A stretch of 64,000 bases of DNA from Candidatus Lustribacter sp. (GTDB lineage Bacteria; Vulcanimicrobiota; Vulcanimicrobiia; Vulcanimicrobiales; Vulcanimicrobiaceae): assembly GCA_965277805.1 (NCBI GenBank), contig OZ255842.1, forward strand, positions 3,168,001 to 3,232,000, read 5' to 3'. The position numbers and the translations under genes are program-made. The notes beneath the pieces were generated by a model. The model was not told the DNA's origin, searched no databases, and saw nothing but the letters and a program-made list of their open reading frames with translations. Shown here piece after piece: positions 1 through 64,000 of the stretch; position 1 is the first letter of the stretch; every line of letters starts with the position of its first letter.

Positions 1-300
1 AACGGCGACTGGTACGCAATCGCGCGCCGTGCCGAACTCTACGTGTTGGCCGGGCACCTCGCCGAGGCCGTCGGCGAGTTCGAGCGGGCCGGCGTCGAGG
101 CCCAGCATCGCAGTGCGCTCCGCGATGCGTCGCGGCTGTTCGCGCTCGCGGCCAAGACGGCCAAAGCGGCGATCAACGATTCCGAGTACATCCGCGACGA
201 GAGTTCGGATGAGGATGGCCTCGAACGCGCCATCACGCGCTGCCGCGCGCGCGCGAAGGCTCTGCGGCTGCGAATCCAGCGGACCGCAAGCGCCCTCTAA
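1..300 (+). CDS. Partial (5'-truncated) hypothetical protein, helical/TPR-like C-terminus
   Basis: Frame 1 is open from base 1 to TAA at 298-300 (NGDWYAIARRAELYVLAGHLAEAVGEFERA...); same strand as the next gene. Confidence 0.6.
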   Translation, partial: NGDWYAIARRAELYVLAGHLAEAVGEFERAGVEAQHRSALRDASRLFALAAKTAKAAINDSEYIRDESSDEDGLERAITRCRARAKALRLRIQRTASAL

Positions 301-324
301 GCTTGGCGCGGTGAAATAGCGTGG

Positions 325-2127
325 ATGGATCTTCAGGAGCAAGCTGAGCGACTCGATCGTGCGCTTGCCGCCGCCCAGCTGGCCGTCGCGGCGAATAGCG
401 AATCCGCCCAGTCCTGGCACGATCTCGGCGTGCTGCACCAGTTGCGCGGCGAGCTTGCCGACAGCTACACCGCTTTGCGGCGCGCCGTCGACCTCGATCC
501 GGCCTTCGCATCGGCGCACAATAACCTCGGCAACACGTTCGTGCGCATGGGCGACAACGAGCGCGCGATCGAGAGCTACCGCCGCGCCGTCGAGCATAAC
601 CCGGGCTTGATGGCCGCCCATGCCAACGCCGCGGCGGCCCTGCACGTCTTGGGACGGAACGCCGAAGCGCTCGTGCACGCGCGGCGCGCGGTCGAGATCG
701 AACCGGCGTCGACGCCGGCCCGCATCACGACCGCGTTCATCGACGGCGCTGTGTCCGGCTACGACATCGCGCTGGCGCAGATCGACGAACTACTGGTACG
801 CGAGCCCGAGAACCCGAGCGCGATCGCCGCTCGCGGCTACTGTCTGCTGCGCCTCGAACGTTTTGATGAAGCGCTCGCAACCGCACGCGACGCCCTTGCG
901 ATGCGTCCGAATTACGGCCTGTTCTTGGAAACGCTGGGCTGCGCGTTGCGCGGTCTCGGCCGGCCCGAAGAAGCCTTCGCCGCGTTCGATCGCGCCTACG
1001 AGCTCGGCCACGACCGCGCCGCCATCCTCGTCCTCAAGGCCGGCGGCCTGCTCGAGCTCGGGCGCATTGACGCAGCCCGGCGCGTGCTCGAAACGGCGCT
1101 CGAGATCACGCCCGATTTGCCGAGCGCATGGAGCATGCTCGCCGAGCTGCTCGATTTCGCGCCCGGCGATCCGGCGCTCGCGCGAATGGAATCGTTCCTC
1201 GCGAACTCGCCCAACCTGCGCGGGCTCGAGGCCCGTGTGTTCATGCACTTCGCGCTCGGGAAAGCGTATCGCAAATCCGGCGATCCGGAAAACGCATTTC
1301 GGCACTTCGGCGCGGGGAACGCGTTGCGGCGCAGCACGATCACCTACGACGTCGCCGACGACGAACGTTTCGCGGCGGACACGATCGCGTTCTTCACGCC
1401 GGAGAAGCTGCGCGCGTTGGGCGGCGCGGGCGATGCGTCGCGCGCACCGATCTTCGTGCTCGGGATGCCGCGCTCGGGAACCTCGCTGGTCGAACAAATT
1501 CTCGCCTCCCATCCCGACGTGCACGGTGCGGGCGAGCTGCTGCTGTTCGACCGCGCGATCGCGGAGGCCGGCGTCGACGATCTCACCGCGCTCGGCGCGC
1601 GCTACCTCGCACTGGTCGACGAGGTGGCACCGGCGACAAAACGGGTCGTCGATAAGTTGCCGAGCAACTTCCGGCACCTCGGCCTGCTGCATCTCGCGCT
1701 GCCGCGCGCGCGCTTCGTGCACACGACGCGCGATGCACTCGACACGTGCTTCTCGTGCTACACGACGAACTTCAGCGGCCGCCAAGATTTCTCGTGGAAT
1801 CTCGCCGAGTGCGGACGTTACTACCGCGCCTACGAAGCACTGATGGCGCATTGGCGCGCGATCTTACCGGCCGGCATCATGCTCGAGATCGCCTACGAGG
1901 ACGTCGTCGCGGACGTTGAGAGCAGCGCGCGCAAACTGCTGGCCTTCTGCGATCTTGCGTGGGATGACGCCGTGCTGCGCTTCTACGAAACCGAGCGCCC
2001 GATCCGCACCGCCAGCTACAAACAGGCCCGCCAGCCGATCTACTCCACCAGCGTGAAATCCGCCGGCACGTTCCGCGCAAACCTCCAGCCCCTCATCGAC
2101 GCACTCGCCGGCGAAGTCGATGGTTAG
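325..2127 (+). CDS. TPR-repeat sulfotransferase family protein
   Basis: N-terminal TPR repeats (AHNNLGN, AWSML); C-terminal PAPS-binding motif IFVLGMPRSGTSLVEQIL, VDKLP, RTAS..Q.RQPIY. Confidence 0.9.
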   Translation: MDLQEQAERLDRALAAAQLAVAANSESAQSWHDLGVLHQLRGELADSYTALRRAVDLDPAFASAHNNLGNTFVRMGDNERAIESYRRAVEHNPGLMAAHANAAAALHVLGRNAEALVHARRAVEIEPASTPARITTAFIDGAVSGYDIALAQIDELLVREPENPSAIAARGYCLLRLERFDEALATARDALAMRPNYGLFLETLGCALRGLGRPEEAFAAFDRAYELGHDRAAILVLKAGGLLELGRIDAARRVLETALEITPDLPSAWSMLAELLDFAPGDPALARMESFLANSPNLRGLEARVFMHFALGKAYRKSGDPENAFRHFGAGNALRRSTITYDVADDERFAADTIAFFTPEKLRALGGAGDASRAPIFVLGMPRSGTSLVEQILASHPDVHGAGELLLFDRAIAEAGVDDLTALGARYLALVDEVAPATKRVVDKLPSNFRHLGLLHLALPRARFVHTTRDALDTCFSCYTTNFSGRQDFSWNLAECGRYYRAYEALMAHWRAILPAGIMLEIAYEDVVADVESSARKLLAFCDLAWDDAVLRFYETERPIRTASYKQARQPIYSTSVKSAGTFRANLQPLIDALAGEVDG

Positions 2128-2531
2128 ACTTTTGCGTCTTTGAAGCAGGGCAGGCCGGCGGCGGCGAGTTCGGCGTCGCGCATTTTCGTCATGCCGGTGA
2201 CGCCGATGCCGCCGATGGTGGAACCATCCTTACCGACGATGGGAATACCGCCCGGCAGCGCAGTGAACATCGGATCGCCGTAGTACGAGATCTGCAGTTG
2301 GCGGCGGATGATCTCTTCGCCGAAGTTTTCGGTCGTGCGGTCCATCGAGCACGCCGTGTGCGCCTTGCGCTGCGACACCCGCATCCAGCGCGGACGGCAA
2401 CCGTCCATGCGGTACGCCGCGACGAGATCGGTGTTCTCATCGACGATCGCGATCGCTACGATGAATCCCGCCGCCTCGGTCGCAGCAACGATCTTCGCGA
2501 TCGCGGCTTGGGCCTCGGCGATGGTGATCAT
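2124..2531 (-). CDS. GlcG/HbpS family heme-binding protein
   Basis: MITIAEAQ...IAIVD...RMDG...RKAHTA...PGGIPI...IGGIGVTG; ATG overlaps the upstream TGA (TGATG). Confidence 0.8.
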   Translation of the reverse strand: MITIAEAQAAIAKIVAATEAAGFIVAIAIVDENTDLVAAYRMDGCRPRWMRVSQRKAHTACSMDRTTENFGEEIIRRQLQISYYGDPMFTALPGGIPIVGKDGSTIGGIGVTGMTKMRDAELAAAGLPCFKDAKV

Positions 2532-3517
2532 CAGATCTTGAACGCCTCCAGCGTTTCGGGCGCAAAGAGTTCTTGGGGATCCAGCTTGCGCTTGGAGAGC
2601 CCCTGCTCGAACGAATAGCGCGTGAACGTGTCGAGCACGTGCTTGTTCGCGGCGAATCCATAGGGCCAGTAGTCGTCGCCCATGAGCTTGCGCGCGGCTT
2701 CTTCTTCGGCGGACGCCCACGGCAGCATCGCTTGCAGCGACGCGGTGTTGTGCAAGTCCGCATACGTGATGCGCTGCGATTCGACGAACGCTTTGTAGAG
2801 CGCGTTCGCGAGCCAGCGGTTCTTCTCGTACACGTCGCGACGCAACACGACCGTGTGCATGATCGGGAAGATCTTCGTCTTCGCGTAATACGCCTGCTCG
2901 ACGGGAACGTAGTCTTCGAACAGCCGCTTGACGTGCGGCACCTTGCCGTAGCACGACGGCTTACGCGCGGTGTAGAGCGCATCGATCTTGCCGTCGACCA
3001 GCATCTGCGTGAGCGTGTCGGTGGGGCCGATCGGTTCGAGCTTGATATTCGGCGGCAAGTCGAGCGCGATTTTTTCCGGCCGGCCCGGTTCTTCTTCGCC
3101 GCCGGTCAAATACTGCACCGAGTCGACCGGCACGCCGTATTCGTCGGCCAGGATGCCGCGAATCCACGCCGGCGCGGTCATCTGGTACTCCGGATTGCCG
3201 ACGCGTTTGCCGATCAGGTCCTTCGGTTCGCGAATTCCGCTGTTCGCGTTGACGTAGATGCACGAATGCCGGAAGAACCGCGACGGCCACACCGGGATCG
3301 CGATGAACGGATCGTCCTTGAACTTCGAGAGGCAATACGACGAGAACGACATCTCGCACGCGTCGAACTCACGATGGCGCAGCATCCGGAAGAATGTCTC
3401 TTCGACCTCGAGCGCTTGATAGACGAGGTCGACGCCATCGACCTGCACGCGCCCGTCACGCATCGCTCGCGTGCGGTCGTAATCCCAGCACGCGAGTGAG
3501 AGGCTCAGTTTTGCCAC
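2531..3517 (-). CDS. 4,5-dihydroxyphthalate decarboxylase-like protein (OphC/Pht5; periplasmic-binding-protein fold, no signal peptide)
   Basis: LSLACWDYDRT, EFDACEMSFSSY, PSRFFRHS, PEYQMTA, IFPIMH, DYWPYG motifs; GTG start chosen at 3517. Confidence 0.8.
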   Translation of the reverse strand: MAKLSLSLACWDYDRTRAMRDGRVQVDGVDLVYQALEVEETFFRMLRHREFDACEMSFSSYCLSKFKDDPFIAIPVWPSRFFRHSCIYVNANSGIREPKDLIGKRVGNPEYQMTAPAWIRGILADEYGVPVDSVQYLTGGEEEPGRPEKIALDLPPNIKLEPIGPTDTLTQMLVDGKIDALYTARKPSCYGKVPHVKRLFEDYVPVEQAYYAKTKIFPIMHTVVLRRDVYEKNRWLANALYKAFVESQRITYADLHNTASLQAMLPWASAEEEAARKLMGDDYWPYGFAANKHVLDTFTRYSFEQGLSKRKLDPQELFAPETLEAFKI

Positions 3518-3521
3518 GTTG

Positions 3522-4640
3522 TTAAGCGGCGGCTTCCTTCCAGGGCTTGACGTTGACGTGGATGCAGTCTTTTTCACCCTGGCCGCCGACCGAGCGGATC
3601 GCGAGATCGACTTGGTCGAGCGAGAACGTGTGCGTGAGCGCGTTCTCGATCGGGAAGCGGTGCGAAGCCAGTTGCTGCATCGCGAGTTCGCACGCCGCGT
3701 AGCTGTGACCGCGTGCGCTCTTGATCGTGACGTACTTGAGCGTCAGCTCTTCCATCGGGAAGTCGGGGAACGTCTTCGATTCGTTGCCCTGCACGACCAG
3801 CGTGCCGGCCTTGCCCTTGAGCGCGCGCAAACCGGTGAAGAACGCCTTCTGTCCGGCGCCTGCCGTGCAGTCGATCGACACGTCGACGCCCTTGCCGGAC
3901 GTCACTTCGCGGACTTTCTCGAGCACGTCGGTCTGCTCGACGTCGATGATGACGTCGGCGCCGAGCTGCTTTGCGACTTCGAGACGCTTTTTGTCTTTCG
4001 ACGTGCCGCTGATGATGATCAGATCGGCACCGGCTTGTTTCGCGGTGACGACTTGGCACAAGCCCTGCTGACCCGGACCTTGAATGAGCACTTTCGAGCC
4101 GTAGCCGATGCCCGCTTCGAACAGCGTCCACTGCACGCCGTTGGCCATCGGCGTGCCGATGCCGGCGAGCTCGGCGCTCACACCGTCGGGAACTTTGTGA
4201 CAGACCGCGTTCCACGGCATGTAGAGATAGCGCGCGAAACCGCCCCACAGATGCGGCGCGATGTCGGAGGTGGTGTAGCCGTAACGGATCGCACCCGGAT
4301 TGTGGTGCCAGTCGGTGAAGAAGCAGTGGCGGTACTCACCCTTGTGGCACCACTCGCACTTCGTGCACGGCAGATAGTGCTCGAGGAAGACCAAGTCGCC
4401 TTCCTTGAGGCCCTTGCGCTCGAGCCACTTCTTGCCGGCTTTGTAAATACGGCCGACGTTCTCGTGACCCATGATGACGTTGTCGATCGACCCTTTGTAA
4501 TTCTTCACGTCGCTGCCGCAAATGCCGGCAACTTCCACCTTGAGGATCGCCGACTCGTCGTCGATCTCAGGCATCTTGAATTCGCGAAGTTCGGTTGTGC
4601 TCGGGCCCGTTTTGACCGCGCAAGGCACCATTTCTGCCAT
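3522..4640 (-). CDS. Zinc-binding (MDR family) dehydrogenase
   Basis: GICGSD, GHE, structural-Zn CxxCxxC..C, GPGQQG nucleotide-binding loop. Confidence 0.9.
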   Translation of the reverse strand: MAEMVPCAVKTGPSTTELREFKMPEIDDESAILKVEVAGICGSDVKNYKGSIDNVIMGHENVGRIYKAGKKWLERKGLKEGDLVFLEHYLPCTKCEWCHKGEYRHCFFTDWHHNPGAIRYGYTTSDIAPHLWGGFARYLYMPWNAVCHKVPDGVSAELAGIGTPMANGVQWTLFEAGIGYGSKVLIQGPGQQGLCQVVTAKQAGADLIIISGTSKDKKRLEVAKQLGADVIIDVEQTDVLEKVREVTSGKGVDVSIDCTAGAGQKAFFTGLRALKGKAGTLVVQGNESKTFPDFPMEELTLKYVTIKSARGHSYAACELAMQQLASHRFPIENALTHTFSLDQVDLAIRSVGGQGEKDCIHVNVKPWKEAAA

Positions 4641-4665
4641 GAATAACTCTTTCTCTCGGACGTAT

Positions 4666-4740
4666 TGTCATCCCGAGCTTGTCGAGGGACCGCCTCAATC
4701 TTTGTTGCTGTGGCTATCCCTCGACAAGCTCGGGATGACA
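4666..4740. repeat. Palindromic intergenic repeat (REP/MITE-like), copy 1
   Basis: Perfect 24-bp inverted repeat TGTCATCCCGAGCTTGTCGAGGGA (4666-4689) / TCCCTCGACAAGCTCGGGATGACA (4717-4740). Confidence 0.9.
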
Positions 4741-4769
4741 CAAAGGGTTCACTTCGGAAGAACCGGCTC

Positions 4770-5585
4770 CTACGTCGGAACTTGGCCGCGGATGTGGCGC
4801 CCCTCGCGCACGTCGGTCGCATAGGCGCCGATCGCCTCGAGCGTGATTTTTGCGACGTTGGCATAGCTATCGGCGGTTGAATCGGCCGCCGACGCAGCGT
4901 ATCCGATGGCCGCGTGGGCCATGCGCATGCGCCCGTCGAGCCAGGGTCCCCCGCCGAAGCCGCCGATCACCGGGATCTTGACCGCCGCGGTCACCGCGGG
5001 GCCGACGATCGGGCCGGAATTCTGGAAGTCGAGCAGCGAGGCGCCGGCCTCCTCGAGCATCTTCGCCTCGGCCACCAGCTGCTGGGTCATCTCGGCCGGC
5101 ACTTGCGCGCCCTTCTGCATCGCGGAGTAGTCGACGCCGTAGCGGAGCGCCGTCTGCGGCGTGATGCCGAAGTGCGCGAACACCGGAATCCCGGCCTTTT
5201 CCAGCGCCCGTACGGCCTCCGGAAAGGCCGCCGCGCCGTCGAGTTTGATCATGTCCGCGCCGGCCTCTTTGACCAGCCGAATGGCCGCGCGGACCGCGCT
5301 GTCGACGCCCTCCTGCAGCGGCCCGAACGGGAAATCGACGCTGACCAGCGCGCGCTCGGTTCCGCGGCGCACGGCTTGGCAAACCAGCACCATCTGGTCC
5401 ATCGTGACCTCGAGCGGCGAGGGCTGGCCCCAGAGATTGATCCCGACCGTGTCACCGACTGAAATGATCTCGACGCCGGCCCGGTCGACGAGCTGCGCGA
5501 TCTGATAATCCCACGCCACCACACCCACGATCTTGCGCCCGTCGCGCTTCATCTGGTGCAGTGCGGGAATCGTGACTTTTTGCAT
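4770..5585 (-). CDS. PanB-like (ketopantoate hydroxymethyltransferase / PEP-mutase fold) protein, divergent
   Basis: VAWD, SVGDT, VDFPF, IKLDG, AHFGITPQ align with PanB motifs TAYD, LVGDS, DLPF, VKIEG, GHLGLTPQ, with substitutions. Confidence 0.75.
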   Translation of the reverse strand: MQKVTIPALHQMKRDGRKIVGVVAWDYQIAQLVDRAGVEIISVGDTVGINLWGQPSPLEVTMDQMVLVCQAVRRGTERALVSVDFPFGPLQEGVDSAVRAAIRLVKEAGADMIKLDGAAAFPEAVRALEKAGIPVFAHFGITPQTALRYGVDYSAMQKGAQVPAEMTQQLVAEAKMLEEAGASLLDFQNSGPIVGPAVTAAVKIPVIGGFGGGPWLDGRMRMAHAAIGYAASAADSTADSYANVAKITLEAIGAYATDVREGRHIRGQVPT

Positions 5586-5599
5586 GGCATTTGGGCTTC

Positions 5600-6544
5600 A
5601 TGACGCTTACGACCGTTACCCGCACGCAAGGAAACAATCAGGCCTTCAAGGAGGGCGTGGTCAAACCGCGCACGTTCACGCCCGAATTCATCGAGATCCC
5701 GGTGCTCGTCGACGGCTTTCGCCGCATGGTGCGCGGGCTCGAATTCGACATCTGCGAGATGGCGATCACGACCTACCTGACCGCCCGCGAACACGGCATC
5801 CAGTTCACCGCGGTGCCGGTGTTTCTCGTGCGCGCGTTCCATCACGGCGCAATCCTCGTCAACAAAAACGCCGGCATCAAAACACCGAAAGATCTCGAAG
5901 GCAAACGCGTCGGCGTGAACCGCGGCTACACCGTGACGACGGGTGTCTGGGCGCGCAGCATCCTCGCCAACGAGTACGGCGTCGACTTGAAGAAAATTAC
6001 CTGGGTGCTCTCGGGCGACGAACACGTCGCAACGTACGTCGCGCCGCCGAACGTCGTACCGATCGAGGCCGGCAAAAAGATGGACGAGATGCTGATCTCG
6101 GGTGAACTGGTGGCGGCGATCGGCCTCGAGGGGACGAACGATCCCAACGTCGGTCCGCTGATTCCGAACGGGCTCGAAGCGGGCCTCGCCGCGTTCAAGA
6201 AAACCGGCCACTATCCGATCAACCACCTCGTCTCGATTCGCAACACCACGCTCGCCGAACACCCCGATCTTGCTGCCGACGTGTTCGAAACGTTCGCCAA
6301 GTCGAAGGAGCTCTACGTGGAGAAACTCCGCGCCGGCACGATCGAAAAGCCGACACCCATCGACGAGATGCACAAGCGCGTGATGGAGATCAGCGGCAAA
6401 GACCCGCTCCCCTACGGCATCGAACCCAATCGCAAAGTCCTCGAAGAAATCATCGCCACCGCCACCGCCCAAGGCATCCTAACCAAACCCTTCACCGTCG
6501 AAGAAATGTTCACACCGAGCGTACGCGATCTAGTAAGCGCCTAA
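5600..6544 (+). CDS. 4,5-dihydroxyphthalate decarboxylase-like / SBP-fold protein (second paralogue)
   Basis: FRRMVRGLEFDICEMAITTY, RAFHH, GYTVTTGVWAR, YPINH, DPLPYG; no signal peptide. Confidence 0.75.
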   Translation: MTLTTVTRTQGNNQAFKEGVVKPRTFTPEFIEIPVLVDGFRRMVRGLEFDICEMAITTYLTAREHGIQFTAVPVFLVRAFHHGAILVNKNAGIKTPKDLEGKRVGVNRGYTVTTGVWARSILANEYGVDLKKITWVLSGDEHVATYVAPPNVVPIEAGKKMDEMLISGELVAAIGLEGTNDPNVGPLIPNGLEAGLAAFKKTGHYPINHLVSIRNTTLAEHPDLAADVFETFAKSKELYVEKLRAGTIEKPTPIDEMHKRVMEISGKDPLPYGIEPNRKVLEEIIATATAQGILTKPFTVEEMFTPSVRDLVSA

Positions 6545-6545
6545 A

Positions 6546-6704
6546 CCCCATTTGTCATTCCGAGCGGAGCGCGAAGGCGCGAAGACGAGGAACCCGCCAC
6601 AATCATGGTCGCCGAGTATCCGACGGCGTAGGCCGGAGGAGTGACGACCGTCAACGCTGAGTGGAGCTGCCCCGGCTCGCGCTCCGCTCGGCATGACAAT
6701 GGGG
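6546..6704. repeat. Palindromic intergenic element between convergent genes (related TGTCA...TGACA family), possible bidirectional terminator
   Basis: Arms CCCCATTTGTCATTCCGAGCGGAGCGCGA / TCGCGCTCCGCTCGGCATGACAATGGGG. Confidence 0.75.
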
Positions 6705-6715
6705 TGGGGAGTGCG

Positions 6716-7564
6716 CTAGTTGATGCCGAGGAAATTTAGGACTCGGGTGGGGGTGTTGGCTTCGGTTTGGTCGGGCGGGGCGACATCCCAGTATTCGGAG
6801 CGCGGTAGGCACTCGGCGAGATAGCGTGCGGCGGACGTTGCGTGCGCGGCGTCGGCGCCGGGGATGATGAGCGCGGGGATGTCGAGGTTCATCAGTTCTT
6901 CGGGTTCGGCGCCGGGCGCGGTATCGGTTGCGTGCATCGTGCGCACGATGCCGGCGACGAGTGCGCTGTATTTCGCGACGTCGAGCTTCACGTATGACGC
7001 CGCAAAGGTGCGGTCGTGCTTGAGCACCGCGCCCCACGGGCCGACGCGCGGATCGCTGCCGAAATGTTTGCCTTCGCTCTGCACGAGTGCATCGACGCCG
7101 GCCAGACCCTCTTGCTGCACGAACGCGAGGTGCTGCGCGTAGCGCAGGTGCGAGTTCATCCGATACGCTGCGCCGCCGACGGGGAAAATCAACGGCAAAC
7201 TCAGCGTCGCTTCGGGGTACTTCACGCCGAAGGCCAGCGCGCACGGAACGCCCATGCAGCCGCCCATGACGTGCGCTTTGTCGAAGCCGAGATGATCGAG
7301 CAGCGCCTTCCCCTGCGTCGCGTAGAGCGACCAGCGCAAGAACTCGACCCGGCCGCCCGATGCGCCGGTGTCGCGGCGGTCGAACATGATACAGGTGAAG
7401 TGTTTGGTCAGGTGATCGAGGATGTGGACCTTCGCATAGACGCCGATCGTCGACCACTTCTCGATCGTCGCTTCGAAGCCGCCGGGCGAATACATGAGAA
7501 GCGGCGGCCCGGAACCCGCTACTTCGTAGCGCGTGGAGATGCCGTCGAGAACTGCGGTCGCCAT
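6716..7564 (-). CDS. Alpha/beta hydrolase with Cys at the nucleophile elbow
   Basis: YEVAGSGPPLL, DRRDTGAS, G-G-C-M-G, IIPGAD. Confidence 0.8.
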   Translation of the reverse strand: MATAVLDGISTRYEVAGSGPPLLMYSPGGFEATIEKWSTIGVYAKVHILDHLTKHFTCIMFDRRDTGASGGRVEFLRWSLYATQGKALLDHLGFDKAHVMGGCMGVPCALAFGVKYPEATLSLPLIFPVGGAAYRMNSHLRYAQHLAFVQQEGLAGVDALVQSEGKHFGSDPRVGPWGAVLKHDRTFAASYVKLDVAKYSALVAGIVRTMHATDTAPGAEPEELMNLDIPALIIPGADAAHATSAARYLAECLPRSEYWDVAPPDQTEANTPTRVLNFLGIN

Positions 7565-7577
7565 TATTTGCGGGCGG

Positions 7578-8705
7578 TCAGGTCGCGTGCTGCCAAGGAT
7601 CGATCGTGACGTGAATGGCCTGATTGCCGAATTTGTCGCGGATCTCGCCGCCCACCAGACGCAGCGCTTCATCGACGCCTTCGAGACCATACTCGTGCGT
7701 CGACATCGCTTCGAGGTCGACCGTGCCCGAGGACATCAATTCGAGCCCCATCTCGACGGCTTTGAAGCTATGCCCGCGCACGCCGCGGAAGTTGATCGTC
7801 TTACCGATGATCGTGTCGAGCGCGAAACCGTCGATCGCTTTGTGCTTGAACGCGGCGGCGATGAAGCGGCCGTGGCGCGCTTTGAGGATGTCGAGTCCGG
7901 CGTTGATCACTTCGCTTGCGCCGCCCGACGACACGTCGAGCACGAGGTCTGCGCCTTTGCCGCCGGTGATCTCGTTGACGCGGTCGCGCAGTGATTCTTT
8001 GTCGACTTCGATCGTGAAGTCGGCGCCGAGTTTCTTCGCAACCTCGAGCCGCTGAGCATCGCTCGCGAGGCCGGTCGAGATCACCGTGCGCGCGCCGGCG
8101 GCTTTCGCGGCAACGACGCACGCCAAGCCCTGCTGTCCCGGACCTTGCACGACGACCGTTTCGCCGACGCTCGCGCCGCCGTCGAGAAATGCCCACTGAA
8201 AACCGTTGCCCAGCGGCAGGGCCATCGCGGCCATGCGCGGCGGCACGTTGGCCGGCACCTTGTGCATCACGGCGCGTGGATGGATGTACTGGAACTGGCT
8301 ATAGCCGCCCCACAGGCCTGGCCACACCGTCGTCGTCGTCGACCCGTAACGCAAGCCGCCGTTGATGCGGTTGGTGCCTGAGCACGCGCGGTATTCGCCG
8401 GCGCGGCAGAGATCGCAGCTCCCGCACGGGAGATATTCCTCGAGCGCCACGTAATCGCCGACCTTCACGCCCCAACGCTCGGCAGCTAGGTCGCCGAGCT
8501 TCTCGATGATGCCGACGTTCTCGTGGCCGAGGATGCGCGGCAGACGCGTGGCGTCGGCGTACCCCGGCACGTCGGCGCCGCAGATGCCCGCACGCAGCAC
8601 GCGCAGGATCCCGGCGTCGGCCGGAATCTCCGGCAGCTCGAACTCTTGAATCTGGGTTTGTTTGGGCGCGATCTGGACCGCGGCGCGCAGGGTGTCGGTA
8701 GCCAT
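7578..8705 (-). CDS. Zinc-binding (MDR family) dehydrogenase, paralogue of 3522-4640
   Basis: GICGAD, GHENVG, CGSCDLC..C, GPGQQG, RGHS. Confidence 0.9.
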   Translation of the reverse strand: MATDTLRAAVQIAPKQTQIQEFELPEIPADAGILRVLRAGICGADVPGYADATRLPRILGHENVGIIEKLGDLAAERWGVKVGDYVALEEYLPCGSCDLCRAGEYRACSGTNRINGGLRYGSTTTTVWPGLWGGYSQFQYIHPRAVMHKVPANVPPRMAAMALPLGNGFQWAFLDGGASVGETVVVQGPGQQGLACVVAAKAAGARTVISTGLASDAQRLEVAKKLGADFTIEVDKESLRDRVNEITGGKGADLVLDVSSGGASEVINAGLDILKARHGRFIAAAFKHKAIDGFALDTIIGKTINFRGVRGHSFKAVEMGLELMSSGTVDLEAMSTHEYGLEGVDEALRLVGGEIRDKFGNQAIHVTIDPWQHAT

Positions 8706-8811
8706 GATGTGCTCCCCTCAGTCGCCTTGCGGCGCGTCTCCTGCCCGGCTCTTGGCAAAATCGCAGCATTGCCTCAAGTCCGCTACAGGTTCCAAGACTA
8801 CGCTAGGTCGC

Positions 8812-9081
8812 ATGACGATGATCCCGCTTCTCCCCGACAGCGACGGTGACTGCACGGCGAACCTGCGGGCGGCCCTCAAGGACGCCGGCGGCGAAGACCT
8901 CGCGATCGACCTCGAGCGCGTGCCCTACCTCTCATCCCAAGCGCTGACCGAACTGGCGCGTTTCCGGCGCCAGCATCGCGGCGAACGCATCGTGCTCCGC
9001 CATCCCAATGCGCTCGTGCTGCGCACCTTGCACATCGTGGGCTTCAACAAACTGTTCTCGATCGACAACGCAGCCGCTTAG
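8812..9081 (+). CDS. STAS domain protein (anti-sigma factor antagonist-like)
   Basis: IDLERVPYLSSQAL...VLRTLHIVGFNKLF; TACGCT -10-like hexamer 7 nt upstream of ATG. Confidence 0.75.
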   Translation: MTMIPLLPDSDGDCTANLRAALKDAGGEDLAIDLERVPYLSSQALTELARFRRQHRGERIVLRHPNALVLRTLHIVGFNKLFSIDNAAA

Positions 9082-10352
9082 AACTTCGCGACCAGCTCCT
9101 CGGCAAACTCGACTTCCCAGGTCTTGCCCGGCGGAACGACCGCGTCATAGGGTCTGACGCGCTCGTAGGTCGACGGATCGACCCCGCGCGGCGGCTGACC
9201 CGCCGCAACCGCGTCGACCGCTTCCAGCAGCAGCTGGCGGCACGCGATGATCGCCTTGTCACTGGTTCCGAGATGCTCTTTTGAGCGATCGACGATCGGT
9301 CCCATGCCCTCTTGCAGCGCGTAGTCTTGCGTGTTGAGCCCGACGATGCCGGTGAAGTTCTTCGTCTTCTGCATCTGGCGGTCGATCATGTAGTCGTTCG
9401 ACATGTTCTTCTTGAGCTTGAACGTGCCGGGAATCAGATCGTCGGCGCCGCGCCCCCAGCGCGCGTCATCCTTGGCGTACCATTCGGGCGTGATCGGTAC
9501 GTTTTCGTCGTAACTCCAGATCATGTTGTAGACCATCGTCGACGTATCGTCGATCGGCACCCACATGTGCCCGTCGAGTCGCGGCACGTCGGCCTTGCCC
9601 GTACCGGTCCACGACGTGACGCCGCCGCGCATCTGCTGCGCGGGCATCACGTAGTGATAGACGCGCACGTATTTGCCGTCGTCACCCAGATTGCGCGTGG
9701 AGACGTAGGTGTAGCCGTAGTCGGTACGCTCGACGTCGAGGCGCGGTGCTCCGTCGCGATTGCGGACCCAATTCATGTCGCCGAGCTTCTCATTGTGGGC
9801 GAACGACGAGTGCGCGGTGTCCAGCCCACCCTCGAGCGCTTGCAGGTAGTTCGCGTTTTCGTACGTTTTGGAAACGCCGCGATGCGTGGCGGGCGCGCGC
9901 ACCCATTCGTAATTCGGCGGCGGTGGTTGCAGTTCGCTCGGCCCCATGTAGACCCAAATGATGTTGCCGCCTTCCCACGCAGGATAGGCCTTGATCGTCA
10001 CCTTGGTCTTGAACAGCGAATCCGGCGGTTCGGAGGGCATGTCGACGCAGGTGCCGTTGCGGTCGAATTTCCAGCCGTGATACACGCAACGCAAGCCGCA
10101 CTCTTCGTTCCGGCCGAAGAACATCGGCGCGCGCCGGTGCGGGCAGAACGCATCGACGATGCCGATCTCACCGTTCGTATCGCGAAACGCCACGAGATCT
10201 TCGCCCAGAATGCGCAGGCGCACGGGTGCGCCGTCGTTCTCGGGGAGTTCGCGGCTGAGCAGCGCCGGTTGCCAATACGCCCGGAACAACGCGCCGCCCG
10301 GCGTGCCGGGCCCGACACGAGTGAGACGTTCGTTATCCTGCGGTTTCAGCAT
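9078..10352 (-). CDS. Rieske non-heme iron oxygenase (phthalate 4,5-dioxygenase/LigXa-like family)
   Basis: LTRVGPGTP, Rieske CPH...CVYH, mononuclear Fe site EGGLDTAHSSFAH...QD. Confidence 0.9.
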   Translation of the reverse strand: MLKPQDNERLTRVGPGTPGGALFRAYWQPALLSRELPENDGAPVRLRILGEDLVAFRDTNGEIGIVDAFCPHRRAPMFFGRNEECGLRCVYHGWKFDRNGTCVDMPSEPPDSLFKTKVTIKAYPAWEGGNIIWVYMGPSELQPPPPNYEWVRAPATHRGVSKTYENANYLQALEGGLDTAHSSFAHNEKLGDMNWVRNRDGAPRLDVERTDYGYTYVSTRNLGDDGKYVRVYHYVMPAQQMRGGVTSWTGTGKADVPRLDGHMWVPIDDTSTMVYNMIWSYDENVPITPEWYAKDDARWGRGADDLIPGTFKLKKNMSNDYMIDRQMQKTKNFTGIVGLNTQDYALQEGMGPIVDRSKEHLGTSDKAIIACRQLLLEAVDAVAAGQPPRGVDPSTYERVRPYDAVVPPGKTWEVEFAEELVAKF

Positions 10353-10353
10353 A

Positions 10354-11841
10354 TCAGAGCGCGATACAGATGTTTTTGAGTTCGCTATAAAATTCGAGCG
10401 AGAGGCGGCCGCCTTCGCGGCCGATGCCGGATTCGCGCATTCCGCCGAACGGCGTGCGCAGATCGCGGACGAACCAGCAGTTCACCCACACGATACCCGC
10501 GCGGATGCGGCGCGCCACGCGGTGCGCGCGCTGCAGATCGCGCGTGAAGATCGTTGCTGCGAGCCCGTATTTGACGTCGTTGGCCAGCGCCACGCCTTCG
10601 TCTTCGGTGTCGAACGGCGCGATCGTGACGACCGGGCCGAACACTTCTTCCTGGCAGATGCGCATGTCGTTGCTCACGTCGACGAACGCCGTCGGCTTGA
10701 GGAAGGCACCCTTGTCGAACGGCGCCGGCAGCTTCGGGCGCTCGCCGCCGAAGAGCAGCCGCGCGCCCTCTTTTTTCGCGATCTCAACGTAACTGAGAAC
10801 GCGGTCGTAATGCTCTTTATCGACCAGCGAACCGATCGAGGTGGCTTCGTCGAGCGGATCGCCGAACACGAGCGCTTCCGCCGCCGCCTGATAGCGTTTG
10901 CAGAACTCATCGAAGATCGGGCGCTGCACGAGCAGCCGTGGCGATGCGAGGCAAACTTCGCCTTGGTTGAGGAACGTCGAGCGAATCGTCTGCGTGACGA
11001 CGAGGTCGAGGTCGGCGTCGGCAAAGATCACCGCGGCAGCCTTGCCCCCGAGCTCGAACGACACTTCCTTGAGACCCTCGGCGGCCGCTTTCATGATCGC
11101 TTTGCCGGTCGTCGTTTCGCCGGTGAACGAGATGCAGTCGACGCCGGGGTGCTCGGTGATCGCCGAACCGGCGGCGTTGGGGCCGAAGCCCTGCACGATG
11201 TTGAGCACGCCCGGCGGCAGGCCGGCTTCGTTCGCGATCTCGCCGAGAAAGCTCGCGGTGATCGGCGTGAACTCAGCCGGTTTGCACACCACGGTGTTGC
11301 CGCACGCGAGTGCGGGCGCAAGTTTCCACGTGAGCAGCAAGAGCGGCAAGTTCCACGGGCTGATGCAGCCGGCGACGCCGACCGGCTCGCGCAGCGAGTA
11401 GTTGAGGAACTTGTCGTCGACCGGATTGCAATCCGTGCCGACGTATTTGATCAGCTCGGCGAAAAACTCGAAGTTGTACGCCGAGCGCGGGATGTCGAGG
11501 TGCGAGCTCTCGCGGATCGGCTTGCCGGTATCGAGCGATTCCAGCTCGCTCAGCTCCGTCATGCGCGCCTTGATGCCGGCGGCGAGCTTCATCAGGATCG
11601 CCGAACGTTCGGCGACCGTCATCTTCGGCCACGGGCCTTCGTCGAACGCGCGCCGCGCAGCCTTGACTGCGAGATCGACGTCGGCGTAGTCCGCTTCCGC
11701 GACGCGGGCGATCAATTCACCGGTCGCCGGATTCGTATCGTTGAACGTCTTCCCGCTCTTGGCATCGACGTAGCGGCCGTCGATGAACAGCTTGACGTCG
11801 AGAATGCCGGTCCGCGGACGCGTGCGAAGTTCCTGTAACAC
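10354..11841 (-). CDS. 2-hydroxymuconic semialdehyde dehydrogenase (DmpC/XylG-like aldehyde dehydrogenase)
   Basis: PWNLPLLLLTWK, FTGETTTG, ELGGK, NQGEVC, WFVRDLRTPFGG; meta-pathway context. Confidence 0.85.
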   Translation of the reverse strand: MLQELRTRPRTGILDVKLFIDGRYVDAKSGKTFNDTNPATGELIARVAEADYADVDLAVKAARRAFDEGPWPKMTVAERSAILMKLAAGIKARMTELSELESLDTGKPIRESSHLDIPRSAYNFEFFAELIKYVGTDCNPVDDKFLNYSLREPVGVAGCISPWNLPLLLLTWKLAPALACGNTVVCKPAEFTPITASFLGEIANEAGLPPGVLNIVQGFGPNAAGSAITEHPGVDCISFTGETTTGKAIMKAAAEGLKEVSFELGGKAAAVIFADADLDLVVTQTIRSTFLNQGEVCLASPRLLVQRPIFDEFCKRYQAAAEALVFGDPLDEATSIGSLVDKEHYDRVLSYVEIAKKEGARLLFGGERPKLPAPFDKGAFLKPTAFVDVSNDMRICQEEVFGPVVTIAPFDTEDEGVALANDVKYGLAATIFTRDLQRAHRVARRIRAGIVWVNCWFVRDLRTPFGGMRESGIGREGGRLSLEFYSELKNICIAL

Positions 11842-11843
11842 GA

Positions 11844-12224
11844 TTACCCCTTTGTCGTTGCCGTCGCGCGCCCCATGCCCCAGTGCACGCTTGGAAAATC
11901 AGTCACCAGCACGCGGACGACGCTCTCATCCACGGCGTAGAGTTTGGCCAGCAGCTCGAGCAACTCGGCGACGAACGCCGCGCGCTGTTCTTCGGGCCGG
12001 CCTTCGAGAATGGACGTCCAGGCGACGAGCCACGGCGGCGATTCCGCGCCGGTTTTGCCTGCGACCATCACCTTCGCCGGATCCAGTTCGTCGAACGCCA
12101 CGCGCACCTGCACCGGCTTCACGCCGAGCCCGCGCGTAATCAATTCCAGCACGGCGTCGAAGGCGGCCGCGCGCGAGGTCTGCGGCGGCAGCGGGATCGA
12201 CGACTCGATGCGAACGATCGGCAT
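11844..12224 (-). CDS. Tautomerase superfamily protein (double-length 4-oxalocrotonate tautomerase-like)
   Basis: N-terminal M-P (Pro-1); second unit ILEGRPEEQR...VRVLVTDFPSVHWGMG. Confidence 0.75.
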   Translation of the reverse strand: MPIVRIESSIPLPPQTSRAAAFDAVLELITRGLGVKPVQVRVAFDELDPAKVMVAGKTGAESPPWLVAWTSILEGRPEEQRAAFVAELLELLAKLYAVDESVVRVLVTDFPSVHWGMGRATATTKG

Positions 12225-12243
12225 CGCTAGAGCCCCGCCGGCG

Positions 12244-13038
12244 TCAAGTGCAGCGCAGGCTGAGCGAGCCGAGGTGCGCGATCGATACGCGCACGACGTC
12301 GCCGGGTGCGATCGAGATCGCATCGGTCAGCGCACCGGTCATCACGACCGTTCCGGCCGGAATCGATTCGCCGTGTTCCGCCACTTTGTTGGCAAGCCAC
12401 GCGAGACCGATCGCCGGATCGCCGAGAATCGCAGCGCCGGCCGCCGTGGTGACGACCTCGCCGTTCTTCTCGAACACGACGCCCAGCGTGCGCAGATCGA
12501 GGTCTCTCGCGGGAACGCGATAGGCCGAGATCGTGTGGCGCGCGGCCGACGTGTTGTCGGCGATCACGTCGGTCAGCGTGAAGCGGAAATCCTTATAGCG
12601 GCTGTCGATGACCTCCATCGCGCAGCACGCCGACTCGATCGCCGCGCGCGCATGTTCCGGCGTCACGTTGGGACCCTGCAGATCGCGCCCGGTGACGATC
12701 GCGATCTCGGGTTCGGCCTTGGGATGAATCAACGACGCGACGCTGAGCGGATCGCCTTCGCCGATCATGCGCGAGGCGATGAGCAAACCGTAGATCGGTT
12801 CGCCCACGCTCATCTGCTTCTGTTTCGCAACGCTGGTCAAGCCGAGTTTGAGCCCGGAGATCCGCGTGTTCTCGCTCTTCGTCTGCCCGATCACGAGCCG
12901 TTTCTGAATCGCGTAGGCGGTATGCTCGTCGAGTTCGGGCCACGTGTCGGTAAGCGGTTCGATCTCGAACCGCCCGTCGTTCGCCGCCTGAAGTCTGCCG
13001 AGCGCCGCCGCGGCTTTATCGGTCGCGACCGACGTCAT
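12244..13038 (-). CDS. 4-oxalocrotonate decarboxylase (DmpH/XylI-like)
   Basis: KLGLTSVAKQKQM, LIHPKAEPE, EVIDSRYKDFRFTLTDVIADNTS. Confidence 0.85.
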   Translation of the reverse strand: MTSVATDKAAAALGRLQAANDGRFEIEPLTDTWPELDEHTAYAIQKRLVIGQTKSENTRISGLKLGLTSVAKQKQMSVGEPIYGLLIASRMIGEGDPLSVASLIHPKAEPEIAIVTGRDLQGPNVTPEHARAAIESACCAMEVIDSRYKDFRFTLTDVIADNTSAARHTISAYRVPARDLDLRTLGVVFEKNGEVVTTAAGAAILGDPAIGLAWLANKVAEHGESIPAGTVVMTGALTDAISIAPGDVVRVSIAHLGSLSLRCT

Positions 13039-14078
13039 CAGACCGCCGCGAGTTCCGGCGCCGGCTTTTCACCCTTCGCACCGGCTAGTTCGATCGCGCA
13101 CTCGACGATGATGTCTTCTTGACCGCCGACCGCTTTGCGCGCGCCGACCGCTTCGAGAATCTTGGCCGTCGGGACGCCGAAGCGCTTGGACGCGTTCTCG
13201 GCGTGACGCAAGAAGCTCGAGTACACGCCGGCGTAGCCCAGCACGAGCGCCGGGCGGTTGACGATCGGCGTGATGCCGATCTCGCCGCCGATGATGTCTT
13301 CGGCCACGTCCATGACGCCGTAGAGATCGATGCCCGTCTCCCAGCCCATTTTGTTGAAGACCGCGACGATTGCTTCGGTCGCCGCGTTGCCCGCGCCGGC
13401 TCCGAGGCCGCGGCACGCGCCGTCGATGTTGTCCGCACCCGCCTTGACCGCGGTAACGGCGTTACCGACGCCGAGTCCGAGGTTGTTGTGGGCGTGGAAA
13501 CCGACGTGCGTCTTCGGCTGGAGTTCCGCGCGAAGCGCCGAGACGCGATCGTGCACCATGTCCATCGTTTGCGCGCCGGCCGAGTCGACGACGTACACGA
13601 CGTCGGCGCCGTAGGATTCCATCAGCTTCGCTTGCACGACGAGTTCCGGCGCTTCGATCAGATGCGACATCATCAGGAAGCCGACGACTTCCATGCCCAT
13701 GTCTTTGGCCGCCGCGATGTGCTGCGCCGAGATATCCGCTTCGGTGCAATGCGTCGCGATGCGGGCGACGCTGGCGCCGCGCTTGCGCGATTCCTTGAGG
13801 TCGTGAATAGTGCCGACGCCGGGCAGCAGCAGCACGGCGATCTTCGCCTGCTTCACCGTTGCAACGGCCGCCTCGACGAGCTCGAGCTCATCGACCTTCG
13901 AGATGCCGTATTGGATCGACGAACCGGCTAAGCCGTCGCCATGCGTGACCTCGAGCAGCGGCACGCCGGCCGCGTCGAGCGCGCCGGCGACGCGCACGAT
14001 CTGATCGACCGTGAACTGGTGGAAAACGGGGTGCGAACCGTCGCGGAGGCTGACGTCGGTGATGCGGACTTTCGGCAT
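13038..14078 (-). CDS. dmpG: 4-hydroxy-2-oxovalerate aldolase
   Basis: DVSLRDGSH, EVTHGDGL, ATHCTEAD, HAHNNL, GYAGVYSSFL, VGGQED. Confidence 0.93.
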   Translation of the reverse strand: MPKVRITDVSLRDGSHPVFHQFTVDQIVRVAGALDAAGVPLLEVTHGDGLAGSSIQYGISKVDELELVEAAVATVKQAKIAVLLLPGVGTIHDLKESRKRGASVARIATHCTEADISAQHIAAAKDMGMEVVGFLMMSHLIEAPELVVQAKLMESYGADVVYVVDSAGAQTMDMVHDRVSALRAELQPKTHVGFHAHNNLGLGVGNAVTAVKAGADNIDGACRGLGAGAGNAATEAIVAVFNKMGWETGIDLYGVMDVAEDIIGGEIGITPIVNRPALVLGYAGVYSSFLRHAENASKRFGVPTAKILEAVGARKAVGGQEDIIVECAIELAGAKGEKPAPELAAV

Positions 14079-14079
14079 G

Positions 14080-14979
14080 TTACTTGGCTCCAACCAGCGC
14101 GTTGCGGCGCTCGTAGACTTCTTCGGCGACCCGGACGGCAGCCGCCGTCATGATGTCGAGGTTGCCCGCGTACGCAGGCAGGTAATGGGCGGCACCGGTG
14201 ACTTCGAGAAACACGCTGACCCGGTTGCCGTCGAACACCGGACCCGATTTGAGTTTGTAGCCCGGCACGTAGGTCTGCACGTCGGCGACCATCTTGTGCA
14301 CCGATTCCGTGATCGCAGCTTGGTCGGGCGTCGTCTCGGTGATGGCGTTGACCGTGTCGCGCATGATCAGCGGGGGCTCGGCCGGGTTGAGGATGATGAT
14401 CGCCTTGCCGCGCTTGGCGCCGCCGACCTGCTCGACCGCCTTGGACGTCGTCTCGGTAAACTCATCGATGTTTGCGCGCGTACCCGGGCCGGCCGATTTC
14501 GAAGCGATCGTCGCCACGATCTCGGCGTATTCAACGGGCTGCACGCGCGCGATCGCGCCGACGATCGGAATCGTGGCCTGACCACCGCACGTCACCATGT
14601 TGACGTTGGTGACGTCACCTTCGAGGTGCTCCTTGAGATTCAGCGGCGGAATGATGTAGGGGCCGACTGCGGCCGGCGTGAGGTCGACGGCGAACTTGCC
14701 GGCGGCCTTGATCAGCGGCGCGTTGTACTCGTGCGCCTTCGCGCTCGTGGCGTCGAAGATCAGATCGATCTGATCCATCAAGTCCTTGCGCGCGAGCAAG
14801 CCTTCGATGCCGGTGTCGATCGCGGCGACGTCGTGTTTACGCGCACGCGCCAGACCGTCGCTTTTGGCATCGATACCCACGAGGGCGATCATCTTGAGAT
14901 TCTTGTTGCGGAAAATCTTGAACATGAGGTCGGACCCGATGTTACCTGAACCGATGACCGCGACGTTTAGTGGGGGCAT
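14080..14979 (-). CDS. dmpF: Acetaldehyde dehydrogenase (acylating)
   Basis: [42 protein letters not shown]. Confidence 0.93.
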
Positions 14980-15009
14980 TGCGTGTGTGCCTCGAGTGAG
15001 CGATGAGTG

Positions 15010-15798
15010 TTAGACGAAGTGAATCGAAACCGAACCGAGGATACCGAAATCGGCGCTGGCGACGTCACCGCGAGCGACCGGTACCATGGCGCACAGAGCG
15101 CCGGGCATGATGACGTCACCCGCATGCAGTTCCAACCCGTCGGCAGCCAAAGTGTTTGCAAGCCAAGCAACCGCACGATACGGGTTAGCGCCCAACACCG
15201 CGGCGCCGGCTCCGGTTCCGACCAGCTCGCCGTTCTTTTCGAAGACGGTGCCGACGGTCCGGGTATCGATGCCGAGCGGCGACGTGCGCTTTTTGCCGAC
15301 GACGAAACGCGCTGACGAGCCGTTGTCGGCCACCGTGTCGACGAAGGTGATCTTCCAGTTCATGATCCGCGAATCGACGATCTCGAGCGTCGGGACCAGA
15401 TAGTCGGTCGCCGCCAGCACGTCGAGGTCGGTGAGCCCCGGCCCGCGGAGATCGCGCGCGAGAACGATCCCGATCTCGGCTTCGACGCGCGGCTGGATCA
15501 GCTCGCTCAAGAGGCAGTCATCGCCGTCGGCGAGCCGCATCGAGGCGAACAGGTGCCCGAAGTCCGGCTGATCGACCCCAAGCATTTTCTGCATGGCCTT
15601 GGCCGTCAGCCCGACCTTCATGCCGGCGACTTTCTCACCCGCCGCCTGACGCCGTTTGACGTTGGCCAGCTGGATCGCGTACGCGTCGCCGGCCGTCAGC
15701 GTTGCCCGCGACGAAAACGCCTCGATCTGAACGCGGTCGCGCTCGGCGGCGAACAGCTCGTCGGCAAAGGCTTGAACGTCGAGAACGGCAGACGGCAT
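15010..15798 (-). CDS. 2-keto-4-pentenoate hydratase (MhpD/DmpE-like)
   Basis: KVGLT..MQKMLGVDQPDFGHL, LIQPRVEAE, EIVDSRI..W.I...DTVADN. Confidence 0.88.
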   Translation of the reverse strand: MPSAVLDVQAFADELFAAERDRVQIEAFSSRATLTAGDAYAIQLANVKRRQAAGEKVAGMKVGLTAKAMQKMLGVDQPDFGHLFASMRLADGDDCLLSELIQPRVEAEIGIVLARDLRGPGLTDLDVLAATDYLVPTLEIVDSRIMNWKITFVDTVADNGSSARFVVGKKRTSPLGIDTRTVGTVFEKNGELVGTGAGAAVLGANPYRAVAWLANTLAADGLELHAGDVIMPGALCAMVPVARGDVASADFGILGSVSIHFV

Positions 15799-16430
15799 CA
15801 GCGGCTCGGAACGGACTTAGGCTGCAGGTACCGCTTGAGTTTCTCGGCCGTGAGCTTTTCGTTGGGATCGTACTCGGGCGCGTTCTCGATCTGCTCGAGG
15901 TCGTTGAGCCCGCTCTTGCGATAGATGCGGTTGGTGATCACCGCGAGCCGCGCCGGGCGCGTTTCGTCGGCGTTGAAGTGCTGGACGATCGTGTTCGGCG
16001 GCACGTAGATGCAGTCGCCCGCTTCCCACTCGAAGCGCTTCTCATCACCGTCGGGCACCCACATGTACTTCTCGCCGTCGGGAATCGACAGATCGCAATC
16101 CATGTGGATATCGTAGCCGCGGCCTTCGATCACATAGCACGCCTGTTCGGCGAGCTGCCGGTGTTTGCCCGAACGGCTGCCGGGCGGAATCACTTGCATG
16201 TACGCGTCGACCGTTTCGGCGCGCGTGTTCATGCCTTCGTTCACGATGTGCTTAAGCAGTCCGTCGGGCGCGTTTTCCCACGGCATCTGCGAGGACTTGA
16301 CGACCTTCGGACGATCGGCGTTGCGTTCGGCTGCGGTCGCGGCATCGTCGAGCTGATCTTCGTACAGGCTGCCGGTCAAATTGCCTTGGAGATATTTCCC
16401 GTATTCATCCCACGGGGCTTGTTCTGCCAT
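15798..16430 (-). CDS. Cupin domain protein (degenerate metal site)
   Basis: SGKHRQLAEQACYVIEGRG ... WEAGDCIYVPPNTIVQHFN. Confidence 0.8.
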   Translation of the reverse strand: MAEQAPWDEYGKYLQGNLTGSLYEDQLDDAATAAERNADRPKVVKSSQMPWENAPDGLLKHIVNEGMNTRAETVDAYMQVIPPGSRSGKHRQLAEQACYVIEGRGYDIHMDCDLSIPDGEKYMWVPDGDEKRFEWEAGDCIYVPPNTIVQHFNADETRPARLAVITNRIYRKSGLNDLEQIENAPEYDPNEKLTAEKLKRYLQPKSVPSR

Positions 16431-16434
16431 TGTC

Positions 16435-17043
16435 CTAATCTCCGTGCGCGTGTTCGGGAATGCGTTGCGGTTCTTGATCTTGGTGCGGCGGCGGATCTTC
16501 GCGCGGCACGAAGTCGCCTTGCGTCGGCGTCGGCTGCGCCGGCATCTTGTCGACGATCTTCTGGAAGAGCATGTTCATGAAGAGATACATCGGCTTCGTC
16601 TTCATGACGAGCGCGCGCGCCGGTTTGTGCAGATTGCGATTGAAGTGCTGATGCACGCAGTTGTTGTGCACGATCGCCGCGTCGCCGGCTTCCCACTCGT
16701 AGCGGATGCCGTCGTGAACTTCGGCGCCTTCACCATCGAGGATGTAGAACACGGCCTCGTTGACGTGGCCGTGCTTCTGCGAAGAACCGCCGGGCGAATA
16801 TTCTTCGAGATGGATGTGAAGCGTTTGGCCCAAGCCGTCCTTGGGTTCCATGTAGTGCTTGCTGAATTGCTGCGGGCCGCTGTGGAAGGGCGTTTCGCGT
16901 CCTTTGATCACGCGCGGTAGCGAACGCAACCGCTTCAGCTCGTGGCTGAGGTTGTACTCGCCCTGGATCCCGCGCACGAAAACCCGGTCGGTCTGCGCGC
17001 CGTAGTCCATCCGCTTTTGTCCGTTGCCGTTATCGCTTGCCAT
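16435..17043 (-). CDS. Cupin domain protein (intact H-x-H/E/H metal site)
   Basis: SQKHGHVNEAVFYILDGEG ... WEAGDAAIVHNNCVHQHFN; AGGAG RBS. Confidence 0.85.
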   Translation of the reverse strand: MASDNGNGQKRMDYGAQTDRVFVRGIQGEYNLSHELKRLRSLPRVIKGRETPFHSGPQQFSKHYMEPKDGLGQTLHIHLEEYSPGGSSQKHGHVNEAVFYILDGEGAEVHDGIRYEWEAGDAAIVHNNCVHQHFNRNLHKPARALVMKTKPMYLFMNMLFQKIVDKMPAQPTPTQGDFVPREDPPPHQDQEPQRIPEHAHGD

Positions 17044-17125
17044 AACACTCCTTTAGTGGCCGGGTGCGGGCGCTCCCGCGAACCGGGCGGAGGGCTGCCG
17101 ATGCCGTTCGGCGGACTCGCCGAGG

Positions 17126-18001
17126 ATGGCAAGTGCGCTCCCGCTGGTCGAGCTGGTCGAGGTCCACACGAGCGACGACGTCGTGCACGCGGGCGCGCTC
17201 GCGAAGCCGGCCAAACGCGTGGGCGGGACGCCGCGCTTCGACGCTGTCCTCATGATGCACGGCGCCGCCGGCGCGTTCAGCGAGGGCTTCTACCGCAACT
17301 TCTCGGCCGCGCTTGTCGAGCGCGGGGTGACGACGCTGCGCGCCAACAACCGCGGCCACGACGTCATCAACCGCGGCAACGGCCGCGGCACGCTCCAGGG
17401 CGCGGCCCTCGAGCGGCTCGACGACTGCGTGCTCGACTGGCAGGCGTGGCTCGGCTTCCTTCAGTCGCGCCGCTACCACCGCATTCTGCTCTTCGGGCAT
17501 AGCCTCGGCGCGGTCAAATCGGCGTACTACCTCGCGACTCAGCCGGATCCGCGGGTCCAAGGGTGCGTGTTGGCCTCACCGCCGCGCTTCAACACCGACC
17601 TGATGCTCGCGTCCGAACGCGGGCCGGAGTTCGGGGCCACCCTCGAGCGGGCGAAGGCCCTCGTGGCCGCGGGCACCCCCGGCGAGCTGATGCCGACGAC
17701 GTTCCCCCTTCGCTCGATCAGCGGGGCCGAGGCGTACCTCGCCAAGTACGGGATGGGCGCCAAATACGACGTCCTCGAGAACGCCGCCAAGATTCCGTGC
17801 CCGGTCTTCGCCCTAGTCGGCGAGCTCGAGCTCTCCGACTCGACCTTCCGCGACTATCCCGGCGGCTATCCGAAGGTGCGCCAAAAGAAGCGGGACCTCG
17901 ACTTCGTCGTGGTCCCGAATGGGGATCATTTCTACACCGACGCCCAGACGTTCGCGGTCGAACATCTGCTGGCGTGGATCGACCGGGAAAGCCTCGACTA
18001 G
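17126..18001 (+). CDS. Alpha/beta hydrolase
   Basis: MHG, NNRGHD, GHSLG nucleophile elbow, GDHFY. Confidence 0.8.
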   Translation: MASALPLVELVEVHTSDDVVHAGALAKPAKRVGGTPRFDAVLMMHGAAGAFSEGFYRNFSAALVERGVTTLRANNRGHDVINRGNGRGTLQGAALERLDDCVLDWQAWLGFLQSRRYHRILLFGHSLGAVKSAYYLATQPDPRVQGCVLASPPRFNTDLMLASERGPEFGATLERAKALVAAGTPGELMPTTFPLRSISGAEAYLAKYGMGAKYDVLENAAKIPCPVFALVGELELSDSTFRDYPGGYPKVRQKKRDLDFVVVPNGDHFYTDAQTFAVEHLLAWIDRESLD

Positions 18002-18849
18002 GAGACCGGGTCGCCCTCTAACTCGACGGCGCGCGGGACCGGAGTGTCGAGGACGAACGACTTCGAGTTGTCTTCTTTCTTCTTGCCGATTAGACCGTGG
18101 ATGTGGTTGCGCAGCTGGAGGAAGCTCGGTTCCGAGCGCGTGCCGACTTGATCGCGCGGCTGCGAAAGCGGGATCGGGATCTCCTCGAGCACGGTCGACG
18201 GCGGGGTGCTGAGCACGAAGACGCGATCGGACAAGTAGACGGCCTCGTCGATGTCATGAGTGACGAGCAGCATTGTGATGCCGAATTCATCACGCAGCTC
18301 GAGCGTCAGATCTTCGAGATCGGCGCGCGTCAGGGCGTCGACCGAAGCGAAGGGCTCGTCGAGCAATAGGATCTCCGGCCGGAACGCGACCGCGCGCGCA
18401 ATGGCGACGCGCTGCTGCATGCCGCCCGAAAGCTGCCAGGGGAAGTGCTTGGCGAACTTCGTCAGGCCGACCGCTTCGATCGCGCGCTGTGAGGCGTTCT
18501 CTTTTTCGGCTTGCGTGATGTCCTTGCGCTTACGCAGCGGGAACATCACGTTGCCGGTGACCGTGAGCCACGGAAAGAGCGAACGCGCGTAGTCCTGAAA
18601 AACGAGCACCATCTGCGGCGGGGGCTCGGTGATCAACGTCCCGTGAAGCTTGACCGACCCTTTGGTCGGCGCGAGCAGCGCGCAAATCGTCTTGAGGAGC
18701 GTGGTCTTTCCGCAACCGGAAGGACCGACGATCGAGACGAATTCGCGCGCCCGGACGTTGAGCGTGATCTCCTGAACGGCGAGTGTGCCGTCAGCGTACC
18801 GCTTTTGCAGCTGGTTGACGTCGAGGAGAATCTCGCTCGGATTCGACAT
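17998..18849 (-). CDS. ABC transporter ATP-binding protein (NitT/TauT family)
   Basis: GPSGCGKTT, LSGGMQQR, LLLDEPF, VTHD. Confidence 0.93.
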   Translation of the reverse strand: MSNPSEILLDVNQLQKRYADGTLAVQEITLNVRAREFVSIVGPSGCGKTTLLKTICALLAPTKGSVKLHGTLITEPPPQMVLVFQDYARSLFPWLTVTGNVMFPLRKRKDITQAEKENASQRAIEAVGLTKFAKHFPWQLSGGMQQRVAIARAVAFRPEILLLDEPFASVDALTRADLEDLTLELRDEFGITMLLVTHDIDEAVYLSDRVFVLSTPPSTVLEEIPIPLSQPRDQVGTRSEPSFLQLRNHIHGLIGKKKEDNSKSFVLDTPVPRAVELEGDPVS

Positions 18850-18882
18850 GCGTTGACCTTTCTTTATAACTACGCCGGACAG

Positions 18883-19656
18883 TTAGACCGGGCGGGCCGT
18901 CTGTCCGTAGTGCCAGGCAAGCACCTTGTGCTCTGCCCACACGAAACCGGTGTTGAGAAGATAACCGAGGATTGCCAGCAGTAGGATGCCGCCGTACATT
19001 TCCGGGATCGCGAACGTTCGCTGAGCCTGGAGGATATAATACCCGAGACCGTCCGTGCTGCCTATCATTTCAGACACCACGATCATAATAAACGCGATCG
19101 AGAGCCCGGTCCGCATGCCGGCCGCGATCATCGGGGTGGCCGACGGCAGAATCACGCGGATCAGCGTTTCGAAGGGCGTCAGGCCGAAGATCCTGGCCGT
19201 ATCCAGCCGTTCGGTCGGCACCAGGCGCGCGCCGTCGGCCGTATTGATGAGGATCGGCCACATGGCGCCGAAGCAGATCACGACCATCTTCATCTGGTCG
19301 CCGATACCGATCAGCAGGATGCCGACCGGGATGATGGCGGTCGCCGGAATGGCGCGCCAGAACTGAAGTACCGGGTCGAGCAGCTGATAGATCCGCTTGA
19401 ACGAACCGATCACGATGCCGATGGTGATGCCGATCAGCGAAGCGAACGTGTAGCCGACCACCATGCGGTAGAGACTCGGCACGGCTTGCTGACCGAAGGT
19501 CGGCGAGAACCACTCCTTGAGGAAGGTCAAGAAGATCGTCGAGACCGGCGGCACGTAGACCGTCTGCTTCCACATCGCGATGAGCTGCCACAAGAGCAGC
19601 AGCACGACGACCGTGATGATCCCGGCGGCGTTGCCGCGATTGAAAACCTTGCTCAT
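18883..19656 (-). CDS. ABC transporter permease (NitT/TauT family)
   Basis: Multiple TM segments; VILPSATP..AGMR; EMIGSTDGLG. Confidence 0.9.
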   Translation of the reverse strand: MSKVFNRGNAAGIITVVVLLLLWQLIAMWKQTVYVPPVSTIFLTFLKEWFSPTFGQQAVPSLYRMVVGYTFASLIGITIGIVIGSFKRIYQLLDPVLQFWRAIPATAIIPVGILLIGIGDQMKMVVICFGAMWPILINTADGARLVPTERLDTARIFGLTPFETLIRVILPSATPMIAAGMRTGLSIAFIMIVVSEMIGSTDGLGYYILQAQRTFAIPEMYGGILLLAILGYLLNTGFVWAEHKVLAWHYGQTARPV

Positions 19657-19660
19657 GACG

Positions 19661-20437
19661 TTAGGTCACCCGTTCCCGCGCGGCCGGCGTCCAGAAGACG
19701 ACCTTGTGCTCGAGCGTAAAGTACAACGTGTTCAGAAGGTAGCCGAGAATTCCGGTGAGGATGATCGCCGCGTACATGGGCGGCAGGCGGTTCGCCTGTT
19801 CCATCTGCGAGATGTAGAAGCCGATGCCGCTGTTGCCGGCAATCAGTTCGGTCGTGATCGTAACGATCAGGGCGATCGTAGCGCTAATACGAAAGCCGGT
19901 CGCGATGCTCGCAACGGCCGACGGCAGCGTTACGCGCCAGAGCGCTTCGTAGCCGGTAATGCCGAAGTTGCGCGCGACGTCGAGCGCTTGCGGGTCGATC
20001 GCGCGCACGCCGTAGATCGTGTTGATCAGCATCGGCCAGAACGCCGCGTACGTGATCACCGAGATGCGCATCGTGGCCCCGAGGCCGAAGAACAGAATCG
20101 CCAGCGGAATCATCGCGACCGACGGGACCGGACGCAAGAACTCGACGATGATCTTCAGCGCGTCGAACACGGGCTTGTACGTCCCCATCAGAATCCCGAT
20201 GGTGATGGCAAGAACCGTAGCCAGAGCCAAGCCGCGGACGTACACCGACAACGTAACGCCGATCTGACTCGAAATGTCACCATTGATGAGCCCGGTCCAT
20301 AAGGCCGCGAAAACCTGGGTCGGCGGCGGGACGTAGCTCGTGAGCCACCCCTGACGCGCGACAAACTCCACGATTACAACGCAAACCAGGAAGAAGGCGT
20401 AGCCGCCCCAGTTTACCGATGACTTTTTTTTCTGCAC
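19661..20437 (-). CDS. ABC transporter permease (NitT/TauT family)
   Basis: FLRPVPSVAMIP, VTLPSA..ATGFR, ELIAGNSGIG; GTG start at 20437 is my estimate. Confidence 0.85.
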   Translation of the reverse strand: MQKKKSSVNWGGYAFFLVCVVIVEFVARQGWLTSYVPPPTQVFAALWTGLINGDISSQIGVTLSVYVRGLALATVLAITIGILMGTYKPVFDALKIIVEFLRPVPSVAMIPLAILFFGLGATMRISVITYAAFWPMLINTIYGVRAIDPQALDVARNFGITGYEALWRVTLPSAVASIATGFRISATIALIVTITTELIAGNSGIGFYISQMEQANRLPPMYAAIILTGILGYLLNTLYFTLEHKVVFWTPAARERVT

Positions 20438-20528
20438 GAGTAGGGTACTCTCCGGAACTTCGCACCAGCGAAAGCGAGGCATTAGGGATGTTATTGTTTG
20501 TCCCTTCCGATTAAGCACGCGAACGCGC

Positions 20529-21452
20529 TTAAAGCGGCGATTTCGCGGGCGGCGGCGACGTACTCCAGCGCTCCAAAACGGCACCGCTGCCGCCCGCAAC
20601 CGAGCGCACCACAAGGGCGTCGTTTGTCTTGCCGTCGAGAGCCACCAGCGCCGGTCCGGCCACCGTCGAGTTGCCCGTTAGTTGCGGTGCGGCTTCGCGG
20701 ATGAGCTGAACGAAGATTAAGAAATCGGGGCCGGTGCACGCCAGGACGTGGCTGCTGGTATCCAGGTCGCACGCCGCGACGCCTTCCGGTATGGCGATGC
20801 GAAAGCGCCGCGTTCCGGCCCGATCGTAAATGTCCAAAATGCCGTTGGCGCCGGCGACCGCGATCTGACCGAACGTTTCATCGATGCGCAAAACGCGCCG
20901 CCCGGCCAGGCCCGGTGTCGGAAACGACGAGCGGATGCTTCCACCTTGCGGATCAACGATTGAAATTTCGGGCCGATCTGCAAAGGTGACGTAAAGTTCA
21001 CGCGTGACCGGATCGGCGACGAAGTGCGCCGGCGCGCGGCCCGGCAATGCGACGGGTTTGCCGCGTGAAAATGAACCTGTATCAAAAACGGAGAGTTCGC
21101 TGCGCGCAGCACCGTCGACATACAGCCGCCCGGTGACGGCGTCGTCCACCATGTCCTCAACCGCGCCGCCGGCGTCGACTGAGCGGACGATCGTTTTCCG
21201 GTCGGGATCGATCTCGGTGATCTTGCCGTCGCCCGTGCCGGCGAAGACGTGGCCGCCAAGCGGCTCGAGCGCCAGGCTGCGCACACCGCCGAGTCGCACG
21301 GTCGCGAGCAACTTGCCGCTGTCGGCATCGAGAACCGCCACCGAGCGTGCGCCGGCCGCGAAGACGCGCCGCCGGGCAGCGTCGATCGTCAGCGCGGCAA
21401 ACGGACCGCGCTGCGCCAGCGGTTGGGGGGCGGTCACCGGAGCAAAGACCAT
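20529..21452 (-). CDS. YncE/YVTN-like beta-propeller protein
   Basis: Repeated blades (IDAARRRVF, VLDADSGKLL, DAVTGRLYV, DPVTRELYV). Confidence 0.65.
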   Translation of the reverse strand: MVFAPVTAPQPLAQRGPFAALTIDAARRRVFAAGARSVAVLDADSGKLLATVRLGGVRSLALEPLGGHVFAGTGDGKITEIDPDRKTIVRSVDAGGAVEDMVDDAVTGRLYVDGAARSELSVFDTGSFSRGKPVALPGRAPAHFVADPVTRELYVTFADRPEISIVDPQGGSIRSSFPTPGLAGRRVLRIDETFGQIAVAGANGILDIYDRAGTRRFRIAIPEGVAACDLDTSSHVLACTGPDFLIFVQLIREAAPQLTGNSTVAGPALVALDGKTNDALVVRSVAGGSGAVLERWSTSPPPAKSPL

Positions 21453-21469
21453 CGGGCTCGGGCTTTGGA

Positions 21470-21727
21470 CTATTCCGGCAAGTCGTGAAACGTGCGCTTG
21501 TGCGCGCCGTCGTCACGTTCGAGATCCTCGAGAAAGTAATACACGATCTTCCGGTCGTCGAAGCCGACCTTCGCCAGCTCGCGCCCGCCGATCTCGACGA
21601 CCTCGTGGATATGTCCGGTCTGCCCGGCATAACGGTAATTCACAGCAGAATATTCCGGATTGTCGGGTTTCGGTCGCGGTATAACTTCGGTGCCCCGCAA
21701 GGGGGTACGGTGGCGGTGGTCGCTCAA
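21470..21727 (-). CDS. Small hypothetical protein (85 aa, SH3/KOW-like pattern)
   Basis: TTG start with GAGG 6 nt upstream; fills the gap between genes; protein-like composition (YAGQTGHIHEVVEIGGRELAKVGFDDRKIVYYFLEDLE). Confidence 0.55.
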   Translation of the reverse strand: MSDHRHRTPLRGTEVIPRPKPDNPEYSAVNYRYAGQTGHIHEVVEIGGRELAKVGFDDRKIVYYFLEDLERDDGAHKRTFHDLPE

Positions 21728-21764
21728 ATGGTGCCTCGCCGTCAACGTTCTCTGGAGGCCCGTC

Positions 21765-22337
21765 ATGTTCATCGAATTTCGCGGAAAGCATCCGAAGATC
21801 GCAGCGACGGCCTTCGTTGCACCGACCGCCGTCTTGATCGGCGACGTCGAAGTCGGCGAAGAATCGAGCATCTGGTTCGGCGTGGTGATCCGCGCCGACA
21901 ACGGTCCGATCCGCATCGGTGCCAGAACCAGCATCCAGGACAATTCGGTGATGCACGTGAGCCCGGGCTCGACGACGGTCGTCGGCGATGATTGCACGGT
22001 CGGTCACAACGTGACGATGGAAGACTGCGTCATCGAGAACGGGGCGCTCATCGGCATGAACGCGGTCATCCTCAACGGCGCGACGATCGGGCGCAAGGCG
22101 CTCGTCGCAGCCGGGTCCGTCGTATCGGCGAACGCCCGGATTCCGGAAGAAACGTTAAACGTCGGCACGCCGGCCGTGACCAAACGCAAACTCGAGGGCG
22201 TCAGCCTGCACATGGTCGAGAACACGCCGTCCAGCTACGTGCGCCTCTCGCGCACCTACCTCGCCCAAAGCATCGGGGACCCGGAAATGCAAGAAACCGT
22301 CGAAACGAGCGCTTCCGCGGAGCCGGCTACCTCATGA
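21765..22337 (+). CDS. Gamma carbonic anhydrase family (hexapeptide repeat, YrdA/PaaY-like) protein
   Basis: IGDVEVGEESSIW..VIRAD..IRIG..TSIQDNSVMH; GGAGG RBS. Confidence 0.88.
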   Translation: MFIEFRGKHPKIAATAFVAPTAVLIGDVEVGEESSIWFGVVIRADNGPIRIGARTSIQDNSVMHVSPGSTTVVGDDCTVGHNVTMEDCVIENGALIGMNAVILNGATIGRKALVAAGSVVSANARIPEETLNVGTPAVTKRKLEGVSLHMVENTPSSYVRLSRTYLAQSIGDPEMQETVETSASAEPATS

Positions 22338-23272
22338 ACCGCGCGTCCGCCCTCGCACTGATCGCTGCGGGGACGGTTGCGCCGCAGCTCGCCACGGCAC
22401 AAACGATCCCGACACTCGAAGTCGCCGGCGTTCCGGAAGACTCGGCCACGCCGGTACTCTACGGCGTGCAGAGCGGCATCTTCCGGCGCGCGGGGATCAA
22501 CGTCGACCTCACGCCGCAAGGCAGCGGCAGCGCCGTCACGGCCGGCGTCGTCGGCGGCAGCTATCAGGTCGGGAAGTCGAGCATCGTGCCGCTGATCATC
22601 GCGATGAGCAAAAAGATTCCGGTCAAGCTCGTCGCGCCGGGCGGCATCTATCGTTCGACTGCGCCGAACATCGCGATGATCGTCTCCAGCGACTCGCCGA
22701 TCAAGACCGCTGCCGACCTCAACGGCAAAACGATCGGGGTCTCGTCGCCCGACGATCTCTACACGCTCGGGCTCAAAGCCTGGGTGGACAAAAACGGCGG
22801 CAACGCCGCGAGCCTCAAACTGCTCTCGCTTCCGCAAGCCGAAATCGAAGCCGCACTCGCGCAAAAGCGCATCGACGCCGGATCGAGCGGCATGCCGCAA
22901 CTGCAAGCCGCGCTCGACGGTGGTAAAGTGCGCGTGTTGTGCGACATGTGCGACGCGATCGCCGGCACGTTCATGTTCTCCGCGTGGTTCTCATCCGAGC
23001 AGACCATCGCGAGCCGTCACGCGGACATCGCCGCCTTCGTCCGCGCCGAACGCCAAGCAGCCGCTTACACGAACGCCCATCCCGCCGATGCCGTCGCCGC
23101 CCTGGCCGCCTTCACGAAAATCGAGCCCGCCGTCATAACGAAAATGGTCCGCGTCCAAAACGGCACGGCGCTCGATCCGAAACTGATCCAGCCCGCCATC
23201 GACGTCTGCGCCCGCTACAACGTCATCCCCGAACGCTTCGAAGCCTCCACAATGTTCGCCACCGTCCTCTAG
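22334..23272 (+). CDS. ABC transporter substrate-binding protein (NitT/TauT/SsuA-like)
   Basis: Signal-like N-terminus; DSPIKTAADLNGKTIGV; ATGA overlap with the upstream gene. Confidence 0.85.
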   Translation: MNRASALALIAAGTVAPQLATAQTIPTLEVAGVPEDSATPVLYGVQSGIFRRAGINVDLTPQGSGSAVTAGVVGGSYQVGKSSIVPLIIAMSKKIPVKLVAPGGIYRSTAPNIAMIVSSDSPIKTAADLNGKTIGVSSPDDLYTLGLKAWVDKNGGNAASLKLLSLPQAEIEAALAQKRIDAGSSGMPQLQAALDGGKVRVLCDMCDAIAGTFMFSAWFSSEQTIASRHADIAAFVRAERQAAAYTNAHPADAVAALAAFTKIEPAVITKMVRVQNGTALDPKLIQPAIDVCARYNVIPERFEASTMFATVL

Positions 23273-23345
23273 CAGCGCGGCGCCCATAAAGCCCGAGCGT
23301 GGCGCACGCACGGGGGAGTGCGCTGGGCTATTGCTGCGATTGCTG

Positions 23346-24716
23346 TTACGGTGCCGGGTAGTGTGAGTCGTCGCCGTAGGGTTGGAAGAGCGTGTGTTCG
23401 GGTTTGAAGCGCAGCTTCACCGTTCCGACGCGGCCGTTGCGATGCTTTGCGAAGATCAGCTCGGTGACGTCGGGTTCGGGCGACGTCTCTTTGTTGTAGT
23501 ATGCATCGCGATACAAAAACGTAACGATATCCGCTTCCTGTTCGATCGCTCCGCTGTCTCTCAAATCTGAGAGCATGGGGCGTTTGTCTTGGCGGGTCTC
23601 GACGGCGCGGTTGAGCTGGGCGAGGGCGACGATCGGGATCTCGAGGTCTTTAGCGGTCGCTTTGAGCGTGCGGCAGATCTCGGAGAGTTCTTCGTTGCGG
23701 TTGACGTTGCGGCCGAGCGCCGAGGGGCGGACGAGCTGCAAGTAGTCGATGTAACAGATGCCGAGACCGTGCGTCGACTTCAGACGGCGCAGACGGCTGC
23801 GGATTTCGCTTACCGTGACGGCGCCCGAGTCATCGAGGAACAGCTGCAATTCGTTGAGACGGCCGATCGAGTTGCCGATGCGCTCCCAATCCTTGCCCTC
23901 GATCGCACCGCGGCGCAGTTTGCTCGCATCGATGCCGGCGTCGCTCGAGATCAAGCGCTCGACGAGTTCTTGCTTCGTCATTTCGAGCGAGAAGACGGCG
24001 ACCGGCGTGTTCTCTTCGCGCGCGCCGAACAGCGCCATATTGAGCGCGAGCGACGTCTTGCCCATGGCGGGGCGCGCGGCCAGGATGATCAGGTTGCCTT
24101 TTTGGAACCCGGCCGTATAGTCGTCGATGTCGGCAAAACCGCTCGTGACGCCGGTGCGGTCACCGCGCTGCGAGTGCCGTTTCTCGAGTTCGTGGAACGT
24201 ATCGAGCAAAAGCGAGGAAACCGCTGAGAACGAACCGCGCGCGTCGCGATTGCCGACTTCGTAGACGATCTGCTCGCTCTCATCGAGCGCGGCAGGCACG
24301 TCGTCCTCGGATTCGTAGCCGAGTTGCGTGATGCGCGTGCCGGCGTGGATGAGTCCGCGCAACGAAGCTTTCTCCCGCACGATCTTGGCGTAGTACTCGG
24401 CCGATGCCGCCGTCGGCACCGTATCCATCAGCGACGACAAATACGCGAGGCCGCCGACTTTGTCGAGCATCCCGCGCGAGCGCAGTTCTTCGGCCAGCGC
24501 GACCTTGTCGAGCGGCTTGCCGCTCTCGTAGAGCGCGTAGAGCGCGAGATAGATCGTTTCGTGCAGCGAGGCGTAGAAGTCGTTCGGACGCACGATCTCG
24601 CTGACCGCCGCCATCATCTCTTTATCGACCAGCACCGAGCCGAGCAGCGCCATCTCCGCTTCGAGGTTGCTCGGCGGAATGCGGTCGACGAGCGAGACGA
24701 ACGGCGCCGTGCTCAT
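23346..24716 (-). CDS. dnaB: Replicative DNA helicase
   Basis: PPSNLEAE, ILAARPAMGKT, FSLEM, IDYLQL, LAQLNR, DLRDSGAIEQEAD, KHRNG. Confidence 0.97.
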   Translation of the reverse strand: MSTAPFVSLVDRIPPSNLEAEMALLGSVLVDKEMMAAVSEIVRPNDFYASLHETIYLALYALYESGKPLDKVALAEELRSRGMLDKVGGLAYLSSLMDTVPTAASAEYYAKIVREKASLRGLIHAGTRITQLGYESEDDVPAALDESEQIVYEVGNRDARGSFSAVSSLLLDTFHELEKRHSQRGDRTGVTSGFADIDDYTAGFQKGNLIILAARPAMGKTSLALNMALFGAREENTPVAVFSLEMTKQELVERLISSDAGIDASKLRRGAIEGKDWERIGNSIGRLNELQLFLDDSGAVTVSEIRSRLRRLKSTHGLGICYIDYLQLVRPSALGRNVNRNEELSEICRTLKATAKDLEIPIVALAQLNRAVETRQDKRPMLSDLRDSGAIEQEADIVTFLYRDAYYNKETSPEPDVTELIFAKHRNGRVGTVKLRFKPEHTLFQPYGDDSHYPAP

Positions 24717-26665
24717 CCGCGCACGCCCCGGCCGCGCGCGTGCGGGATCGCGGGCATGCGCAAGCCGTAGGCAGCCAGCACTTCGGCGATGGTCGACACC
24801 GGAATCACGTTGATGCCGTCGGGCGTCGCTTCGATCTCTTTCGCGTTTTCCGCGGGCAGCACGATCGCGCGCATCGACGCGGAGCGCGCCGCGTAAAGTT
24901 TCTCGACCACGCCGCCGACCGCGCGCACCTTGCCGGCGAGCGAGACTTCACCCGTTACCGCGATATCTTGCGGCAGCGGCGTTTGCGTCAGCGCGGAGTA
25001 GAGCGCGAGAAAGAACGCGAGCCCGGCCGACGGCCCGTCGATGTTGCCGCCGCCGATCACGTTGACGTGCAGGTCGAAGTCGCTGGGATCGAGCCCGCTC
25101 ATCGCGCGCACGACCGAGGCCGCGTTGAAGACCGAATCGCGCGACATCGAGCCGGCGGTATCGTTGAAGCGCACGGTGCCCTTGCGCGGTTCGCGCGCCG
25201 GAAACGCTGCCGCCTCGATCTCGATCAGCGAGCCGACGTATTGCAGCACGCCGAGGCCGTGCACGCGGCCGATCTCTTTCTTCTTGCGCGGGCGGGTCGG
25301 CGCGCTACGCACGATGCGGCCGGCCTGCACGACCGAGATCACGTCCTCATCACGGACCAGCGCGCCGCGCGCAGCCGTTGCGCCTTGGCGGTAAAGCGCG
25401 TGGCCGTACGCGTCGGCCAGAATCTGCACAGCTTTGCGGCCTTCGTTCGTGTAGGTGGCGATCAGGGCCGGCACGGTCTTCATCGTGCGCGCGCCCAGGC
25501 GCTTCGCCGCCTCTTGCACGATGCGCAGAATCTGCGCCTGCGTGAGCGGTTCGAAGTACACCGCGGCGCAGCGCGAACGGATCGCCGGATCGATCGCGTC
25601 GGGCTCCCGCGTCGTGGCGCCGATCAGGATGAAATCCGCCGGTGCGCCGTCGGCGAAGAGCTTCTTCACGTATTCCGGCACGTTCGGATCGTGCTCGTCG
25701 TAGTACGACGACTCGAAGAGCACGCGTTTGTCCTCGAGAACCTTGAGCAGCTTTGTCTGCAACGCCGGGGCCATCTCGCCGATTTCGTCGATGAACAGCA
25801 CGCCGCCGTGCGCTTTGGTCACGAGGCCGAGCTTCGGTTCGGGGATGCCGCTCTCGGCGAGATCGCGCCGGCTGCCCTGGTAGATCGGATCGTGTACGCT
25901 GCCGAGCAGCGGGTTCGTCGTTTCGCGATAGTCCCAGCGCAGCGTCGTGCCGCTGGCTTCGACAAACGGCGCGGCCGCTGCGAACGGCGTGTGCGCGCGC
26001 TTCTTCGCGAGTTCGAGCGCGAGCCGCGCGACGGTCGTCTTGCCGACGCCGGGCGGACCGTAAAGGATCACGTGCTGCGGAAACGGCGAGGCGAGCTTCG
26101 CCAGGAGCGCGCTGACCGCGGCTTCTTGTCCGACGATCCCGGCGAGCGTCTTCGGCCGCAGCGCGTCGAGCGCGTTCGTATTCAGGCGCCGCTCGTCGAG
26201 CGCGCGTAGATCCTCGAGCCGGCGTTGCGTAGCCGGCGTTTCCGGACCGGCCGCTTCGCGCAGCGCCTCGATTTTCAGATCGCGCACGTACTCGGCATGC
26301 CGGTGCACCATCTTCTCGTTGACCCGCCGCTCGACTTCGTCTTCGACGGTGCGCTGCGCGACGATGTCGGCCAGCGCGTCCTCGATCTCTGCGATCGCTT
26401 TCTTGTACTGCGATGCGGGCGTGATGCGTTCGAGCGTGGGGTCTTCGAACACCAGCCGCTGCAACGCCAAAATGCGCTCGCCGAGCGACGCCGAGCGCAT
26501 CAGTTTCAGCGCGCCGAGTTTCCCCGCGCGCATGACGACCTTTTCTTTGCCGAGCGCGCCGGCAAGCACGTCGAAAAGCGCCGCGACTTGGCGGCGCACT
26601 CCCTCGCCGCCGCCGTATTTACGGCGAAACCGGTCGGCGTCGAGGCGCTCGGGGTCGGCGGGCAT
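24713..26665 (-). CDS. lonC: Lon family ATP-dependent protease (LonC type)
   Basis: GPPGVGKT, NPLLGSVHDPIYQG, LFIDE, DGPSAG (Ser), GGVVEK (Lys); between rplI and dnaB. Confidence 0.88.
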   Translation of the reverse strand: MPADPERLDADRFRRKYGGGEGVRRQVAALFDVLAGALGKEKVVMRAGKLGALKLMRSASLGERILALQRLVFEDPTLERITPASQYKKAIAEIEDALADIVAQRTVEDEVERRVNEKMVHRHAEYVRDLKIEALREAAGPETPATQRRLEDLRALDERRLNTNALDALRPKTLAGIVGQEAAVSALLAKLASPFPQHVILYGPPGVGKTTVARLALELAKKRAHTPFAAAAPFVEASGTTLRWDYRETTNPLLGSVHDPIYQGSRRDLAESGIPEPKLGLVTKAHGGVLFIDEIGEMAPALQTKLLKVLEDKRVLFESSYYDEHDPNVPEYVKKLFADGAPADFILIGATTREPDAIDPAIRSRCAAVYFEPLTQAQILRIVQEAAKRLGARTMKTVPALIATYTNEGRKAVQILADAYGHALYRQGATAARGALVRDEDVISVVQAGRIVRSAPTRPRKKKEIGRVHGLGVLQYVGSLIEIEAAAFPAREPRKGTVRFNDTAGSMSRDSVFNAASVVRAMSGLDPSDFDLHVNVIGGGNIDGPSAGLAFFLALYSALTQTPLPQDIAVTGEVSLAGKVRAVGGVVEKLYAARSASMRAIVLPAENAKEIEATPDGINVIPVSTIAEVLAAYGLRMPAIPHARGRGVRG

Positions 26666-26668
26666 GAG

Positions 26669-27118
26669 CTACTTGGCCGCGACGACCCGAATGTTCGACT
26701 TCGCGATGACGTTGTTGCCGAGCCGGACTTCGATCGGATACGTGCCGACGGCTTTGATGCCGTCTTTCATCTCGATCTTGTGCCGGTCGATGGCAACGTT
26801 GAGCGCTGCCGCAATCGCATCCGCGACGTTGGCGTTCGTGACCGTGCCGAACAGGCGGCCGTTGCCGCCGGCCTTCGCCATGATCTCGAACGTCTGCTCT
26901 TCGAGTTGCGTTGCAACGTCTTGCGCGTTCGCGACTTCTTCCGCCTGACGGCGTTTCTTCGCGTGGTTCTGCTGTTCGAGCTGCTTGATCGCGCCTGGCG
27001 TCGCCGCGGTCGCGAGCTTACGCGGCAGCAAGAAATTGTTTGCGTAACCGTCGGCCACGTTGGCGACGTCGCCGCGCTTGCCGAGCGTCTTGACGTCGTT
27101 GAGGAGAATGACTTTCAT
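26669..27118 (-). CDS. rplI: 50S ribosomal protein L9
   Basis: [41 protein letters not shown]. Confidence 0.97.
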
Positions 27119-27127
27119 CGTGCTCCT

Positions 27128-27385
27128 CTACTGCGCCACGAACGGCAGGATGGCGATGACGCGGGCGCGTTTGACGGCCACGGTCAGCGCGCGCTGATGG
27201 CTTGCACAGTTGCCGCTGATGCGGCGTGGCAAGATCTTACCGCGTTCGGAAATGTATTTGCGCAAGCGCGTCTGGTCTTTGTAGTCGATCGGCTCGAGGC
27301 GGTCGGCGCAGAACGTGCAGACTTTGCGCTTGGGGCGGCGCTCTTTTTTGGCCGCGCTTTTGGATTTACTCTTCGGAGGGGGCAT
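27128..27385 (-). CDS. rpsR: 30S ribosomal protein S18 (Zn-ribbon form)
   Basis: [36 protein letters not shown]. Confidence 0.97.
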
Positions 27386-27580
27386 GGGCTCACTTTCATG
27401 TAGGTGGTTGATGGCCGGATCGCAGTCCGGCCCTACACACGTGGCGAGGCAATCCTCACCACGATCTCCGCATCGCGGAGCCGGGACTCATCGTTCACGC
27501 GTTTCCGGCGATCCAGCAAGAAGGCCGCCACAAGGGCGACCCTTCTCGTCCGAACAGCCCACGCGTGAATGTGGCCCGAG
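27386..27580 (-). promoter_or_regulatory. Long structured 5' leader of rpsR with a candidate S6:S18-binding element (27399-27437)
   Basis: Minus-strand hairpins; proximal stem UGUAGG/CCUACA enclosing hairpin GCCGGA/UCCGGC with a 3' bulge CAUCAACCA. Confidence 0.55.
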
Positions 27581-27586
27581 CGACCT

Positions 27587-27615
27587 ATTCTAGCAGACCC
27601 GACCCCCAATGTCAC
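27587..27615 (-). promoter_or_regulatory. Sigma70-type promoter of the rpsR-rplI-lonC-dnaB operon
   Basis: GTGACA (27610-27615) - 17 nt - TAGAAT (27587-27592), with a TG extended -10. Confidence 0.7.
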
Positions 27616-27685
27616 CCCGAGCTCGCCGGGGGGAGGCCCTCAATCGTCCGGATGGGTGCGGCCCCTCGACAAGCTCGGGGTGACA
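27610..27685. repeat. Palindromic intergenic repeat (REP/MITE-like), copy 2
   Basis: TGTCACCCCGAGCTCGCCGGGGGG ... CCCCTCGACAAGCTCGGGGTGACA; the loop shares CCTCAATC with copy 1. Confidence 0.85.
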
Positions 27686-27707
27686 AGACGACGAACGCCG
27701 GGACCTC

Positions 27708-28289
27708 ATGAACATCCCCAACTCATTTCGCACGCTCGCCACCGCGCTTGCGTTGGTCTCCATCACTGCAGGCGTCGCGGGAGCCCAGTCCGCGACCTTG
27801 ACCAAGAAAGGTGCGGAGGTCGACGTGCGCGTCCTCACGCCGCTGAGCTCGAAGACCTCGCACTCCGGCGATCCGTTCGCGATGACCGAGACCGACTTAC
27901 TGTTCGTGCACCATCCCGAACTGCACGGTGCAACGATCGAAGGTCATCTCGAAGACGTCGTCGCCGCCTCGCCGACGCGCAAGGCCTCGATGAGCGTGAT
28001 CTTCGACGACATCAAGTTCGCCGATGGACGCACCGAACCGGTGTCGGTGGCGGTGAAGAACGTGTCGGCTTTCGAACCGAAGACGCATCACGTCCGCGAC
28101 CTCGGCATCATCGTCGGCTCGGCCGTCGTCGGACACGTCGTCTCGAAGAAGACGCACGTCGGCGGCGGAACGCTCGGCGGCGCAGCCGCCGGCTTCGCGA
28201 TCGTCTCGGCGATGAAATCCGACATCACGATCAAACCGGGAACGATCGTCAAACTGAAATTGCTGTCCGATCTGCCGCAGCCCGCATGA
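27708..28289 (+). CDS. Hypothetical exported protein with glycine-zipper-like segment
   Basis: Signal peptide ending AGA-Q; LSSKTSHSGDPF; GGGTLGGAAAG; DITIKPGT. Confidence 0.7.
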   Translation: MNIPNSFRTLATALALVSITAGVAGAQSATLTKKGAEVDVRVLTPLSSKTSHSGDPFAMTETDLLFVHHPELHGATIEGHLEDVVAASPTRKASMSVIFDDIKFADGRTEPVSVAVKNVSAFEPKTHHVRDLGIIVGSAVVGHVVSKKTHVGGGTLGGAAAGFAIVSAMKSDITIKPGTIVKLKLLSDLPQPA

Positions 28290-29281
28290 CGGTCGTCGAC
28301 GGTTTCAGCGGGGCGATCGGCAACACGCCGCTGATCCGCCTCGCGAAGCTCTCGGCCCACGTCGGCCGCGAAATCTTCGGGAAAGCCGAACACCTCAACC
28401 CGGGCGGCTCGGTCAAAGATCGCGCGGCGCTCGGGATCATCGAAGACTTCGAACGCAGCGGCCTGCTGAAGCCCGGCGGGGTTGTGGTTGAAGGCACTGC
28501 CGGCAACACCGGCATCGGCTTGACGCTGGTCGGCAACGCGCGCGGCTATCGCACGATCATCGTGATGCCCGACGATCAAGCCCCGGAGAAATACGACCTG
28601 CTGCGCACCTACGGCGCGGACTTGCGCGTCGTCGTAGCGGCGCCGTTCACCAACGATGCCAACTACTATCACGAAGCGCGGCGGATCGCGGAATCGATTC
28701 CGGGCGCAGTGTGGGCGAACCAATTCGAGAACACCGTCAATCGCGACACGCACGAACGCACGACCGGCCCCGAGATCGTCGCGCAGATGGGCGGCCAGCT
28801 CGATGCGTTCATCGCCGCGGCCGGCACGGGCGGCACGCTGGCCGGCACCGGGCGCGCACTCAAGGCTCACGATCCGAAGATCCGCATCGTGCTGTGCGAT
28901 CCGTACGGCTCGGCGCTATATAATTTCGTCAAACACGGCAAGCTCGAAGCCGAGGGCGACTCCAACGCTGAAGGCATCGGCATCAAACGCCTGACGGCGA
29001 ACTTCAAAGGCGCACCGGTCGACGATGCCGTGCGCGTCGACGACCAAACGATGGTCGAGATGGCGCACTGGCTGTTGCGCGAGACCGGGCTGTTCGTCGG
29101 CGGATCGGCCGCGCTCAACGTCGCCGGGGCAGCCCGCTATGCCGCGACGCTTCCGGCCGGCAGCCGCGTCGTGACCGTCCTCTGTGATGGCGGCGACCGC
29201 TATCGCTCGCGCATCTACAATGCCGGTTGGCTGGAAGAGAACGGCGTCGTGCCGCAGGCCAAAGACCTCTCGTTCCTCTAA
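28286..29281 (+). CDS. Cysteine synthase family PLP enzyme
   Basis: IGNTPL, NPGGSVKDR, EGTAGNTG, GTGGT, LCDGGDRY. Confidence 0.9.
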   Translation: MTVVDGFSGAIGNTPLIRLAKLSAHVGREIFGKAEHLNPGGSVKDRAALGIIEDFERSGLLKPGGVVVEGTAGNTGIGLTLVGNARGYRTIIVMPDDQAPEKYDLLRTYGADLRVVVAAPFTNDANYYHEARRIAESIPGAVWANQFENTVNRDTHERTTGPEIVAQMGGQLDAFIAAAGTGGTLAGTGRALKAHDPKIRIVLCDPYGSALYNFVKHGKLEAEGDSNAEGIGIKRLTANFKGAPVDDAVRVDDQTMVEMAHWLLRETGLFVGGSAALNVAGAARYAATLPAGSRVVTVLCDGGDRYRSRIYNAGWLEENGVVPQAKDLSFL

Positions 29282-29290
29282 GTAACCATA

Positions 29291-29584
29291 ATGTTTCACG
29301 CCCAGGCGCTCGTTCTGACCGACCACCCCTCGGCGGTCGCGGCCCACGTCACTAAGGAACTCGGCCTCGAGTTCACGGCCGAATGGTCGGCCGAGGCCGG
29401 CACCGTCGAGTTGCCCGACGGAATTCTCGACCTGCACGCATGGCCCGAGGGCCTGCGGCTCGACGCCTTCGCCCCGACGCGCGCCGGTTTGGACCGCGTC
29501 GCCGACGTCGTGAAACGGCGCCTGGAACACCTCAATTCCGACCACCTCAGCGTCGACTGGTACCTCCGCCCCAGCGCATCGTAG
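29291..29584 (+). CDS. DUF2218-like small protein
   Basis: GTVELPDG.LDL...GLRL...LDRVADVVKRRLE....LSVDW pattern. Confidence 0.55.
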   Translation: MFHAQALVLTDHPSAVAAHVTKELGLEFTAEWSAEAGTVELPDGILDLHAWPEGLRLDAFAPTRAGLDRVADVVKRRLEHLNSDHLSVDWYLRPSAS

Positions 29585-29650
29585 CGCGGGGTTCAGCGGG
29601 ACGAACGGTGAACGACCAAGCCCTTCCCGCCTCATTTTCCTGGAGGAACC

Positions 29651-30547
29651 ATGCGCCTTATTACCCGTGCTGATCTGGACGGCCTGACCTGCGCGGTTCT
29701 CCTCTCACAAGTCGAGACGATCGACGACGTGATGCTGGCGCATCCAAAAGACGTGCAAGACGGGAAGGTCGACATCACCTCCAACGACGTGCTGGCGAAT
29801 CTGCCGCACGATCCGCGCGCCGGCATGATCTTCGATCATCACGCAAGCCAGACGGACGAGTGGAAAGAGGGCGTAACGAAGGGCGGCTTCCAGGCCACCG
29901 CGCCGAGCGCCGCGCGCGTCGTCGCCGGACACTATCCGGACGCCGATTTTAGCGCGTACACCGAGCTGCTGCATCAAACCGACCGGCTCGACTCCGCCGA
30001 CCTCGAGCCCGAAGACGTCACCGATCCCAAGGGCTGGATCCTCGTCGGTTACACGCTCGATCCGCGCACCGGCATGGCGCGCTACCGCGATTACTTCAAA
30101 CACGTGCTCGATCTCGTCAAGGCAAATCCGAACGATCCCGACAAGGTGCTGGCCGATCCGCAAGTCGCCGAACGCGTCGCGATCCTGCGCGATCAGCAAT
30201 GGTCGTTCATGGAGCACTTGATCGAAACGAGCCGCGCCGAGGGTAACGTGATCGTCTCGGACGTGCGCGGTCTCAAAGAGTCCCCGCTCGGCAACCGCTT
30301 CTTCATCTACACGCTCTTCCCGGAAGCGAACGTTTCGGTACGCATCGCAGACGGCGCGAACAACGCGTTTAACAGCATTCAGGTGGGACATAGCATCTTC
30401 AACCGGACCTGCAAGACCAGCGTCGGTTCGCTGATGGATCATTACGGTGGCGGCGGCCACTTCGGCGCCGGCACCTGTCAGCCGGCACCGGCCGATGCCG
30501 ACCGCGTGCTCGGTGAAATTATTCAAGTTCTCAAAAAGAACGGCTGA
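29651..30547 (+). CDS. DHH family phosphoesterase (often labelled exopolyphosphatase-like)
   Basis: TRADLDG, FDHH, GGGGHFGAG; GGAGG RBS. Confidence 0.85.
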   Translation: MRLITRADLDGLTCAVLLSQVETIDDVMLAHPKDVQDGKVDITSNDVLANLPHDPRAGMIFDHHASQTDEWKEGVTKGGFQATAPSAARVVAGHYPDADFSAYTELLHQTDRLDSADLEPEDVTDPKGWILVGYTLDPRTGMARYRDYFKHVLDLVKANPNDPDKVLADPQVAERVAILRDQQWSFMEHLIETSRAEGNVIVSDVRGLKESPLGNRFFIYTLFPEANVSVRIADGANNAFNSIQVGHSIFNRTCKTSVGSLMDHYGGGGHFGAGTCQPAPADADRVLGEIIQVLKKNG

Positions 30548-30553
30548 GAGGCG

Positions 30554-31459
30554 ATGCTGATCATCATCGGGTGGGTGGTCGTCGCCATCTGCGTCTTCGG
30601 CAGCTTCGTCCTCGGCGGCGGCCACATCTTGTCGCTGCTGCAGCCGTTTGAATTCATGTGCATCGCCGGCGCCGCCGTGGGCGCGTTCGTCGTGAGCAAC
30701 CCGCCCAAGACGCTGCGTTCGGTGCTCAAAGCCATTCCGGCGTGCTTCAAGAGCAAGGACTACTCGAAAGAAAAGTACCTGCAGCTCATCGCGCTGCTCT
30801 ACGAGCTGCTGCAGAAAGCGCGCCAAGAGGGTCTGCTCGCACTCGAAGTCGACGTCAACGATCCCGAAGCCAGTTCGATCTACACCAAGTACCCGAGCGT
30901 CAAAGAAGACACGCACCTGCTCGAGTTCATCAACGACTACTTGCGCATGATGCTCAGCGGTAACCTCAACGTGCTCGAGATTCAAGAGCTGATGGACGCC
31001 GAGCTCGACACGCACCATGCCGAAGCGCAGATTCCCGCTACCGCGATTCAGCGCATCGCCGACGCGATGCCCGCGTTCGGTATCGTGGCTGCCGTCATGG
31101 GCGTCGTGCACACGATGGGTTCGGTCGGCGCGCCGCCCAAAGTGCTCGGTGAGATGGTCGCGGCCGCGCTCGTCGGCACGTTCCTCGGCATCTTGCTCGG
31201 CTACGGGTTCATCGGGCCGCTCGCGAGCCTGATCGAAGCCAACTCACAAGAAGAGGCGAAGAAGTTCGAGTGCGTCAAGTCGGTGCTGCTCGCGTCGATG
31301 AGCGGGTACTCGCCCACTGTCGCGGTGGAGTTCGGACGTAAGGTCGTGTTCTCGGTCGACCGGCCGAGCTTTGAGGAACTCGAAGACGCCGTTCGCGCCA
31401 CCAAGGAAAAGCCGGCATCGGTCGACGGTGCCCCCGACGCCGTGCCGACGCCGGCGTAG
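30554..31459 (+). CDS. motA: Flagellar motor stator protein MotA
   Basis: LLQPFE, KARQEGLLALE, AMPAFGIVAAVMGVV, ALVGTFLGILLGYGF, AVEFGRK, RPSFEELE. Confidence 0.93.
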   Translation: MLIIIGWVVVAICVFGSFVLGGGHILSLLQPFEFMCIAGAAVGAFVVSNPPKTLRSVLKAIPACFKSKDYSKEKYLQLIALLYELLQKARQEGLLALEVDVNDPEASSIYTKYPSVKEDTHLLEFINDYLRMMLSGNLNVLEIQELMDAELDTHHAEAQIPATAIQRIADAMPAFGIVAAVMGVVHTMGSVGAPPKVLGEMVAAALVGTFLGILLGYGFIGPLASLIEANSQEEAKKFECVKSVLLASMSGYSPTVAVEFGRKVVFSVDRPSFEELEDAVRATKEKPASVDGAPDAVPTPA

Positions 31460-31466
31460 CGGCCCC

Positions 31467-32558
31467 GTGGACGACCGGGAGCATCCGGACGAGGAGCAAC
31501 GCGATCCGCAACCGCACGATTCGCAAGCGGAGAGCATCGCTTCCGATGGGGTCGCCGACACCGACGTTGCCGGCGAGGCGACGTCGGGCGAAGTAACGCC
31601 CGAGACTGCCGCGCCGCGCGATACCGAAGCGGAAGACCGGGCTGCAAAACTCGGACCGAAGACCTTCGTCTCGGGCACGACCGCGCCGTCACTCACGCAC
31701 GTTCGCGCGCCCACGATCGTCATTCGCCGCAAGAAGAAAGGCGGTCACGGCGACGCGCACGGCGGCTCGTGGAAGATCGCCTACGCCGACTTCGTCACCG
31801 CGATGATGGCGTTTTTTCTGTTGATGTGGTTGCTCTCGTCGACCAATCAGGGCGACTTGCAAGGCATCGCCGATTATTTCAACCGGCCGTTGAAGGCACT
31901 GTTCACGCAAGGCCCGGGCGTCACCGCAACGACGGCGCCGCAAACCGAAAAAGAAAACGACCAGGCGCGGCGCAAGGACGAAGAAGACCAGCTGCAGAGT
32001 CTCAAGACGAAACTCGATGCACTGATCGAGCAGAGCCCGAAACTCAAGGCGTTCAAGAATCAGATCAAGATCGACATCACGAGCGAAGGCCTGCGCATTC
32101 AAATCCTCGACAATCAGAACCGCCCGATGTTCGATAAGGGCGATGCGGTGCTGAAGAGCTACACCAAAGATATCCTCGATCAGATCGCGCCCGCACTCAA
32201 CAACGTGCCCAATCATATCTCGATCGCCGGTCATACCGACTCGCTCCCGTATCGCGGGATGCTGGACGGCTATTCCAATTGGGAACTCTCGAGCGAACGC
32301 GCCAACGCGGCGCGGCGCGAATTGCTCACCGGCGGCATGCGCGCCAACAAGATCTTGCAGATCCGCGGGCTAGCCGACGCATTGCCGTTTCTGAAAAACG
32401 ATCCGACGAACCCGGCCAACCGGCGCATCAGCATCGTCGTGCTCAACGCGCAAGCCGAACAGAACTTTCTGCGCGACGGTCAACAAACTGCCAGCGAAAC
32501 CCCAGGTCCGGAAGCGAGCGGCTCCCCGGCTCCTGTGCCGCCGGCGGCAACGCCGTAA
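31467..32558 (+). CDS. motB: Flagellar motor stator protein MotB with acidic N-terminal extension
   Basis: HGGSWKIAYADFVTAMMAFFLLMWL; OmpA-like GHTD..NWELSSERA..NRRI; GTG start estimated. Confidence 0.9.
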   Translation: MDDREHPDEEQRDPQPHDSQAESIASDGVADTDVAGEATSGEVTPETAAPRDTEAEDRAAKLGPKTFVSGTTAPSLTHVRAPTIVIRRKKKGGHGDAHGGSWKIAYADFVTAMMAFFLLMWLLSSTNQGDLQGIADYFNRPLKALFTQGPGVTATTAPQTEKENDQARRKDEEDQLQSLKTKLDALIEQSPKLKAFKNQIKIDITSEGLRIQILDNQNRPMFDKGDAVLKSYTKDILDQIAPALNNVPNHISIAGHTDSLPYRGMLDGYSNWELSSERANAARRELLTGGMRANKILQIRGLADALPFLKNDPTNPANRRISIVVLNAQAEQNFLRDGQQTASETPGPEASGSPAPVPPAATP

Positions 32559-32625
32559 TTCTCCAAAGACTTAAATTGCATTAGAAACGCACCCTTTGGA
32601 AAAATGGGTACGTTTGCAGAATATT

Positions 32626-33255
32626 ATGATGAGACTCATCGCCGCAGTCATTGCGGCCCTTTTCCTCGCCGCACCGTTAGCGGCTAACGCTCAAATGGCG
32701 CCGACATATGCGGCCGGCCCCGCGGATGACGGTGACGCGAACATCCACGGTCGGATCCTCAATTTCGACGGCGCGTACTCCCTCCAGGTTCGCGATGAAC
32801 AGGGCTACGTCGACAACGTCCAGCTGCATCAAGGAACGATCATCAATCCAACCGGCCTCACGTTGGCGCCGGGCATGGTCGTGAGCATCATGGGCTATAA
32901 CGCCGGCGACTACTTCGCCGCGAACGAAGTCGACACGCCGTACACGTACTACTCGGGCGTCCCGTACTATGCGGGTCATCCGTGGAACTACTACGGTCCG
33001 AGCATCAGCCTCGGCTTCTTCTTCGGCAATAGCGGCTGGTGGCACGGCGGTGCATTCCACGGAGGCTACCATTACGTCGGCGGCGGCGGCGCGCGCGTCT
33101 ACAATAGCGTGCACGTGAACAACGTCTACCGCGGCGGAGCCTACCAGGGCCGCAACTACGTCGCTCGGCCCGAGCACGGCGGCTACGTCCCGCACGGCGC
33201 TGCACACGCACCGCAGCACGTCGGGGGCGGCGGCGGCGGCGACCGTCACCGCTAG
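32626..33255 (+). CDS. Hypothetical exported protein (beta-barrel/OB-like domain plus Gly/Tyr/His-rich tail)
   Basis: Signal peptide ending ANA-Q; domain shared with 46063-46512. Confidence 0.75.
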   Translation: MMRLIAAVIAALFLAAPLAANAQMAPTYAAGPADDGDANIHGRILNFDGAYSLQVRDEQGYVDNVQLHQGTIINPTGLTLAPGMVVSIMGYNAGDYFAANEVDTPYTYYSGVPYYAGHPWNYYGPSISLGFFFGNSGWWHGGAFHGGYHYVGGGGARVYNSVHVNNVYRGGAYQGRNYVARPEHGGYVPHGAAHAPQHVGGGGGGDRHR

Positions 33256-33272
33256 ACACTAGCACCGGACAC

Positions 33273-33309
33273 AAAAAAGCTCGCGGTGACCAACGTCGCC
33301 GCGAGCTTT
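33273..33309 (-). terminator. Intrinsic terminator (possibly bidirectional)
   Basis: AAAAAAGCTCGCGGTGAC-caac-GTCGCCGCGAGCTTT between convergent genes; U6 tail on the minus strand. Confidence 0.85.
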
Positions 33310-33332
33310 GCATTTGCTACCGAGCGTGAACG

Positions 33333-33812
33333 TTAGGCTTGGTAATCGAGAATCGACGAACCGGCCGGCGCGTTCACGTAGTTTTGGATCGTCTGCAGCG
33401 CCTCTTGGTCGCTCGCGTCGAGAATCGACTGGACGGACGGAACGTTGGTCAGCGCGCTCGAGGCCGACGACGTCGACGACGCGGGCGTGGTCGACGCAGC
33501 CGCACTCGTCGCTAACGTGCCGGGATGACCCGGGCTGCCGAGCAGCACCGCGGCCTGTTGGAGCACGGAGTCAGTATTGGCGAGGCTGTCCGACGGCGAA
33601 AGAAACGATGCGTAGAGCAGCTCTTGGTTGTCGTACTGCTGCAGGTTCGCATACTCAGTTTGATACGTCGACTCGGTGTTCGACGGCTTGGCTGCGGCCG
33701 GCACCGGATTCGGAGCGCTTCCGCTGCTAAGGAGGGAAGCACCGACGGACGACAGCCCGCCGTTGGGAAGCGAACTGGAAGATCCCGACGAGATTGAAGA
33801 AATGCCGCTCAT
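33333..33812 (-). CDS. Hypothetical Ser-rich protein (159 aa)
   Basis: MSGISSISSGSS...GSSILDYQA; extended -10 lies 6 nt upstream of ATG and a terminator lies downstream. Confidence 0.7.
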   Translation of the reverse strand: MSGISSISSGSSSSLPNGGLSSVGASLLSSGSAPNPVPAAAKPSNTESTYQTEYANLQQYDNQELLYASFLSPSDSLANTDSVLQQAAVLLGSPGHPGTLATSAAASTTPASSTSSASSALTNVPSVQSILDASDQEALQTIQNYVNAPAGSSILDYQA

Positions 33813-33818
33813 GGCCTC

Positions 33819-33827
33819 ACTATAGCA
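33819..33827 (-). promoter_or_regulatory. Extended -10 promoter for a leaderless transcript
   Basis: TG-C-TATAGT followed by 6 nt and ATG (33812); no SD. Confidence 0.65.
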
Positions 33828-33926
33828 CCGGCCCGCCCGGATGTGGCTGGGAAGCAAGCGGCGTTTACGCATTTGTGACGCGGGTCCCGCGCGGGAATGC
33901 TCACGAAGCAACCGGTAGACCGCGGG

Positions 33927-35081
33927 ATGGACCGGACCGCCCTGATCGCCGCCGCGCTCCCGATCCTCATCATCGGGTTCGGCGGCGACTACGAGCACCC
34001 CGATCCGGTCCACCTCACCCTGTTCCTCGCGGCCGGCGCCGGCATCGCGGGGGCCCTGTTGCGCAAGCCTTGGGCCGGGCTCACGATTCTCCTCACCGTA
34101 CTGGCCGCGGGCGCCTACTTGCGCACCCTGGCGGGCGACAATCGCGCGAGCGACGTCATGCTGACCACAAACGAAGCGCTCAGGGTGCTCGCGAGCGGCG
34201 GCGATCCGTATACGCACGTCTACGCGATGACGAATCCGCCGGGCGGACCCTTCGGCTATCCGCCGGGCGAACTCGCCTTTTACGGGCTCGCGCACGCGGC
34301 CGGCCTCAACGTGTTCCGCGTCGACATGCTGGCCGGCATCATCGCTCTCGGCCTGATCGCAAGCCTCGCGCCGTTGATCGGTGACGGTCTGGCCGCACTC
34401 GCCATCATGCCGCTCGCCGGTGCCGTCGACCTCATCTTTCACTCGACCGACGGCAGCAACGATACGGCCGCGGCGTTTCTGGCGCTGCTGGGTATCGTTG
34501 CTCTCGTCTGGTCGTACGACGTGCGAGGGCGGCCGGGACAAGCGTTGTGGTGGACGTCGGCGATCGCACTGGGCTGGGTCGTCGCCTTCAAGGAATACGC
34601 GTTGCCGATCGCCGTTTTCATCGCGTTGTTCTTGTGGCGCAGCGATGCACGGCGCGCGCGCGGGTGGATCGTCGCAGCAGCCGCGACGACGGCGCTGTTC
34701 GTGCTGCCGTTTTTCGCTTGGAATCCGGGCGCGTTCGTATCGAACGTCGGCGGCGCGCTGCTGCTGCATCAGAACATCTGGGGGCGCAATGTGTGGCACG
34801 ACGTGCTGAGCTTAGAGCCGGGCGAAGTGGCGATTGCACCGCTGATTCCGGTCATCATGCTGGCCGCGTTCGTAGGCCTCGCGGTCGCGCTCTGGCGACG
34901 GCCGGCGCCGAGCATCGGCGCAGCCTTGCTGCAAGGCTGCGCGCTGCTCGCAACAACCTTCGTATTGGCGCGGTGGACGTCGAGCGTCTACTACGTCTTC
35001 CTCGCGCCGCTCGCGATGACGGGAATCGCGCTCACCCTGGGGGCGGAACGCGCGACTCCCGCCGTCACACCGGACGCTTAG
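33927..35081 (+). CDS. Polytopic membrane protein, GT-C type (GT87-like) glycosyltransferase
   Basis: About 10 TM segments; SDV..GDPY..FGYPPG, GSND, AFKEY. Confidence 0.6.
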   Translation: MDRTALIAAALPILIIGFGGDYEHPDPVHLTLFLAAGAGIAGALLRKPWAGLTILLTVLAAGAYLRTLAGDNRASDVMLTTNEALRVLASGGDPYTHVYAMTNPPGGPFGYPPGELAFYGLAHAAGLNVFRVDMLAGIIALGLIASLAPLIGDGLAALAIMPLAGAVDLIFHSTDGSNDTAAAFLALLGIVALVWSYDVRGRPGQALWWTSAIALGWVVAFKEYALPIAVFIALFLWRSDARRARGWIVAAAATTALFVLPFFAWNPGAFVSNVGGALLLHQNIWGRNVWHDVLSLEPGEVAIAPLIPVIMLAAFVGLAVALWRRPAPSIGAALLQGCALLATTFVLARWTSSVYYVFLAPLAMTGIALTLGAERATPAVTPDA

Positions 35082-35734
35082 TGGTAAGCGGCGAGCTTGA
35101 CCGTGTTCACGCCGAGCGCGTGTGCGAGGTCGACGTGTGCCTGATCGGCGATGCGGTGGTAATTGCCGTCGGCGGCCGCGCCGAATTTGTTGTCGATGTC
35201 GACCATGACGATCTCGTGAACCTTATGCGAGACCAGATGATCGAGCATGACGCCTTCGTAGTACGTGCCGTTGATGAGGCCGGCCTTGGTGACGCGCAGC
35301 GCCAACGCGCCGCCCTTCACTGCCGGGGCCGGAAACTTGACGCCGGCCGCCGTGGCGACTTTCACCGCATCGTCGACGGCGAAGTTCTGCACGGTGACGA
35401 ACGAGGTGACCTTCGCGGCACCGTATTGCTTCGTGAGCTTGGCGACTTCCGCATTGGCGGTCGACGCGCCGGCGAGCGCCGTGACGGCCTTCGTGATCGA
35501 GAAGTGGCCGATCGGGCCGCCCGCGACGACGAGGGATACCGCTCCTTGCAGATCGGGCGCACCGGTATAGGCGATGCCGTCGGCGCCCATCGTGCCTTCG
35601 GGCATGCCGTGTTCCATGCTGCCCATCGACGACATCGCCGACGACGACATGCTCGACGTCTGCGCGCCGGCAGCGAGGGTAGAACCGAGAATCGCCGCCG
35701 CGGCGACGACGGGGAGTAGCGCGAGTTTGAACAT
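35078..35734 (-). CDS. Hypothetical exported protein with Met-rich N-terminus
   Basis: GGAGG RBS; signal peptide; SMSSSAMSSMGSMEHGM; LDHLVSHKVH. Confidence 0.75.
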   Translation of the reverse strand: MFKLALLPVVAAAAILGSTLAAGAQTSSMSSSAMSSMGSMEHGMPEGTMGADGIAYTGAPDLQGAVSLVVAGGPIGHFSITKAVTALAGASTANAEVAKLTKQYGAAKVTSFVTVQNFAVDDAVKVATAAGVKFPAPAVKGGALALRVTKAGLINGTYYEGVMLDHLVSHKVHEIVMVDIDNKFGAAADGNYHRIADQAHVDLAHALGVNTVKLAAYH

Positions 35735-35798
35735 CCAAACCTCCGGGATGAGAGTACGATTACGCACTCCCAACGGAGCAAGTCGCGGTTTGGATTGT

Positions 35799-36575
35799 CT
35801 ATAACGTCCGATCGAAGCTCTTGGCCAGTGCGCGCACGGAGTTGGCGAGGAGCGTCGCTTCGGTACCGACGGCTACGAACGTGGCGCCCAGTTCGAGATA
35901 GCGGCGCGCGAGCCGCTCGTCGGGGGTGAGCAGACCGGCCGGATTTCCGGTGGCGAGAATCGTGGCGATCGCGCCCTCGATCGCGGCCACCACGTCCGGA
36001 TGACCGGGATTGCCGCGATGCCCGAGCGATGCGGCAAGATCCGAGGGGCCGAGAAAGACGCCGTCGATCCCGTCGACCTCGGCAATCGCCGCAACGTTGT
36101 CGAGACCGAGCCGCGATTCGACTTGCACGAGCAAGCAGATCTCGTCCTCGCCGTTGGCGAGATAGTCCGGGAACGCCATCCAGCGCGACACGCGCGAGAT
36201 GCTCGCGCCGATGCCGCGGATGCCGCGCGGCGGATAACGCACGGCCGCAACGAGCTCGCGCGCCTGTTCCGCCGTTTCGACCATCGGGATCAGCAGCGTT
36301 TGCGCGCCGATGTCGAGCAGCTGCTTGATCAGAACGGAGTTGCCGGTCGTCGCGCGCACGACCGGGTGCGCGGGATAGGCGGCGAGCACTTGCAGCTGCG
36401 AGAGGATCAGCGGGATGTCGTTGGGTGCGTGTTCGCCGTCGATCAGGAGCCAGTCGAAACCGGCGGTCGCGCAGATCTCGGCAGTGTATGGGTTAGCGAG
36501 CGCGAGCCACATCCCGATCTGGGTGCGGTTTTCGCGCAGCGCGCGTTTGAATGGGTTGGCGTTCGAGAGCGTCAT
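35799..36575 (-). CDS. HpcH/HpaI family aldolase (4-hydroxy-2-oxoheptanedioate aldolase-like)
   Basis: GFDWLLIDGEHAPND, IKQLLDIGAQTLLIPMVET, RYPPRGIRG, FLGPSDL. Confidence 0.9.
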   Translation of the reverse strand: MTLSNANPFKRALRENRTQIGMWLALANPYTAEICATAGFDWLLIDGEHAPNDIPLILSQLQVLAAYPAHPVVRATTGNSVLIKQLLDIGAQTLLIPMVETAEQARELVAAVRYPPRGIRGIGASISRVSRWMAFPDYLANGEDEICLLVQVESRLGLDNVAAIAEVDGIDGVFLGPSDLAASLGHRGNPGHPDVVAAIEGAIATILATGNPAGLLTPDERLARRYLELGATFVAVGTEATLLANSVRALAKSFDRTL

Positions 36576-36633
36576 GCGACGACGCGGCTTCGCCGGACGA
36601 GGCGCTGGCGCATCCAGCGGACAAGAATTCGCC

Positions 36634-36939
36634 GTGCCCAGCAGGACCAAGACGCAGGAGCGGGATGCGGCGCAAACGCAGCCGATGCCGCTCTACCATA
36701 CGATCGTCCACAACTGCGACTGTCACACGTTCGAAGATGTGATCTTCGGGCTGATGCGCATCGTCGGCACCGGCCTGCGCGATGCGGAGCGGAAGGCGCG
36801 CGAGATCGATTTCTTCGGGCGCGGCATCGTCGCCACGACGACGCTCGAAGTCGCCGAGCTCTACGCCCAGCGGCTGCACAACGAAGTCGTCAGCGCCAGC
36901 GGAACGCTGCTCGGAACGTCGATCGAACCGGCGACTTAA
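36634..36939 (+). CDS. clpS: ATP-dependent Clp protease adaptor ClpS (divergent)
   Basis: PLYHTIVHNCDCHTFEDVI..L...G.GIV..TLEVAE.Y...L...IEP matches the ClpS layout. Confidence 0.7.
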   Translation: MPSRTKTQERDAAQTQPMPLYHTIVHNCDCHTFEDVIFGLMRIVGTGLRDAERKAREIDFFGRGIVATTTLEVAELYAQRLHNEVVSASGTLLGTSIEPAT

Positions 36940-37199
36940 GGCTTAGGTTTGAGTTTCTCGATGCGCTCTTTGGAGTACGAGACCATCGAGCCGGCCGGCA
37001 GCAGCGATGCCTTGACGACCTTCTTGCGGACGACCCGCTTGTGCGCCGGATGATGATCGTTGATGCCGCCCGGACGCGTGATCGAAAACAGCATCTGCAT
37101 CAGCGGCGTCTCGGTCGAGAGATGGATGAACGGATTGAACGTGCGGCGGCGCCGGACGGAAGCACCGTCGCGTAGGGCGTGCAGGTCATTGACGTCCAT
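36936..37199 (-). CDS. Small basic hypothetical protein
   Basis: AGGAG RBS; fills the gap between clpS and the divergent gene. Confidence 0.5.
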   Translation of the reverse strand: MDVNDLHALRDGASVRRRRTFNPFIHLSTETPLMQMLFSITRPGGINDHHPAHKRVVRKKVVKASLLPAGSMVSYSKERIEKLKPKP

Positions 37200-37298
37200 C
37201 ACAATCTCCTAACGTGATGCGATTGGCCTTAGGCAAAGCGGCGGAAAGCCCCGCCCCGAGGCGCGGATTTAACGAAACTCTCCCCGAAGCCGCCGCGT

Positions 37299-38285
37299 AT
37301 GAGCCGCGTTCGAGTCCTCGTGGGTACCCACAAGGGGGCGTTCATCTTGTCTGCCGACGGCAAGCGCGACCGGTGGGAAGTCGGCGGCCCGCACTTTCCG
37401 GGCTGCGCGATCTCCGACGTCGTGGGCTCGGCGGCGCAGCCCAGCCGCCTCTATGCCGCGCAAAACACCGGTGAACCCGGCCCGCAAGTCCACCGTTCGG
37501 AAAGCGGCGGATTCACCTGGGAGGCGCTGGGCGTGATGCCCGGCCCGATCAGTTCGCTCGTCGCTTCGCCCAACCTCACCGACACCGTGTATGCCGCGTG
37601 CGAGGACGGGACGCTGCTGCGGTCGACCGATCGCGGCGAGAGCTGGGACGAGTTGCCTGGTCCGTACGCCGGGGGCGCGGGTCTCGTGCTGCGGCCCACG
37701 ATCATGCTCGATCCCTCGAGCGCGGACCGGCTTTACGTTTGCTCCGCAGGCGGCGCGTTTCGAAGCAATGACGGGGGCGCATCGTGGCGCGCGCTCGGCG
37801 AACCCGGGTTCGACGTCCAGCGCTTAGCCGTGCACGCCTCGAGCCCCAACCTGATCTACGGCCAGACCGCGAACGGCCTCATGCGCAGCAACGACGGCGG
37901 TGCAACCTGGAACGACGTCAGCGGCAGCCTGCCTTCGCCGTTCGGTTATACTGTCGAAGTGCACTCAATGGAACCCGAGACGATCTACGTGGTGCCGATG
38001 AAGAACGCGGCCGAAGATTACCCCGTCGACGGCAAGCTGCGCGTGTATCGCAGCCGCGCCGGCGGCACCAAATGGGAGCCGCTTACGACCGGGTTGCCGC
38101 AGCGTGACTGCTACGTCAGCGTGGCGCGCAATGCGTTGTGCGCCGACGGTCTCGACCCGTGCGGCCTGTTCTTCGGCACGAGCGCCGGCGCGGTGTACGG
38201 CTCGAGCGACTCGGGCGAAAGCTGGATGCCGATCGTGAGCTATCTCCCGCCGGTGAATTCGGTGAAGGTGCAAACGCTGCCTTGA
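37299..38285 (+). CDS. BNR/Asp-box repeat (sialidase-like beta-propeller) protein
   Basis: Asp-boxes RSESGGFTW, RSTDRGESW, RSNDGGASW, RSNDGGATW, SSDSGESW. Confidence 0.8.
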   Translation: MSRVRVLVGTHKGAFILSADGKRDRWEVGGPHFPGCAISDVVGSAAQPSRLYAAQNTGEPGPQVHRSESGGFTWEALGVMPGPISSLVASPNLTDTVYAACEDGTLLRSTDRGESWDELPGPYAGGAGLVLRPTIMLDPSSADRLYVCSAGGAFRSNDGGASWRALGEPGFDVQRLAVHASSPNLIYGQTANGLMRSNDGGATWNDVSGSLPSPFGYTVEVHSMEPETIYVVPMKNAAEDYPVDGKLRVYRSRAGGTKWEPLTTGLPQRDCYVSVARNALCADGLDPCGLFFGTSAGAVYGSSDSGESWMPIVSYLPPVNSVKVQTLP

Positions 38286-39391
38286 TCAGTCAGCAAGAAA
38301 ACGAACTGCTCACGCGCATCGGACGCGGCACGCCGATGGGCGACCTGCAGCGACGCTACTGGCACGTCGTGGGCGCGGCGTCCGAGCTGACGGACCGCGC
38401 GACCAAACGCATCCGCCTGCTGGGCGAAGAACTCGTGCTCTACAAGAACCGCGACGGCGCGTTCGGCATCACCGCCGGGTATCCGGTCGAACTGCTGGGC
38501 GGCCTGTTATGGGCGTATCTGGGGCCGCAGCCGGCACCGCTCTTGCCGCGCTGGGACGGTCTCGCCGGCGAGAGCACGATCCAGATCTGCGGCTGGAACG
38601 TGGTCAACTGCAACTGGCTGCAGATCATGGAGAACTCGGTCGACCCGGTGCACACCGAATGGCTGCACGGCGCGCTGCTCGAGTTCCGCCGCGAAAAACA
38701 AGGCACGAAGTTTGCGATCGCCTCGAAGCATCTCAAGATCGCTTTCGAAGAGTTCGAGTACGGCGTTTACAAGCGCCGCCTGCTCGAGGGCCACTCCGAA
38801 GACTCCGACGATTGGCGCGTCGGTCATCCGGTGCTCTTCCCCAACATCCTCGCGGTCGGCAGCGGCGGCGGCGACGTGTGGAAATTTCACCGCTACCAGA
38901 TTCGCGTGCCGATGGACGACGAGCACACGATGCACTACTGGTATTCCGCCTACGCGCCGCCGAGCGGCGTCGACGTTCCGCCGCACCTGCTCAACAACCT
39001 CGACTACTTCGAGATCCCGACGCGCGACGCGAACGGCGAATATCTCCTTGACATCATCAACGTGCAAGACGTGATGGCGTGGGAGACGCAGGGACCGATC
39101 GCGCAGCGGCATCTCGAAAAACTCGGCACGACCGACGTCGGGGTGATTCACTTTCGCAACATGCTCAAGCGCGAACTGGCCAACGTCGCGGCCGGCAAAG
39201 ACCCGATGGGCACCGTGCGCGATCCGGCCAAGAACACGGTGATCCAGTTCGCACTCGAACGCAACAAAGCGCACTACGCCGATAGTCTCGAGCGCGGGTT
39301 CCGGCATTCGCCGGCCAAGTACTCGGCGCTCGCCGACGATATCTGCGCGGTCTTTGCCGCCTTCAGCAAAGAACCCGCGGGCGTTCGCTAA
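38282..39391 (+). CDS. Rieske-oxygenase homologue lacking the [2Fe-2S] cluster-binding segment
   Basis: ENELLTRIGRGTPMG..RRYW N-terminus and ENSVDPVHTEWLH...QD Fe site, but no CxH/CxxH; TTG overlaps the upstream TGA. Confidence 0.8.
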   Translation: MISQQENELLTRIGRGTPMGDLQRRYWHVVGAASELTDRATKRIRLLGEELVLYKNRDGAFGITAGYPVELLGGLLWAYLGPQPAPLLPRWDGLAGESTIQICGWNVVNCNWLQIMENSVDPVHTEWLHGALLEFRREKQGTKFAIASKHLKIAFEEFEYGVYKRRLLEGHSEDSDDWRVGHPVLFPNILAVGSGGGDVWKFHRYQIRVPMDDEHTMHYWYSAYAPPSGVDVPPHLLNNLDYFEIPTRDANGEYLLDIINVQDVMAWETQGPIAQRHLEKLGTTDVGVIHFRNMLKRELANVAAGKDPMGTVRDPAKNTVIQFALERNKAHYADSLERGFRHSPAKYSALADDICAVFAAFSKEPAGVR

Positions 39392-40353
39392 GCGAGGGCG
39401 TTCGGGTCGATGACGTCCTTGGCGGGGAACGCCGCCGCCAGCGCCTTGTACTTCACCGCGGCGTCGATGATCGGCTGAATCATCTTCGGATCGAGCTGCT
39501 TTGCATTCGTCGCCACCGGCGAGAGCGACTGCGCGGCGATGACCTTCTCCTCGATGCCGCTGTACTTCGCGAGCAGCGGAATCATCTGCTGGAAGTTGGC
39601 GTTGGCGTACGTGGCCGCTTCGTAGAGGCCGCGCCGGAAGCGCGTCATCACGTCGGCGTTCTTTGCGGCGAAGTCGGCGGTGCAGAAATACGCGGTCACG
39701 ATGAAGTGTTTGGCGATCCCGTCTTGGCCGTGGCCGATTACGCGGAATCGCCCGCTTTGCAATGCATCGCCGAGGATCGGATTGGCGATGTTGGCGGCAT
39801 CGACGCGTCCGGCGGCGATCGATTCGGCGGCCGCCCGATGCGGTAATTCCAGAAACTTCACCGTGCGCGAGTCGCCGCCGCGCTGGTCCATCCACGACGA
39901 GATTGCGATCTGGTAGAGATCGCCGAGCGAGGGCACCGAAATCGTTTTGCCGTCGAGGTCGCGGCCGGTGCGAATCGGCGAATCCTTGGCGACCAGCAGC
40001 GCGGATTCGGGCACGTCGGTGTTCCAAATCGAGCCCGGCGCTTCGAGCACGAGCGAGACGCCTTTGGCGTGCGCGTTGAGCAGCGAGAGCAGGCTGCCTT
40101 TTCCGATCTCGAGCGAACCGCCGATGACGGCCGCCGTCACGACCGCACCGCTGTTGGAACTGCGCACGTCGACGTCGAGACCATACTTCGCGAAGATACC
40201 GCCCTGCTGGCCCCAAAGCGCGCCGATGATGTCGTGATCGGGCGAGCCGGAGAGCCGCAGTTTCGTCAGCGTCTGCGCGCTCGCGAAGCGCGGCACGGAT
40301 GCAAACGCCGCCAGCGTTGCGAGAAACGCCGCGCGGCCGGGTGTGAACGTCAT
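39388..40353 (-). CDS. ABC transporter substrate-binding protein (NitT/TauT/SsuA-like)
   Basis: Signal-like N-terminus; DSPIRTGRDLDGKTISV; paralogue of 22334 and 45042. Confidence 0.85.
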   Translation of the reverse strand: MTFTPGRAAFLATLAAFASVPRFASAQTLTKLRLSGSPDHDIIGALWGQQGGIFAKYGLDVDVRSSNSGAVVTAAVIGGSLEIGKGSLLSLLNAHAKGVSLVLEAPGSIWNTDVPESALLVAKDSPIRTGRDLDGKTISVPSLGDLYQIAISSWMDQRGGDSRTVKFLELPHRAAAESIAAGRVDAANIANPILGDALQSGRFRVIGHGQDGIAKHFIVTAYFCTADFAAKNADVMTRFRRGLYEAATYANANFQQMIPLLAKYSGIEEKVIAAQSLSPVATNAKQLDPKMIQPIIDAAVKYKALAAAFPAKDVIDPNALA

Positions 40354-42902
40354 GAAGCCGTTCTTATCGCTGCGCCGTTTCGCTCCTGGAGATGGGTGGC
40401 GAGGAACTCCGCGAGATAGGGCGCGGTGCGGCTCTCCCGCGACCGCGCGACGTCCGCCGGCGTACCGGCCGCGACGATGCGGCCGCCCTCGTCGCCCGCG
40501 CCGGGACCGATGTCGATGACCCAATCGCTTCCCGCAACGACGCGCATGTCGTGTTCGACCACAATCACCGTGTTTCCGGAATCGACCAGCCCATGGAGCT
40601 GCCGCATGAGCTTCTCGACATCGGCCGGATGCAAACCGGTGGTCGGCTCATCGAGCACGTAAAGCGTATCGCCGTGTTGCGTGCGCTGCAATTCGGTGGC
40701 CAGCTTGATGCGTTGCGCTTCGCCGCCGGAGAGCTCGGTCGCGGGCTGGCCCAGACGCAGATATCCGAGCCCGACTTGACGTAGCGCGTCGAGCGCGCGG
40801 CGTACCGTCAGCTCGCCTGCGAAGAATTCCCACGCGTCGTCGACCGTTAGGTCCAGCACGTCCGCGATCGACTTGCCGCGATACTGAATCTTGAGCGTTT
40901 CGGGGTTGTAGCGCGCGCCGTGACAGGCCGGGCACGGCGCGTACACGCTGGGAAGAAAGAGCAGTTCGACCATCACGAAGCCTTCGCCGGCGCACGTCGG
41001 ACAGCGGCCTTTGGCAACGTTGAACGAAAACCGGCCGGCGTCGAAGTGCCGTGTGCGCGCCGCCGGGGTTGCCGCGAACAGTTTGCGCACGGCGTCGAAC
41101 AGGCCGGTGTAGGTGGCGAGGTTGGAGCGCGGGGTGCGGCCGATCGCTTTTTGATCGACTCGCACGAGCCGCGCGATCGCGTCCATCCCGGCGTCGATGC
41201 GCCCGCCGGCCGGCGCGGCCGGATTGCGTTCCAGGTCTTCGCGTTCGTCCGCCTCCGGCTCGAGCTCGGTGCCGAGCTTTCGCGCAACGAGCTCGACCAG
41301 CGCCTGACTGACCAAGCTTGATTTTCCCGAACCCGACACGCCGGTCACGGTCGTGAAGGCGCCGAGCGGAAAATCGACGTCGAGGCCGCGCACGTTGTTT
41401 TGCGTCACGTCGCGCAAACGCAACGCCTCCTTGAGGACGCGCTGCGGCCGGGCCGGCAGCGGTGGCGCGGCCGCGAGATAGCGCCGCGTTTCCGACGCGG
41501 CGACGCGCTTCAGCCCCGCCGGCGGTCCACTGTAGAGAATCTGTCCACCGAATTGCCCCGCGCCGGGGCCGACGTCGACGATCCAGTCGGCATGCCGGAT
41601 GATGTCGAGTTCGTGCTCGACGACGAAGAGCGAGTTCCCGGCGGCCTTCAGGCGGTCGAGAGCGCGCAAGAGCGCGGCGGTATCGACGGGATGCAAGCCC
41701 GCCGACGGCTCGTCGAGCACGTACACCACTCCGAAGAGATTCGAGCGGACTTGCGTTGCCAAGCGCAAGCGTTGCAGTTCGCCGGGCGAAAGCGTCGGCG
41801 TGCTGCGCGCGAGTGCGAGATAGCCGAGACCGAGATCGAGCAGTACGGCCAGACGCGCGATGAGATCTTCCACAATTCGCGCGACCACCAGCGCCCGCTC
41901 GGGATGCGCGGCGCCGAAGCGCGCCGGCTCGACATCGCCCGGATGCATGTACGGCCGCAGTAATGCGTCCAAACGCGACAACGGCAAGTACGCCATCTCG
42001 GCAAAATCGAGGCCCGCAAACGTGACCGACAGCGATTCGCGGCGCAAGCGCTTGCCCTTACAGAGCGGGCACACGCTGCCGACCATGAACGACTCGGCCC
42101 GCTTCTTCATCAAGGCGCTCGGGCTGTTGGCAAACGTCTGGAGCACGTACTTGCGTGCGCCGGTGAACGTGCCCTGATAGCTCGGCTCTTCCTTGCGCTT
42201 GAGCGCGCGTTGCACTTCTTTGGGAGTGTAACCGGCGTACACCGGAACCTGCGGCTGTTCTTCGGTGAAGAGCAGCCAGTCACGATCTTTCTTCGGCAGC
42301 TCGCGCCACGGCTTGTCGATGTCGTAGCCGAGCGTCACGGCAATGTCGCGCAAGTTCTGTCCGTGCCACGCCGTCGGCCACGCGGCGATGGCACGTTCGC
42401 GAATCGACAGTGACGGATCCGGCACCATCGAGCGTTCGGTGACGTCGTAAATGCGGCCGAGACCGTGACAGCGCGGGCACGCGCCGGCCGGCGTGTTGGG
42501 GGAAAAGGCCTCGGCCTCGAGATGCGGCTGCTTGGCCGGGTAGAGACCGGCGCGCGAATACAACATCCGCAGCAGATTCGAAAGCGTGGTAACACTCCCA
42601 ACGGACGAACGCGCCGTCGGTGACCCACGCTGCTGCTGCAAGGCGACGGCCGGCGGAAGACCGTCGATCTCGTCGACGTCCGGGACCGCCATCTGATGGA
42701 ATAGTCGCCGTGCGTACGGTGAGACCGATTCTAGATAGCGGCGTTGCGCTTCCGCGTAGAGCGTACTGAACGCCAGCGACGATTTTCCCGATCCTGACAC
42801 GCCGGTGAATACGACCAGCGCCTCGCGCGGAATGTCGACGGCGATATCCTTGAGATTGTGTTCGCGGGCACCGCGCACGCGCACCATGCCGGAGGAGTCC
42901 AC
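40350..42902 (-). CDS. UvrA-like ABC ATPase (class II UvrA2/DrrC type)
   Basis: [18 protein letters not shown] twice, LSPGELQR and LSGGEAQR, Zn-finger CxxC pairs; 850 aa. Confidence 0.88.
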
Positions 42903-42931
42903 ACCGGGGATGTACCCTCGTGAAGCACCGT

Positions 42932-43672
42932 TCAGCCCAAGTAGAGGCCGCCGTTGACGTGCAGCGTTTGCCCGGTGACGAAGCGCGCTCCCGGCCCCGC
43001 AAGCCAGCGCACGGCCGAGGCGACGTCGTCGGGCACCCCCTTACGGCCCAGCAGCGTGACGCGGTCGGCGCGATGCGAGGGGATGAAGTCGCGTACGGTT
43101 TCGATCAGTCCCGGCGCGACGCAGTTGACGGTAATCCCATCGGGTCCCAAGTCGTGCGCCAGCGCGCGCGTGAAGCCGGCAATGCCGGCTTTCGCCGTTA
43201 CGACGTGGGCGCGATTGCGCGCTCCGGTATGAGCGGTCAAACCGCCGAGGTTCACGATCGCGCCGCGGCCGCTCGCGCGCAAGTGCGGCAACGCAGCCTG
43301 ACTGCACAGGAACGCGCCGTCGAGCGCGACGTGCAGCACGGCCTGCCACTGTTCTAGCGTCAGCTCGGCAAACGTCGACTCATGGCGCAGCGACGCGTTG
43401 TTCACCAGAACGTCGAGCCGTCCGAAACGCGCGACGGTCTCGTCGACGACGCGCGCGACGTCGGCGGGATTTCCCACGTCGCCCAGGATCGCCGCGGCGC
43501 GGCCGCCGCCGGCTTCGATCTCCGCCACCAGCTCTGCCGCGGCTTGCGCAGATGACTTTGCGTTGACGACGACCGCTGCCCCGCCGTGCGCGCACGCGCG
43601 CGCGATTTCGGCGCCGATGTTTCGCGCGCCGCCGGTAACGAGCACGACCGATCCGCTGAGTTCCGCTTCCAT
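42932..43672 (-). CDS. SDR family oxidoreductase (atypical active site)
   Basis: [22 protein letters not shown] in place of Yxxx[12 protein letters not shown]. Confidence 0.85.
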
Positions 43673-43724
43673 TTCGGATCGTTTCTCCGCAGGAGAACGT
43701 GCCTCACCTTCACGACTAGCGAAG

Positions 43725-45086
43725 ATGAGCACGATTGCCGAGCAGCTTGCCCACGCCGCGCAGGGCGTACGCGCAAACGAACTGCCGGCCGCCGTCCGGC
43801 GCGTTGCCGCCGACTTGATCCTCGACGTTGCGGGCTTGTGCGTTGCTGCGCGCGGCACGGACTATATCGCGGCCGTGCTGCAGAGCGTCGAGCCCGGCGG
43901 CGCGTGCACCGCGATCGGTCATCCGGGCGCTTTCACGGCGCTCGACGCCGCGCTGATCAACGGGATCGCCGCGCACGGCGAAGATTACGACGACACGTTC
44001 GAGGGCGGGCCCGTGCACGCGGGCGCGGTGATCGTGCCGGCGGTGCTCGCCGTGGCGGAGCGCTACCGCGCATCCGGCGATGCGATCCTGCGCGGCCTCG
44101 CGAGCGGTACCGAAATCATGTGCCGGCTCGGGCTCGTCGCACCGATGCGCGTGCACAAAGCGGGCTTCCATCCGACCAGCGTGTTCGGCGCGATCGGCAG
44201 CGCACTCGCCGTGTCGGTCACGCTCGGGCTCGACGAGCAGAAAACCGTCGACGCGCTCGGCATCGTCGGCAGCATGGCCGGCGGCATCATCGAGTATCTG
44301 GCCGAAGGTGCGTGGACCAAACGGCTGCACGCGGGCTGGGCCGCGCAATCCGGCATTCGCGCGGCGCTCTTGGCGCGCGGTGGCTTCGTCGGCCCGCGCA
44401 CGGTGTTCGAAGGAACGCACGGCCTCTTCTTCGGCTTCGCCAACACCGCCGGCAACGATTTCACGCCGCTGACCGGCGGTTTCGGCCGCGAGTGGCTGAT
44501 GGAAACAGTCGCGTTCAAACCCTACGCTTGCGGGACGATGATCCATCCCTACATCGATTGCGCGATCCGGCTCGCGGCTCGCGGCGTGAGCGCCGATGCG
44601 ATCGCATCGATCGAGTGCGATACGGCCGAGGGCATCGTACACCGCTTGTGGGAACCGCTGGCCGTCAAACAGACGCCTCCGAACGCGTACGCGGCAAAAT
44701 TCAGCACGCCGTTCTGCATGGCGCTCGGCTTCATCCGCGGCGACGTCGGGCTCGGCGCGTTCACCGAGGAAGCCGCGCACGATCCGCAGGTGCGCACGCT
44801 GGCCGCGAAGATCCGTTACCGCATCGATCCGGAGAACCCGTACCCGCGCGCGTTCACGGGACACCTCCGCGCCACGCTCAACGACGGAACGGTGATCGAA
44901 GAACGTCAGCCGCACTTTCGCGGCGGCGCGCAAGAACCGCTCACCGCGGCGGAGATCGAAGCGAAATTCGTTGCGAACGCGGCCTTCGGCGGCTGGCCGC
45001 CCGAGCAGACGGCGGCGGCGCGCGAAACGCTGCGGCGGATCCTAACCGGAGAACATGATGTCGCGGGCCTCGATCGGCTGCGTTAG
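43725..45086 (+). CDS. MmgE/PrpD family protein
   Basis: AALINGIAAHGEDYDD, VHAG, GFHPTS, KRLHAG, FKPYACG, AKFS. Confidence 0.9.
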   Translation: MSTIAEQLAHAAQGVRANELPAAVRRVAADLILDVAGLCVAARGTDYIAAVLQSVEPGGACTAIGHPGAFTALDAALINGIAAHGEDYDDTFEGGPVHAGAVIVPAVLAVAERYRASGDAILRGLASGTEIMCRLGLVAPMRVHKAGFHPTSVFGAIGSALAVSVTLGLDEQKTVDALGIVGSMAGGIIEYLAEGAWTKRLHAGWAAQSGIRAALLARGGFVGPRTVFEGTHGLFFGFANTAGNDFTPLTGGFGREWLMETVAFKPYACGTMIHPYIDCAIRLAARGVSADAIASIECDTAEGIVHRLWEPLAVKQTPPNAYAAKFSTPFCMALGFIRGDVGLGAFTEEAAHDPQVRTLAAKIRYRIDPENPYPRAFTGHLRATLNDGTVIEERQPHFRGGAQEPLTAAEIEAKFVANAAFGGWPPEQTAAARETLRRILTGEHDVAGLDRLR

Positions 45087-45986
45087 CGTCTTGTAGCGCA
45101 GCATCGTGTCGATCACGGGCTGCACGAGCTTCGGATCGAGCGTCGTCCCTTGCTCGACGCGCGTCATCTTCGCAACCTGCGCCGGTTCGAGCGAGGTGAA
45201 CTTCGCGATCAGGTCCGCCGTTTGCGCGTGGTGCCCGTTGCAGTAGTCGGCCGCTTTGCGCAAGGCCAGCGAGACGTTCTTCACGACTGCCGGATTCGCG
45301 GTGGCGTAGGTCTTGGTCGTGAACCACGCGGTGTACATGAAGCGCGGCGCGATGCCGTCGAAGTGATGGGCGAGCGGGCGCAGCTTGCTGTCGGTGAGCG
45401 CCGCCGAGAGCACCGGCTCGTTGACGGAGCCGGCCGTCACGCGGCCTTGCTCGATTGCGACCGGAATCTCGCCGATCGGGATCTCGACGAACTTGATGCT
45501 CGTGACGTCGCCGCCGTTCTTGTCCATCCACGCGATCGTCGCCAGCGAATGGATGTCGTTGAGCGCGCCGACGGCGATCGTCTTGCCGTTGAGGTCGGCG
45601 GCTCTTTTGATCGGCGAATCGGCCGGAACCAGCAGCGATGCGATCGGTGCACGCGTATCGTAGATGCCGGCCGGCATGATGATCGTGAACGGCAGTCCCT
45701 TACTGAACGCGGCGATCAGCGGCGGAGTGCTCGACTTTCCGACCTGATAGCTCCCGCCGACCACACCGCTCATCACCGAGGGGCCATTGTGCTGCGGCTG
45801 CATGTCGACGTCGAGGCCATACGGCTTGAACAAGCCGCTCTGGATGCCGTAGAGCACGGTCGTCGCCGAATCTTCCGGCACGCCGGCCATTTTGATCGCC
45901 GTCAAATCGGCGGCCCGGGACAACGACGGCGCGGCAAGTGCCGCGCCGGTCAGAGCGATAAACGATCCACGCGTGCGAAATGCCAT
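45042..45986 (-). CDS. ABC transporter substrate-binding protein (NitT/TauT/SsuA-like)
   Basis: AGVPEDSAT..LYG, VVGGSYQVGKSS and LDPKL shared with 22334-23272; 45-bp 3' overlap with the convergent gene. Confidence 0.85.
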   Translation of the reverse strand: MAFRTRGSFIALTGAALAAPSLSRAADLTAIKMAGVPEDSATTVLYGIQSGLFKPYGLDVDMQPQHNGPSVMSGVVGGSYQVGKSSTPPLIAAFSKGLPFTIIMPAGIYDTRAPIASLLVPADSPIKRAADLNGKTIAVGALNDIHSLATIAWMDKNGGDVTSIKFVEIPIGEIPVAIEQGRVTAGSVNEPVLSAALTDSKLRPLAHHFDGIAPRFMYTAWFTTKTYATANPAVVKNVSLALRKAADYCNGHHAQTADLIAKFTSLEPAQVAKMTRVEQGTTLDPKLVQPVIDTMLRYKTLTQPIEARDIMFSG

Positions 45987-46016
45987 CTCACGCGCTTCTC
46001 CTCGCGATGGTGGCGG

Positions 46017-46060
46017 TCCCTCGACGATGCGCCTAACGGCGCTTTGCTCGGGATGACACA
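46017..46060. repeat. Half copy of the TGTCA...TGACA repeat with an inserted hairpin
   Basis: TCCCTCGAC-[gatGCGCCtaacGGCGCttt]-GCTCGGGATGACACA versus the copy-1 arm TCCCTCGAC-AA-GCTCGGGATGACACA. Confidence 0.7.
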
Positions 46061-46062
46061 GG

Positions 46063-46512
46063 TTATGGGGCGGGTGGATTCGTGAATGGCGGGGCGGGGG
46101 CGTTTATGTAGCGCTGCCCGTCCGGCTGCGCGGCGCCGTTCCACTCGCGGTACCATTGCGGCTCGCGGGCGAACGCGACGCGGCGCGGCGGCAGACCGTC
46201 GATCTCGTTTGCGGTGAACGCGTTGCCTTGATTGAAGCCGACGATGCGCACGCGCATTCCCGGTCGCAGCGTCAGCCCGATCGGGAAGATGATCGTCTTG
46301 TCGTGCAGCCGCACGTTGTCGACGAAACCCTTGTCATCGCGCAGACCGAGTTCGTAGGTGCCTTGTGTAAAACGCACGACGATGCCGTCGAGCCGCTCGT
46401 TGCCCAGCGGCGTCGCGAACGAGGGCTGCGTTTGCGCCGTCGCCGGTTGCGCGAATGCGCATCCCGTAATCGCCAGCGCCGCCGCCGCGCACAGCACGTC
46501 TCGGATCTTCAT
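46063..46512 (-). CDS. Hypothetical exported protein, paralogue of 32626-33255
   Basis: Signal peptide; LRDDKGFVDNVRLHDKTIIFPIGLTLRPGM..GFN.G..F.ANEID. Confidence 0.75.
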   Translation of the reverse strand: MKIRDVLCAAAALAITGCAFAQPATAQTQPSFATPLGNERLDGIVVRFTQGTYELGLRDDKGFVDNVRLHDKTIIFPIGLTLRPGMRVRIVGFNQGNAFTANEIDGLPPRRVAFAREPQWYREWNGAAQPDGQRYINAPAPPFTNPPAP

Positions 46513-46563
46513 GTTTCATCGTACCCGCCCGGCACCCAAACGACGCCGGGTCCGGCCGGTCGC

Positions 46564-48129
46564 TTACTTACAGACGAAGTTCTCGGCGCGGTTGGTGTCG
46601 CCGGTGCCGGTGTAGCGCGCTTGCGCCGGATACACGCACAGCGGACGCGTGAGCGGCGAGCCGGTTTTCGTCGCGATGATGCGCACGGGCGGTTTGCCGC
46701 CGGCGACCCAGTCGTCGAGCGCCGCGAGCATGTCGAACCGGTCTGGTCCCGGTCCGCCGCCGCAATGGTACACGCCGGGCGCAAGAAACACACGCACGTC
46801 GGCGGCAAGCGCGGCTTCGCTCACCCCCATCTTTTTCGCCGATGCGGTCAGCGCGGCGTGGTAGTACTCGAGCGTGGCTTGCGGGCTCGGCGCGGGATCG
46901 TAAACGCCGTGCCACATGATCCACTTGCCTCCGCGTTTGAAAAACTCGGAGACGTCAGGGTTGTTCGCCGTCACGAGCGGTGCGGTCTCGCTCTGACCGA
47001 TGTCGCCCAACGCCTGTTCGGGCGTGAGCGAATCCCAGTCCTGATTCGGGTTGGCGTAGATGACGTCCATGAAATACTGCGCGCCCAACGGGTAATTCAG
47101 GCCGTACGGGTTGGCGGGCGTGCCGCCGATCGAAAATTGCGTCCACGGAAGTTCGCCGCCGCGCGGCAGCGGAAACGCGGCAATGCGGCCGTCGGGCGTT
47201 CCGATCCCGTTGTAGCTGCGCCGCACCGCCATCACTTGGCGCGCCGTGAGACAGCCGGTGCCGGCGTCGCTGCCGCCTTTGCAGGCGATCGCCGCCGGAT
47301 CCCATTTGCAGTTGGACGGATCCTGGATGATGCCGTCGCGCACGCCGTCGTTGAGGTCGCACGCACGCAACACGTCGGCATTGATGGCCTGCACTTGGGC
47401 CGGTGTGATCTTGCTCGATGGGTCTTTCTGAAAGAACTGCAAGCGGAAGATCGCGCTCGTCTGCGCGCGCAGATCGTAGAGCGGCGCGCCCGAAATCACG
47501 CCGTCGTAGTCGTCCGGAAAACGCTGCACTTCGGTGAAGCCCTGCCGGCCGCCGGTGGAACAGCCCTCGAAGTACGATTTCGCCGGAACGCGGCTGTAGT
47601 AGCGCGCGACGATCGCTTTGCCGGCGACCGTCATCTCATGCACGGCGCGAAAACCGAAGTCGGTGAGCGTGACGCGATTGATCTTGCCCGGACCGTCGAG
47701 CATGAACGAGCCGTCGGTCGGGCTCGTGCCCGGATGGCCGGTGTCGGTCTCGATGACCGCATAGCCTTTCGTTAGGCCTTGCGCGGCGCCGGCGAGCGTG
47801 ACGTCGCCCGCGAAACCGCCGCCGCCGATCCCCAGCATCTTGCCGTTCCAGGTCTCGGGCAGCCGGTAAACGACGCCGATGTTCGATCCCGGCACCGGCC
47901 GGATCGTCGCGACGACTTCGCAGTAGGCCGGCATACCGGGCGCGGCATCGGCGGCGACCATGCGCGCCGACGTCACGGCCGTATTCGCAACGAGCCCGGC
48001 CGTCTCGAGCGCGCTGCAGGCCGGTTCGGCCGCCGCCGCGCGCTGGGTGGCGGCGCGCGGCGCAAACGCGCAAAAGCACACGAGGAGCGCGATCGCTGCC
48101 GGCCGCAGCAGCGATCCGAGCCGGGTCAC
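46564..48129 (-). CDS. Tannase/feruloyl esterase family hydrolase (exported)
   Basis: WNGKMLGIGGGG, TDTGH, GCSTGG, HGVYD, PGVYHC, RPLCVYP; GTG overlaps the ligI stop. Confidence 0.88.
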   Translation of the reverse strand: MTRLGSLLRPAAIALLVCFCAFAPRAATQRAAAAEPACSALETAGLVANTAVTSARMVAADAAPGMPAYCEVVATIRPVPGSNIGVVYRLPETWNGKMLGIGGGGFAGDVTLAGAAQGLTKGYAVIETDTGHPGTSPTDGSFMLDGPGKINRVTLTDFGFRAVHEMTVAGKAIVARYYSRVPAKSYFEGCSTGGRQGFTEVQRFPDDYDGVISGAPLYDLRAQTSAIFRLQFFQKDPSSKITPAQVQAINADVLRACDLNDGVRDGIIQDPSNCKWDPAAIACKGGSDAGTGCLTARQVMAVRRSYNGIGTPDGRIAAFPLPRGGELPWTQFSIGGTPANPYGLNYPLGAQYFMDVIYANPNQDWDSLTPEQALGDIGQSETAPLVTANNPDVSEFFKRGGKWIMWHGVYDPAPSPQATLEYYHAALTASAKKMGVSEAALAADVRVFLAPGVYHCGGGPGPDRFDMLAALDDWVAGGKPPVRIIATKTGSPLTRPLCVYPAQARYTGTGDTNRAENFVCK

Positions 48130-49001
48130 TTCGGCCAGTAGAGCCGCATCGGGTTGTCGACGAGCATCTTTTGCTGCAGTTCCTTCGTGGTTGCGACGCG
48201 CGGGATGAAGTCGACCAGTTTGCCGTCGTCGGGCATGTGCGTTTCCATGTTGGGATGCGGCCAGTCGGTGCCCCACAGCACGCGGTCGGGATAGCGTTCG
48301 ACCAGCGCGCGGCCGTACGGCACGACATCGTCGTACGGCGGTCCGGTTTCGCTGATGCGTTCGGGTCCCGTGACCTTCACCCAGATGTTGGTGTGCTCGT
48401 CGAGCATGCGCAGAAAGCGCTTCCATTGCGGATGGTCGAGTCCGAGTTTCACGTCGGGGCGGCCCATGTGATCGACCACGACCGTCGTCGGGATCGCCTC
48501 GATGAACGGCGCCAGGTCTTCCAGGTCTTGCGATTCGAAGTACACCACGACGTGCCAGCCGAGCTGTTTGCACATCTCGATCACGCGCTGATAGCGCTCG
48601 GGCGGCGTCGGGTCGACGAGCCGTTTGAGAAACGCGAACCGCACGCCGCGAATGCCGCCCGCATCCATCGCTTTGAGTTCATCGAGCGTGATGTCGAGCT
48701 CGACGACGGCGATGCCGCGCGCTCTTTCGCCGGCCGCCTTGATGCCGTCGAGCGTCGCGGTGTTGTCGGTGCCGTGACAACTCGCTTGCACGATCACGTT
48801 GCGCGAGAGCCCGAGGAAGTCGCGCAGGCGGAAGAGATCTTCTTTGGAGGCATCACCCGGCGTGTACTTGCGCTTGGGGTGATACGGGAACACGTCGCCG
48901 GGCCCGAAGATGTGGCAGTGCGCGTCGACCGATCCCGGCGGCACGACGAACGTGGGCTTCGAGGGGTTGGGGTGAAATTTGTTGAGGTCCAAGGTATCCA
49001 T
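48126..49001 (-). CDS. ligI: 2-pyrone-4,6-dicarboxylate hydrolase
   Basis: VDAHCHIFGP, VQASCHGTDN, GWHVVVYFE, DHMGRPDV, WGTDWPHPNM..PDDG.LVD. Confidence 0.85.
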   Translation of the reverse strand: MDTLDLNKFHPNPSKPTFVVPPGSVDAHCHIFGPGDVFPYHPKRKYTPGDASKEDLFRLRDFLGLSRNVIVQASCHGTDNTATLDGIKAAGERARGIAVVELDITLDELKAMDAGGIRGVRFAFLKRLVDPTPPERYQRVIEMCKQLGWHVVVYFESQDLEDLAPFIEAIPTTVVVDHMGRPDVKLGLDHPQWKRFLRMLDEHTNIWVKVTGPERISETGPPYDDVVPYGRALVERYPDRVLWGTDWPHPNMETHMPDDGKLVDFIPRVATTKELQQKMLVDNPMRLYWPK

Positions 49002-49017
49002 GTTCGCGCGTCCTTTT

Positions 49018-50043
49018 TTACTTCGCTTGTTTGGCGAGCTGCGCTTGGAGGCGCGGGTACACGTTGTAGGCGTTCGTTTCGAACAGTTGTTTCTGCGTGT
49101 TCGCGTCCAGCTTTAGCGCATCGATGTACTTCTTCGTGTCGTCGAAGTAGTGTTTGGTTTCCGGATCGATCCCGCGCACCGCGCCGACCATCTCCGAACC
49201 GAACAAAATGTTCTTGAGCGGGATCACGTCGAGCAGCAGCTCGATGCCGGGCAGATGGTAGACGCAGGTGTCGAAGTAGATGTTGTTCATCAGCAGATCG
49301 TCGAGCTCGCCGAGCTTCATGTCGAGCGCGATCCCGCGATAGCGTCCCCAGTGGTAGGGCACGGCACCGCCGCCGTGCGGAATGATCAATTTCAGTTCCG
49401 GGAAGTCTTTGAAGACTTGCGCGGATTGGATGAACTGCATGAACGCGGTCGTGTCGGCCGCGATGTAGTAGGCGCCGGTCGCGTGGAAGACGGGGTTGCA
49501 CGAACCGCTCACGTGCACCATCGCGGGCACCTTCAGCTCGACCATCTTCTCATAGAACGGATACCAGGACTTGTCGTAGAGCGGCGGGGCGTCGAAGTGG
49601 CCGCCTGACGGATCCGGATTGAGGTTCGCGCCCACGAAGCCGAGCTCGTTCACGCAGCGCTCGAGTTCGGCGATCGCCGGCTTGAGATCGGCGCCGTGCG
49701 TTTGCGGCACGTGGCACACGCCGATGAAGTTCTTCGGGTACAGCCCGCACACGCGGTGGATCAGGTCGTTGGACGCGCGCGCCCAGGCGATGTTGTCTTC
49801 GACCGATCCGACGTGCGGCGCCATGGTCGAAGCGCGCGGCGAAAAGATCGTCACGTCGATGCCGCGCTCGCGCAGCAGTTTCAGTTGGGCGTTTTCGAGC
49901 GTCTCGCGTAGCTGGTCGTCGCTGAAATGGGGCAGAATGGCCTCCGGCTGCGTCGAGTCTTTCGTGTGCGCTAGTTGCGCTTGACGGAAGGTCTGCATGC
50001 CTTCGGGGACCGTCGTGTAGTGGCCGTGACAATCAATGATCAT
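49018..50043 (-). CDS. ligJ: 4-oxalomesaconate hydratase
   Basis: MIIDCHGHYTT, FSPRAS.MA, NPDPSGG, IPHGGGAVPYHWGRYRG, FDTCVYH, SEMVGAVRGIDP, FDDTK. Confidence 0.88.
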   Translation of the reverse strand: MIIDCHGHYTTVPEGMQTFRQAQLAHTKDSTQPEAILPHFSDDQLRETLENAQLKLLRERGIDVTIFSPRASTMAPHVGSVEDNIAWARASNDLIHRVCGLYPKNFIGVCHVPQTHGADLKPAIAELERCVNELGFVGANLNPDPSGGHFDAPPLYDKSWYPFYEKMVELKVPAMVHVSGSCNPVFHATGAYYIAADTTAFMQFIQSAQVFKDFPELKLIIPHGGGAVPYHWGRYRGIALDMKLGELDDLLMNNIYFDTCVYHLPGIELLLDVIPLKNILFGSEMVGAVRGIDPETKHYFDDTKKYIDALKLDANTQKQLFETNAYNVYPRLQAQLAKQAK

Positions 50044-50126
50044 TAAGCCGGGCTTTACCAAAAGCGTGATCCCACTCCCGCCCCCGCAGCGAGGCGTTCG
50101 GCCGGTCGGGTGGAAAACGGGAGAGC

Positions 50127-50492
50127 ATGCCCCGTCTCGCGCACCGTCAGCTGGCTTTACCGCTCCTCGCCGCACTCGCGGCATGCAGCGCCAATGGCGT
50201 GGACTCGACCCCGATTGCGCCGATGGGCCCGGCAGCCTCGCCGGCCAGCTTGACCTTCACCGCCGCCGGCCAAACCCAGGCGATCGCGGTCACCGATCCC
50301 GGCCTCTTGCGTGAGGTCTACACCGTGAGCGGCTGCGAGGGCATCGTCATCGCCGGCGCCGTCACGAACGGCTCGCTCACCGTCACCTCGCTCGCCGCCG
50401 GTTCGTGCACGCTCACCGTGAGCGATCCGGTCTCGCGCAGCACGACGGTTTCGGTCGGCGTGATGCCGCCGGTGCACGGTCCCTCGATTTAG
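50127..50492 (+). CDS. Hypothetical lipoprotein (Ig-like)
   Basis: Lipobox LAAC after a hydrophobic stretch; Thr/Val-rich beta strands. Confidence 0.65.
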   Translation: MPRLAHRQLALPLLAALAACSANGVDSTPIAPMGPAASPASLTFTAAGQTQAIAVTDPGLLREVYTVSGCEGIVIAGAVTNGSLTVTSLAAGSCTLTVSDPVSRSTTVSVGVMPPVHGPSI

Positions 50493-51475
50493 ACCGCGAA
50501 CCCCGTTCGCCGCAGCATAGCGAAGTCGTCGTCATCGTCGCGTCCGGCGGTGGTGAGGTAGGCGCCCAGCACGATCCCCGACGCACCGCTCTGCATGCCG
50601 AGGTCCTGCAGCCCTTGCAGCGTGATCTCGCGTCCGCCGGCTAGGCGCACGAGCGCGTAGGGCAGCGCGAGCCGCGCCATCGCGACGAAGCGCAGTGCTT
50701 CGACGGGATCGACGATCGAGCGGTCGGAGAGCGGCGTTCCCGGCCGCGGGTTGAGGAAGTTGATCGGCACTTCGACCGGTCCGAGTTCTTGCAGCGCGCA
50801 CAGGAAATCGAGCCGGTCGTCCGCCGTCTCGCCCATCCCGATGATGCCGCCGCTGCACAGTTCGAACCCGTGGCGCTTCGCGCGCAGACACGTTTCCCAG
50901 CGCTCGTCGTAGGAGTGCGTGCTGCAAATCGCGGGGAAGTGGCGGCGCGAGGTCTCGAGGTTGTGGTTGATTTTGTGCACGCCCGCTTCGGCCAGCTGCG
51001 CGCAGTGCGCGTCGGTAAGGATGCCGAGCGAAACCGCCACGTGCATCCCGGGCAGGCCGGCGCGAATCGCGCGCGTCGCGTCGCAGACCCGCTCGAGGAG
51101 CGCGTTCGACGGACCGCGCACCGCGACGACGATGCAGAACTCGCCGGCGCCGCGCGCGTGCGCTTCGCGCGCCGCTTCGAGAAACTCGTGCGTTTCGCGC
51201 AGCGGTTCCGCCAAGACGTCGGTGGCGTAGCGCGCGCTCTGCGAACAGAAGTGGCAATCCTCGGAACAGCCGCCCTTCTTCGCGTTGAACAGCACCTCGA
51301 CCGCGGCCGCATCGCCCGACGCGCGGCGGCGCACGTCATCGGCGAGCGTCAACAGACCGCCGACGTCCTCGCGCGGCAGCGCCGCAAGTCCGGCCAGCAC
51401 GTCGCGGCCGAGCACGCCGTTCTCGTCGAGGGCGATGCGGCGCGCAGTGGGGAGGGCGTCAAGCACGGGTTCCAA
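50489..51475 (-). CDS. bioB: Biotin synthase
   Basis: Radical-SAM CSEDCHFCSQS, NHNLET, CSGGIIGMGE, VPINFL, RLAGGRE; start uncertain (TTG 51475 or GTG 51466). Confidence 0.93.
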   Translation of the reverse strand: MEPVLDALPTARRIALDENGVLGRDVLAGLAALPREDVGGLLTLADDVRRRASGDAAAVEVLFNAKKGGCSEDCHFCSQSARYATDVLAEPLRETHEFLEAAREAHARGAGEFCIVVAVRGPSNALLERVCDATRAIRAGLPGMHVAVSLGILTDAHCAQLAEAGVHKINHNLETSRRHFPAICSTHSYDERWETCLRAKRHGFELCSGGIIGMGETADDRLDFLCALQELGPVEVPINFLNPRPGTPLSDRSIVDPVEALRFVAMARLALPYALVRLAGGREITLQGLQDLGMQSGASGIVLGAYLTTAGRDDDDDFAMLRRTGFAV

Positions 51476-52109
51476 CCTTGTCCAAGAGTGTGGCGGCGCG
51501 GGCGACGCTGCGCGCCGCGTCGGGATCGTATTCGATGAGGGCCAGCACCGGCGCGCGCGATTCGATCGCGCCCGCGATGCGCGCGCGTTCGCTTCCATCG
51601 CACGGCCCCCAACGCTCCACCAGTACGACGCCGTGCACGGGAACCCCATGCGCTTCGAGGTAGGCCAGCGTGAGAAAGGTGTGGCTGATGCAGCCCAAGC
51701 GCATGCCGGTGACGACGACCGCCTCGCACGAGGTCTGCGCGATGACCGTCGTGATCGTTTGAGCCGGATTGATCGGAACGGCCGCACCGCCGGCGCCCTC
51801 CACGATCACCGTGCCCGCCACCGCCTCGATCCGCTTTGCCAAGCGGTTTGCATCGAGCAGCGGCGCGTTCTCCGCCTCCGCCGCCGACCACGGATCGGCC
51901 GGCAAACGAAAGCGCGCGAACTCGAGCGCCGTACAGCCGGCCAATGCGCCGGCCTCGGCCGCATCACCCGGGACGCCCGGCTCGAGCCCCGTTTGCACCG
52001 CTTTCACGATCGTCGGCGTTTCGCCGCGCGCAACGCACATCGCCGCGAACGCAGCCGTAACGCGCGTCTTGCCGACGTCGGTGTCGGTACCCGTCACGAA
52101 CAGCCGCAT
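51459..52109 (-). CDS. bioD: Dethiobiotin synthase
   Basis: FVTGTDTDVGKT, KAVQTG, VEGAGG, LGCISH. Confidence 0.92.
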   Translation of the reverse strand: MRLFVTGTDTDVGKTRVTAAFAAMCVARGETPTIVKAVQTGLEPGVPGDAAEAGALAGCTALEFARFRLPADPWSAAEAENAPLLDANRLAKRIEAVAGTVIVEGAGGAAVPINPAQTITTVIAQTSCEAVVVTGMRLGCISHTFLTLAYLEAHGVPVHGVVLVERWGPCDGSERARIAGAIESRAPVLALIEYDPDAARSVARAATLLDKVGTRA

Positions 52110-53230
52110 CAGTCCGTCGCAACCAAATCCGCCGCGCGCAGCTCGCGCAGCGCCTGCACGAGCGCGCCGATCTCCGCATCGGTGTGATTCGCGCGTACCG
52201 ACAAACGCAGCCGGCACGCCCCGGCCGGCACCGTCGGCGGCCGCACGGCGGGCGCATATACGCCGCGTTCTTCGAGTGCGCGGGCTACTCCCAATGCTGC
52301 GCTCTCGCTGCCGAGCACGACCGGGACGATCGGCCCGGCGTCGCCGGGCACGTCGTAGCCGAGCTCGCGCAGTTCGCCGCGCACGCGCGCTGCCGACGCG
52401 TCGAGCCGCGCGCGCAACGCATCGCCTTCGGCATCGCGCACGATGCGGAGAGAACGTTGCGCGGCCGCGGCGATCGCCGGCGGCATCGCCGTGTCGAAGA
52501 TGAACGAGCGCGCCGTGCTGACGAGCAGTTCGATGACCTCCGCCGGACCGGCAACGAACCCGCCGGCGGCGCCCAAGGCTTTGGACAGGGTGCCGATCAG
52601 CACGATGCGTTCGTCGCGGAACGCGGAGGCGTGGCCCGCTCCGTGCGGACCGGCCACGCCGAGCGCGTGCGCTTCGTCAATCACGAGCACGTCGTCTTCG
52701 CGCAAGTCCGCGACGTGCGTAGCGATCGGCGCCCGCGATCCGTCCATGCCGAACGCGGACTCCGTCACGATCAGCGCGCCGCCGGCCCCGGCCGAACGAT
52801 CCGGCAGCGCCGCGTGCGGAACGATGTGCCGCTCGAGCTTGGTCAAGCGCAGGCCGTCGATGATGCACGCGTGCACGAGCGCATCCGAATACGCCGCGGT
52901 GACGCACGGCGCGAGCGCCGTGATCGCGCCGATCGCCGCGAGATAGCCCGAGGAGAAAAGCAGCGCGCGCTCGCGGCCCGTCCATTCGGCCAGCGCGGCT
53001 TCGAGCTGCGCGTATTCGCCCGCGGCGCCGCCGAGCAACCGCGAACCGCCGCTGCCCACCCGCGTCGCGCCGCGCAGCGCAGCCAGCACGCGTTCGTCGC
53101 GCGCGAGCCCGAGGTAATCGTTGGATGAGAAGTCGATCGCGCCGTCCGGTATGCGCGTGCGCGCAGCGCGGCGGCGCTGTTTGGCCGTCAGCACCGCGAG
53201 TTCGGTGCGCACGCGATCGAGATAGCTCAT
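52109..53230 (-). CDS. bioF: 8-amino-7-oxononanoate synthase
   Basis: DFSSNDYLGL, GSGGSRL, FSSGYLA, DEAH, GTLSKALG, RPPTVP. Confidence 0.92.
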   Translation of the reverse strand: MSYLDRVRTELAVLTAKQRRRAARTRIPDGAIDFSSNDYLGLARDERVLAALRGATRVGSGGSRLLGGAAGEYAQLEAALAEWTGRERALLFSSGYLAAIGAITALAPCVTAAYSDALVHACIIDGLRLTKLERHIVPHAALPDRSAGAGGALIVTESAFGMDGSRAPIATHVADLREDDVLVIDEAHALGVAGPHGAGHASAFRDERIVLIGTLSKALGAAGGFVAGPAEVIELLVSTARSFIFDTAMPPAIAAAAQRSLRIVRDAEGDALRARLDASAARVRGELRELGYDVPGDAGPIVPVVLGSESAALGVARALEERGVYAPAVRPPTVPAGACRLRLSVRANHTDAEIGALVQALRELRAADLVATD

Positions 53231-54408
53231 CCGATCGCGTCCAGCGCGCCGGTAAAGGCGGCGACGAACGACGCGATTTCACCCCGCGTCGACGATAACG
53301 GCGGCACGAGCTGTACCGTCTGCCCGATCGGCCGCGTGAAGTGGCCGCGCTCGTATAACGCGCCGGCAATGCGCCCGGCCGGCATGGTGACGTCGATGCC
53401 CGCCATCAGGCCCGCGCGCCGCACGCCGGTCACGCTCGGATGCGCGGCGAGCGGCGCCAGCAATTCGTCCAGCGCGGCATCGAGCTCGGCCACGTGCGCG
53501 AGCGTGCCTTCCGCCGCAAAGAGATCGAGCGAGGCGAGCGCGGCCGCGCACGCGATCGGATTGCCGGCATACGAGTGGCCGTGGAAGAACTGGCGATTCG
53601 CTTCGGGTGCGCCGAGAAACGCGTCGTAGACGCGCTGCGTCGCCAGCACGGCCGAGAGCGCGAGCGTTCCGCCCGAGATGCCCTTACCCAAGCACACGAG
53701 GTCGGGGGCGAGGCCGAGCGATTCGTACGCGAACATCGTGCCGGTCCGGCCGAACCCCGTCGCGATCTCATCGGCGATCAGCAGCGGACGGTGCGGCGCG
53801 CGCATGCCCGCGTACCGTTCCGTCGCGACGATGCGCATCCCGGCCGCCGCTTGCACGCGCGGCTCGAAGACGATCGCCGCCACGTCATCGCGCGCGAGCG
53901 CATCGGGCACGTCGTCGTAACACACCGACTCGATCAGGATCGGCGCAAAGCGCGCGCGGAATGCTGCTATGCCGGATACGGACATCGCCCCGGCCGTATC
54001 TCCGTGATACGAATCGCGCAAGTGCACGAACCTCACGCGTTGGGACTCGCCGCATTCTTGCCAGTACTGGATCGCCATCTTCAGCGCCGCTTCGATCGCG
54101 CTCGCGCCGTCGCTCGCGAAAAACGCGGCGTCGAGTGCGGTCAGCGCGCACAGGCGTTCGGCGAGTTCGTCGGCCCACGGGTTCGTCGCGCCGAGCGTGG
54201 TGGCATGATCGAGCACCGCGGCCTGCCGCGCGATCGCCTCGACGATGTGCGGGTGGCTATGGCCGTGAATCGTGGTCCATACGGAAGAGATCGCATCGAA
54301 CACCTCCGCTCCGGCGGCATCCGTGAGCATCGTGCCGCGGCCGCGCACGAACGTGCGCGCGCGCGCGTCGAAGCCGCTCATCTGCGTGAACGGCAACCAG
54401 TGCCGCAC
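53227..54408 (-). CDS. bioA: 7,8-diaminopelargonate aminotransferase
   Basis: WLPFTQM, SSVW..HGH, YHGDT, DEIATGFGRTG, LGKGISGG, FHGHSYAGNP. Confidence 0.92.
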   Translation of the reverse strand: MRHWLPFTQMSGFDARARTFVRGRGTMLTDAAGAEVFDAISSVWTTIHGHSHPHIVEAIARQAAVLDHATTLGATNPWADELAERLCALTALDAAFFASDGASAIEAALKMAIQYWQECGESQRVRFVHLRDSYHGDTAGAMSVSGIAAFRARFAPILIESVCYDDVPDALARDDVAAIVFEPRVQAAAGMRIVATERYAGMRAPHRPLLIADEIATGFGRTGTMFAYESLGLAPDLVCLGKGISGGTLALSAVLATQRVYDAFLGAPEANRQFFHGHSYAGNPIACAAALASLDLFAAEGTLAHVAELDAALDELLAPLAAHPSVTGVRRAGLMAGIDVTMPAGRIAGALYERGHFTRPIGQTVQLVPPLSSTRGEIASFVAAFTGALDAIG

Positions 54409-54962
54409 TACGGTATGCGGCGGATGCTGATGATCTTGACCGGCGCAACCAGCTGATCTCCCGCGACGGGCAGTCGCGCGATTTTGCGAACGAGGTCCAT
54501 GTTCTTCGTAACGTGGCCGAAGGCAGCATAGCCGGGCTCGCCCGGCGCGCCGTCGAGCCGCGCTTGATCGCCGTCGTCGAGAAAGAATTCCGACGTTGCC
54601 GAGTTCGGGTCGGACGTGCGCGCCATCGCGATCGAGCCGTCGACGTTCTTCACGCCGGTCTTCAGCGGCGTTTCGAGCGGGATCATCTTGTCGTGATCCG
54701 TTTCGCGCGTTTTGTTGCCGCCTTGGATCACGAAGCCGGGAATGGCGCGGAAGAACGTGCCGCCGTCGTAAAACTTATGATCGACCAGGTCGAGGAAGTT
54801 TTTCGTCGTGACGGGCGCGTGCACCGGATCGAGCACGACGTCGATCGTGCCGGCGGACGTGACGATCGCGACCTGCGGCGCGGACGGTGCGGCGGCGGCC
54901 GCCAACGGCCCGGCGGTCATTACCCCCGCCAAGACAACAGCAATGGAACGGAATCGAAGCAT
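54408..54962 (-). CDS. Cyclophilin-type peptidyl-prolyl isomerase (exported)
   Basis: Signal peptide; APVTTKNF, FFRAIPGFVIQGG, IAMART..NSATSEFF, YAAFG. Confidence 0.9.
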   Translation of the reverse strand: MLRFRSIAVVLAGVMTAGPLAAAAAPSAPQVAIVTSAGTIDVVLDPVHAPVTTKNFLDLVDHKFYDGGTFFRAIPGFVIQGGNKTRETDHDKMIPLETPLKTGVKNVDGSIAMARTSDPNSATSEFFLDDGDQARLDGAPGEPGYAAFGHVTKNMDLVRKIARLPVAGDQLVAPVKIISIRRIP

Positions 54963-54980
54963 GCAAATCCCTACGGCGCG

Positions 54981-55010
54981 TTGACAGGGGCGTCCTTGAA
55001 TACATACAAT
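54981..55010 (+). promoter_or_regulatory. Sigma70-type promoter
   Basis: TTGACA (54981-54986) - 18 nt - TACAAT (55005-55010); ATG 9 nt downstream. Confidence 0.8.
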
Positions 55011-55023
55011 CTGGAACGAATGT
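55001..55023. promoter_or_regulatory. Candidate repressor operator, copy A
   Basis: TACATACAATCTGGAACGAATGT, 20/23 identical to 60195-60217; overlaps the -10 box and start codon. Confidence 0.7.
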
Positions 55024-55454
55024 TTCCGAGCGACGGCAACCCGGCGATCGAGGCAACGTGTACGAAGATGACGCTGCGCTTCTATCGCAGCCTCGACACG
55101 CGCGATCATGCCGCCGTGGCCGCGATGTTCGCACCGGACGGCACGTGGCATCGCCAAGGCGTACTGCTCAACGGCCCCGCCGACGTGCTGGCGGCGCTCG
55201 ATAAGCGCTCGCCGGACCGTTCGACCGCGCACATGCTGACCAACGTGTGGGCCGAAGCGCTCGATCCCGATCGCGCGCGCGTTCACTACTACTTGAGCTT
55301 GCGCGAAAAAATTGCGAAGCCCGGCGAGCCGGTGCTCATTCGCGCCGGCGGCGTGCTGTACGGCACCGACGACTTCGTGCGTCTCGCCGACGGCTGGCAC
55401 ATCCAAAGCAAGAGTTCGCAGCCGGTGATCCCGGCGGCGGATTCGGAAAAATAA
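55020..55454 (+). CDS. SnoaL/NTF2-like family protein
   Basis: FYRSLDTRD..AAMFAPDGTW...TAHMLTN...DDFVR..DGWHI. Confidence 0.8.
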   Translation: MFPSDGNPAIEATCTKMTLRFYRSLDTRDHAAVAAMFAPDGTWHRQGVLLNGPADVLAALDKRSPDRSTAHMLTNVWAEALDPDRARVHYYLSLREKIAKPGEPVLIRAGGVLYGTDDFVRLADGWHIQSKSSQPVIPAADSEK

Positions 55455-55467
55455 TGACGGAGAAATC

Positions 55468-56487
55468 ATGAGCGACGCCCCCATCATCTGGCTCACCAAC
55501 AGCGACGTATCGGAGCTGGTCTCGCTCGAGGACGCGATCGAGGCGCTCGAAGAGGGTCTCGCGCTCGAAGGCCGCGGCGAAGCACGGAACGTGGCCAAAG
55601 CGCTCGGCACCTGGGGCGACGGCAACTCGATGCACGCGCTCGGCTCGATGTTTCCGGATGCCGGTTACGTCGGCTTCAAGACGTGGGCCAACACCAAACA
55701 CGGCGCCGGTACGATCTTCGAGCTCTTCAATTCGGAAACGGGCGCGCTGATGGCCGTCATCGAGGCCGCCGTGCTGGGACAACTGCGCACCTCGGGCATC
55801 TCCGGCCTGGCAACGAAATGGATGGCGAAGCCCGACGCGAGCGAGATGGCCCTGATCGGCACCGGCAAGTCGGCGCTGCTGCAAGTCGCGGCGATCGCTG
55901 CGGTGCGGCCGCTCAAGCGCCTGCGCGTCTTCAGCCCGACCGAAGAACACCGCAAGGAATTCGTGAAGAATGCCTCTTCGCTGCTAGCCTTCGACGTCGT
56001 CGAAAGCGCGACGCTGCGCGAGGCAACGCAGGGCGCCGACATCATCACGATCATGACGCGCGCGCGCGAGCCGTTCTTCTCCGCCGCCGATATCGACCGG
56101 GGCGCGCACCTCAACGCCGTCGGTGCGATCTTGCCGAAGTTCGGTGAATTCCACCAAGACATTTTCGACCGCGCCTCGATGGTCGTGGTCGACCACATTC
56201 CCAACGCCAAGATCGCTTCGTTCGAATTCCGCCAACGTTACGACGACGGCGGCGGCTCGTGGGACGACGTCAAGGAACTGTGCGCCATCATCGCCGCGAA
56301 GACGACGCGGCCGGCGAATGCGGACATCACGCTCTTCAAGGCGCTGGGCATGGGCATCTCCGATCTGTCGGTCGCGAAGATGGTCTACGAGCGCGCGCGC
56401 GCCAAGGGCATCGGCATGGAAATTCCCAAGCCGAAGCGCGGCGTCCCGGCCCGCTGGCGCTCGGGCCGCAAACCCTCAGCCGTGTAG
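55468..56487 (+). CDS. Ornithine cyclodeaminase/mu-crystallin family (imine reductase-like) protein
   Basis: GFKTW, LGQLRTSG, IGTG..A, HLNAVGA, TLFKALGMGISD. Confidence 0.88.
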   Translation: MSDAPIIWLTNSDVSELVSLEDAIEALEEGLALEGRGEARNVAKALGTWGDGNSMHALGSMFPDAGYVGFKTWANTKHGAGTIFELFNSETGALMAVIEAAVLGQLRTSGISGLATKWMAKPDASEMALIGTGKSALLQVAAIAAVRPLKRLRVFSPTEEHRKEFVKNASSLLAFDVVESATLREATQGADIITIMTRAREPFFSAADIDRGAHLNAVGAILPKFGEFHQDIFDRASMVVVDHIPNAKIASFEFRQRYDDGGGSWDDVKELCAIIAAKTTRPANADITLFKALGMGISDLSVAKMVYERARAKGIGMEIPKPKRGVPARWRSGRKPSAV

Positions 56488-57318
56488 TTCGTCGACGACG
56501 GTATTCCGCAGAATACCGATCGAGCTGATCTCGATCTCGAACACGTCGCCGGCTTTCATCCAGAGCGGCGGCTTGCGGGTGAAGCCGACGCCCGCCGGCG
56601 TGCCGGTCGCGATCACGTCGCCCGGCTTCAACACCGACCACGAACTCAAATACGCGATCAAGAACGGGATGTCGAAGATCAAGTCGCCGGTCGACGCGCT
56701 CTGCATCACCTCGCCGTTCAGCTTGCCCGTGAGCGTGAGGGCGGCCGGATCGGGAATTTCGTCGGCCGTCACGAGCCACGGTCCGAACGCGCCGCTGTGG
56801 TGGAAATTCTTGCCCGGCGTGATCTGGCGTTCGTGGCGTCCGTAATCGCGCAGCGTGTGGTCGCCGAAACACGAGTAGCCCGCCACGTAGTCGAACGCGT
56901 GCTCTTTCGCAACGTGCCGGCCGGTTTTGCCGATGATCACGGCGAGTTCGGCTTCGAAATCGAATTCGGATGAGAGAAACGGCCGCACGATGGGCGTGTC
57001 GGGACCGACTTGCGAATCCGGAAAGCGCATGAACATCGACGGGTATGCTTTGTTCTCGCGGCCCGTTTCGCTCGTGTGCGACTTGTAATTCACGCCCGCG
57101 CAGTAGATCTTCTCGGGATCGGGCACCGGCTGCAGCAATTTCACCGCCGCGAGCGGCGCGCGCGCCGTCGTCTCGGCCAGCGCCGCCGCGATCGCGCGGT
57201 TGCCGGCGCCGAGCGCGGTCTTCAAACTCGGCCACGCGTGATCGAGCGGCGCGACCTCATCGCCGAGCACCGCTCCCCAGCGCTGCCGGTTATCGTGGTT
57301 GAACGTGGCCAGACGCAA
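56476..57318 (-). CDS. Fumarylacetoacetate hydrolase family protein
   Basis: KIYCAGVNY..H, FDFEAELAVIIG, PGKNF, PGDVIATGTPAGVG; TTG start with AGGAG RBS. Confidence 0.9.
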   Translation of the reverse strand: MRLATFNHDNRQRWGAVLGDEVAPLDHAWPSLKTALGAGNRAIAAALAETTARAPLAAVKLLQPVPDPEKIYCAGVNYKSHTSETGRENKAYPSMFMRFPDSQVGPDTPIVRPFLSSEFDFEAELAVIIGKTGRHVAKEHAFDYVAGYSCFGDHTLRDYGRHERQITPGKNFHHSGAFGPWLVTADEIPDPAALTLTGKLNGEVMQSASTGDLIFDIPFLIAYLSSWSVLKPGDVIATGTPAGVGFTRKPPLWMKAGDVFEIEISSIGILRNTVVDELHG

Positions 57319-57326
57319 ACGATCTC

Positions 57327-57950
57327 CTAATGCGAACGATTGCGCAACTCGCGCAAGGCAATCTGATAAAGCGTGGTGCGGTCGGCGTCGTGATCGCCGA
57401 GCGGCTGGAGCATCTTCAGCACGCCGAAGCCTCGCGCGGCCGACATCACCACCCGCCGGATCGCCGACAGCTCCGCCGCGCTGAGGCCGGCATCGCGAAA
57501 CAGCTCGTGCCACACGACGCCGTAACTCTCACGCGCTTCATCAAGCGAATCCGCCAGCCGCGTTGCCAGTGCCGGTTCGCCGGCGATGCTGAGGCTGATG
57601 CCCAGCACGGCCCGGAACGACGGGCCGGTGAACACCTCCCAATAGCGATCGACGATCGCCGCCACGCGCGCTTCGAGCGGCGCCTGCGCGAGCGCGGCGA
57701 CGTCGAACCGCAGGTTCAGTTCTTCGGACACGCGGTCGATCACCGCCACGATCAAGTCGGCCTTGGTGGCAAAGTGATGCTGCAGCGCGCCGCGGCTCAC
57801 GTTCGCCTGCTGCGCGATCAGCGTGGTCGTTGCCTCAACGTAACCGACGCGCTCGATGCACTCGATCGCGGCGACGATGAGGCGCTCGCGCGTTTCCGCG
57901 CTGCGCTGCTCTTGGCTGCGGCGCGCGCGCGGCGCCGCAAGGGCCGTCAC
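57327..57950 (-). CDS. TetR/AcrR family transcriptional regulator
   Basis: RSQEQRSAETRERLIVAA...TT..IAQQANVSRGALQHHFATKADL HTH; GTG overlaps the upstream TGA. Confidence 0.92.
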   Translation of the reverse strand: MTALAAPRARRSQEQRSAETRERLIVAAIECIERVGYVEATTTLIAQQANVSRGALQHHFATKADLIVAVIDRVSEELNLRFDVAALAQAPLEARVAAIVDRYWEVFTGPSFRAVLGISLSIAGEPALATRLADSLDEARESYGVVWHELFRDAGLSAAELSAIRRVVMSAARGFGVLKMLQPLGDHDADRTTLYQIALRELRNRSH

Positions 57951-59068
57951 TTGCCCTTGCGGCGCGGGCCGACGTATCCCGTGACGCCGGCTTGCGAACC
58001 GAGCGTGAGGATCGGGCCGTCCATCTCCTCTTGCCAGATCAGCGACTCCATGCCGATGTGCAGCGGATGGTCTTGTACGGTCAGCGTCGTGTTGCCGACC
58101 GGCGAGGCGCTCACGTAATGCGCGTGCTCGGACCAGCTCGGCGCCGAAAGCATCAGATCCCCGGCACCCCACTCATACGTCACATCGTCGACGACGCTCT
58201 TGCCGCCCGCACCGAGGAAGTAGTAGTTGATGGCAACCGAACTATGCCGATGCCCGCGGCCGACCGGACCGGGATCGCGGTTGGGCTCCTTGCCGGCCAA
58301 CGTCGCGAAGAAGCTGTGCGTCGTGCCGTTACGGCGCTCGGTTGCCGGATTGTAGAGCAGCAGAATGCGCCGGGCATCGGGATTGCCGCTGCTGCGCAGG
58401 TGCGGCCACACTGCCTTCCAGGGCCATAGGATTGCCTTCGACTCGAGCACCTCGATGTCGACCAGAAACTCGTAGCCGCGCAAGCGCGCACCTTCGGGCG
58501 TCACTTCGAAATCCGGTGCGTTTTCGCGCGCGTACTTGTTCTTCTGCTGCGTGCTGGTCGCGATCTCCGTATCGATCACGAGCGGTGCCGGGTTTTCTTC
58601 GAAGTAGTGCGCGCCGAGTTTTTCGAGCAGCGGCGCGTTCGAGTAGCTCAGGCGCGCCCACAGCTCCTTGCCGGTGTTGCGGTAGAAATACGTCTGCATC
58701 GCCGGCACGTTCCAAATGTCGTTCGCCTCGACCGCGAATTCGCGCTCGCCCGCGTGCACGACGCCCGTTCCGCCGATGACGATCTCGAGCTGGTTGGAAT
58801 TGCGCCGCACCGGCACGGTTTGTTCGCCCGGCTTGAGCACGTTGATCGTTACGTCGATGCCGGGCGAAAATCCGAGCCCGGGGCGTGTGGCTTGCGGGTG
58901 CACGATCAGCGCGGCCCGACGCCCGTTTGCCGGTCGCGGCTCCGACGCCAATCGTTCGATTTCATTGAGGATCGTCGCGCGGGGCACGACGATCGGCGAC
59001 CACGACTCGTTCGGCGCGTAGCCCGTGCCCGATACGTCGACCATGAATTCGTTGCGCTCGGATATCAT
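57947..59068 (-). CDS. Bicupin, gentisate 1,2-dioxygenase-like (paralogue 2)
   Basis: N-cupin VRRNSNQLE (no His); LYNPAT; C-cupin HRHSS...APSWSEHAH; QDHPL. Confidence 0.8.
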   Translation of the reverse strand: MISERNEFMVDVSGTGYAPNESWSPIVVPRATILNEIERLASEPRPANGRRAALIVHPQATRPGLGFSPGIDVTINVLKPGEQTVPVRRNSNQLEIVIGGTGVVHAGEREFAVEANDIWNVPAMQTYFYRNTGKELWARLSYSNAPLLEKLGAHYFEENPAPLVIDTEIATSTQQKNKYARENAPDFEVTPEGARLRGYEFLVDIEVLESKAILWPWKAVWPHLRSSGNPDARRILLLYNPATERRNGTTHSFFATLAGKEPNRDPGPVGRGHRHSSVAINYYFLGAGGKSVVDDVTYEWGAGDLMLSAPSWSEHAHYVSASPVGNTTLTVQDHPLHIGMESLIWQEEMDGPILTLGSQAGVTGYVGPRRKGK

Positions 59069-59072
59069 TGTG

Positions 59073-60203
59073 TCAATCTCCACGTTTACGCGGACCGACG
59101 TATCCCGTAACGCCGGCCTGCGAGCCAAGGGTAAGGATGGGAAGGTTGAGATCCTCTTGCCAGATGAGCGATTCCATCCCGATGTGCAGCGGGTGATCCT
59201 GAACGGTCAGCGAGACCGTTCCCGTCGGCGCCGGACGATACGAGTGCGCGTGGTCGGTCCAGCTCGGCGCAGCCAGCATCAGCGAGCCGCCGCCGAAATC
59301 GTAGCGCTCGCCGTCGACGATGCTGTAACCGCCGTCGCTGATGAAGCGATAGTTCACCGCCGCCGACGTGTGCCGGTGCCCGGCCGGTGCGGTTTTCTGC
59401 GGCGTATTCGGCGGCATGCCGCCGAGCGTTGCGAAAAAGCTGTGCGTCGTGCCGTTGCGCCGTTCGGTGGCCGGATTGTAGAGCAGCAGAATCCCGCGCG
59501 CATCGGGATTCCCGCTGATCGCCAGATGCGGACGAACGGCTTTCCACGGCCAGTGGATCGCCTTCGACTCGAGCACCTCGATGTCGACCAGAAACTCGTA
59601 GCCGCGCAGACGCGCGCCCTCCGGCGTTACCACGAAGTCGGGAGCATTTTCACGCGCGTACTTATTCTTCTGCTGCGTGCTGCTTGCGAGCGCGGCATCG
59701 ATCACGAGCGGCGGCGGATCTTCTTCGAAGTAGTGCGCGCCGAGTTTTTCGAGCAACGGCGCGTTCGAGTAGCTCAGCCGCGCCCACAATTCCGTGCCCG
59801 TGTTGCGATGCGTGTAGGTCTGCATCGCGGGAATGTTCCAGATGTCGTGATCTTCGGTCACGAACTGCTCGCCACCGGCGCGCACCGTACCGCTGCCGCC
59901 GATGCAGATCTCGAGCTGATTGGAGTTGCGGCGCACCGGCACGGTCTCTTCGCCCGGCTTGAGCACGTTGATCGTAACGTCGATGCCCGGCGCGAAGCCG
60001 AGGCCGGGCGCCGTAGCTTGCGGATGCACCACCAGCGCCGCCCGCCGGCCGTTGGCCGGACGCGGCTCATCGGCCAGGCGCGCGATCTCGGCCGCTATCT
60101 GCTCGCGCGAAACCACGACCGGTTTCCACGGCGTGCACTCGGCATAGCCCTCACCCGAAACGTCTTCTAAGGTGGCCTCCGCCGGCAGGGGCTTTACATA
60201 CAT
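59073..60203 (-). CDS. Bicupin, gentisate 1,2-dioxygenase-like (paralogue 1)
   Basis: Same architecture; HRHTS...APSWTDHAH; long identical stretches with paralogue 2. Confidence 0.8.
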   Translation of the reverse strand: MYVKPLPAEATLEDVSGEGYAECTPWKPVVVSREQIAAEIARLADEPRPANGRRAALVVHPQATAPGLGFAPGIDVTINVLKPGEETVPVRRNSNQLEICIGGSGTVRAGGEQFVTEDHDIWNIPAMQTYTHRNTGTELWARLSYSNAPLLEKLGAHYFEEDPPPLVIDAALASSTQQKNKYARENAPDFVVTPEGARLRGYEFLVDIEVLESKAIHWPWKAVRPHLAISGNPDARGILLLYNPATERRNGTTHSFFATLGGMPPNTPQKTAPAGHRHTSAAVNYRFISDGGYSIVDGERYDFGGGSLMLAAPSWTDHAHSYRPAPTGTVSLTVQDHPLHIGMESLIWQEDLNLPILTLGSQAGVTGYVGPRKRGD

Positions 60204-60220
60204 TCTGGAATGATTGTAAA
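60193..60220. promoter_or_regulatory. Candidate repressor operator, copy B (imperfect palindrome)
   Basis: TTTACATACATTC-TG-GAATGATTGTAAA, 13-bp arms with 2 mismatches, spanning both divergent starts. Confidence 0.75.
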
Positions 60221-61253
60221 CGTGCGCCGCATCCGTGTCAAGGCCGCCCTGCTCTGGGTCATCGTCGCCGTCTTCCTCGTGGGCCTAGTGCCCGGCGCCG
60301 GCCGCGCCGCCGACGCCGACGTCGTGAAGCTGATGTTCAATCCGGGCATCTACGACGCGCTGCCGTTGGAACTTGCGCTCGACAAGGGCTATTTTGCCGA
60401 CGCTCACCTCGACGTGCGCGTGACGAAGACGCCGGGTTCGCTCGGATTGATCGTACCGTTCCTGGCGCGCGGCGACATCGACGTTGCGCCGCAAGTGATG
60501 GTGCCGGCGTTCTTCAATCAGTACACGCAGGGCTTCGGCATCAAGGTCGTCGCGACGCTCGATGAAACGCACAAGGGCTGGAACGACACCGTCTACTTCA
60601 TGGTGCGTCAGGATTTGTGGAACACGAAGATTCGCAAACCGTCCGACCTGCGCGGCCTCAAACTGCCGAAGCCCACCGGTTCGCCAAACGATTTCCTGAC
60701 GCTGGAGATCCTCGCCAAAGCCGGGCTCACGATGTCCAACGTCAACATGAACGTGATGCTGACCGGCACGACGAGTTTTCTGCCGTCGCTGCTGAACAAA
60801 CAGTACGATGCACTGAGCGTGCCCGAACCATTGGCCACGCAGTTCGAGAAGCAGGGCATCGCACACCGGTGGCTCGGCTATCAGGACGTAATTCCGTACT
60901 ACCAGACCGGCTATCTTGCGATCTCGCCGCAGTTTGCCAAAGAACATCACGACGACGTCGGGCGCTTCGTGCAAGCCTACTTGCGCGCGTGCCGCGACAT
61001 CGCTGCGACCAACGGGAAGTGGACGCCCGAATTGATCGACGAAGTCGTGAAATGGTCGGGGCAGAGCCGTGACGTCATCGCAGCGATCCCCGGGCCGGCA
61101 TATCCCGGCATCGGCAAAATTTCGGTCGAATCGATAACCCGTCAAGAGCAGCTCTGGCTGCAACTCAACATGCTGCAGAAAAACGTGCCCATCGCGGAAC
61201 TCATCGACGAGTCCTACGCGCGCAACGCGCGTAAAGCGCTCGGCATCAAATAG
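60210..61253 (+). CDS. ABC transporter substrate-binding protein (NitT/TauT/SsuA-like)
   Basis: Signal peptide; ALDKGYFAD..LDV, LARGDID, IRKPSDLRG, EPLAT; start may be GTG 60222. Confidence 0.85.
   Translation: MIVNVRRIRVKAALLWVIVAVFLVGLVPGAGRAADADVVKLMFNPGIYDALPLELALDKGYFADAHLDVRVTKTPGSLGLIVPFLARGDIDVAPQVMVPAFFNQYTQGFGIKVVATLDETHKGWNDTVYFMVRQDLWNTKIRKPSDLRGLKLPKPTGSPNDFLTLEILAKAGLTMSNVNMNVMLTGTTSFLPSLLNKQYDALSVPEPLATQFEKQGIAHRWLGYQDVIPYYQTGYLAISPQFAKEHHDDVGRFVQAYLRACRDIAATNGKWTPELIDEVVKWSGQSRDVIAAIPGPAYPGIGKISVESITRQEQLWLQLNMLQKNVPIAELIDESYARNARKALGIK
60213..60241 (-). promoter_or_regulatory. Sigma70-type promoter of the cupin-cupin-tetR-FAH operon
   Basis: Minus strand TTGACA (60236-60241) - 17 nt - TACAAT (60213-60218); ATG 9 nt downstream. 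Confidence 0.8.
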
Positions 61254-61304
61254 CGACTTTTCCCTCTTCGCAGGCTGCCCGAACGGGCGGACAATAGTGC
61301 GGTT

Positions 61305-62528
61305 ATGAGCCAGCAAGCGATTCGGGCCGGAATACTGAGCCCGCGGCCCGCAGCAACGACCGCGTTCGGCGTGCTCGTCGCGATCAGTTACTGCCACTTC
61401 AGCAACGATTTGCTGCAGTCGCTACTGCCGGCAATTTATCCGAACCTCAAGCTAGCGCTCGGCCTCTCGTTTACCCAGATCGGTTTCGTGACGCTCGCCT
61501 ATCAGATCGTCGCATCGCTTTTGCAGCCGGTCGTTGGTCTCTTTTCCGACAAACGCCCGACGCCGCTGGCATTGCCGCTCGGCACGTTTTTCGCTATGGG
61601 CGGTCTGTGCGTGCTGGCCGTCGCGCACAATTACGGGCTGCTGGTTCTCGGCGCGTGTCTGCTCGGCATCTCCTCGGCGATCTTCCATCCCGAAGCATCG
61701 CGCGTCGCGCGCATGGCCTCGGGCGGACAGCCGGGCCTCGCGCAATCGCTGTTTCAAGTCGGCGGCAACTTGGGCTCGGCCCTCGGGCCGCTGGCGGCCG
61801 CGCTCATCGTCGTGCGCTTCGGTCAAACGAGCCTCGTGTTCTTCGCGATGTTCGCGCTGCTCGCGGCAACCGTGTTGTGGTTCATCGCGCAGTGGTACCG
61901 CGCCGAGGGCCTCACGCGCCTCAAGGCCGCCGTGAAACGCCATCCGCTCGACGTGGCGATCCCGCACCGCCAAGTCGTCACCGCCATCGCGATCCTGCTC
62001 GTGCTGATCTTCTCGAAATACTTCTACCTCGTCAGCATCACGAATTACCTGACGTTCTACCTGATCGAGAAGTTCGGCGTCTCGGTACAGACCTCACAGC
62101 TACACCTGTTCATGTTCGTCGCCGCCGTTGCGGTGGGGACGATCGCGGGCGGCCCGCTCGGCGACCGCTTCGGCCGCAAGTACATCATCTGGTTTTCGAT
62201 CTTGGGCACGCTGCCGTTCACGCTGCTGCTGCCCCACGCCAATTTGTTCTGGACGGGCCCGCTCACGATGATCATCGGCTTGATCCTCGCCTCGGCGTTC
62301 CCGGCGATCGTGGTGTACGCGCAAGAACTCGTCCCGGGCAAGATCGGCACGGTCTCCGGAATGTTCTTCGGCTTCGCATTCGGGATGGCCGGACTCGGCG
62401 CCGCGGTGCTCGGCCTGCTCGCCGATCGCGCCGGCATCGAGTTCGTCTACGGTGTCTGCGCGTTCTTGCCGGCGATCGGACTCTTCGCGGGCTTCCTCCC
62501 GCAAATCGAACGAGCGCCGGCGGCATAA
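61305..62528 (+). CDS. MFS transporter (Fsr/fosmidomycin-resistance family)
   Basis: HFSNDLLQSLLPAIYP, FHPEASRVAR, AQSLFQVGGN, GPLGDRFGRK. Confidence 0.9.
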   Translation: MSQQAIRAGILSPRPAATTAFGVLVAISYCHFSNDLLQSLLPAIYPNLKLALGLSFTQIGFVTLAYQIVASLLQPVVGLFSDKRPTPLALPLGTFFAMGGLCVLAVAHNYGLLVLGACLLGISSAIFHPEASRVARMASGGQPGLAQSLFQVGGNLGSALGPLAAALIVVRFGQTSLVFFAMFALLAATVLWFIAQWYRAEGLTRLKAAVKRHPLDVAIPHRQVVTAIAILLVLIFSKYFYLVSITNYLTFYLIEKFGVSVQTSQLHLFMFVAAVAVGTIAGGPLGDRFGRKYIIWFSILGTLPFTLLLPHANLFWTGPLTMIIGLILASAFPAIVVYAQELVPGKIGTVSGMFFGFAFGMAGLGAAVLGLLADRAGIEFVYGVCAFLPAIGLFAGFLPQIERAPAA

Positions 62529-62532
62529 CCGT

Positions 62533-63600
62533 TTACTGCGATTTTTCCTCGGCGAACTTCACCAGGAGTTCGATCGCTTTGGTTTCCATTTCGTCGAGTT
62601 CGTTGACGGGCGTCGTTGCGAGCGCCCGTTTTTCTTTGACGAATGCCTGGTGCGCGGCGTAAGCCTCTTGCGCCGCTTCGGGCGTATCGGTGCACTTCTT
62701 GAAGTGCTCGAGTAGCGAGAGCGGGAGCGGGCTGTTCGGCAATTGCGCGCGGCGCAACTCGAACTCTTTGCCGTTGCGGGTGAAGTCGAAGACGCCGTCG
62801 AGGATATTCTCCAACCGGCGGTCGTACGGCAGCGCGCTCAGCCCCTTGCGGGTATCGCGCAGAATCAGGTAGGCATCCGGGCCGAATTGGTCGATGCGCA
62901 CGAACATGACGCCGCTGACGGGCATCTGGAACTTCTTCACGTCGCCTTCGCCGAAGGTGCGCAGACGCAGCTCCTCGTTGGAAACGCGGCCGGCGGCGAG
63001 CCGCTCGGCATAGCTTTCGCGCTCGGCGTTGATCTCGTCGACCTTGGCCTTGGTGCTTGCCAGCTCTTCGTCCTGATGGATCTCGGCTAGCCACTTCTCC
63101 GAGGTCGTGACCTCTTTCACGACCTGCGGCGCACGTTCGAGCGCCTTCTGCATCTCGATCTCGACCTGGGGTTCGTTGTGTTCGATCCGGCGGATGTTGC
63201 TGGCCGCGTTTTCGGCCGCTTTCCACGCGTCTTGCGCGGCGTGATAGAGCTTGTTCGCCGCGCCGAGACTCCTCATGTTCTCGATCATCGACGGCTCGAC
63301 GATGCGCGTCTTTTTGACGTGCGCGGGACAGACTTTGCGGTAGGCTTCGCGCGCGGCCTCGAGGGCTTCGGTACGCCGATTCCACTCGGCATTCGCTTCT
63401 GCGAGTTCTTCCCGGAGCTCCTCGCGCTTGGAGGACGCGTTGCGACGGACCGAACTGTCGTACTCGGACGCAAAGTCTTTGATGCGCCGCTCGATCATGG
63501 ATTTGTAGCGGGCCTGGACCCGCTCGTCTTCGCGAAAATTTGGTACCGCCGGGGGCGGCGGACCTTGGGGACGGACTTCTGGTGTTGTCATGGTGGCCAT
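62533..63600 (-). CDS. Hypothetical coiled-coil protein
   Basis: Long Glu/Arg/Lys/Ala-rich helical region plus a small C-terminal alpha/beta domain. Confidence 0.75.
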   Translation of the reverse strand: MATMTTPEVRPQGPPPPAVPNFREDERVQARYKSMIERRIKDFASEYDSSVRRNASSKREELREELAEANAEWNRRTEALEAAREAYRKVCPAHVKKTRIVEPSMIENMRSLGAANKLYHAAQDAWKAAENAASNIRRIEHNEPQVEIEMQKALERAPQVVKEVTTSEKWLAEIHQDEELASTKAKVDEINAERESYAERLAAGRVSNEELRLRTFGEGDVKKFQMPVSGVMFVRIDQFGPDAYLILRDTRKGLSALPYDRRLENILDGVFDFTRNGKEFELRRAQLPNSPLPLSLLEHFKKCTDTPEAAQEAYAAHQAFVKEKRALATTPVNELDEMETKAIELLVKFAEEKSQ

Positions 63601-63668
63601 ACTCGGTTCCACATATGGGGGGTGTTTGTCGTGATCTAGACGGTCACTTTACCCTGCCATTTGCGGTC

Positions 63669-63697
63669 ATAATAGGCTTTTGCAGGGGATTCCGCAA
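63669..63697 (-). promoter_or_regulatory. Candidate sigma70 promoter for the coiled-coil gene
   Basis: Minus strand TTGCGG (63692-63697) - 17 nt - TATTAT (63669-63674). Confidence 0.5.
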
Positions 63698-63873
63698 CGC
63701 ATTTCGGGCGCGTTTTGTCAATGCTTGGTGCCGGTTTCGTCAATGCATTGTAGCGCTGGCGTTCCCTCTGGTTTACGCTTCTTTACAGATGCTCCCGGGT
63801 GCTAGCCGGGGGATTGAGGCTTGGCGGGCAGAACTTTGATAATGCTCACTCCCGCCTAGGAGGCCAGTAGGAA

Positions 63874-64000
63874 ATGGCTACCGGAGTCGCCGCCCCAGCA
63901 CCGTCAGCGAATATCGCCGATCAACGGATCACGCTCTCGCCGGTCGGAACCATTCAGGACACCACCGCGAAGCTCACGATCGAGTCGATCGGCATCACGC
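63874..64000 (+). CDS. Partial (3'-truncated) CDS, function not assignable
   Basis: AGGAGG/AGGA upstream; open to the window end (MATGVAAPAPSANIADQRITLSP...). Confidence 0.6.
   Translation, partial: MATGVAAPAPSANIADQRITLSPVGTIQDTTAKLTIESIGIT

Follow-up and report, generated by a model that had tools for sequence, protein, structure and literature searches.

Known cupins that open aromatic rings

Gentisate and salicylate 1,2-dioxygenases (GDO and SDO; class III bicupins; 3bu7, 2d40, 2phd) have an HxH...HxH pattern with Ala at the canonical Glu position, so that theirs is a 3-His site. PMC10306065 describes E. coli GDO and SDO as combining one active with one vestigial barrel, and hydroquinone 1,2-dioxygenase (HapCD, PnpCD, HqdAB) as a heteromeric cupin ring cleaver with one functional site, of the 2-His-1-Glu kind. 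By the same paper (PMC10306065), 5-nitrosalicylate 1,2-dioxygenase is a ~200-aa monocupin whose Fe(II) site is 3-His and whose C-terminus is disordered, and the site of 3-hydroxyanthranilate 3,4-dioxygenase is 2-His-1-Glu. The last enzyme, also a small cupin, cleaves a ring to give a muconic semialdehyde. Catechol 2,3-dioxygenase (VOC) and LigB protocatechuate 2,3-dioxygenase-like enzymes, whose folds are unrelated to cupins, head lower-pathway operons of the same kind as that described below (the LigB-type gene of Paenibacillus abyssi is an example).

In the window analysed here, a stretch of 64,000 nucleotides (G000:C1:3168001-3232000) from a Candidatus Lustribacter genome, the place in such an operon that is normally held by a ring-opening enzyme appears to be taken by two small cupin genes, for which ring opening is a candidate role. 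To judge from their sequences, they are halves of an uncharacterised, widespread metal enzyme that is distantly related to ring-opening dioxygenases. A search of the openly readable literature found no published description of the pair. Both large cupin families carry merely generic names.

A sole lower pathway in a nine-gene operon

The minus-strand operon at 9078-17043 has nine genes, given here from cupin1 onwards with families assigned by Pfam and NCBIfam profiles and their cut-offs:

16435..17043, minus strand: cupin1, 202 aa (Pfam Cupin_2, 44.8 bits), proposed catalytic subunit
15798..16430, minus strand: cupin2, 210 aa (Pfam Cupin_2, 34.7 bits), proposed non-catalytic partner subunit
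15010..15798, minus strand: 2-oxopent-4-enoate hydratase-type (DmpE/MhpD; TIGR03220 283 bits, below the cut-off of 408.8)
14080..14979, minus strand: acetaldehyde dehydrogenase, acylating (DmpF type; TIGR03215 450.6 bits, above the cut-off of 282.25)
13038..14093, minus strand: 4-hydroxy-2-oxovalerate aldolase (DmpG type; TIGR03217 492.5 bits, above the cut-off of 286)
12244..13038, minus strand: 2-oxo-3-hexenedioate (4-oxalocrotonate) decarboxylase-type, DmpH type (TIGR03218 258 bits, below the cut-off of 350.55)
11844..12224, minus strand: long (~126 aa) tautomerase-superfamily protein (PF01361 41 bits)
10354..11841, minus strand: 2-hydroxymuconic semialdehyde dehydrogenase-type aldehyde dehydrogenase (TIGR03216 666.6 bits, below the cut-off of 693.25)
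9078..10352, minus strand: phthalate-dioxygenase-like Rieske oxygenase alpha subunit (Rieske and LigXa_C domains)

The junctions, in the same order, measure +4, −1, +30, −14, −1, ~+19, +2 and +1 nt, the start of the hydratase gene overlapping the stop of cupin2 by 1 nt. Because of these distances the operon is regarded as tightly (translationally) packed, and coordinates, Pfam and NCBIfam confirm the packed nine-gene run that a first-pass annotation had reported. For the tautomerase the listed ORF is 11844-12323, and the likely start is a Met-Pro at 12224. All six enzymes of the dehydrogenative branch of the catechol meta-cleavage lower pathway (HMS dehydrogenase, 4-OT, 4-OD, hydratase, aldolase and acylating dehydrogenase) are encoded within the one operon; three of them score below their equivalog cut-offs, and their substrates may therefore be substituted compounds. 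A single DmpF and a single 4-OT are encoded in the genome, along with one close DmpG and one close semialdehyde dehydrogenase; every one of them belongs to this operon, the genome's sole such lower pathway. A survey of the phylum found DmpG in 4 of 201 genomes; the two of these outside the genus have DmpFG alone, without other lower-pathway genes.

A promoter and terminator scan found no minus-strand promoter-like site and fewer terminator-like sites (3) than shuffles have on average (8.0), so that the operon ends are not informed by it. The two cupin genes are covered by metatranscriptome contigs from four runs, as are the lower-pathway genes, and the DmpF/hydratase and 4-OD/DmpG junctions are spanned; such contigs cannot show transcription units and may include DNA carry-over. 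None of the pieces listed reaches 31 letters to both sides of the cupin2/hydratase junction. Most of the contigs are 90-95% alike to the operon and therefore come from relatives.

Two cupins, one enzyme

The annotation had described one cupin with an intact motif and one that is degenerate. The motifs it quoted (HGHVNE...VHQH in cupin1, HRQLAE...VQH in cupin2) are present, and the pattern is conserved across each family. The cupin1 site is H91, H93 and H131, with H133 in addition. Over 52 sequences, down to 30% identity, H91, H93 and A97 do not vary, and conservation is at least 90% for H131 and H133; Ala97 occupies the canonical Glu position, and further conserved polar residues surround the site. 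In cupin2, Gln replaces the second His in 20 of 21 rows, and just one of the 21 has the motif-2 His. By these alignments, cupin1 keeps a gentisate-dioxygenase-type 3-His site and cupin2 has lost its own. The analogy with 3-hydroxyanthranilate 3,4-dioxygenase that had been drawn is consequently a misfit, three His and an Ala at the Glu position standing against 2-His-1-Glu. That enzyme did not match the cupins in NCBIfam or PDB sequence searches, and Pfam and NCBIfam find no ACMS decarboxylase/deaminase in the operon.

A scan of species genomes gave 455 confirmed places. Among the best 80 of these, cupin2 directly follows cupin1 on the same strand in 73; elsewhere the contig ends after cupin1 (five loci), cupin2 is frameshifted (one), or a lone cupin1 lies beside a second pair (one). 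Natural cupin1-cupin2 fusions of 340-385 aa exist. A shorter fused protein, P0077, has 317 aa, and the fused P0246 (351 aa) has an N half 49% identical to cupin1 and a C half 48% identical to cupin2, an order shared by P0251, P0255, P0280, P0290 and P0307. A model of the cupin1-cupin2 complex scored 0.91, against 0.00 for the best of three controls. For comparison, 58 of 80 solved complexes score that high, against 2 of 110 mismatched pairs; both counts hold only roughly here, since the alignments were our own. Contacts are shared between the runs to at least 99%, with a partner pLDDT of at least 92. Of the checks proposed with the annotation, co-occurrence or fusion of homologues and modelling of the complex came out in favour of a heteromer. 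The split, heteromeric reading is strongly supported by adjacency, fusions, the complex model and the conservation of one intact beside one degenerate site, and cupin1 and cupin2 are very probably subunits of one heteromer. Bound together, they would form a bicupin-like metalloenzyme in which cupin1 would bear the active mononuclear metal site (His91, His93 and His131, with His133 beside), and cupin2 would act as a structural partner, a site-less paralogue like the vestigial domain of gentisate/salicylate 1,2-dioxygenases.

Hydroquinone 1,2-dioxygenase, with its two different cupin subunits and one functional site, is the direct precedent for such an arrangement. It differs in having a 2-His-1-Glu site where cupin1 has three His, with Ala at the Glu position, and its subunits, of ~18 and 38 kDa, differ in size from those of the cupin pair. 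HapCD/PnpCD chains were absent from the PDB sequence matches at E <=1 and from the fold matches listed, which leaves room for distant kinship. The 5-nitrosalicylate enzyme (8ch4) matches the cupin1 fold at Z 11.7 (rmsd 3.3, 132 residues aligned), and in sequence it is reached only via the fused P0246 (E 0.012); unlike the pair, it is a homotetramer without a partner gene.

Kinship, fold and metal

The best solved relatives are the gentisate and salicylate 1,2-dioxygenases, 3bu7 matching cupin1 at E 1.2e-5 over ~64 residues, the cupin1 profile at E 9.6e-7 and the fused P0246 at E 2.4e-12. H91, H93, H131 and H133 fall on the HxH...HxH pattern of these enzymes, the first three of them on metal ligands of 3bu7 and SDO. 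The pair has in common with these enzymes the cupin fold, the 3-His pattern with its Ala (cupin1) and the combination of an active with a vestigial barrel. It differs in being encoded by two genes, in the weakness of the similarity (E 1e-5; 16-32 bits against NCBIfam cut-offs of 442-650, with NF049978 at 31.7 against 650 and TIGR02272 at 16.3 against 442.1 for the named ring-cleaving families), in the His-rich tail of the cupin1 family and the Ni-transporter neighbours of some lineages, and in having downstream a catechol-type lower pathway, not the maleylpyruvate pathway. It also differs in Phe99 of cupin1, invariant in close homologues, which aligns with Arg127 of SDO, the residue that binds the substrate carboxylate.

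An AF2 model of cupin1 from the 52-row alignment (pLDDT 82.4; a 19-row alignment gave an unusable pLDDT of 43) has the cupin fold, with matches up to Z 14.4. Foldseek and VIA-align gave only generic cupins (auxin-binding protein, DddK, TM1459, KdgF, CENP-C), and the ESM Atlas just unnamed cupin clusters. Ring cleavers did no better than other cupins in these searches, so fold does not tell function. Auxin-binding protein, which is non-enzymatic, is the best fold match of cupin1 and, as 1lr5, the best solved sequence match of cupin2; together with the His-rich tail, this would suit a metal-binding, sensor or chaperone pair. Such a role seems highly improbable given the invariant 3-His site with its conserved polar surroundings, very high conservation over at least eight phyla (by record titles) and the location of the pair inside catabolic operons.

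The tail bears on the metal as well. At least five His are found in the C-terminal tail of 89 of 115 cupin1 homologues (median 9), but the cupin1 copy in the window has a short, His-poor tail with three. Five Paraburkholderia loci have NicO (347 bits) and NikR as neighbours of the pair cluster, and NicO is also present at L063 of Alicyclobacillus kakegawensis. Transporter, NikR and tails hint at a Ni or Co enzyme; the metal of cupin1 may be Fe, or possibly one of these. A Ni/Co cupin could have a different chemistry, either enediol, diketone or flavonol-like C-C cleavage as in acireductone dioxygenase, Dke1 and quercetinase, or that of an isomerase/decarboxylase, with a common soil metabolite as substrate in place of an aromatic ring. 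DddK, Ni-quercetinase and acireductone dioxygenase-like cupins do match the fold at Z similar to ring cleavers, and among the best 80 of 455 loci seven have an EutA-like ATPase and seven a TPP enzyme. However, metal genes are found at only 6 of these 80, in effect two independent lineages. In sequence the pair is nearest to ring-cleaving dioxygenases, it accompanies aromatic oxygenases in this genome, and the window copy of cupin1 is one with a His-poor tail. Such chemistry is rather unlikely.

Partners of the pair in other genomes

A word-based search gave 1862 and 4458 clusters at 90% identity for the two cupin families; tblastn against plasmids gave three weak, partial matches. Cupin1 is 64-75% identical across differing gene contexts, which argues for one common reaction that is untied to this lower pathway. 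Meta-pathway genes occur in 6 of the best 80 of 455 loci (L069 and five closely related loci, L017-L020 and L023), the pair being directly adjacent in L017-L019 and L023. Most of the 80 have only uptake genes, a paralogous bicupin, a TPP enzyme or a porin, and the commonest neighbours are a binding protein (42 loci), an ABC ATPase (34) and TctC (18). A Rieske orthologue of at least 55% identity is present in 19 of the 80, and Rieske, Zn-dehydrogenase and decarboxylase-like genes all together in seven, the full set appearing in records titled Vulcanimicrobiota, Limnocylindria, Armatimonadota, Alicyclobacillus and Cohnella. Uptake systems and this Rieske/Zn-dehydrogenase/dihydroxyphthalate-decarboxylase-like set are steadier partners of the pair than meta-pathway genes are. 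Carriers in culture include Paraburkholderia fungorum, Alicyclobacillus species, Paenibacillus abyssi and Cohnella kolymensis.

The corresponding genes of the window flank the operon:

7578..8705, minus strand: Zn-dependent alcohol-dehydrogenase-family protein, which accompanies the pair and the Rieske gene in other phyla and may be a dihydrodiol dehydrogenase
2531..3577, minus strand: 4,5-dihydroxyphthalate decarboxylase-like (PDB 9jp7, E 2.4e-84); cytoplasmic, NMT1-like fold family
5591..6544, plus strand: second, more distant decarboxylase-like paralogue (~30% identity to 2531-3577), without a signal peptide
17998..23272: TauT/NitT-type ABC transporter, ATPase and two permeases on the minus strand, SsuA-like binding protein (21992-23272) on the plus strand

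The transporter is only tentatively assigned as the uptake system because its synteny is seen only within close relatives. The Rieske gene at 9078-10352 matches PDB 9ina (E 5.8e-92) and 7fhr, a 'putative phthalate 4,5-dioxygenase' (E 2.6e-89); no reductase gene lies nearby. A second cupin pair in the genome adjoins a VanA-type demethylase.

What opens the ring?

That the window holds no VOC or LigB gene, as first reported, is borne out: none of the 77 PF00903 and none of the 19 PF02900 matches in the genome lies within it. Over the whole genome, catechol 2,3-dioxygenase TIGR03211 has no match above its cut-off (best 93.5 against 320.2 bits). The LigB set includes a protocatechuate 4,5-dioxygenase beta-like gene and a gallate dioxygenase, and the LigB genes that pass cut-offs are of these two types, whose enzymes feed a different lower pathway. 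A two-site gentisate-dioxygenase-like bicupin is encoded at G000:C1:4436373-4437395.

Comparison with other carriers complicates the assignment. In P. abyssi the gene directly ahead of the Zn-dehydrogenase and lower-pathway genes belongs to the LigB family (HpaD-like, 119 bits); the pair is grouped there with Rieske and TctCAB genes, and genes other than the pair could account for every step. In each of the 5 Firmicute genomes checked, 4-15 kb separate DmpG from a LigB-family gene. The sister genome (L020) has three genes between pair and hydratase, encoding a TauD-family protein, a binding protein and, directly before the hydratase, a two-site gentisate-dioxygenase-like bicupin, of which the present genome's bicupin is a 75% orthologue. 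The heteromer could be a real enzyme and yet act on an imported acid, or in an upper-pathway step tied to the Rieske/dehydrogenase/decarboxylase set, the muconic semialdehyde then coming from LigB, VOC or the 4.436 Mb bicupin dioxygenase elsewhere. This is a serious, if minority, possibility, in line with the loci just described, with uptake genes being the commonest neighbours of the pair and with the many other dioxygenase candidates in the genome. Against it stand the 1-nt cupin2/hydratase overlap and the direct adjacency in L017-L019 and L023; the genome has no catechol 2,3-dioxygenase equivalog and, at E 1e-10, no homologue of the P. abyssi LigB-type dioxygenase, its LigB genes over cut-off are of the protocatechuate 4,5 and gallate type, and a classical extradiol homologue is present in just 3 of the best 80 of 455 loci, by a limited query set.

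That the heteromer is the ring cleaver for this operon is a plausible reading with chances a little short of even, the evidence being mixed. In favour are kinship with gentisate/salicylate dioxygenases, operon position, the sole lower pathway and the lack of a catechol 2,3-dioxygenase equivalog; what speaks against it is that the pair is mostly found without meta-pathway genes, that P. abyssi has its LigB gene and that other candidate cleavers are many. The scores far below the cut-offs of named ring-cleaving families, Phe99 and the generic fold matches count against it as well. Of the split ring-cleavage dioxygenase originally proposed to supply the pathway, the heteromer is thus strongly supported, and cleavage and supply stay conjectural. 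As ring cleaver, the pair would most likely act on a catechol or a hydroxylated aromatic acid, supplied by enzymes whose genes lie nearby: the phthalate-dioxygenase-like Rieske oxygenase, a Zn-dehydrogenase and the dihydroxyphthalate-decarboxylase-like proteins. The operon's dehydrogenase, tautomerase, decarboxylase, hydratase, aldolase and acetaldehyde dehydrogenase would in turn process a muconic-semialdehyde-type product.

More broadly, and with little probability as a whole, the pair may found a large, undescribed family of two-subunit, possibly Ni/Co, cupin dioxygenases, served in some lineages by a metal transporter and an EutA-like loading ATPase, that here displaces the VOC/LigB extradiol dioxygenase in a catechol-type meta pathway of a peat bacterium. 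If the pair is a ring cleaver, meta pathways would have a fourth kind of head besides the VOC, LigB and single-chain cupin types, and marker-gene surveys of aromatic degradation in peat and soil would all overlook it. Should the pair use Ni or Co, the very short list of such oxygenases would grow by one. Either way, testing is feasible in cultured carriers.

The operon and matching metatranscriptome contigs

The pair of cupin genes opens a nine-gene minus-strand operon that runs from 17043 to 9078 and has the following members.

16435–17043, minus strand: cupin1, 202 aa, single-domain Cupin_2 (Pfam/NCBIfam)
15798–16430, minus strand: cupin2, 210 aa, single-domain Cupin_2 (Pfam/NCBIfam)
Minus strand, directly 3′ of cupin2: DmpE/MhpD-type hydratase (Pfam/NCBIfam)
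Minus strand: acylating acetaldehyde dehydrogenase (DmpF), score above the equivalog cut-off (NCBIfam)
Minus strand: 4-hydroxy-2-oxovalerate aldolase (DmpG), score above the equivalog cut-off (NCBIfam)
Minus strand: DmpH-type decarboxylase (Pfam/NCBIfam)
11844–12224, minus strand: long tautomerase-superfamily protein, likely start Met-Pro at 12224
10354–11841, minus strand: aldehyde dehydrogenase, 666.6 bits with the 2-hydroxymuconic semialdehyde dehydrogenase model (cut-off 693.25; NCBIfam)
9078–10352, minus strand: Rieske protein with a LigXa_C domain, last of the nine genes (Pfam/NCBIfam)

By their coordinates, the successive junctions from 17043 to 9078 are +4, −1, +30, −14, −1, about +19, +2 and +1 nt, and none of the genome's VOC-domain (77) or LigB-domain (19) matches lies inside the window. 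What the first-pass annotation had observed of the operon, including the motifs quoted for the two cupins (HGHVNE/HQH in one, HRQLAE/VQH in the other), is correct by gene calls, Pfam/NCBIfam and the sequence itself. The tautomerase, roughly 126 aa long and beginning Met-Pro, is about twice the length of the 4-oxalocrotonate tautomerase models that it matches (59–64 positions), and the match is confined to its C-terminal half. The Rieske gene shares 4 nt at its 3′ end with a STAS-domain gene of the opposite strand (8662–9081, plus).

Metatranscriptome contigs from four runs, three labelled peat and one soil, are 90–99% alike to the operon and include sequence from the two cupin genes and from those of the lower pathway, though such contigs cannot show a transcription unit; the junction between cupin2 and the hydratase gene is bridged by none of the listed pieces from these runs.

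Two probable halves of one cupin enzyme

Cupin1 and cupin2 are paralogues (29% identity over 128 residues, E 6e-19). A cupin1 scan in which each species was represented by a single genome turned up 455 confirmed relatives, and at 73 of the best 80 loci, which were kept, a cupin2 orthologue follows on the same strand within 400 nt 3′ of cupin1. At five further loci of these 80 the contig ends just 3′ of cupin1, and at L076 (10669–11176) the orthologue of cupin2 occupies two frames, possibly through a frameshift or faulty assembly. An exhaustive homologue search yielded 724 representatives at E up to 0.001, and 29 of the best 150, which were inspected, are at least 300 aa long. P0077 (317 aa) is a cupin1 part fused to a cupin2 part; in P0246 the cupin1-like N-terminal half has 49% identity and the cupin2-like C-terminal half 48%, and P0251, P0255, P0280, P0290 and P0307 have the same order of halves, with the reverse order, cupin2-like first, in other long representatives. 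At L090, also among the 80 loci, one partnerless cupin1 lies beside a second pair.

Modelled as a complex, cupin1 (residues 1–175) and cupin2 received a score of 0.91, and the highest of three controls 0.00. Of 80 solved complexes 58 attain this mark, as do 2 of 110 mismatched pairs, counts that apply only roughly here because custom alignments went into the model. Three runs have at least 99% of contacts in common, with a partner pLDDT of at least 92, and the modelled interface is reciprocal, residues 44–49 of one chain facing 120–124 or 138–144 of the other. Solved structures include many cupin dimers and bicupins, and cupin1 and cupin2 are paralogues of each other; the predicted complex is therefore taken to show likeness to cupin dimer or bicupin assemblies, and homodimers would be compatible with it too. 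The split heteromer proposed at first pass is supported by adjacency, fusions and complex model together, and that cupin1 and cupin2 are halves of one heteromeric enzyme is well supported and highly probable.

The two halves differ in their metal sites. In cupin1-type sequences (n=52, identity down to 30%) H91, H93 and A97 are invariant, and conservation is 90% or more for H131, H133, H110, D111, W117 and R44. Ala97 occupies the canonical Glu position, counted from the conserved motif-1 Gly, and the cupin1 site is therefore of the 3-His type. HMMER aligns H91/H93 with the HxH, and H131/H133 with the second HxH, of solved gentisate and salicylate 1,2-dioxygenases. Among 21 cupin2 sequences, Gln stands for the second His in 20, the first His is replaced in three, and the motif-2 His is kept in P0240 only. 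Five fused proteins (P0246, P0251, P0255, P0280 and P0077) retain HxH in their cupin2-like half, and a script found the HQH motif there as well in all but P0255; this comparison suggests that the dead cupin2 site is derived and arose within the split lineage.

There is also a hint concerning the metal. NikR and a NicO nickel/cobalt permease (347 bits) precede the cupin cluster in Paraburkholderia (L044, L048, L052, L058 and L060), and in Alicyclobacillus kakegawensis NicO (L063:18901–19938) follows the bicupin and an EutA-like gene. At least five His follow the conserved NMLFQ motif in 89 of 115 cupin1 homologues (median 9), the count being made on 120 sequences less one fusion and four without the motif. 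The C-terminal tail of the window's cupin1 (16435–16560) has three, and the genome's two other copies have 10 and 11. The link of the pair to nickel or cobalt is a lead and not a finding, because just two independent lineages provide it. An EutA-like ATPase (PF06277, 375 bits) accompanies the pair and a paralogous 376-aa bicupin at seven loci, including L086:1297–2967, L063:17252–18853 and L058:4917–6716, with no ethanolamine lyase in view at these loci.

Kinship with known cupin dioxygenases

The nearest solved sequences are gentisate 1,2-dioxygenases, with salicylate 1,2-dioxygenase next. Against the gentisate-type structure 3bu7, the cupin1 sequence gives E 1.2e-5 and the cupin1 profile 9.6e-7; the profile of cupin2 reaches 3.3e-6, and P0246, a fusion, 2.4e-12. 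The scores of the pair in curated ring-cleaving families are far under the cut-off (NCBIfam). Many cupins match the cupin1 fold model (pLDDT 82.4) equally well, and ring cleavers are not its top matches (Z 11.7 for 8ch4, 11.4 for 2phd and 11.2 for 3bu7, against 14.4 for the best).

In bicupin ring cleavers, according to a paper on 5-nitrosalicylate dioxygenase (PMC10306065), the N-terminal barrel is active and the C-terminal one vestigial, and monocupin members exist. A heteromeric cupin ring cleaver is not new in kind as an idea, since the same paper contains a heteromeric precedent, hydroquinone 1,2-dioxygenase. The latter differs from the pair in its ligand set, and searches of solved-structure sequences detected no sequence kinship between the two.

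Ring cleavage and the lower pathway in the genome

The genome (5.5 Mb, a single contig) has three cupin pairs by tblastn, at 3.184, 0.647 and 4.785 Mb. It has one DmpF, one tautomerase, one close DmpG (next match 35% identity) and one close semialdehyde dehydrogenase (next match 44%), so the operon is its only catechol-type lower pathway. This single pathway stands in a genome in which paralogues for aromatic catabolism, the VOC and LigB matches among them, are extremely expanded: tblastn gives 93 matches to the Rieske protein and 30 to the 2531–3577 protein, and there are 67 to Amidohydro_2. The operon's Rieske protein resembles phthalate dioxygenase structures (9ina, E 5.8e-92; 7fhr, 2.6e-89) and the 2531–3577 protein 4,5-dihydroxyphthalate decarboxylase (9jp7, E 2.4e-84); a second, distant paralogue of the 2531–3577 protein, without signal peptide, is encoded at 5591–6544.

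No catechol 2,3-dioxygenase equivalog was found in the genome, the top score being 93.5 bits against a cut-off of 320.2. Within the LigB family, the genes that score above curated cut-offs encode a protein like the beta subunit of protocatechuate 4,5-dioxygenase and a gallate dioxygenase, and enzymes of these two types feed a different lower pathway. The 4.785-Mb pair is followed by a VanA-type Rieske demethylase, and near the 0.647-Mb pair are genes for binding proteins, for an Amidohydro_2 protein and for a Rieske-like protein.

A DmpG homologue (E 1e-60) is present in 4 of 201 genomes of a phylum sample, two of them in the window's genus, and on this rarity that genus may owe its entire lower pathway to lateral transfer. 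A four-gene set at 3522–7690 (Zn-dehydrogenase, PanB-like hydroxymethyltransferase with 175.9 bits to TIGR00222, under the cut-off, cytoplasmic NMT1-like protein and alpha/beta hydrolase) recurs near cupin pairs in L022, L030 and L037 at 56–79% identity; speculatively, it might be a separate small pathway, e.g. for a pantoate-like compound.

Neighbours of the pair and its role

That the pair is a ring cleaver feeding the operon, as proposed at first pass, is the best single reading, though a tentative one. In its favour, the pair occurs together with a Rieske gene, a Zn-dehydrogenase and a decarboxylase-like gene at 7 of the 80 loci (L025, L026, L029, L049, L063, L075 and L082; by record title Vulcanimicrobiota, Limnocylindria, Armatimonadota, Alicyclobacillus and Cohnella), the three genes being contiguous on one strand in L026, L029 and L049. 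By analogy with the phthalate pathway this set may end in a catecholic acid, and opening of the ring would naturally follow. The Rieske orthologue by itself (55–99% identity) is present at 19 of the 80.

Against it, meta-pathway genes accompany the pair at only 6 of the 80 loci, five of them close relatives of the window and the sixth in Paenibacillus abyssi (L069). Uptake genes are found beside the pair most often: a PhnS/Fbp-like binding protein at 42 of the 80, a TOBE-type ABC ATPase at 34, a fused permease at 18 and TctC at 18. The paralogous 376-aa bicupin is at 23, and porins, a TPP enzyme and the EutA-like ATPase are also seen. These neighbours favour a close rival, possible if somewhat doubtful, in which the pair has an upper-pathway or parallel role and the ring is cleaved elsewhere. 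Cupin1 identity is 64–75% across all neighbourhoods, which suggests one reaction everywhere.

The P. abyssi locus speaks for the same rival. It has an MFS gene, a decarboxylase-like gene, a LigB-family gene (HpaD-like, 119 bits), Zn-dehydrogenase and semialdehyde dehydrogenase genes, then hydratase, DmpF, DmpG, decarboxylase, Amidohydro_2 and an IclR regulator, and finally Rieske, cupin1, cupin2 and TctCAB. The classical dioxygenase heads the lower pathway there, and each step can be assigned without the pair. In each of the five Firmicute carriers examined, 4–15 kb separate DmpG from a gene of the LigB family, and none of the five yielded an intradiol dioxygenase. However, the Candidatus Lustribacter genome has no homologue of the P. 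abyssi-type LigB at E 1e-10, so that the pair taking over its role is conceivable.

A further point for cleavage elsewhere comes from the sister genome L020, where pair and hydratase are separated by three genes (11254–14213), for a TauD-family protein, a binding protein and a bicupin of 343 aa. This bicupin has two intact sites and a match to 3bu7 (E 1.4e-10). The orthologue of the bicupin here (75%; G000:C1:4436373–4437395) follows an NMT1-type binding protein 1.25 Mb from the operon pair. This two-site gentisate-dioxygenase-like bicupin is another candidate for cleaving the ring.

A literature search, subscription journals and supplements being outside its scope, found no paper describing the pair. 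The description that fits the pair best is that of a new, split form of gentisate-type cupin dioxygenase, and it falls short of the curated membership scores of that family.
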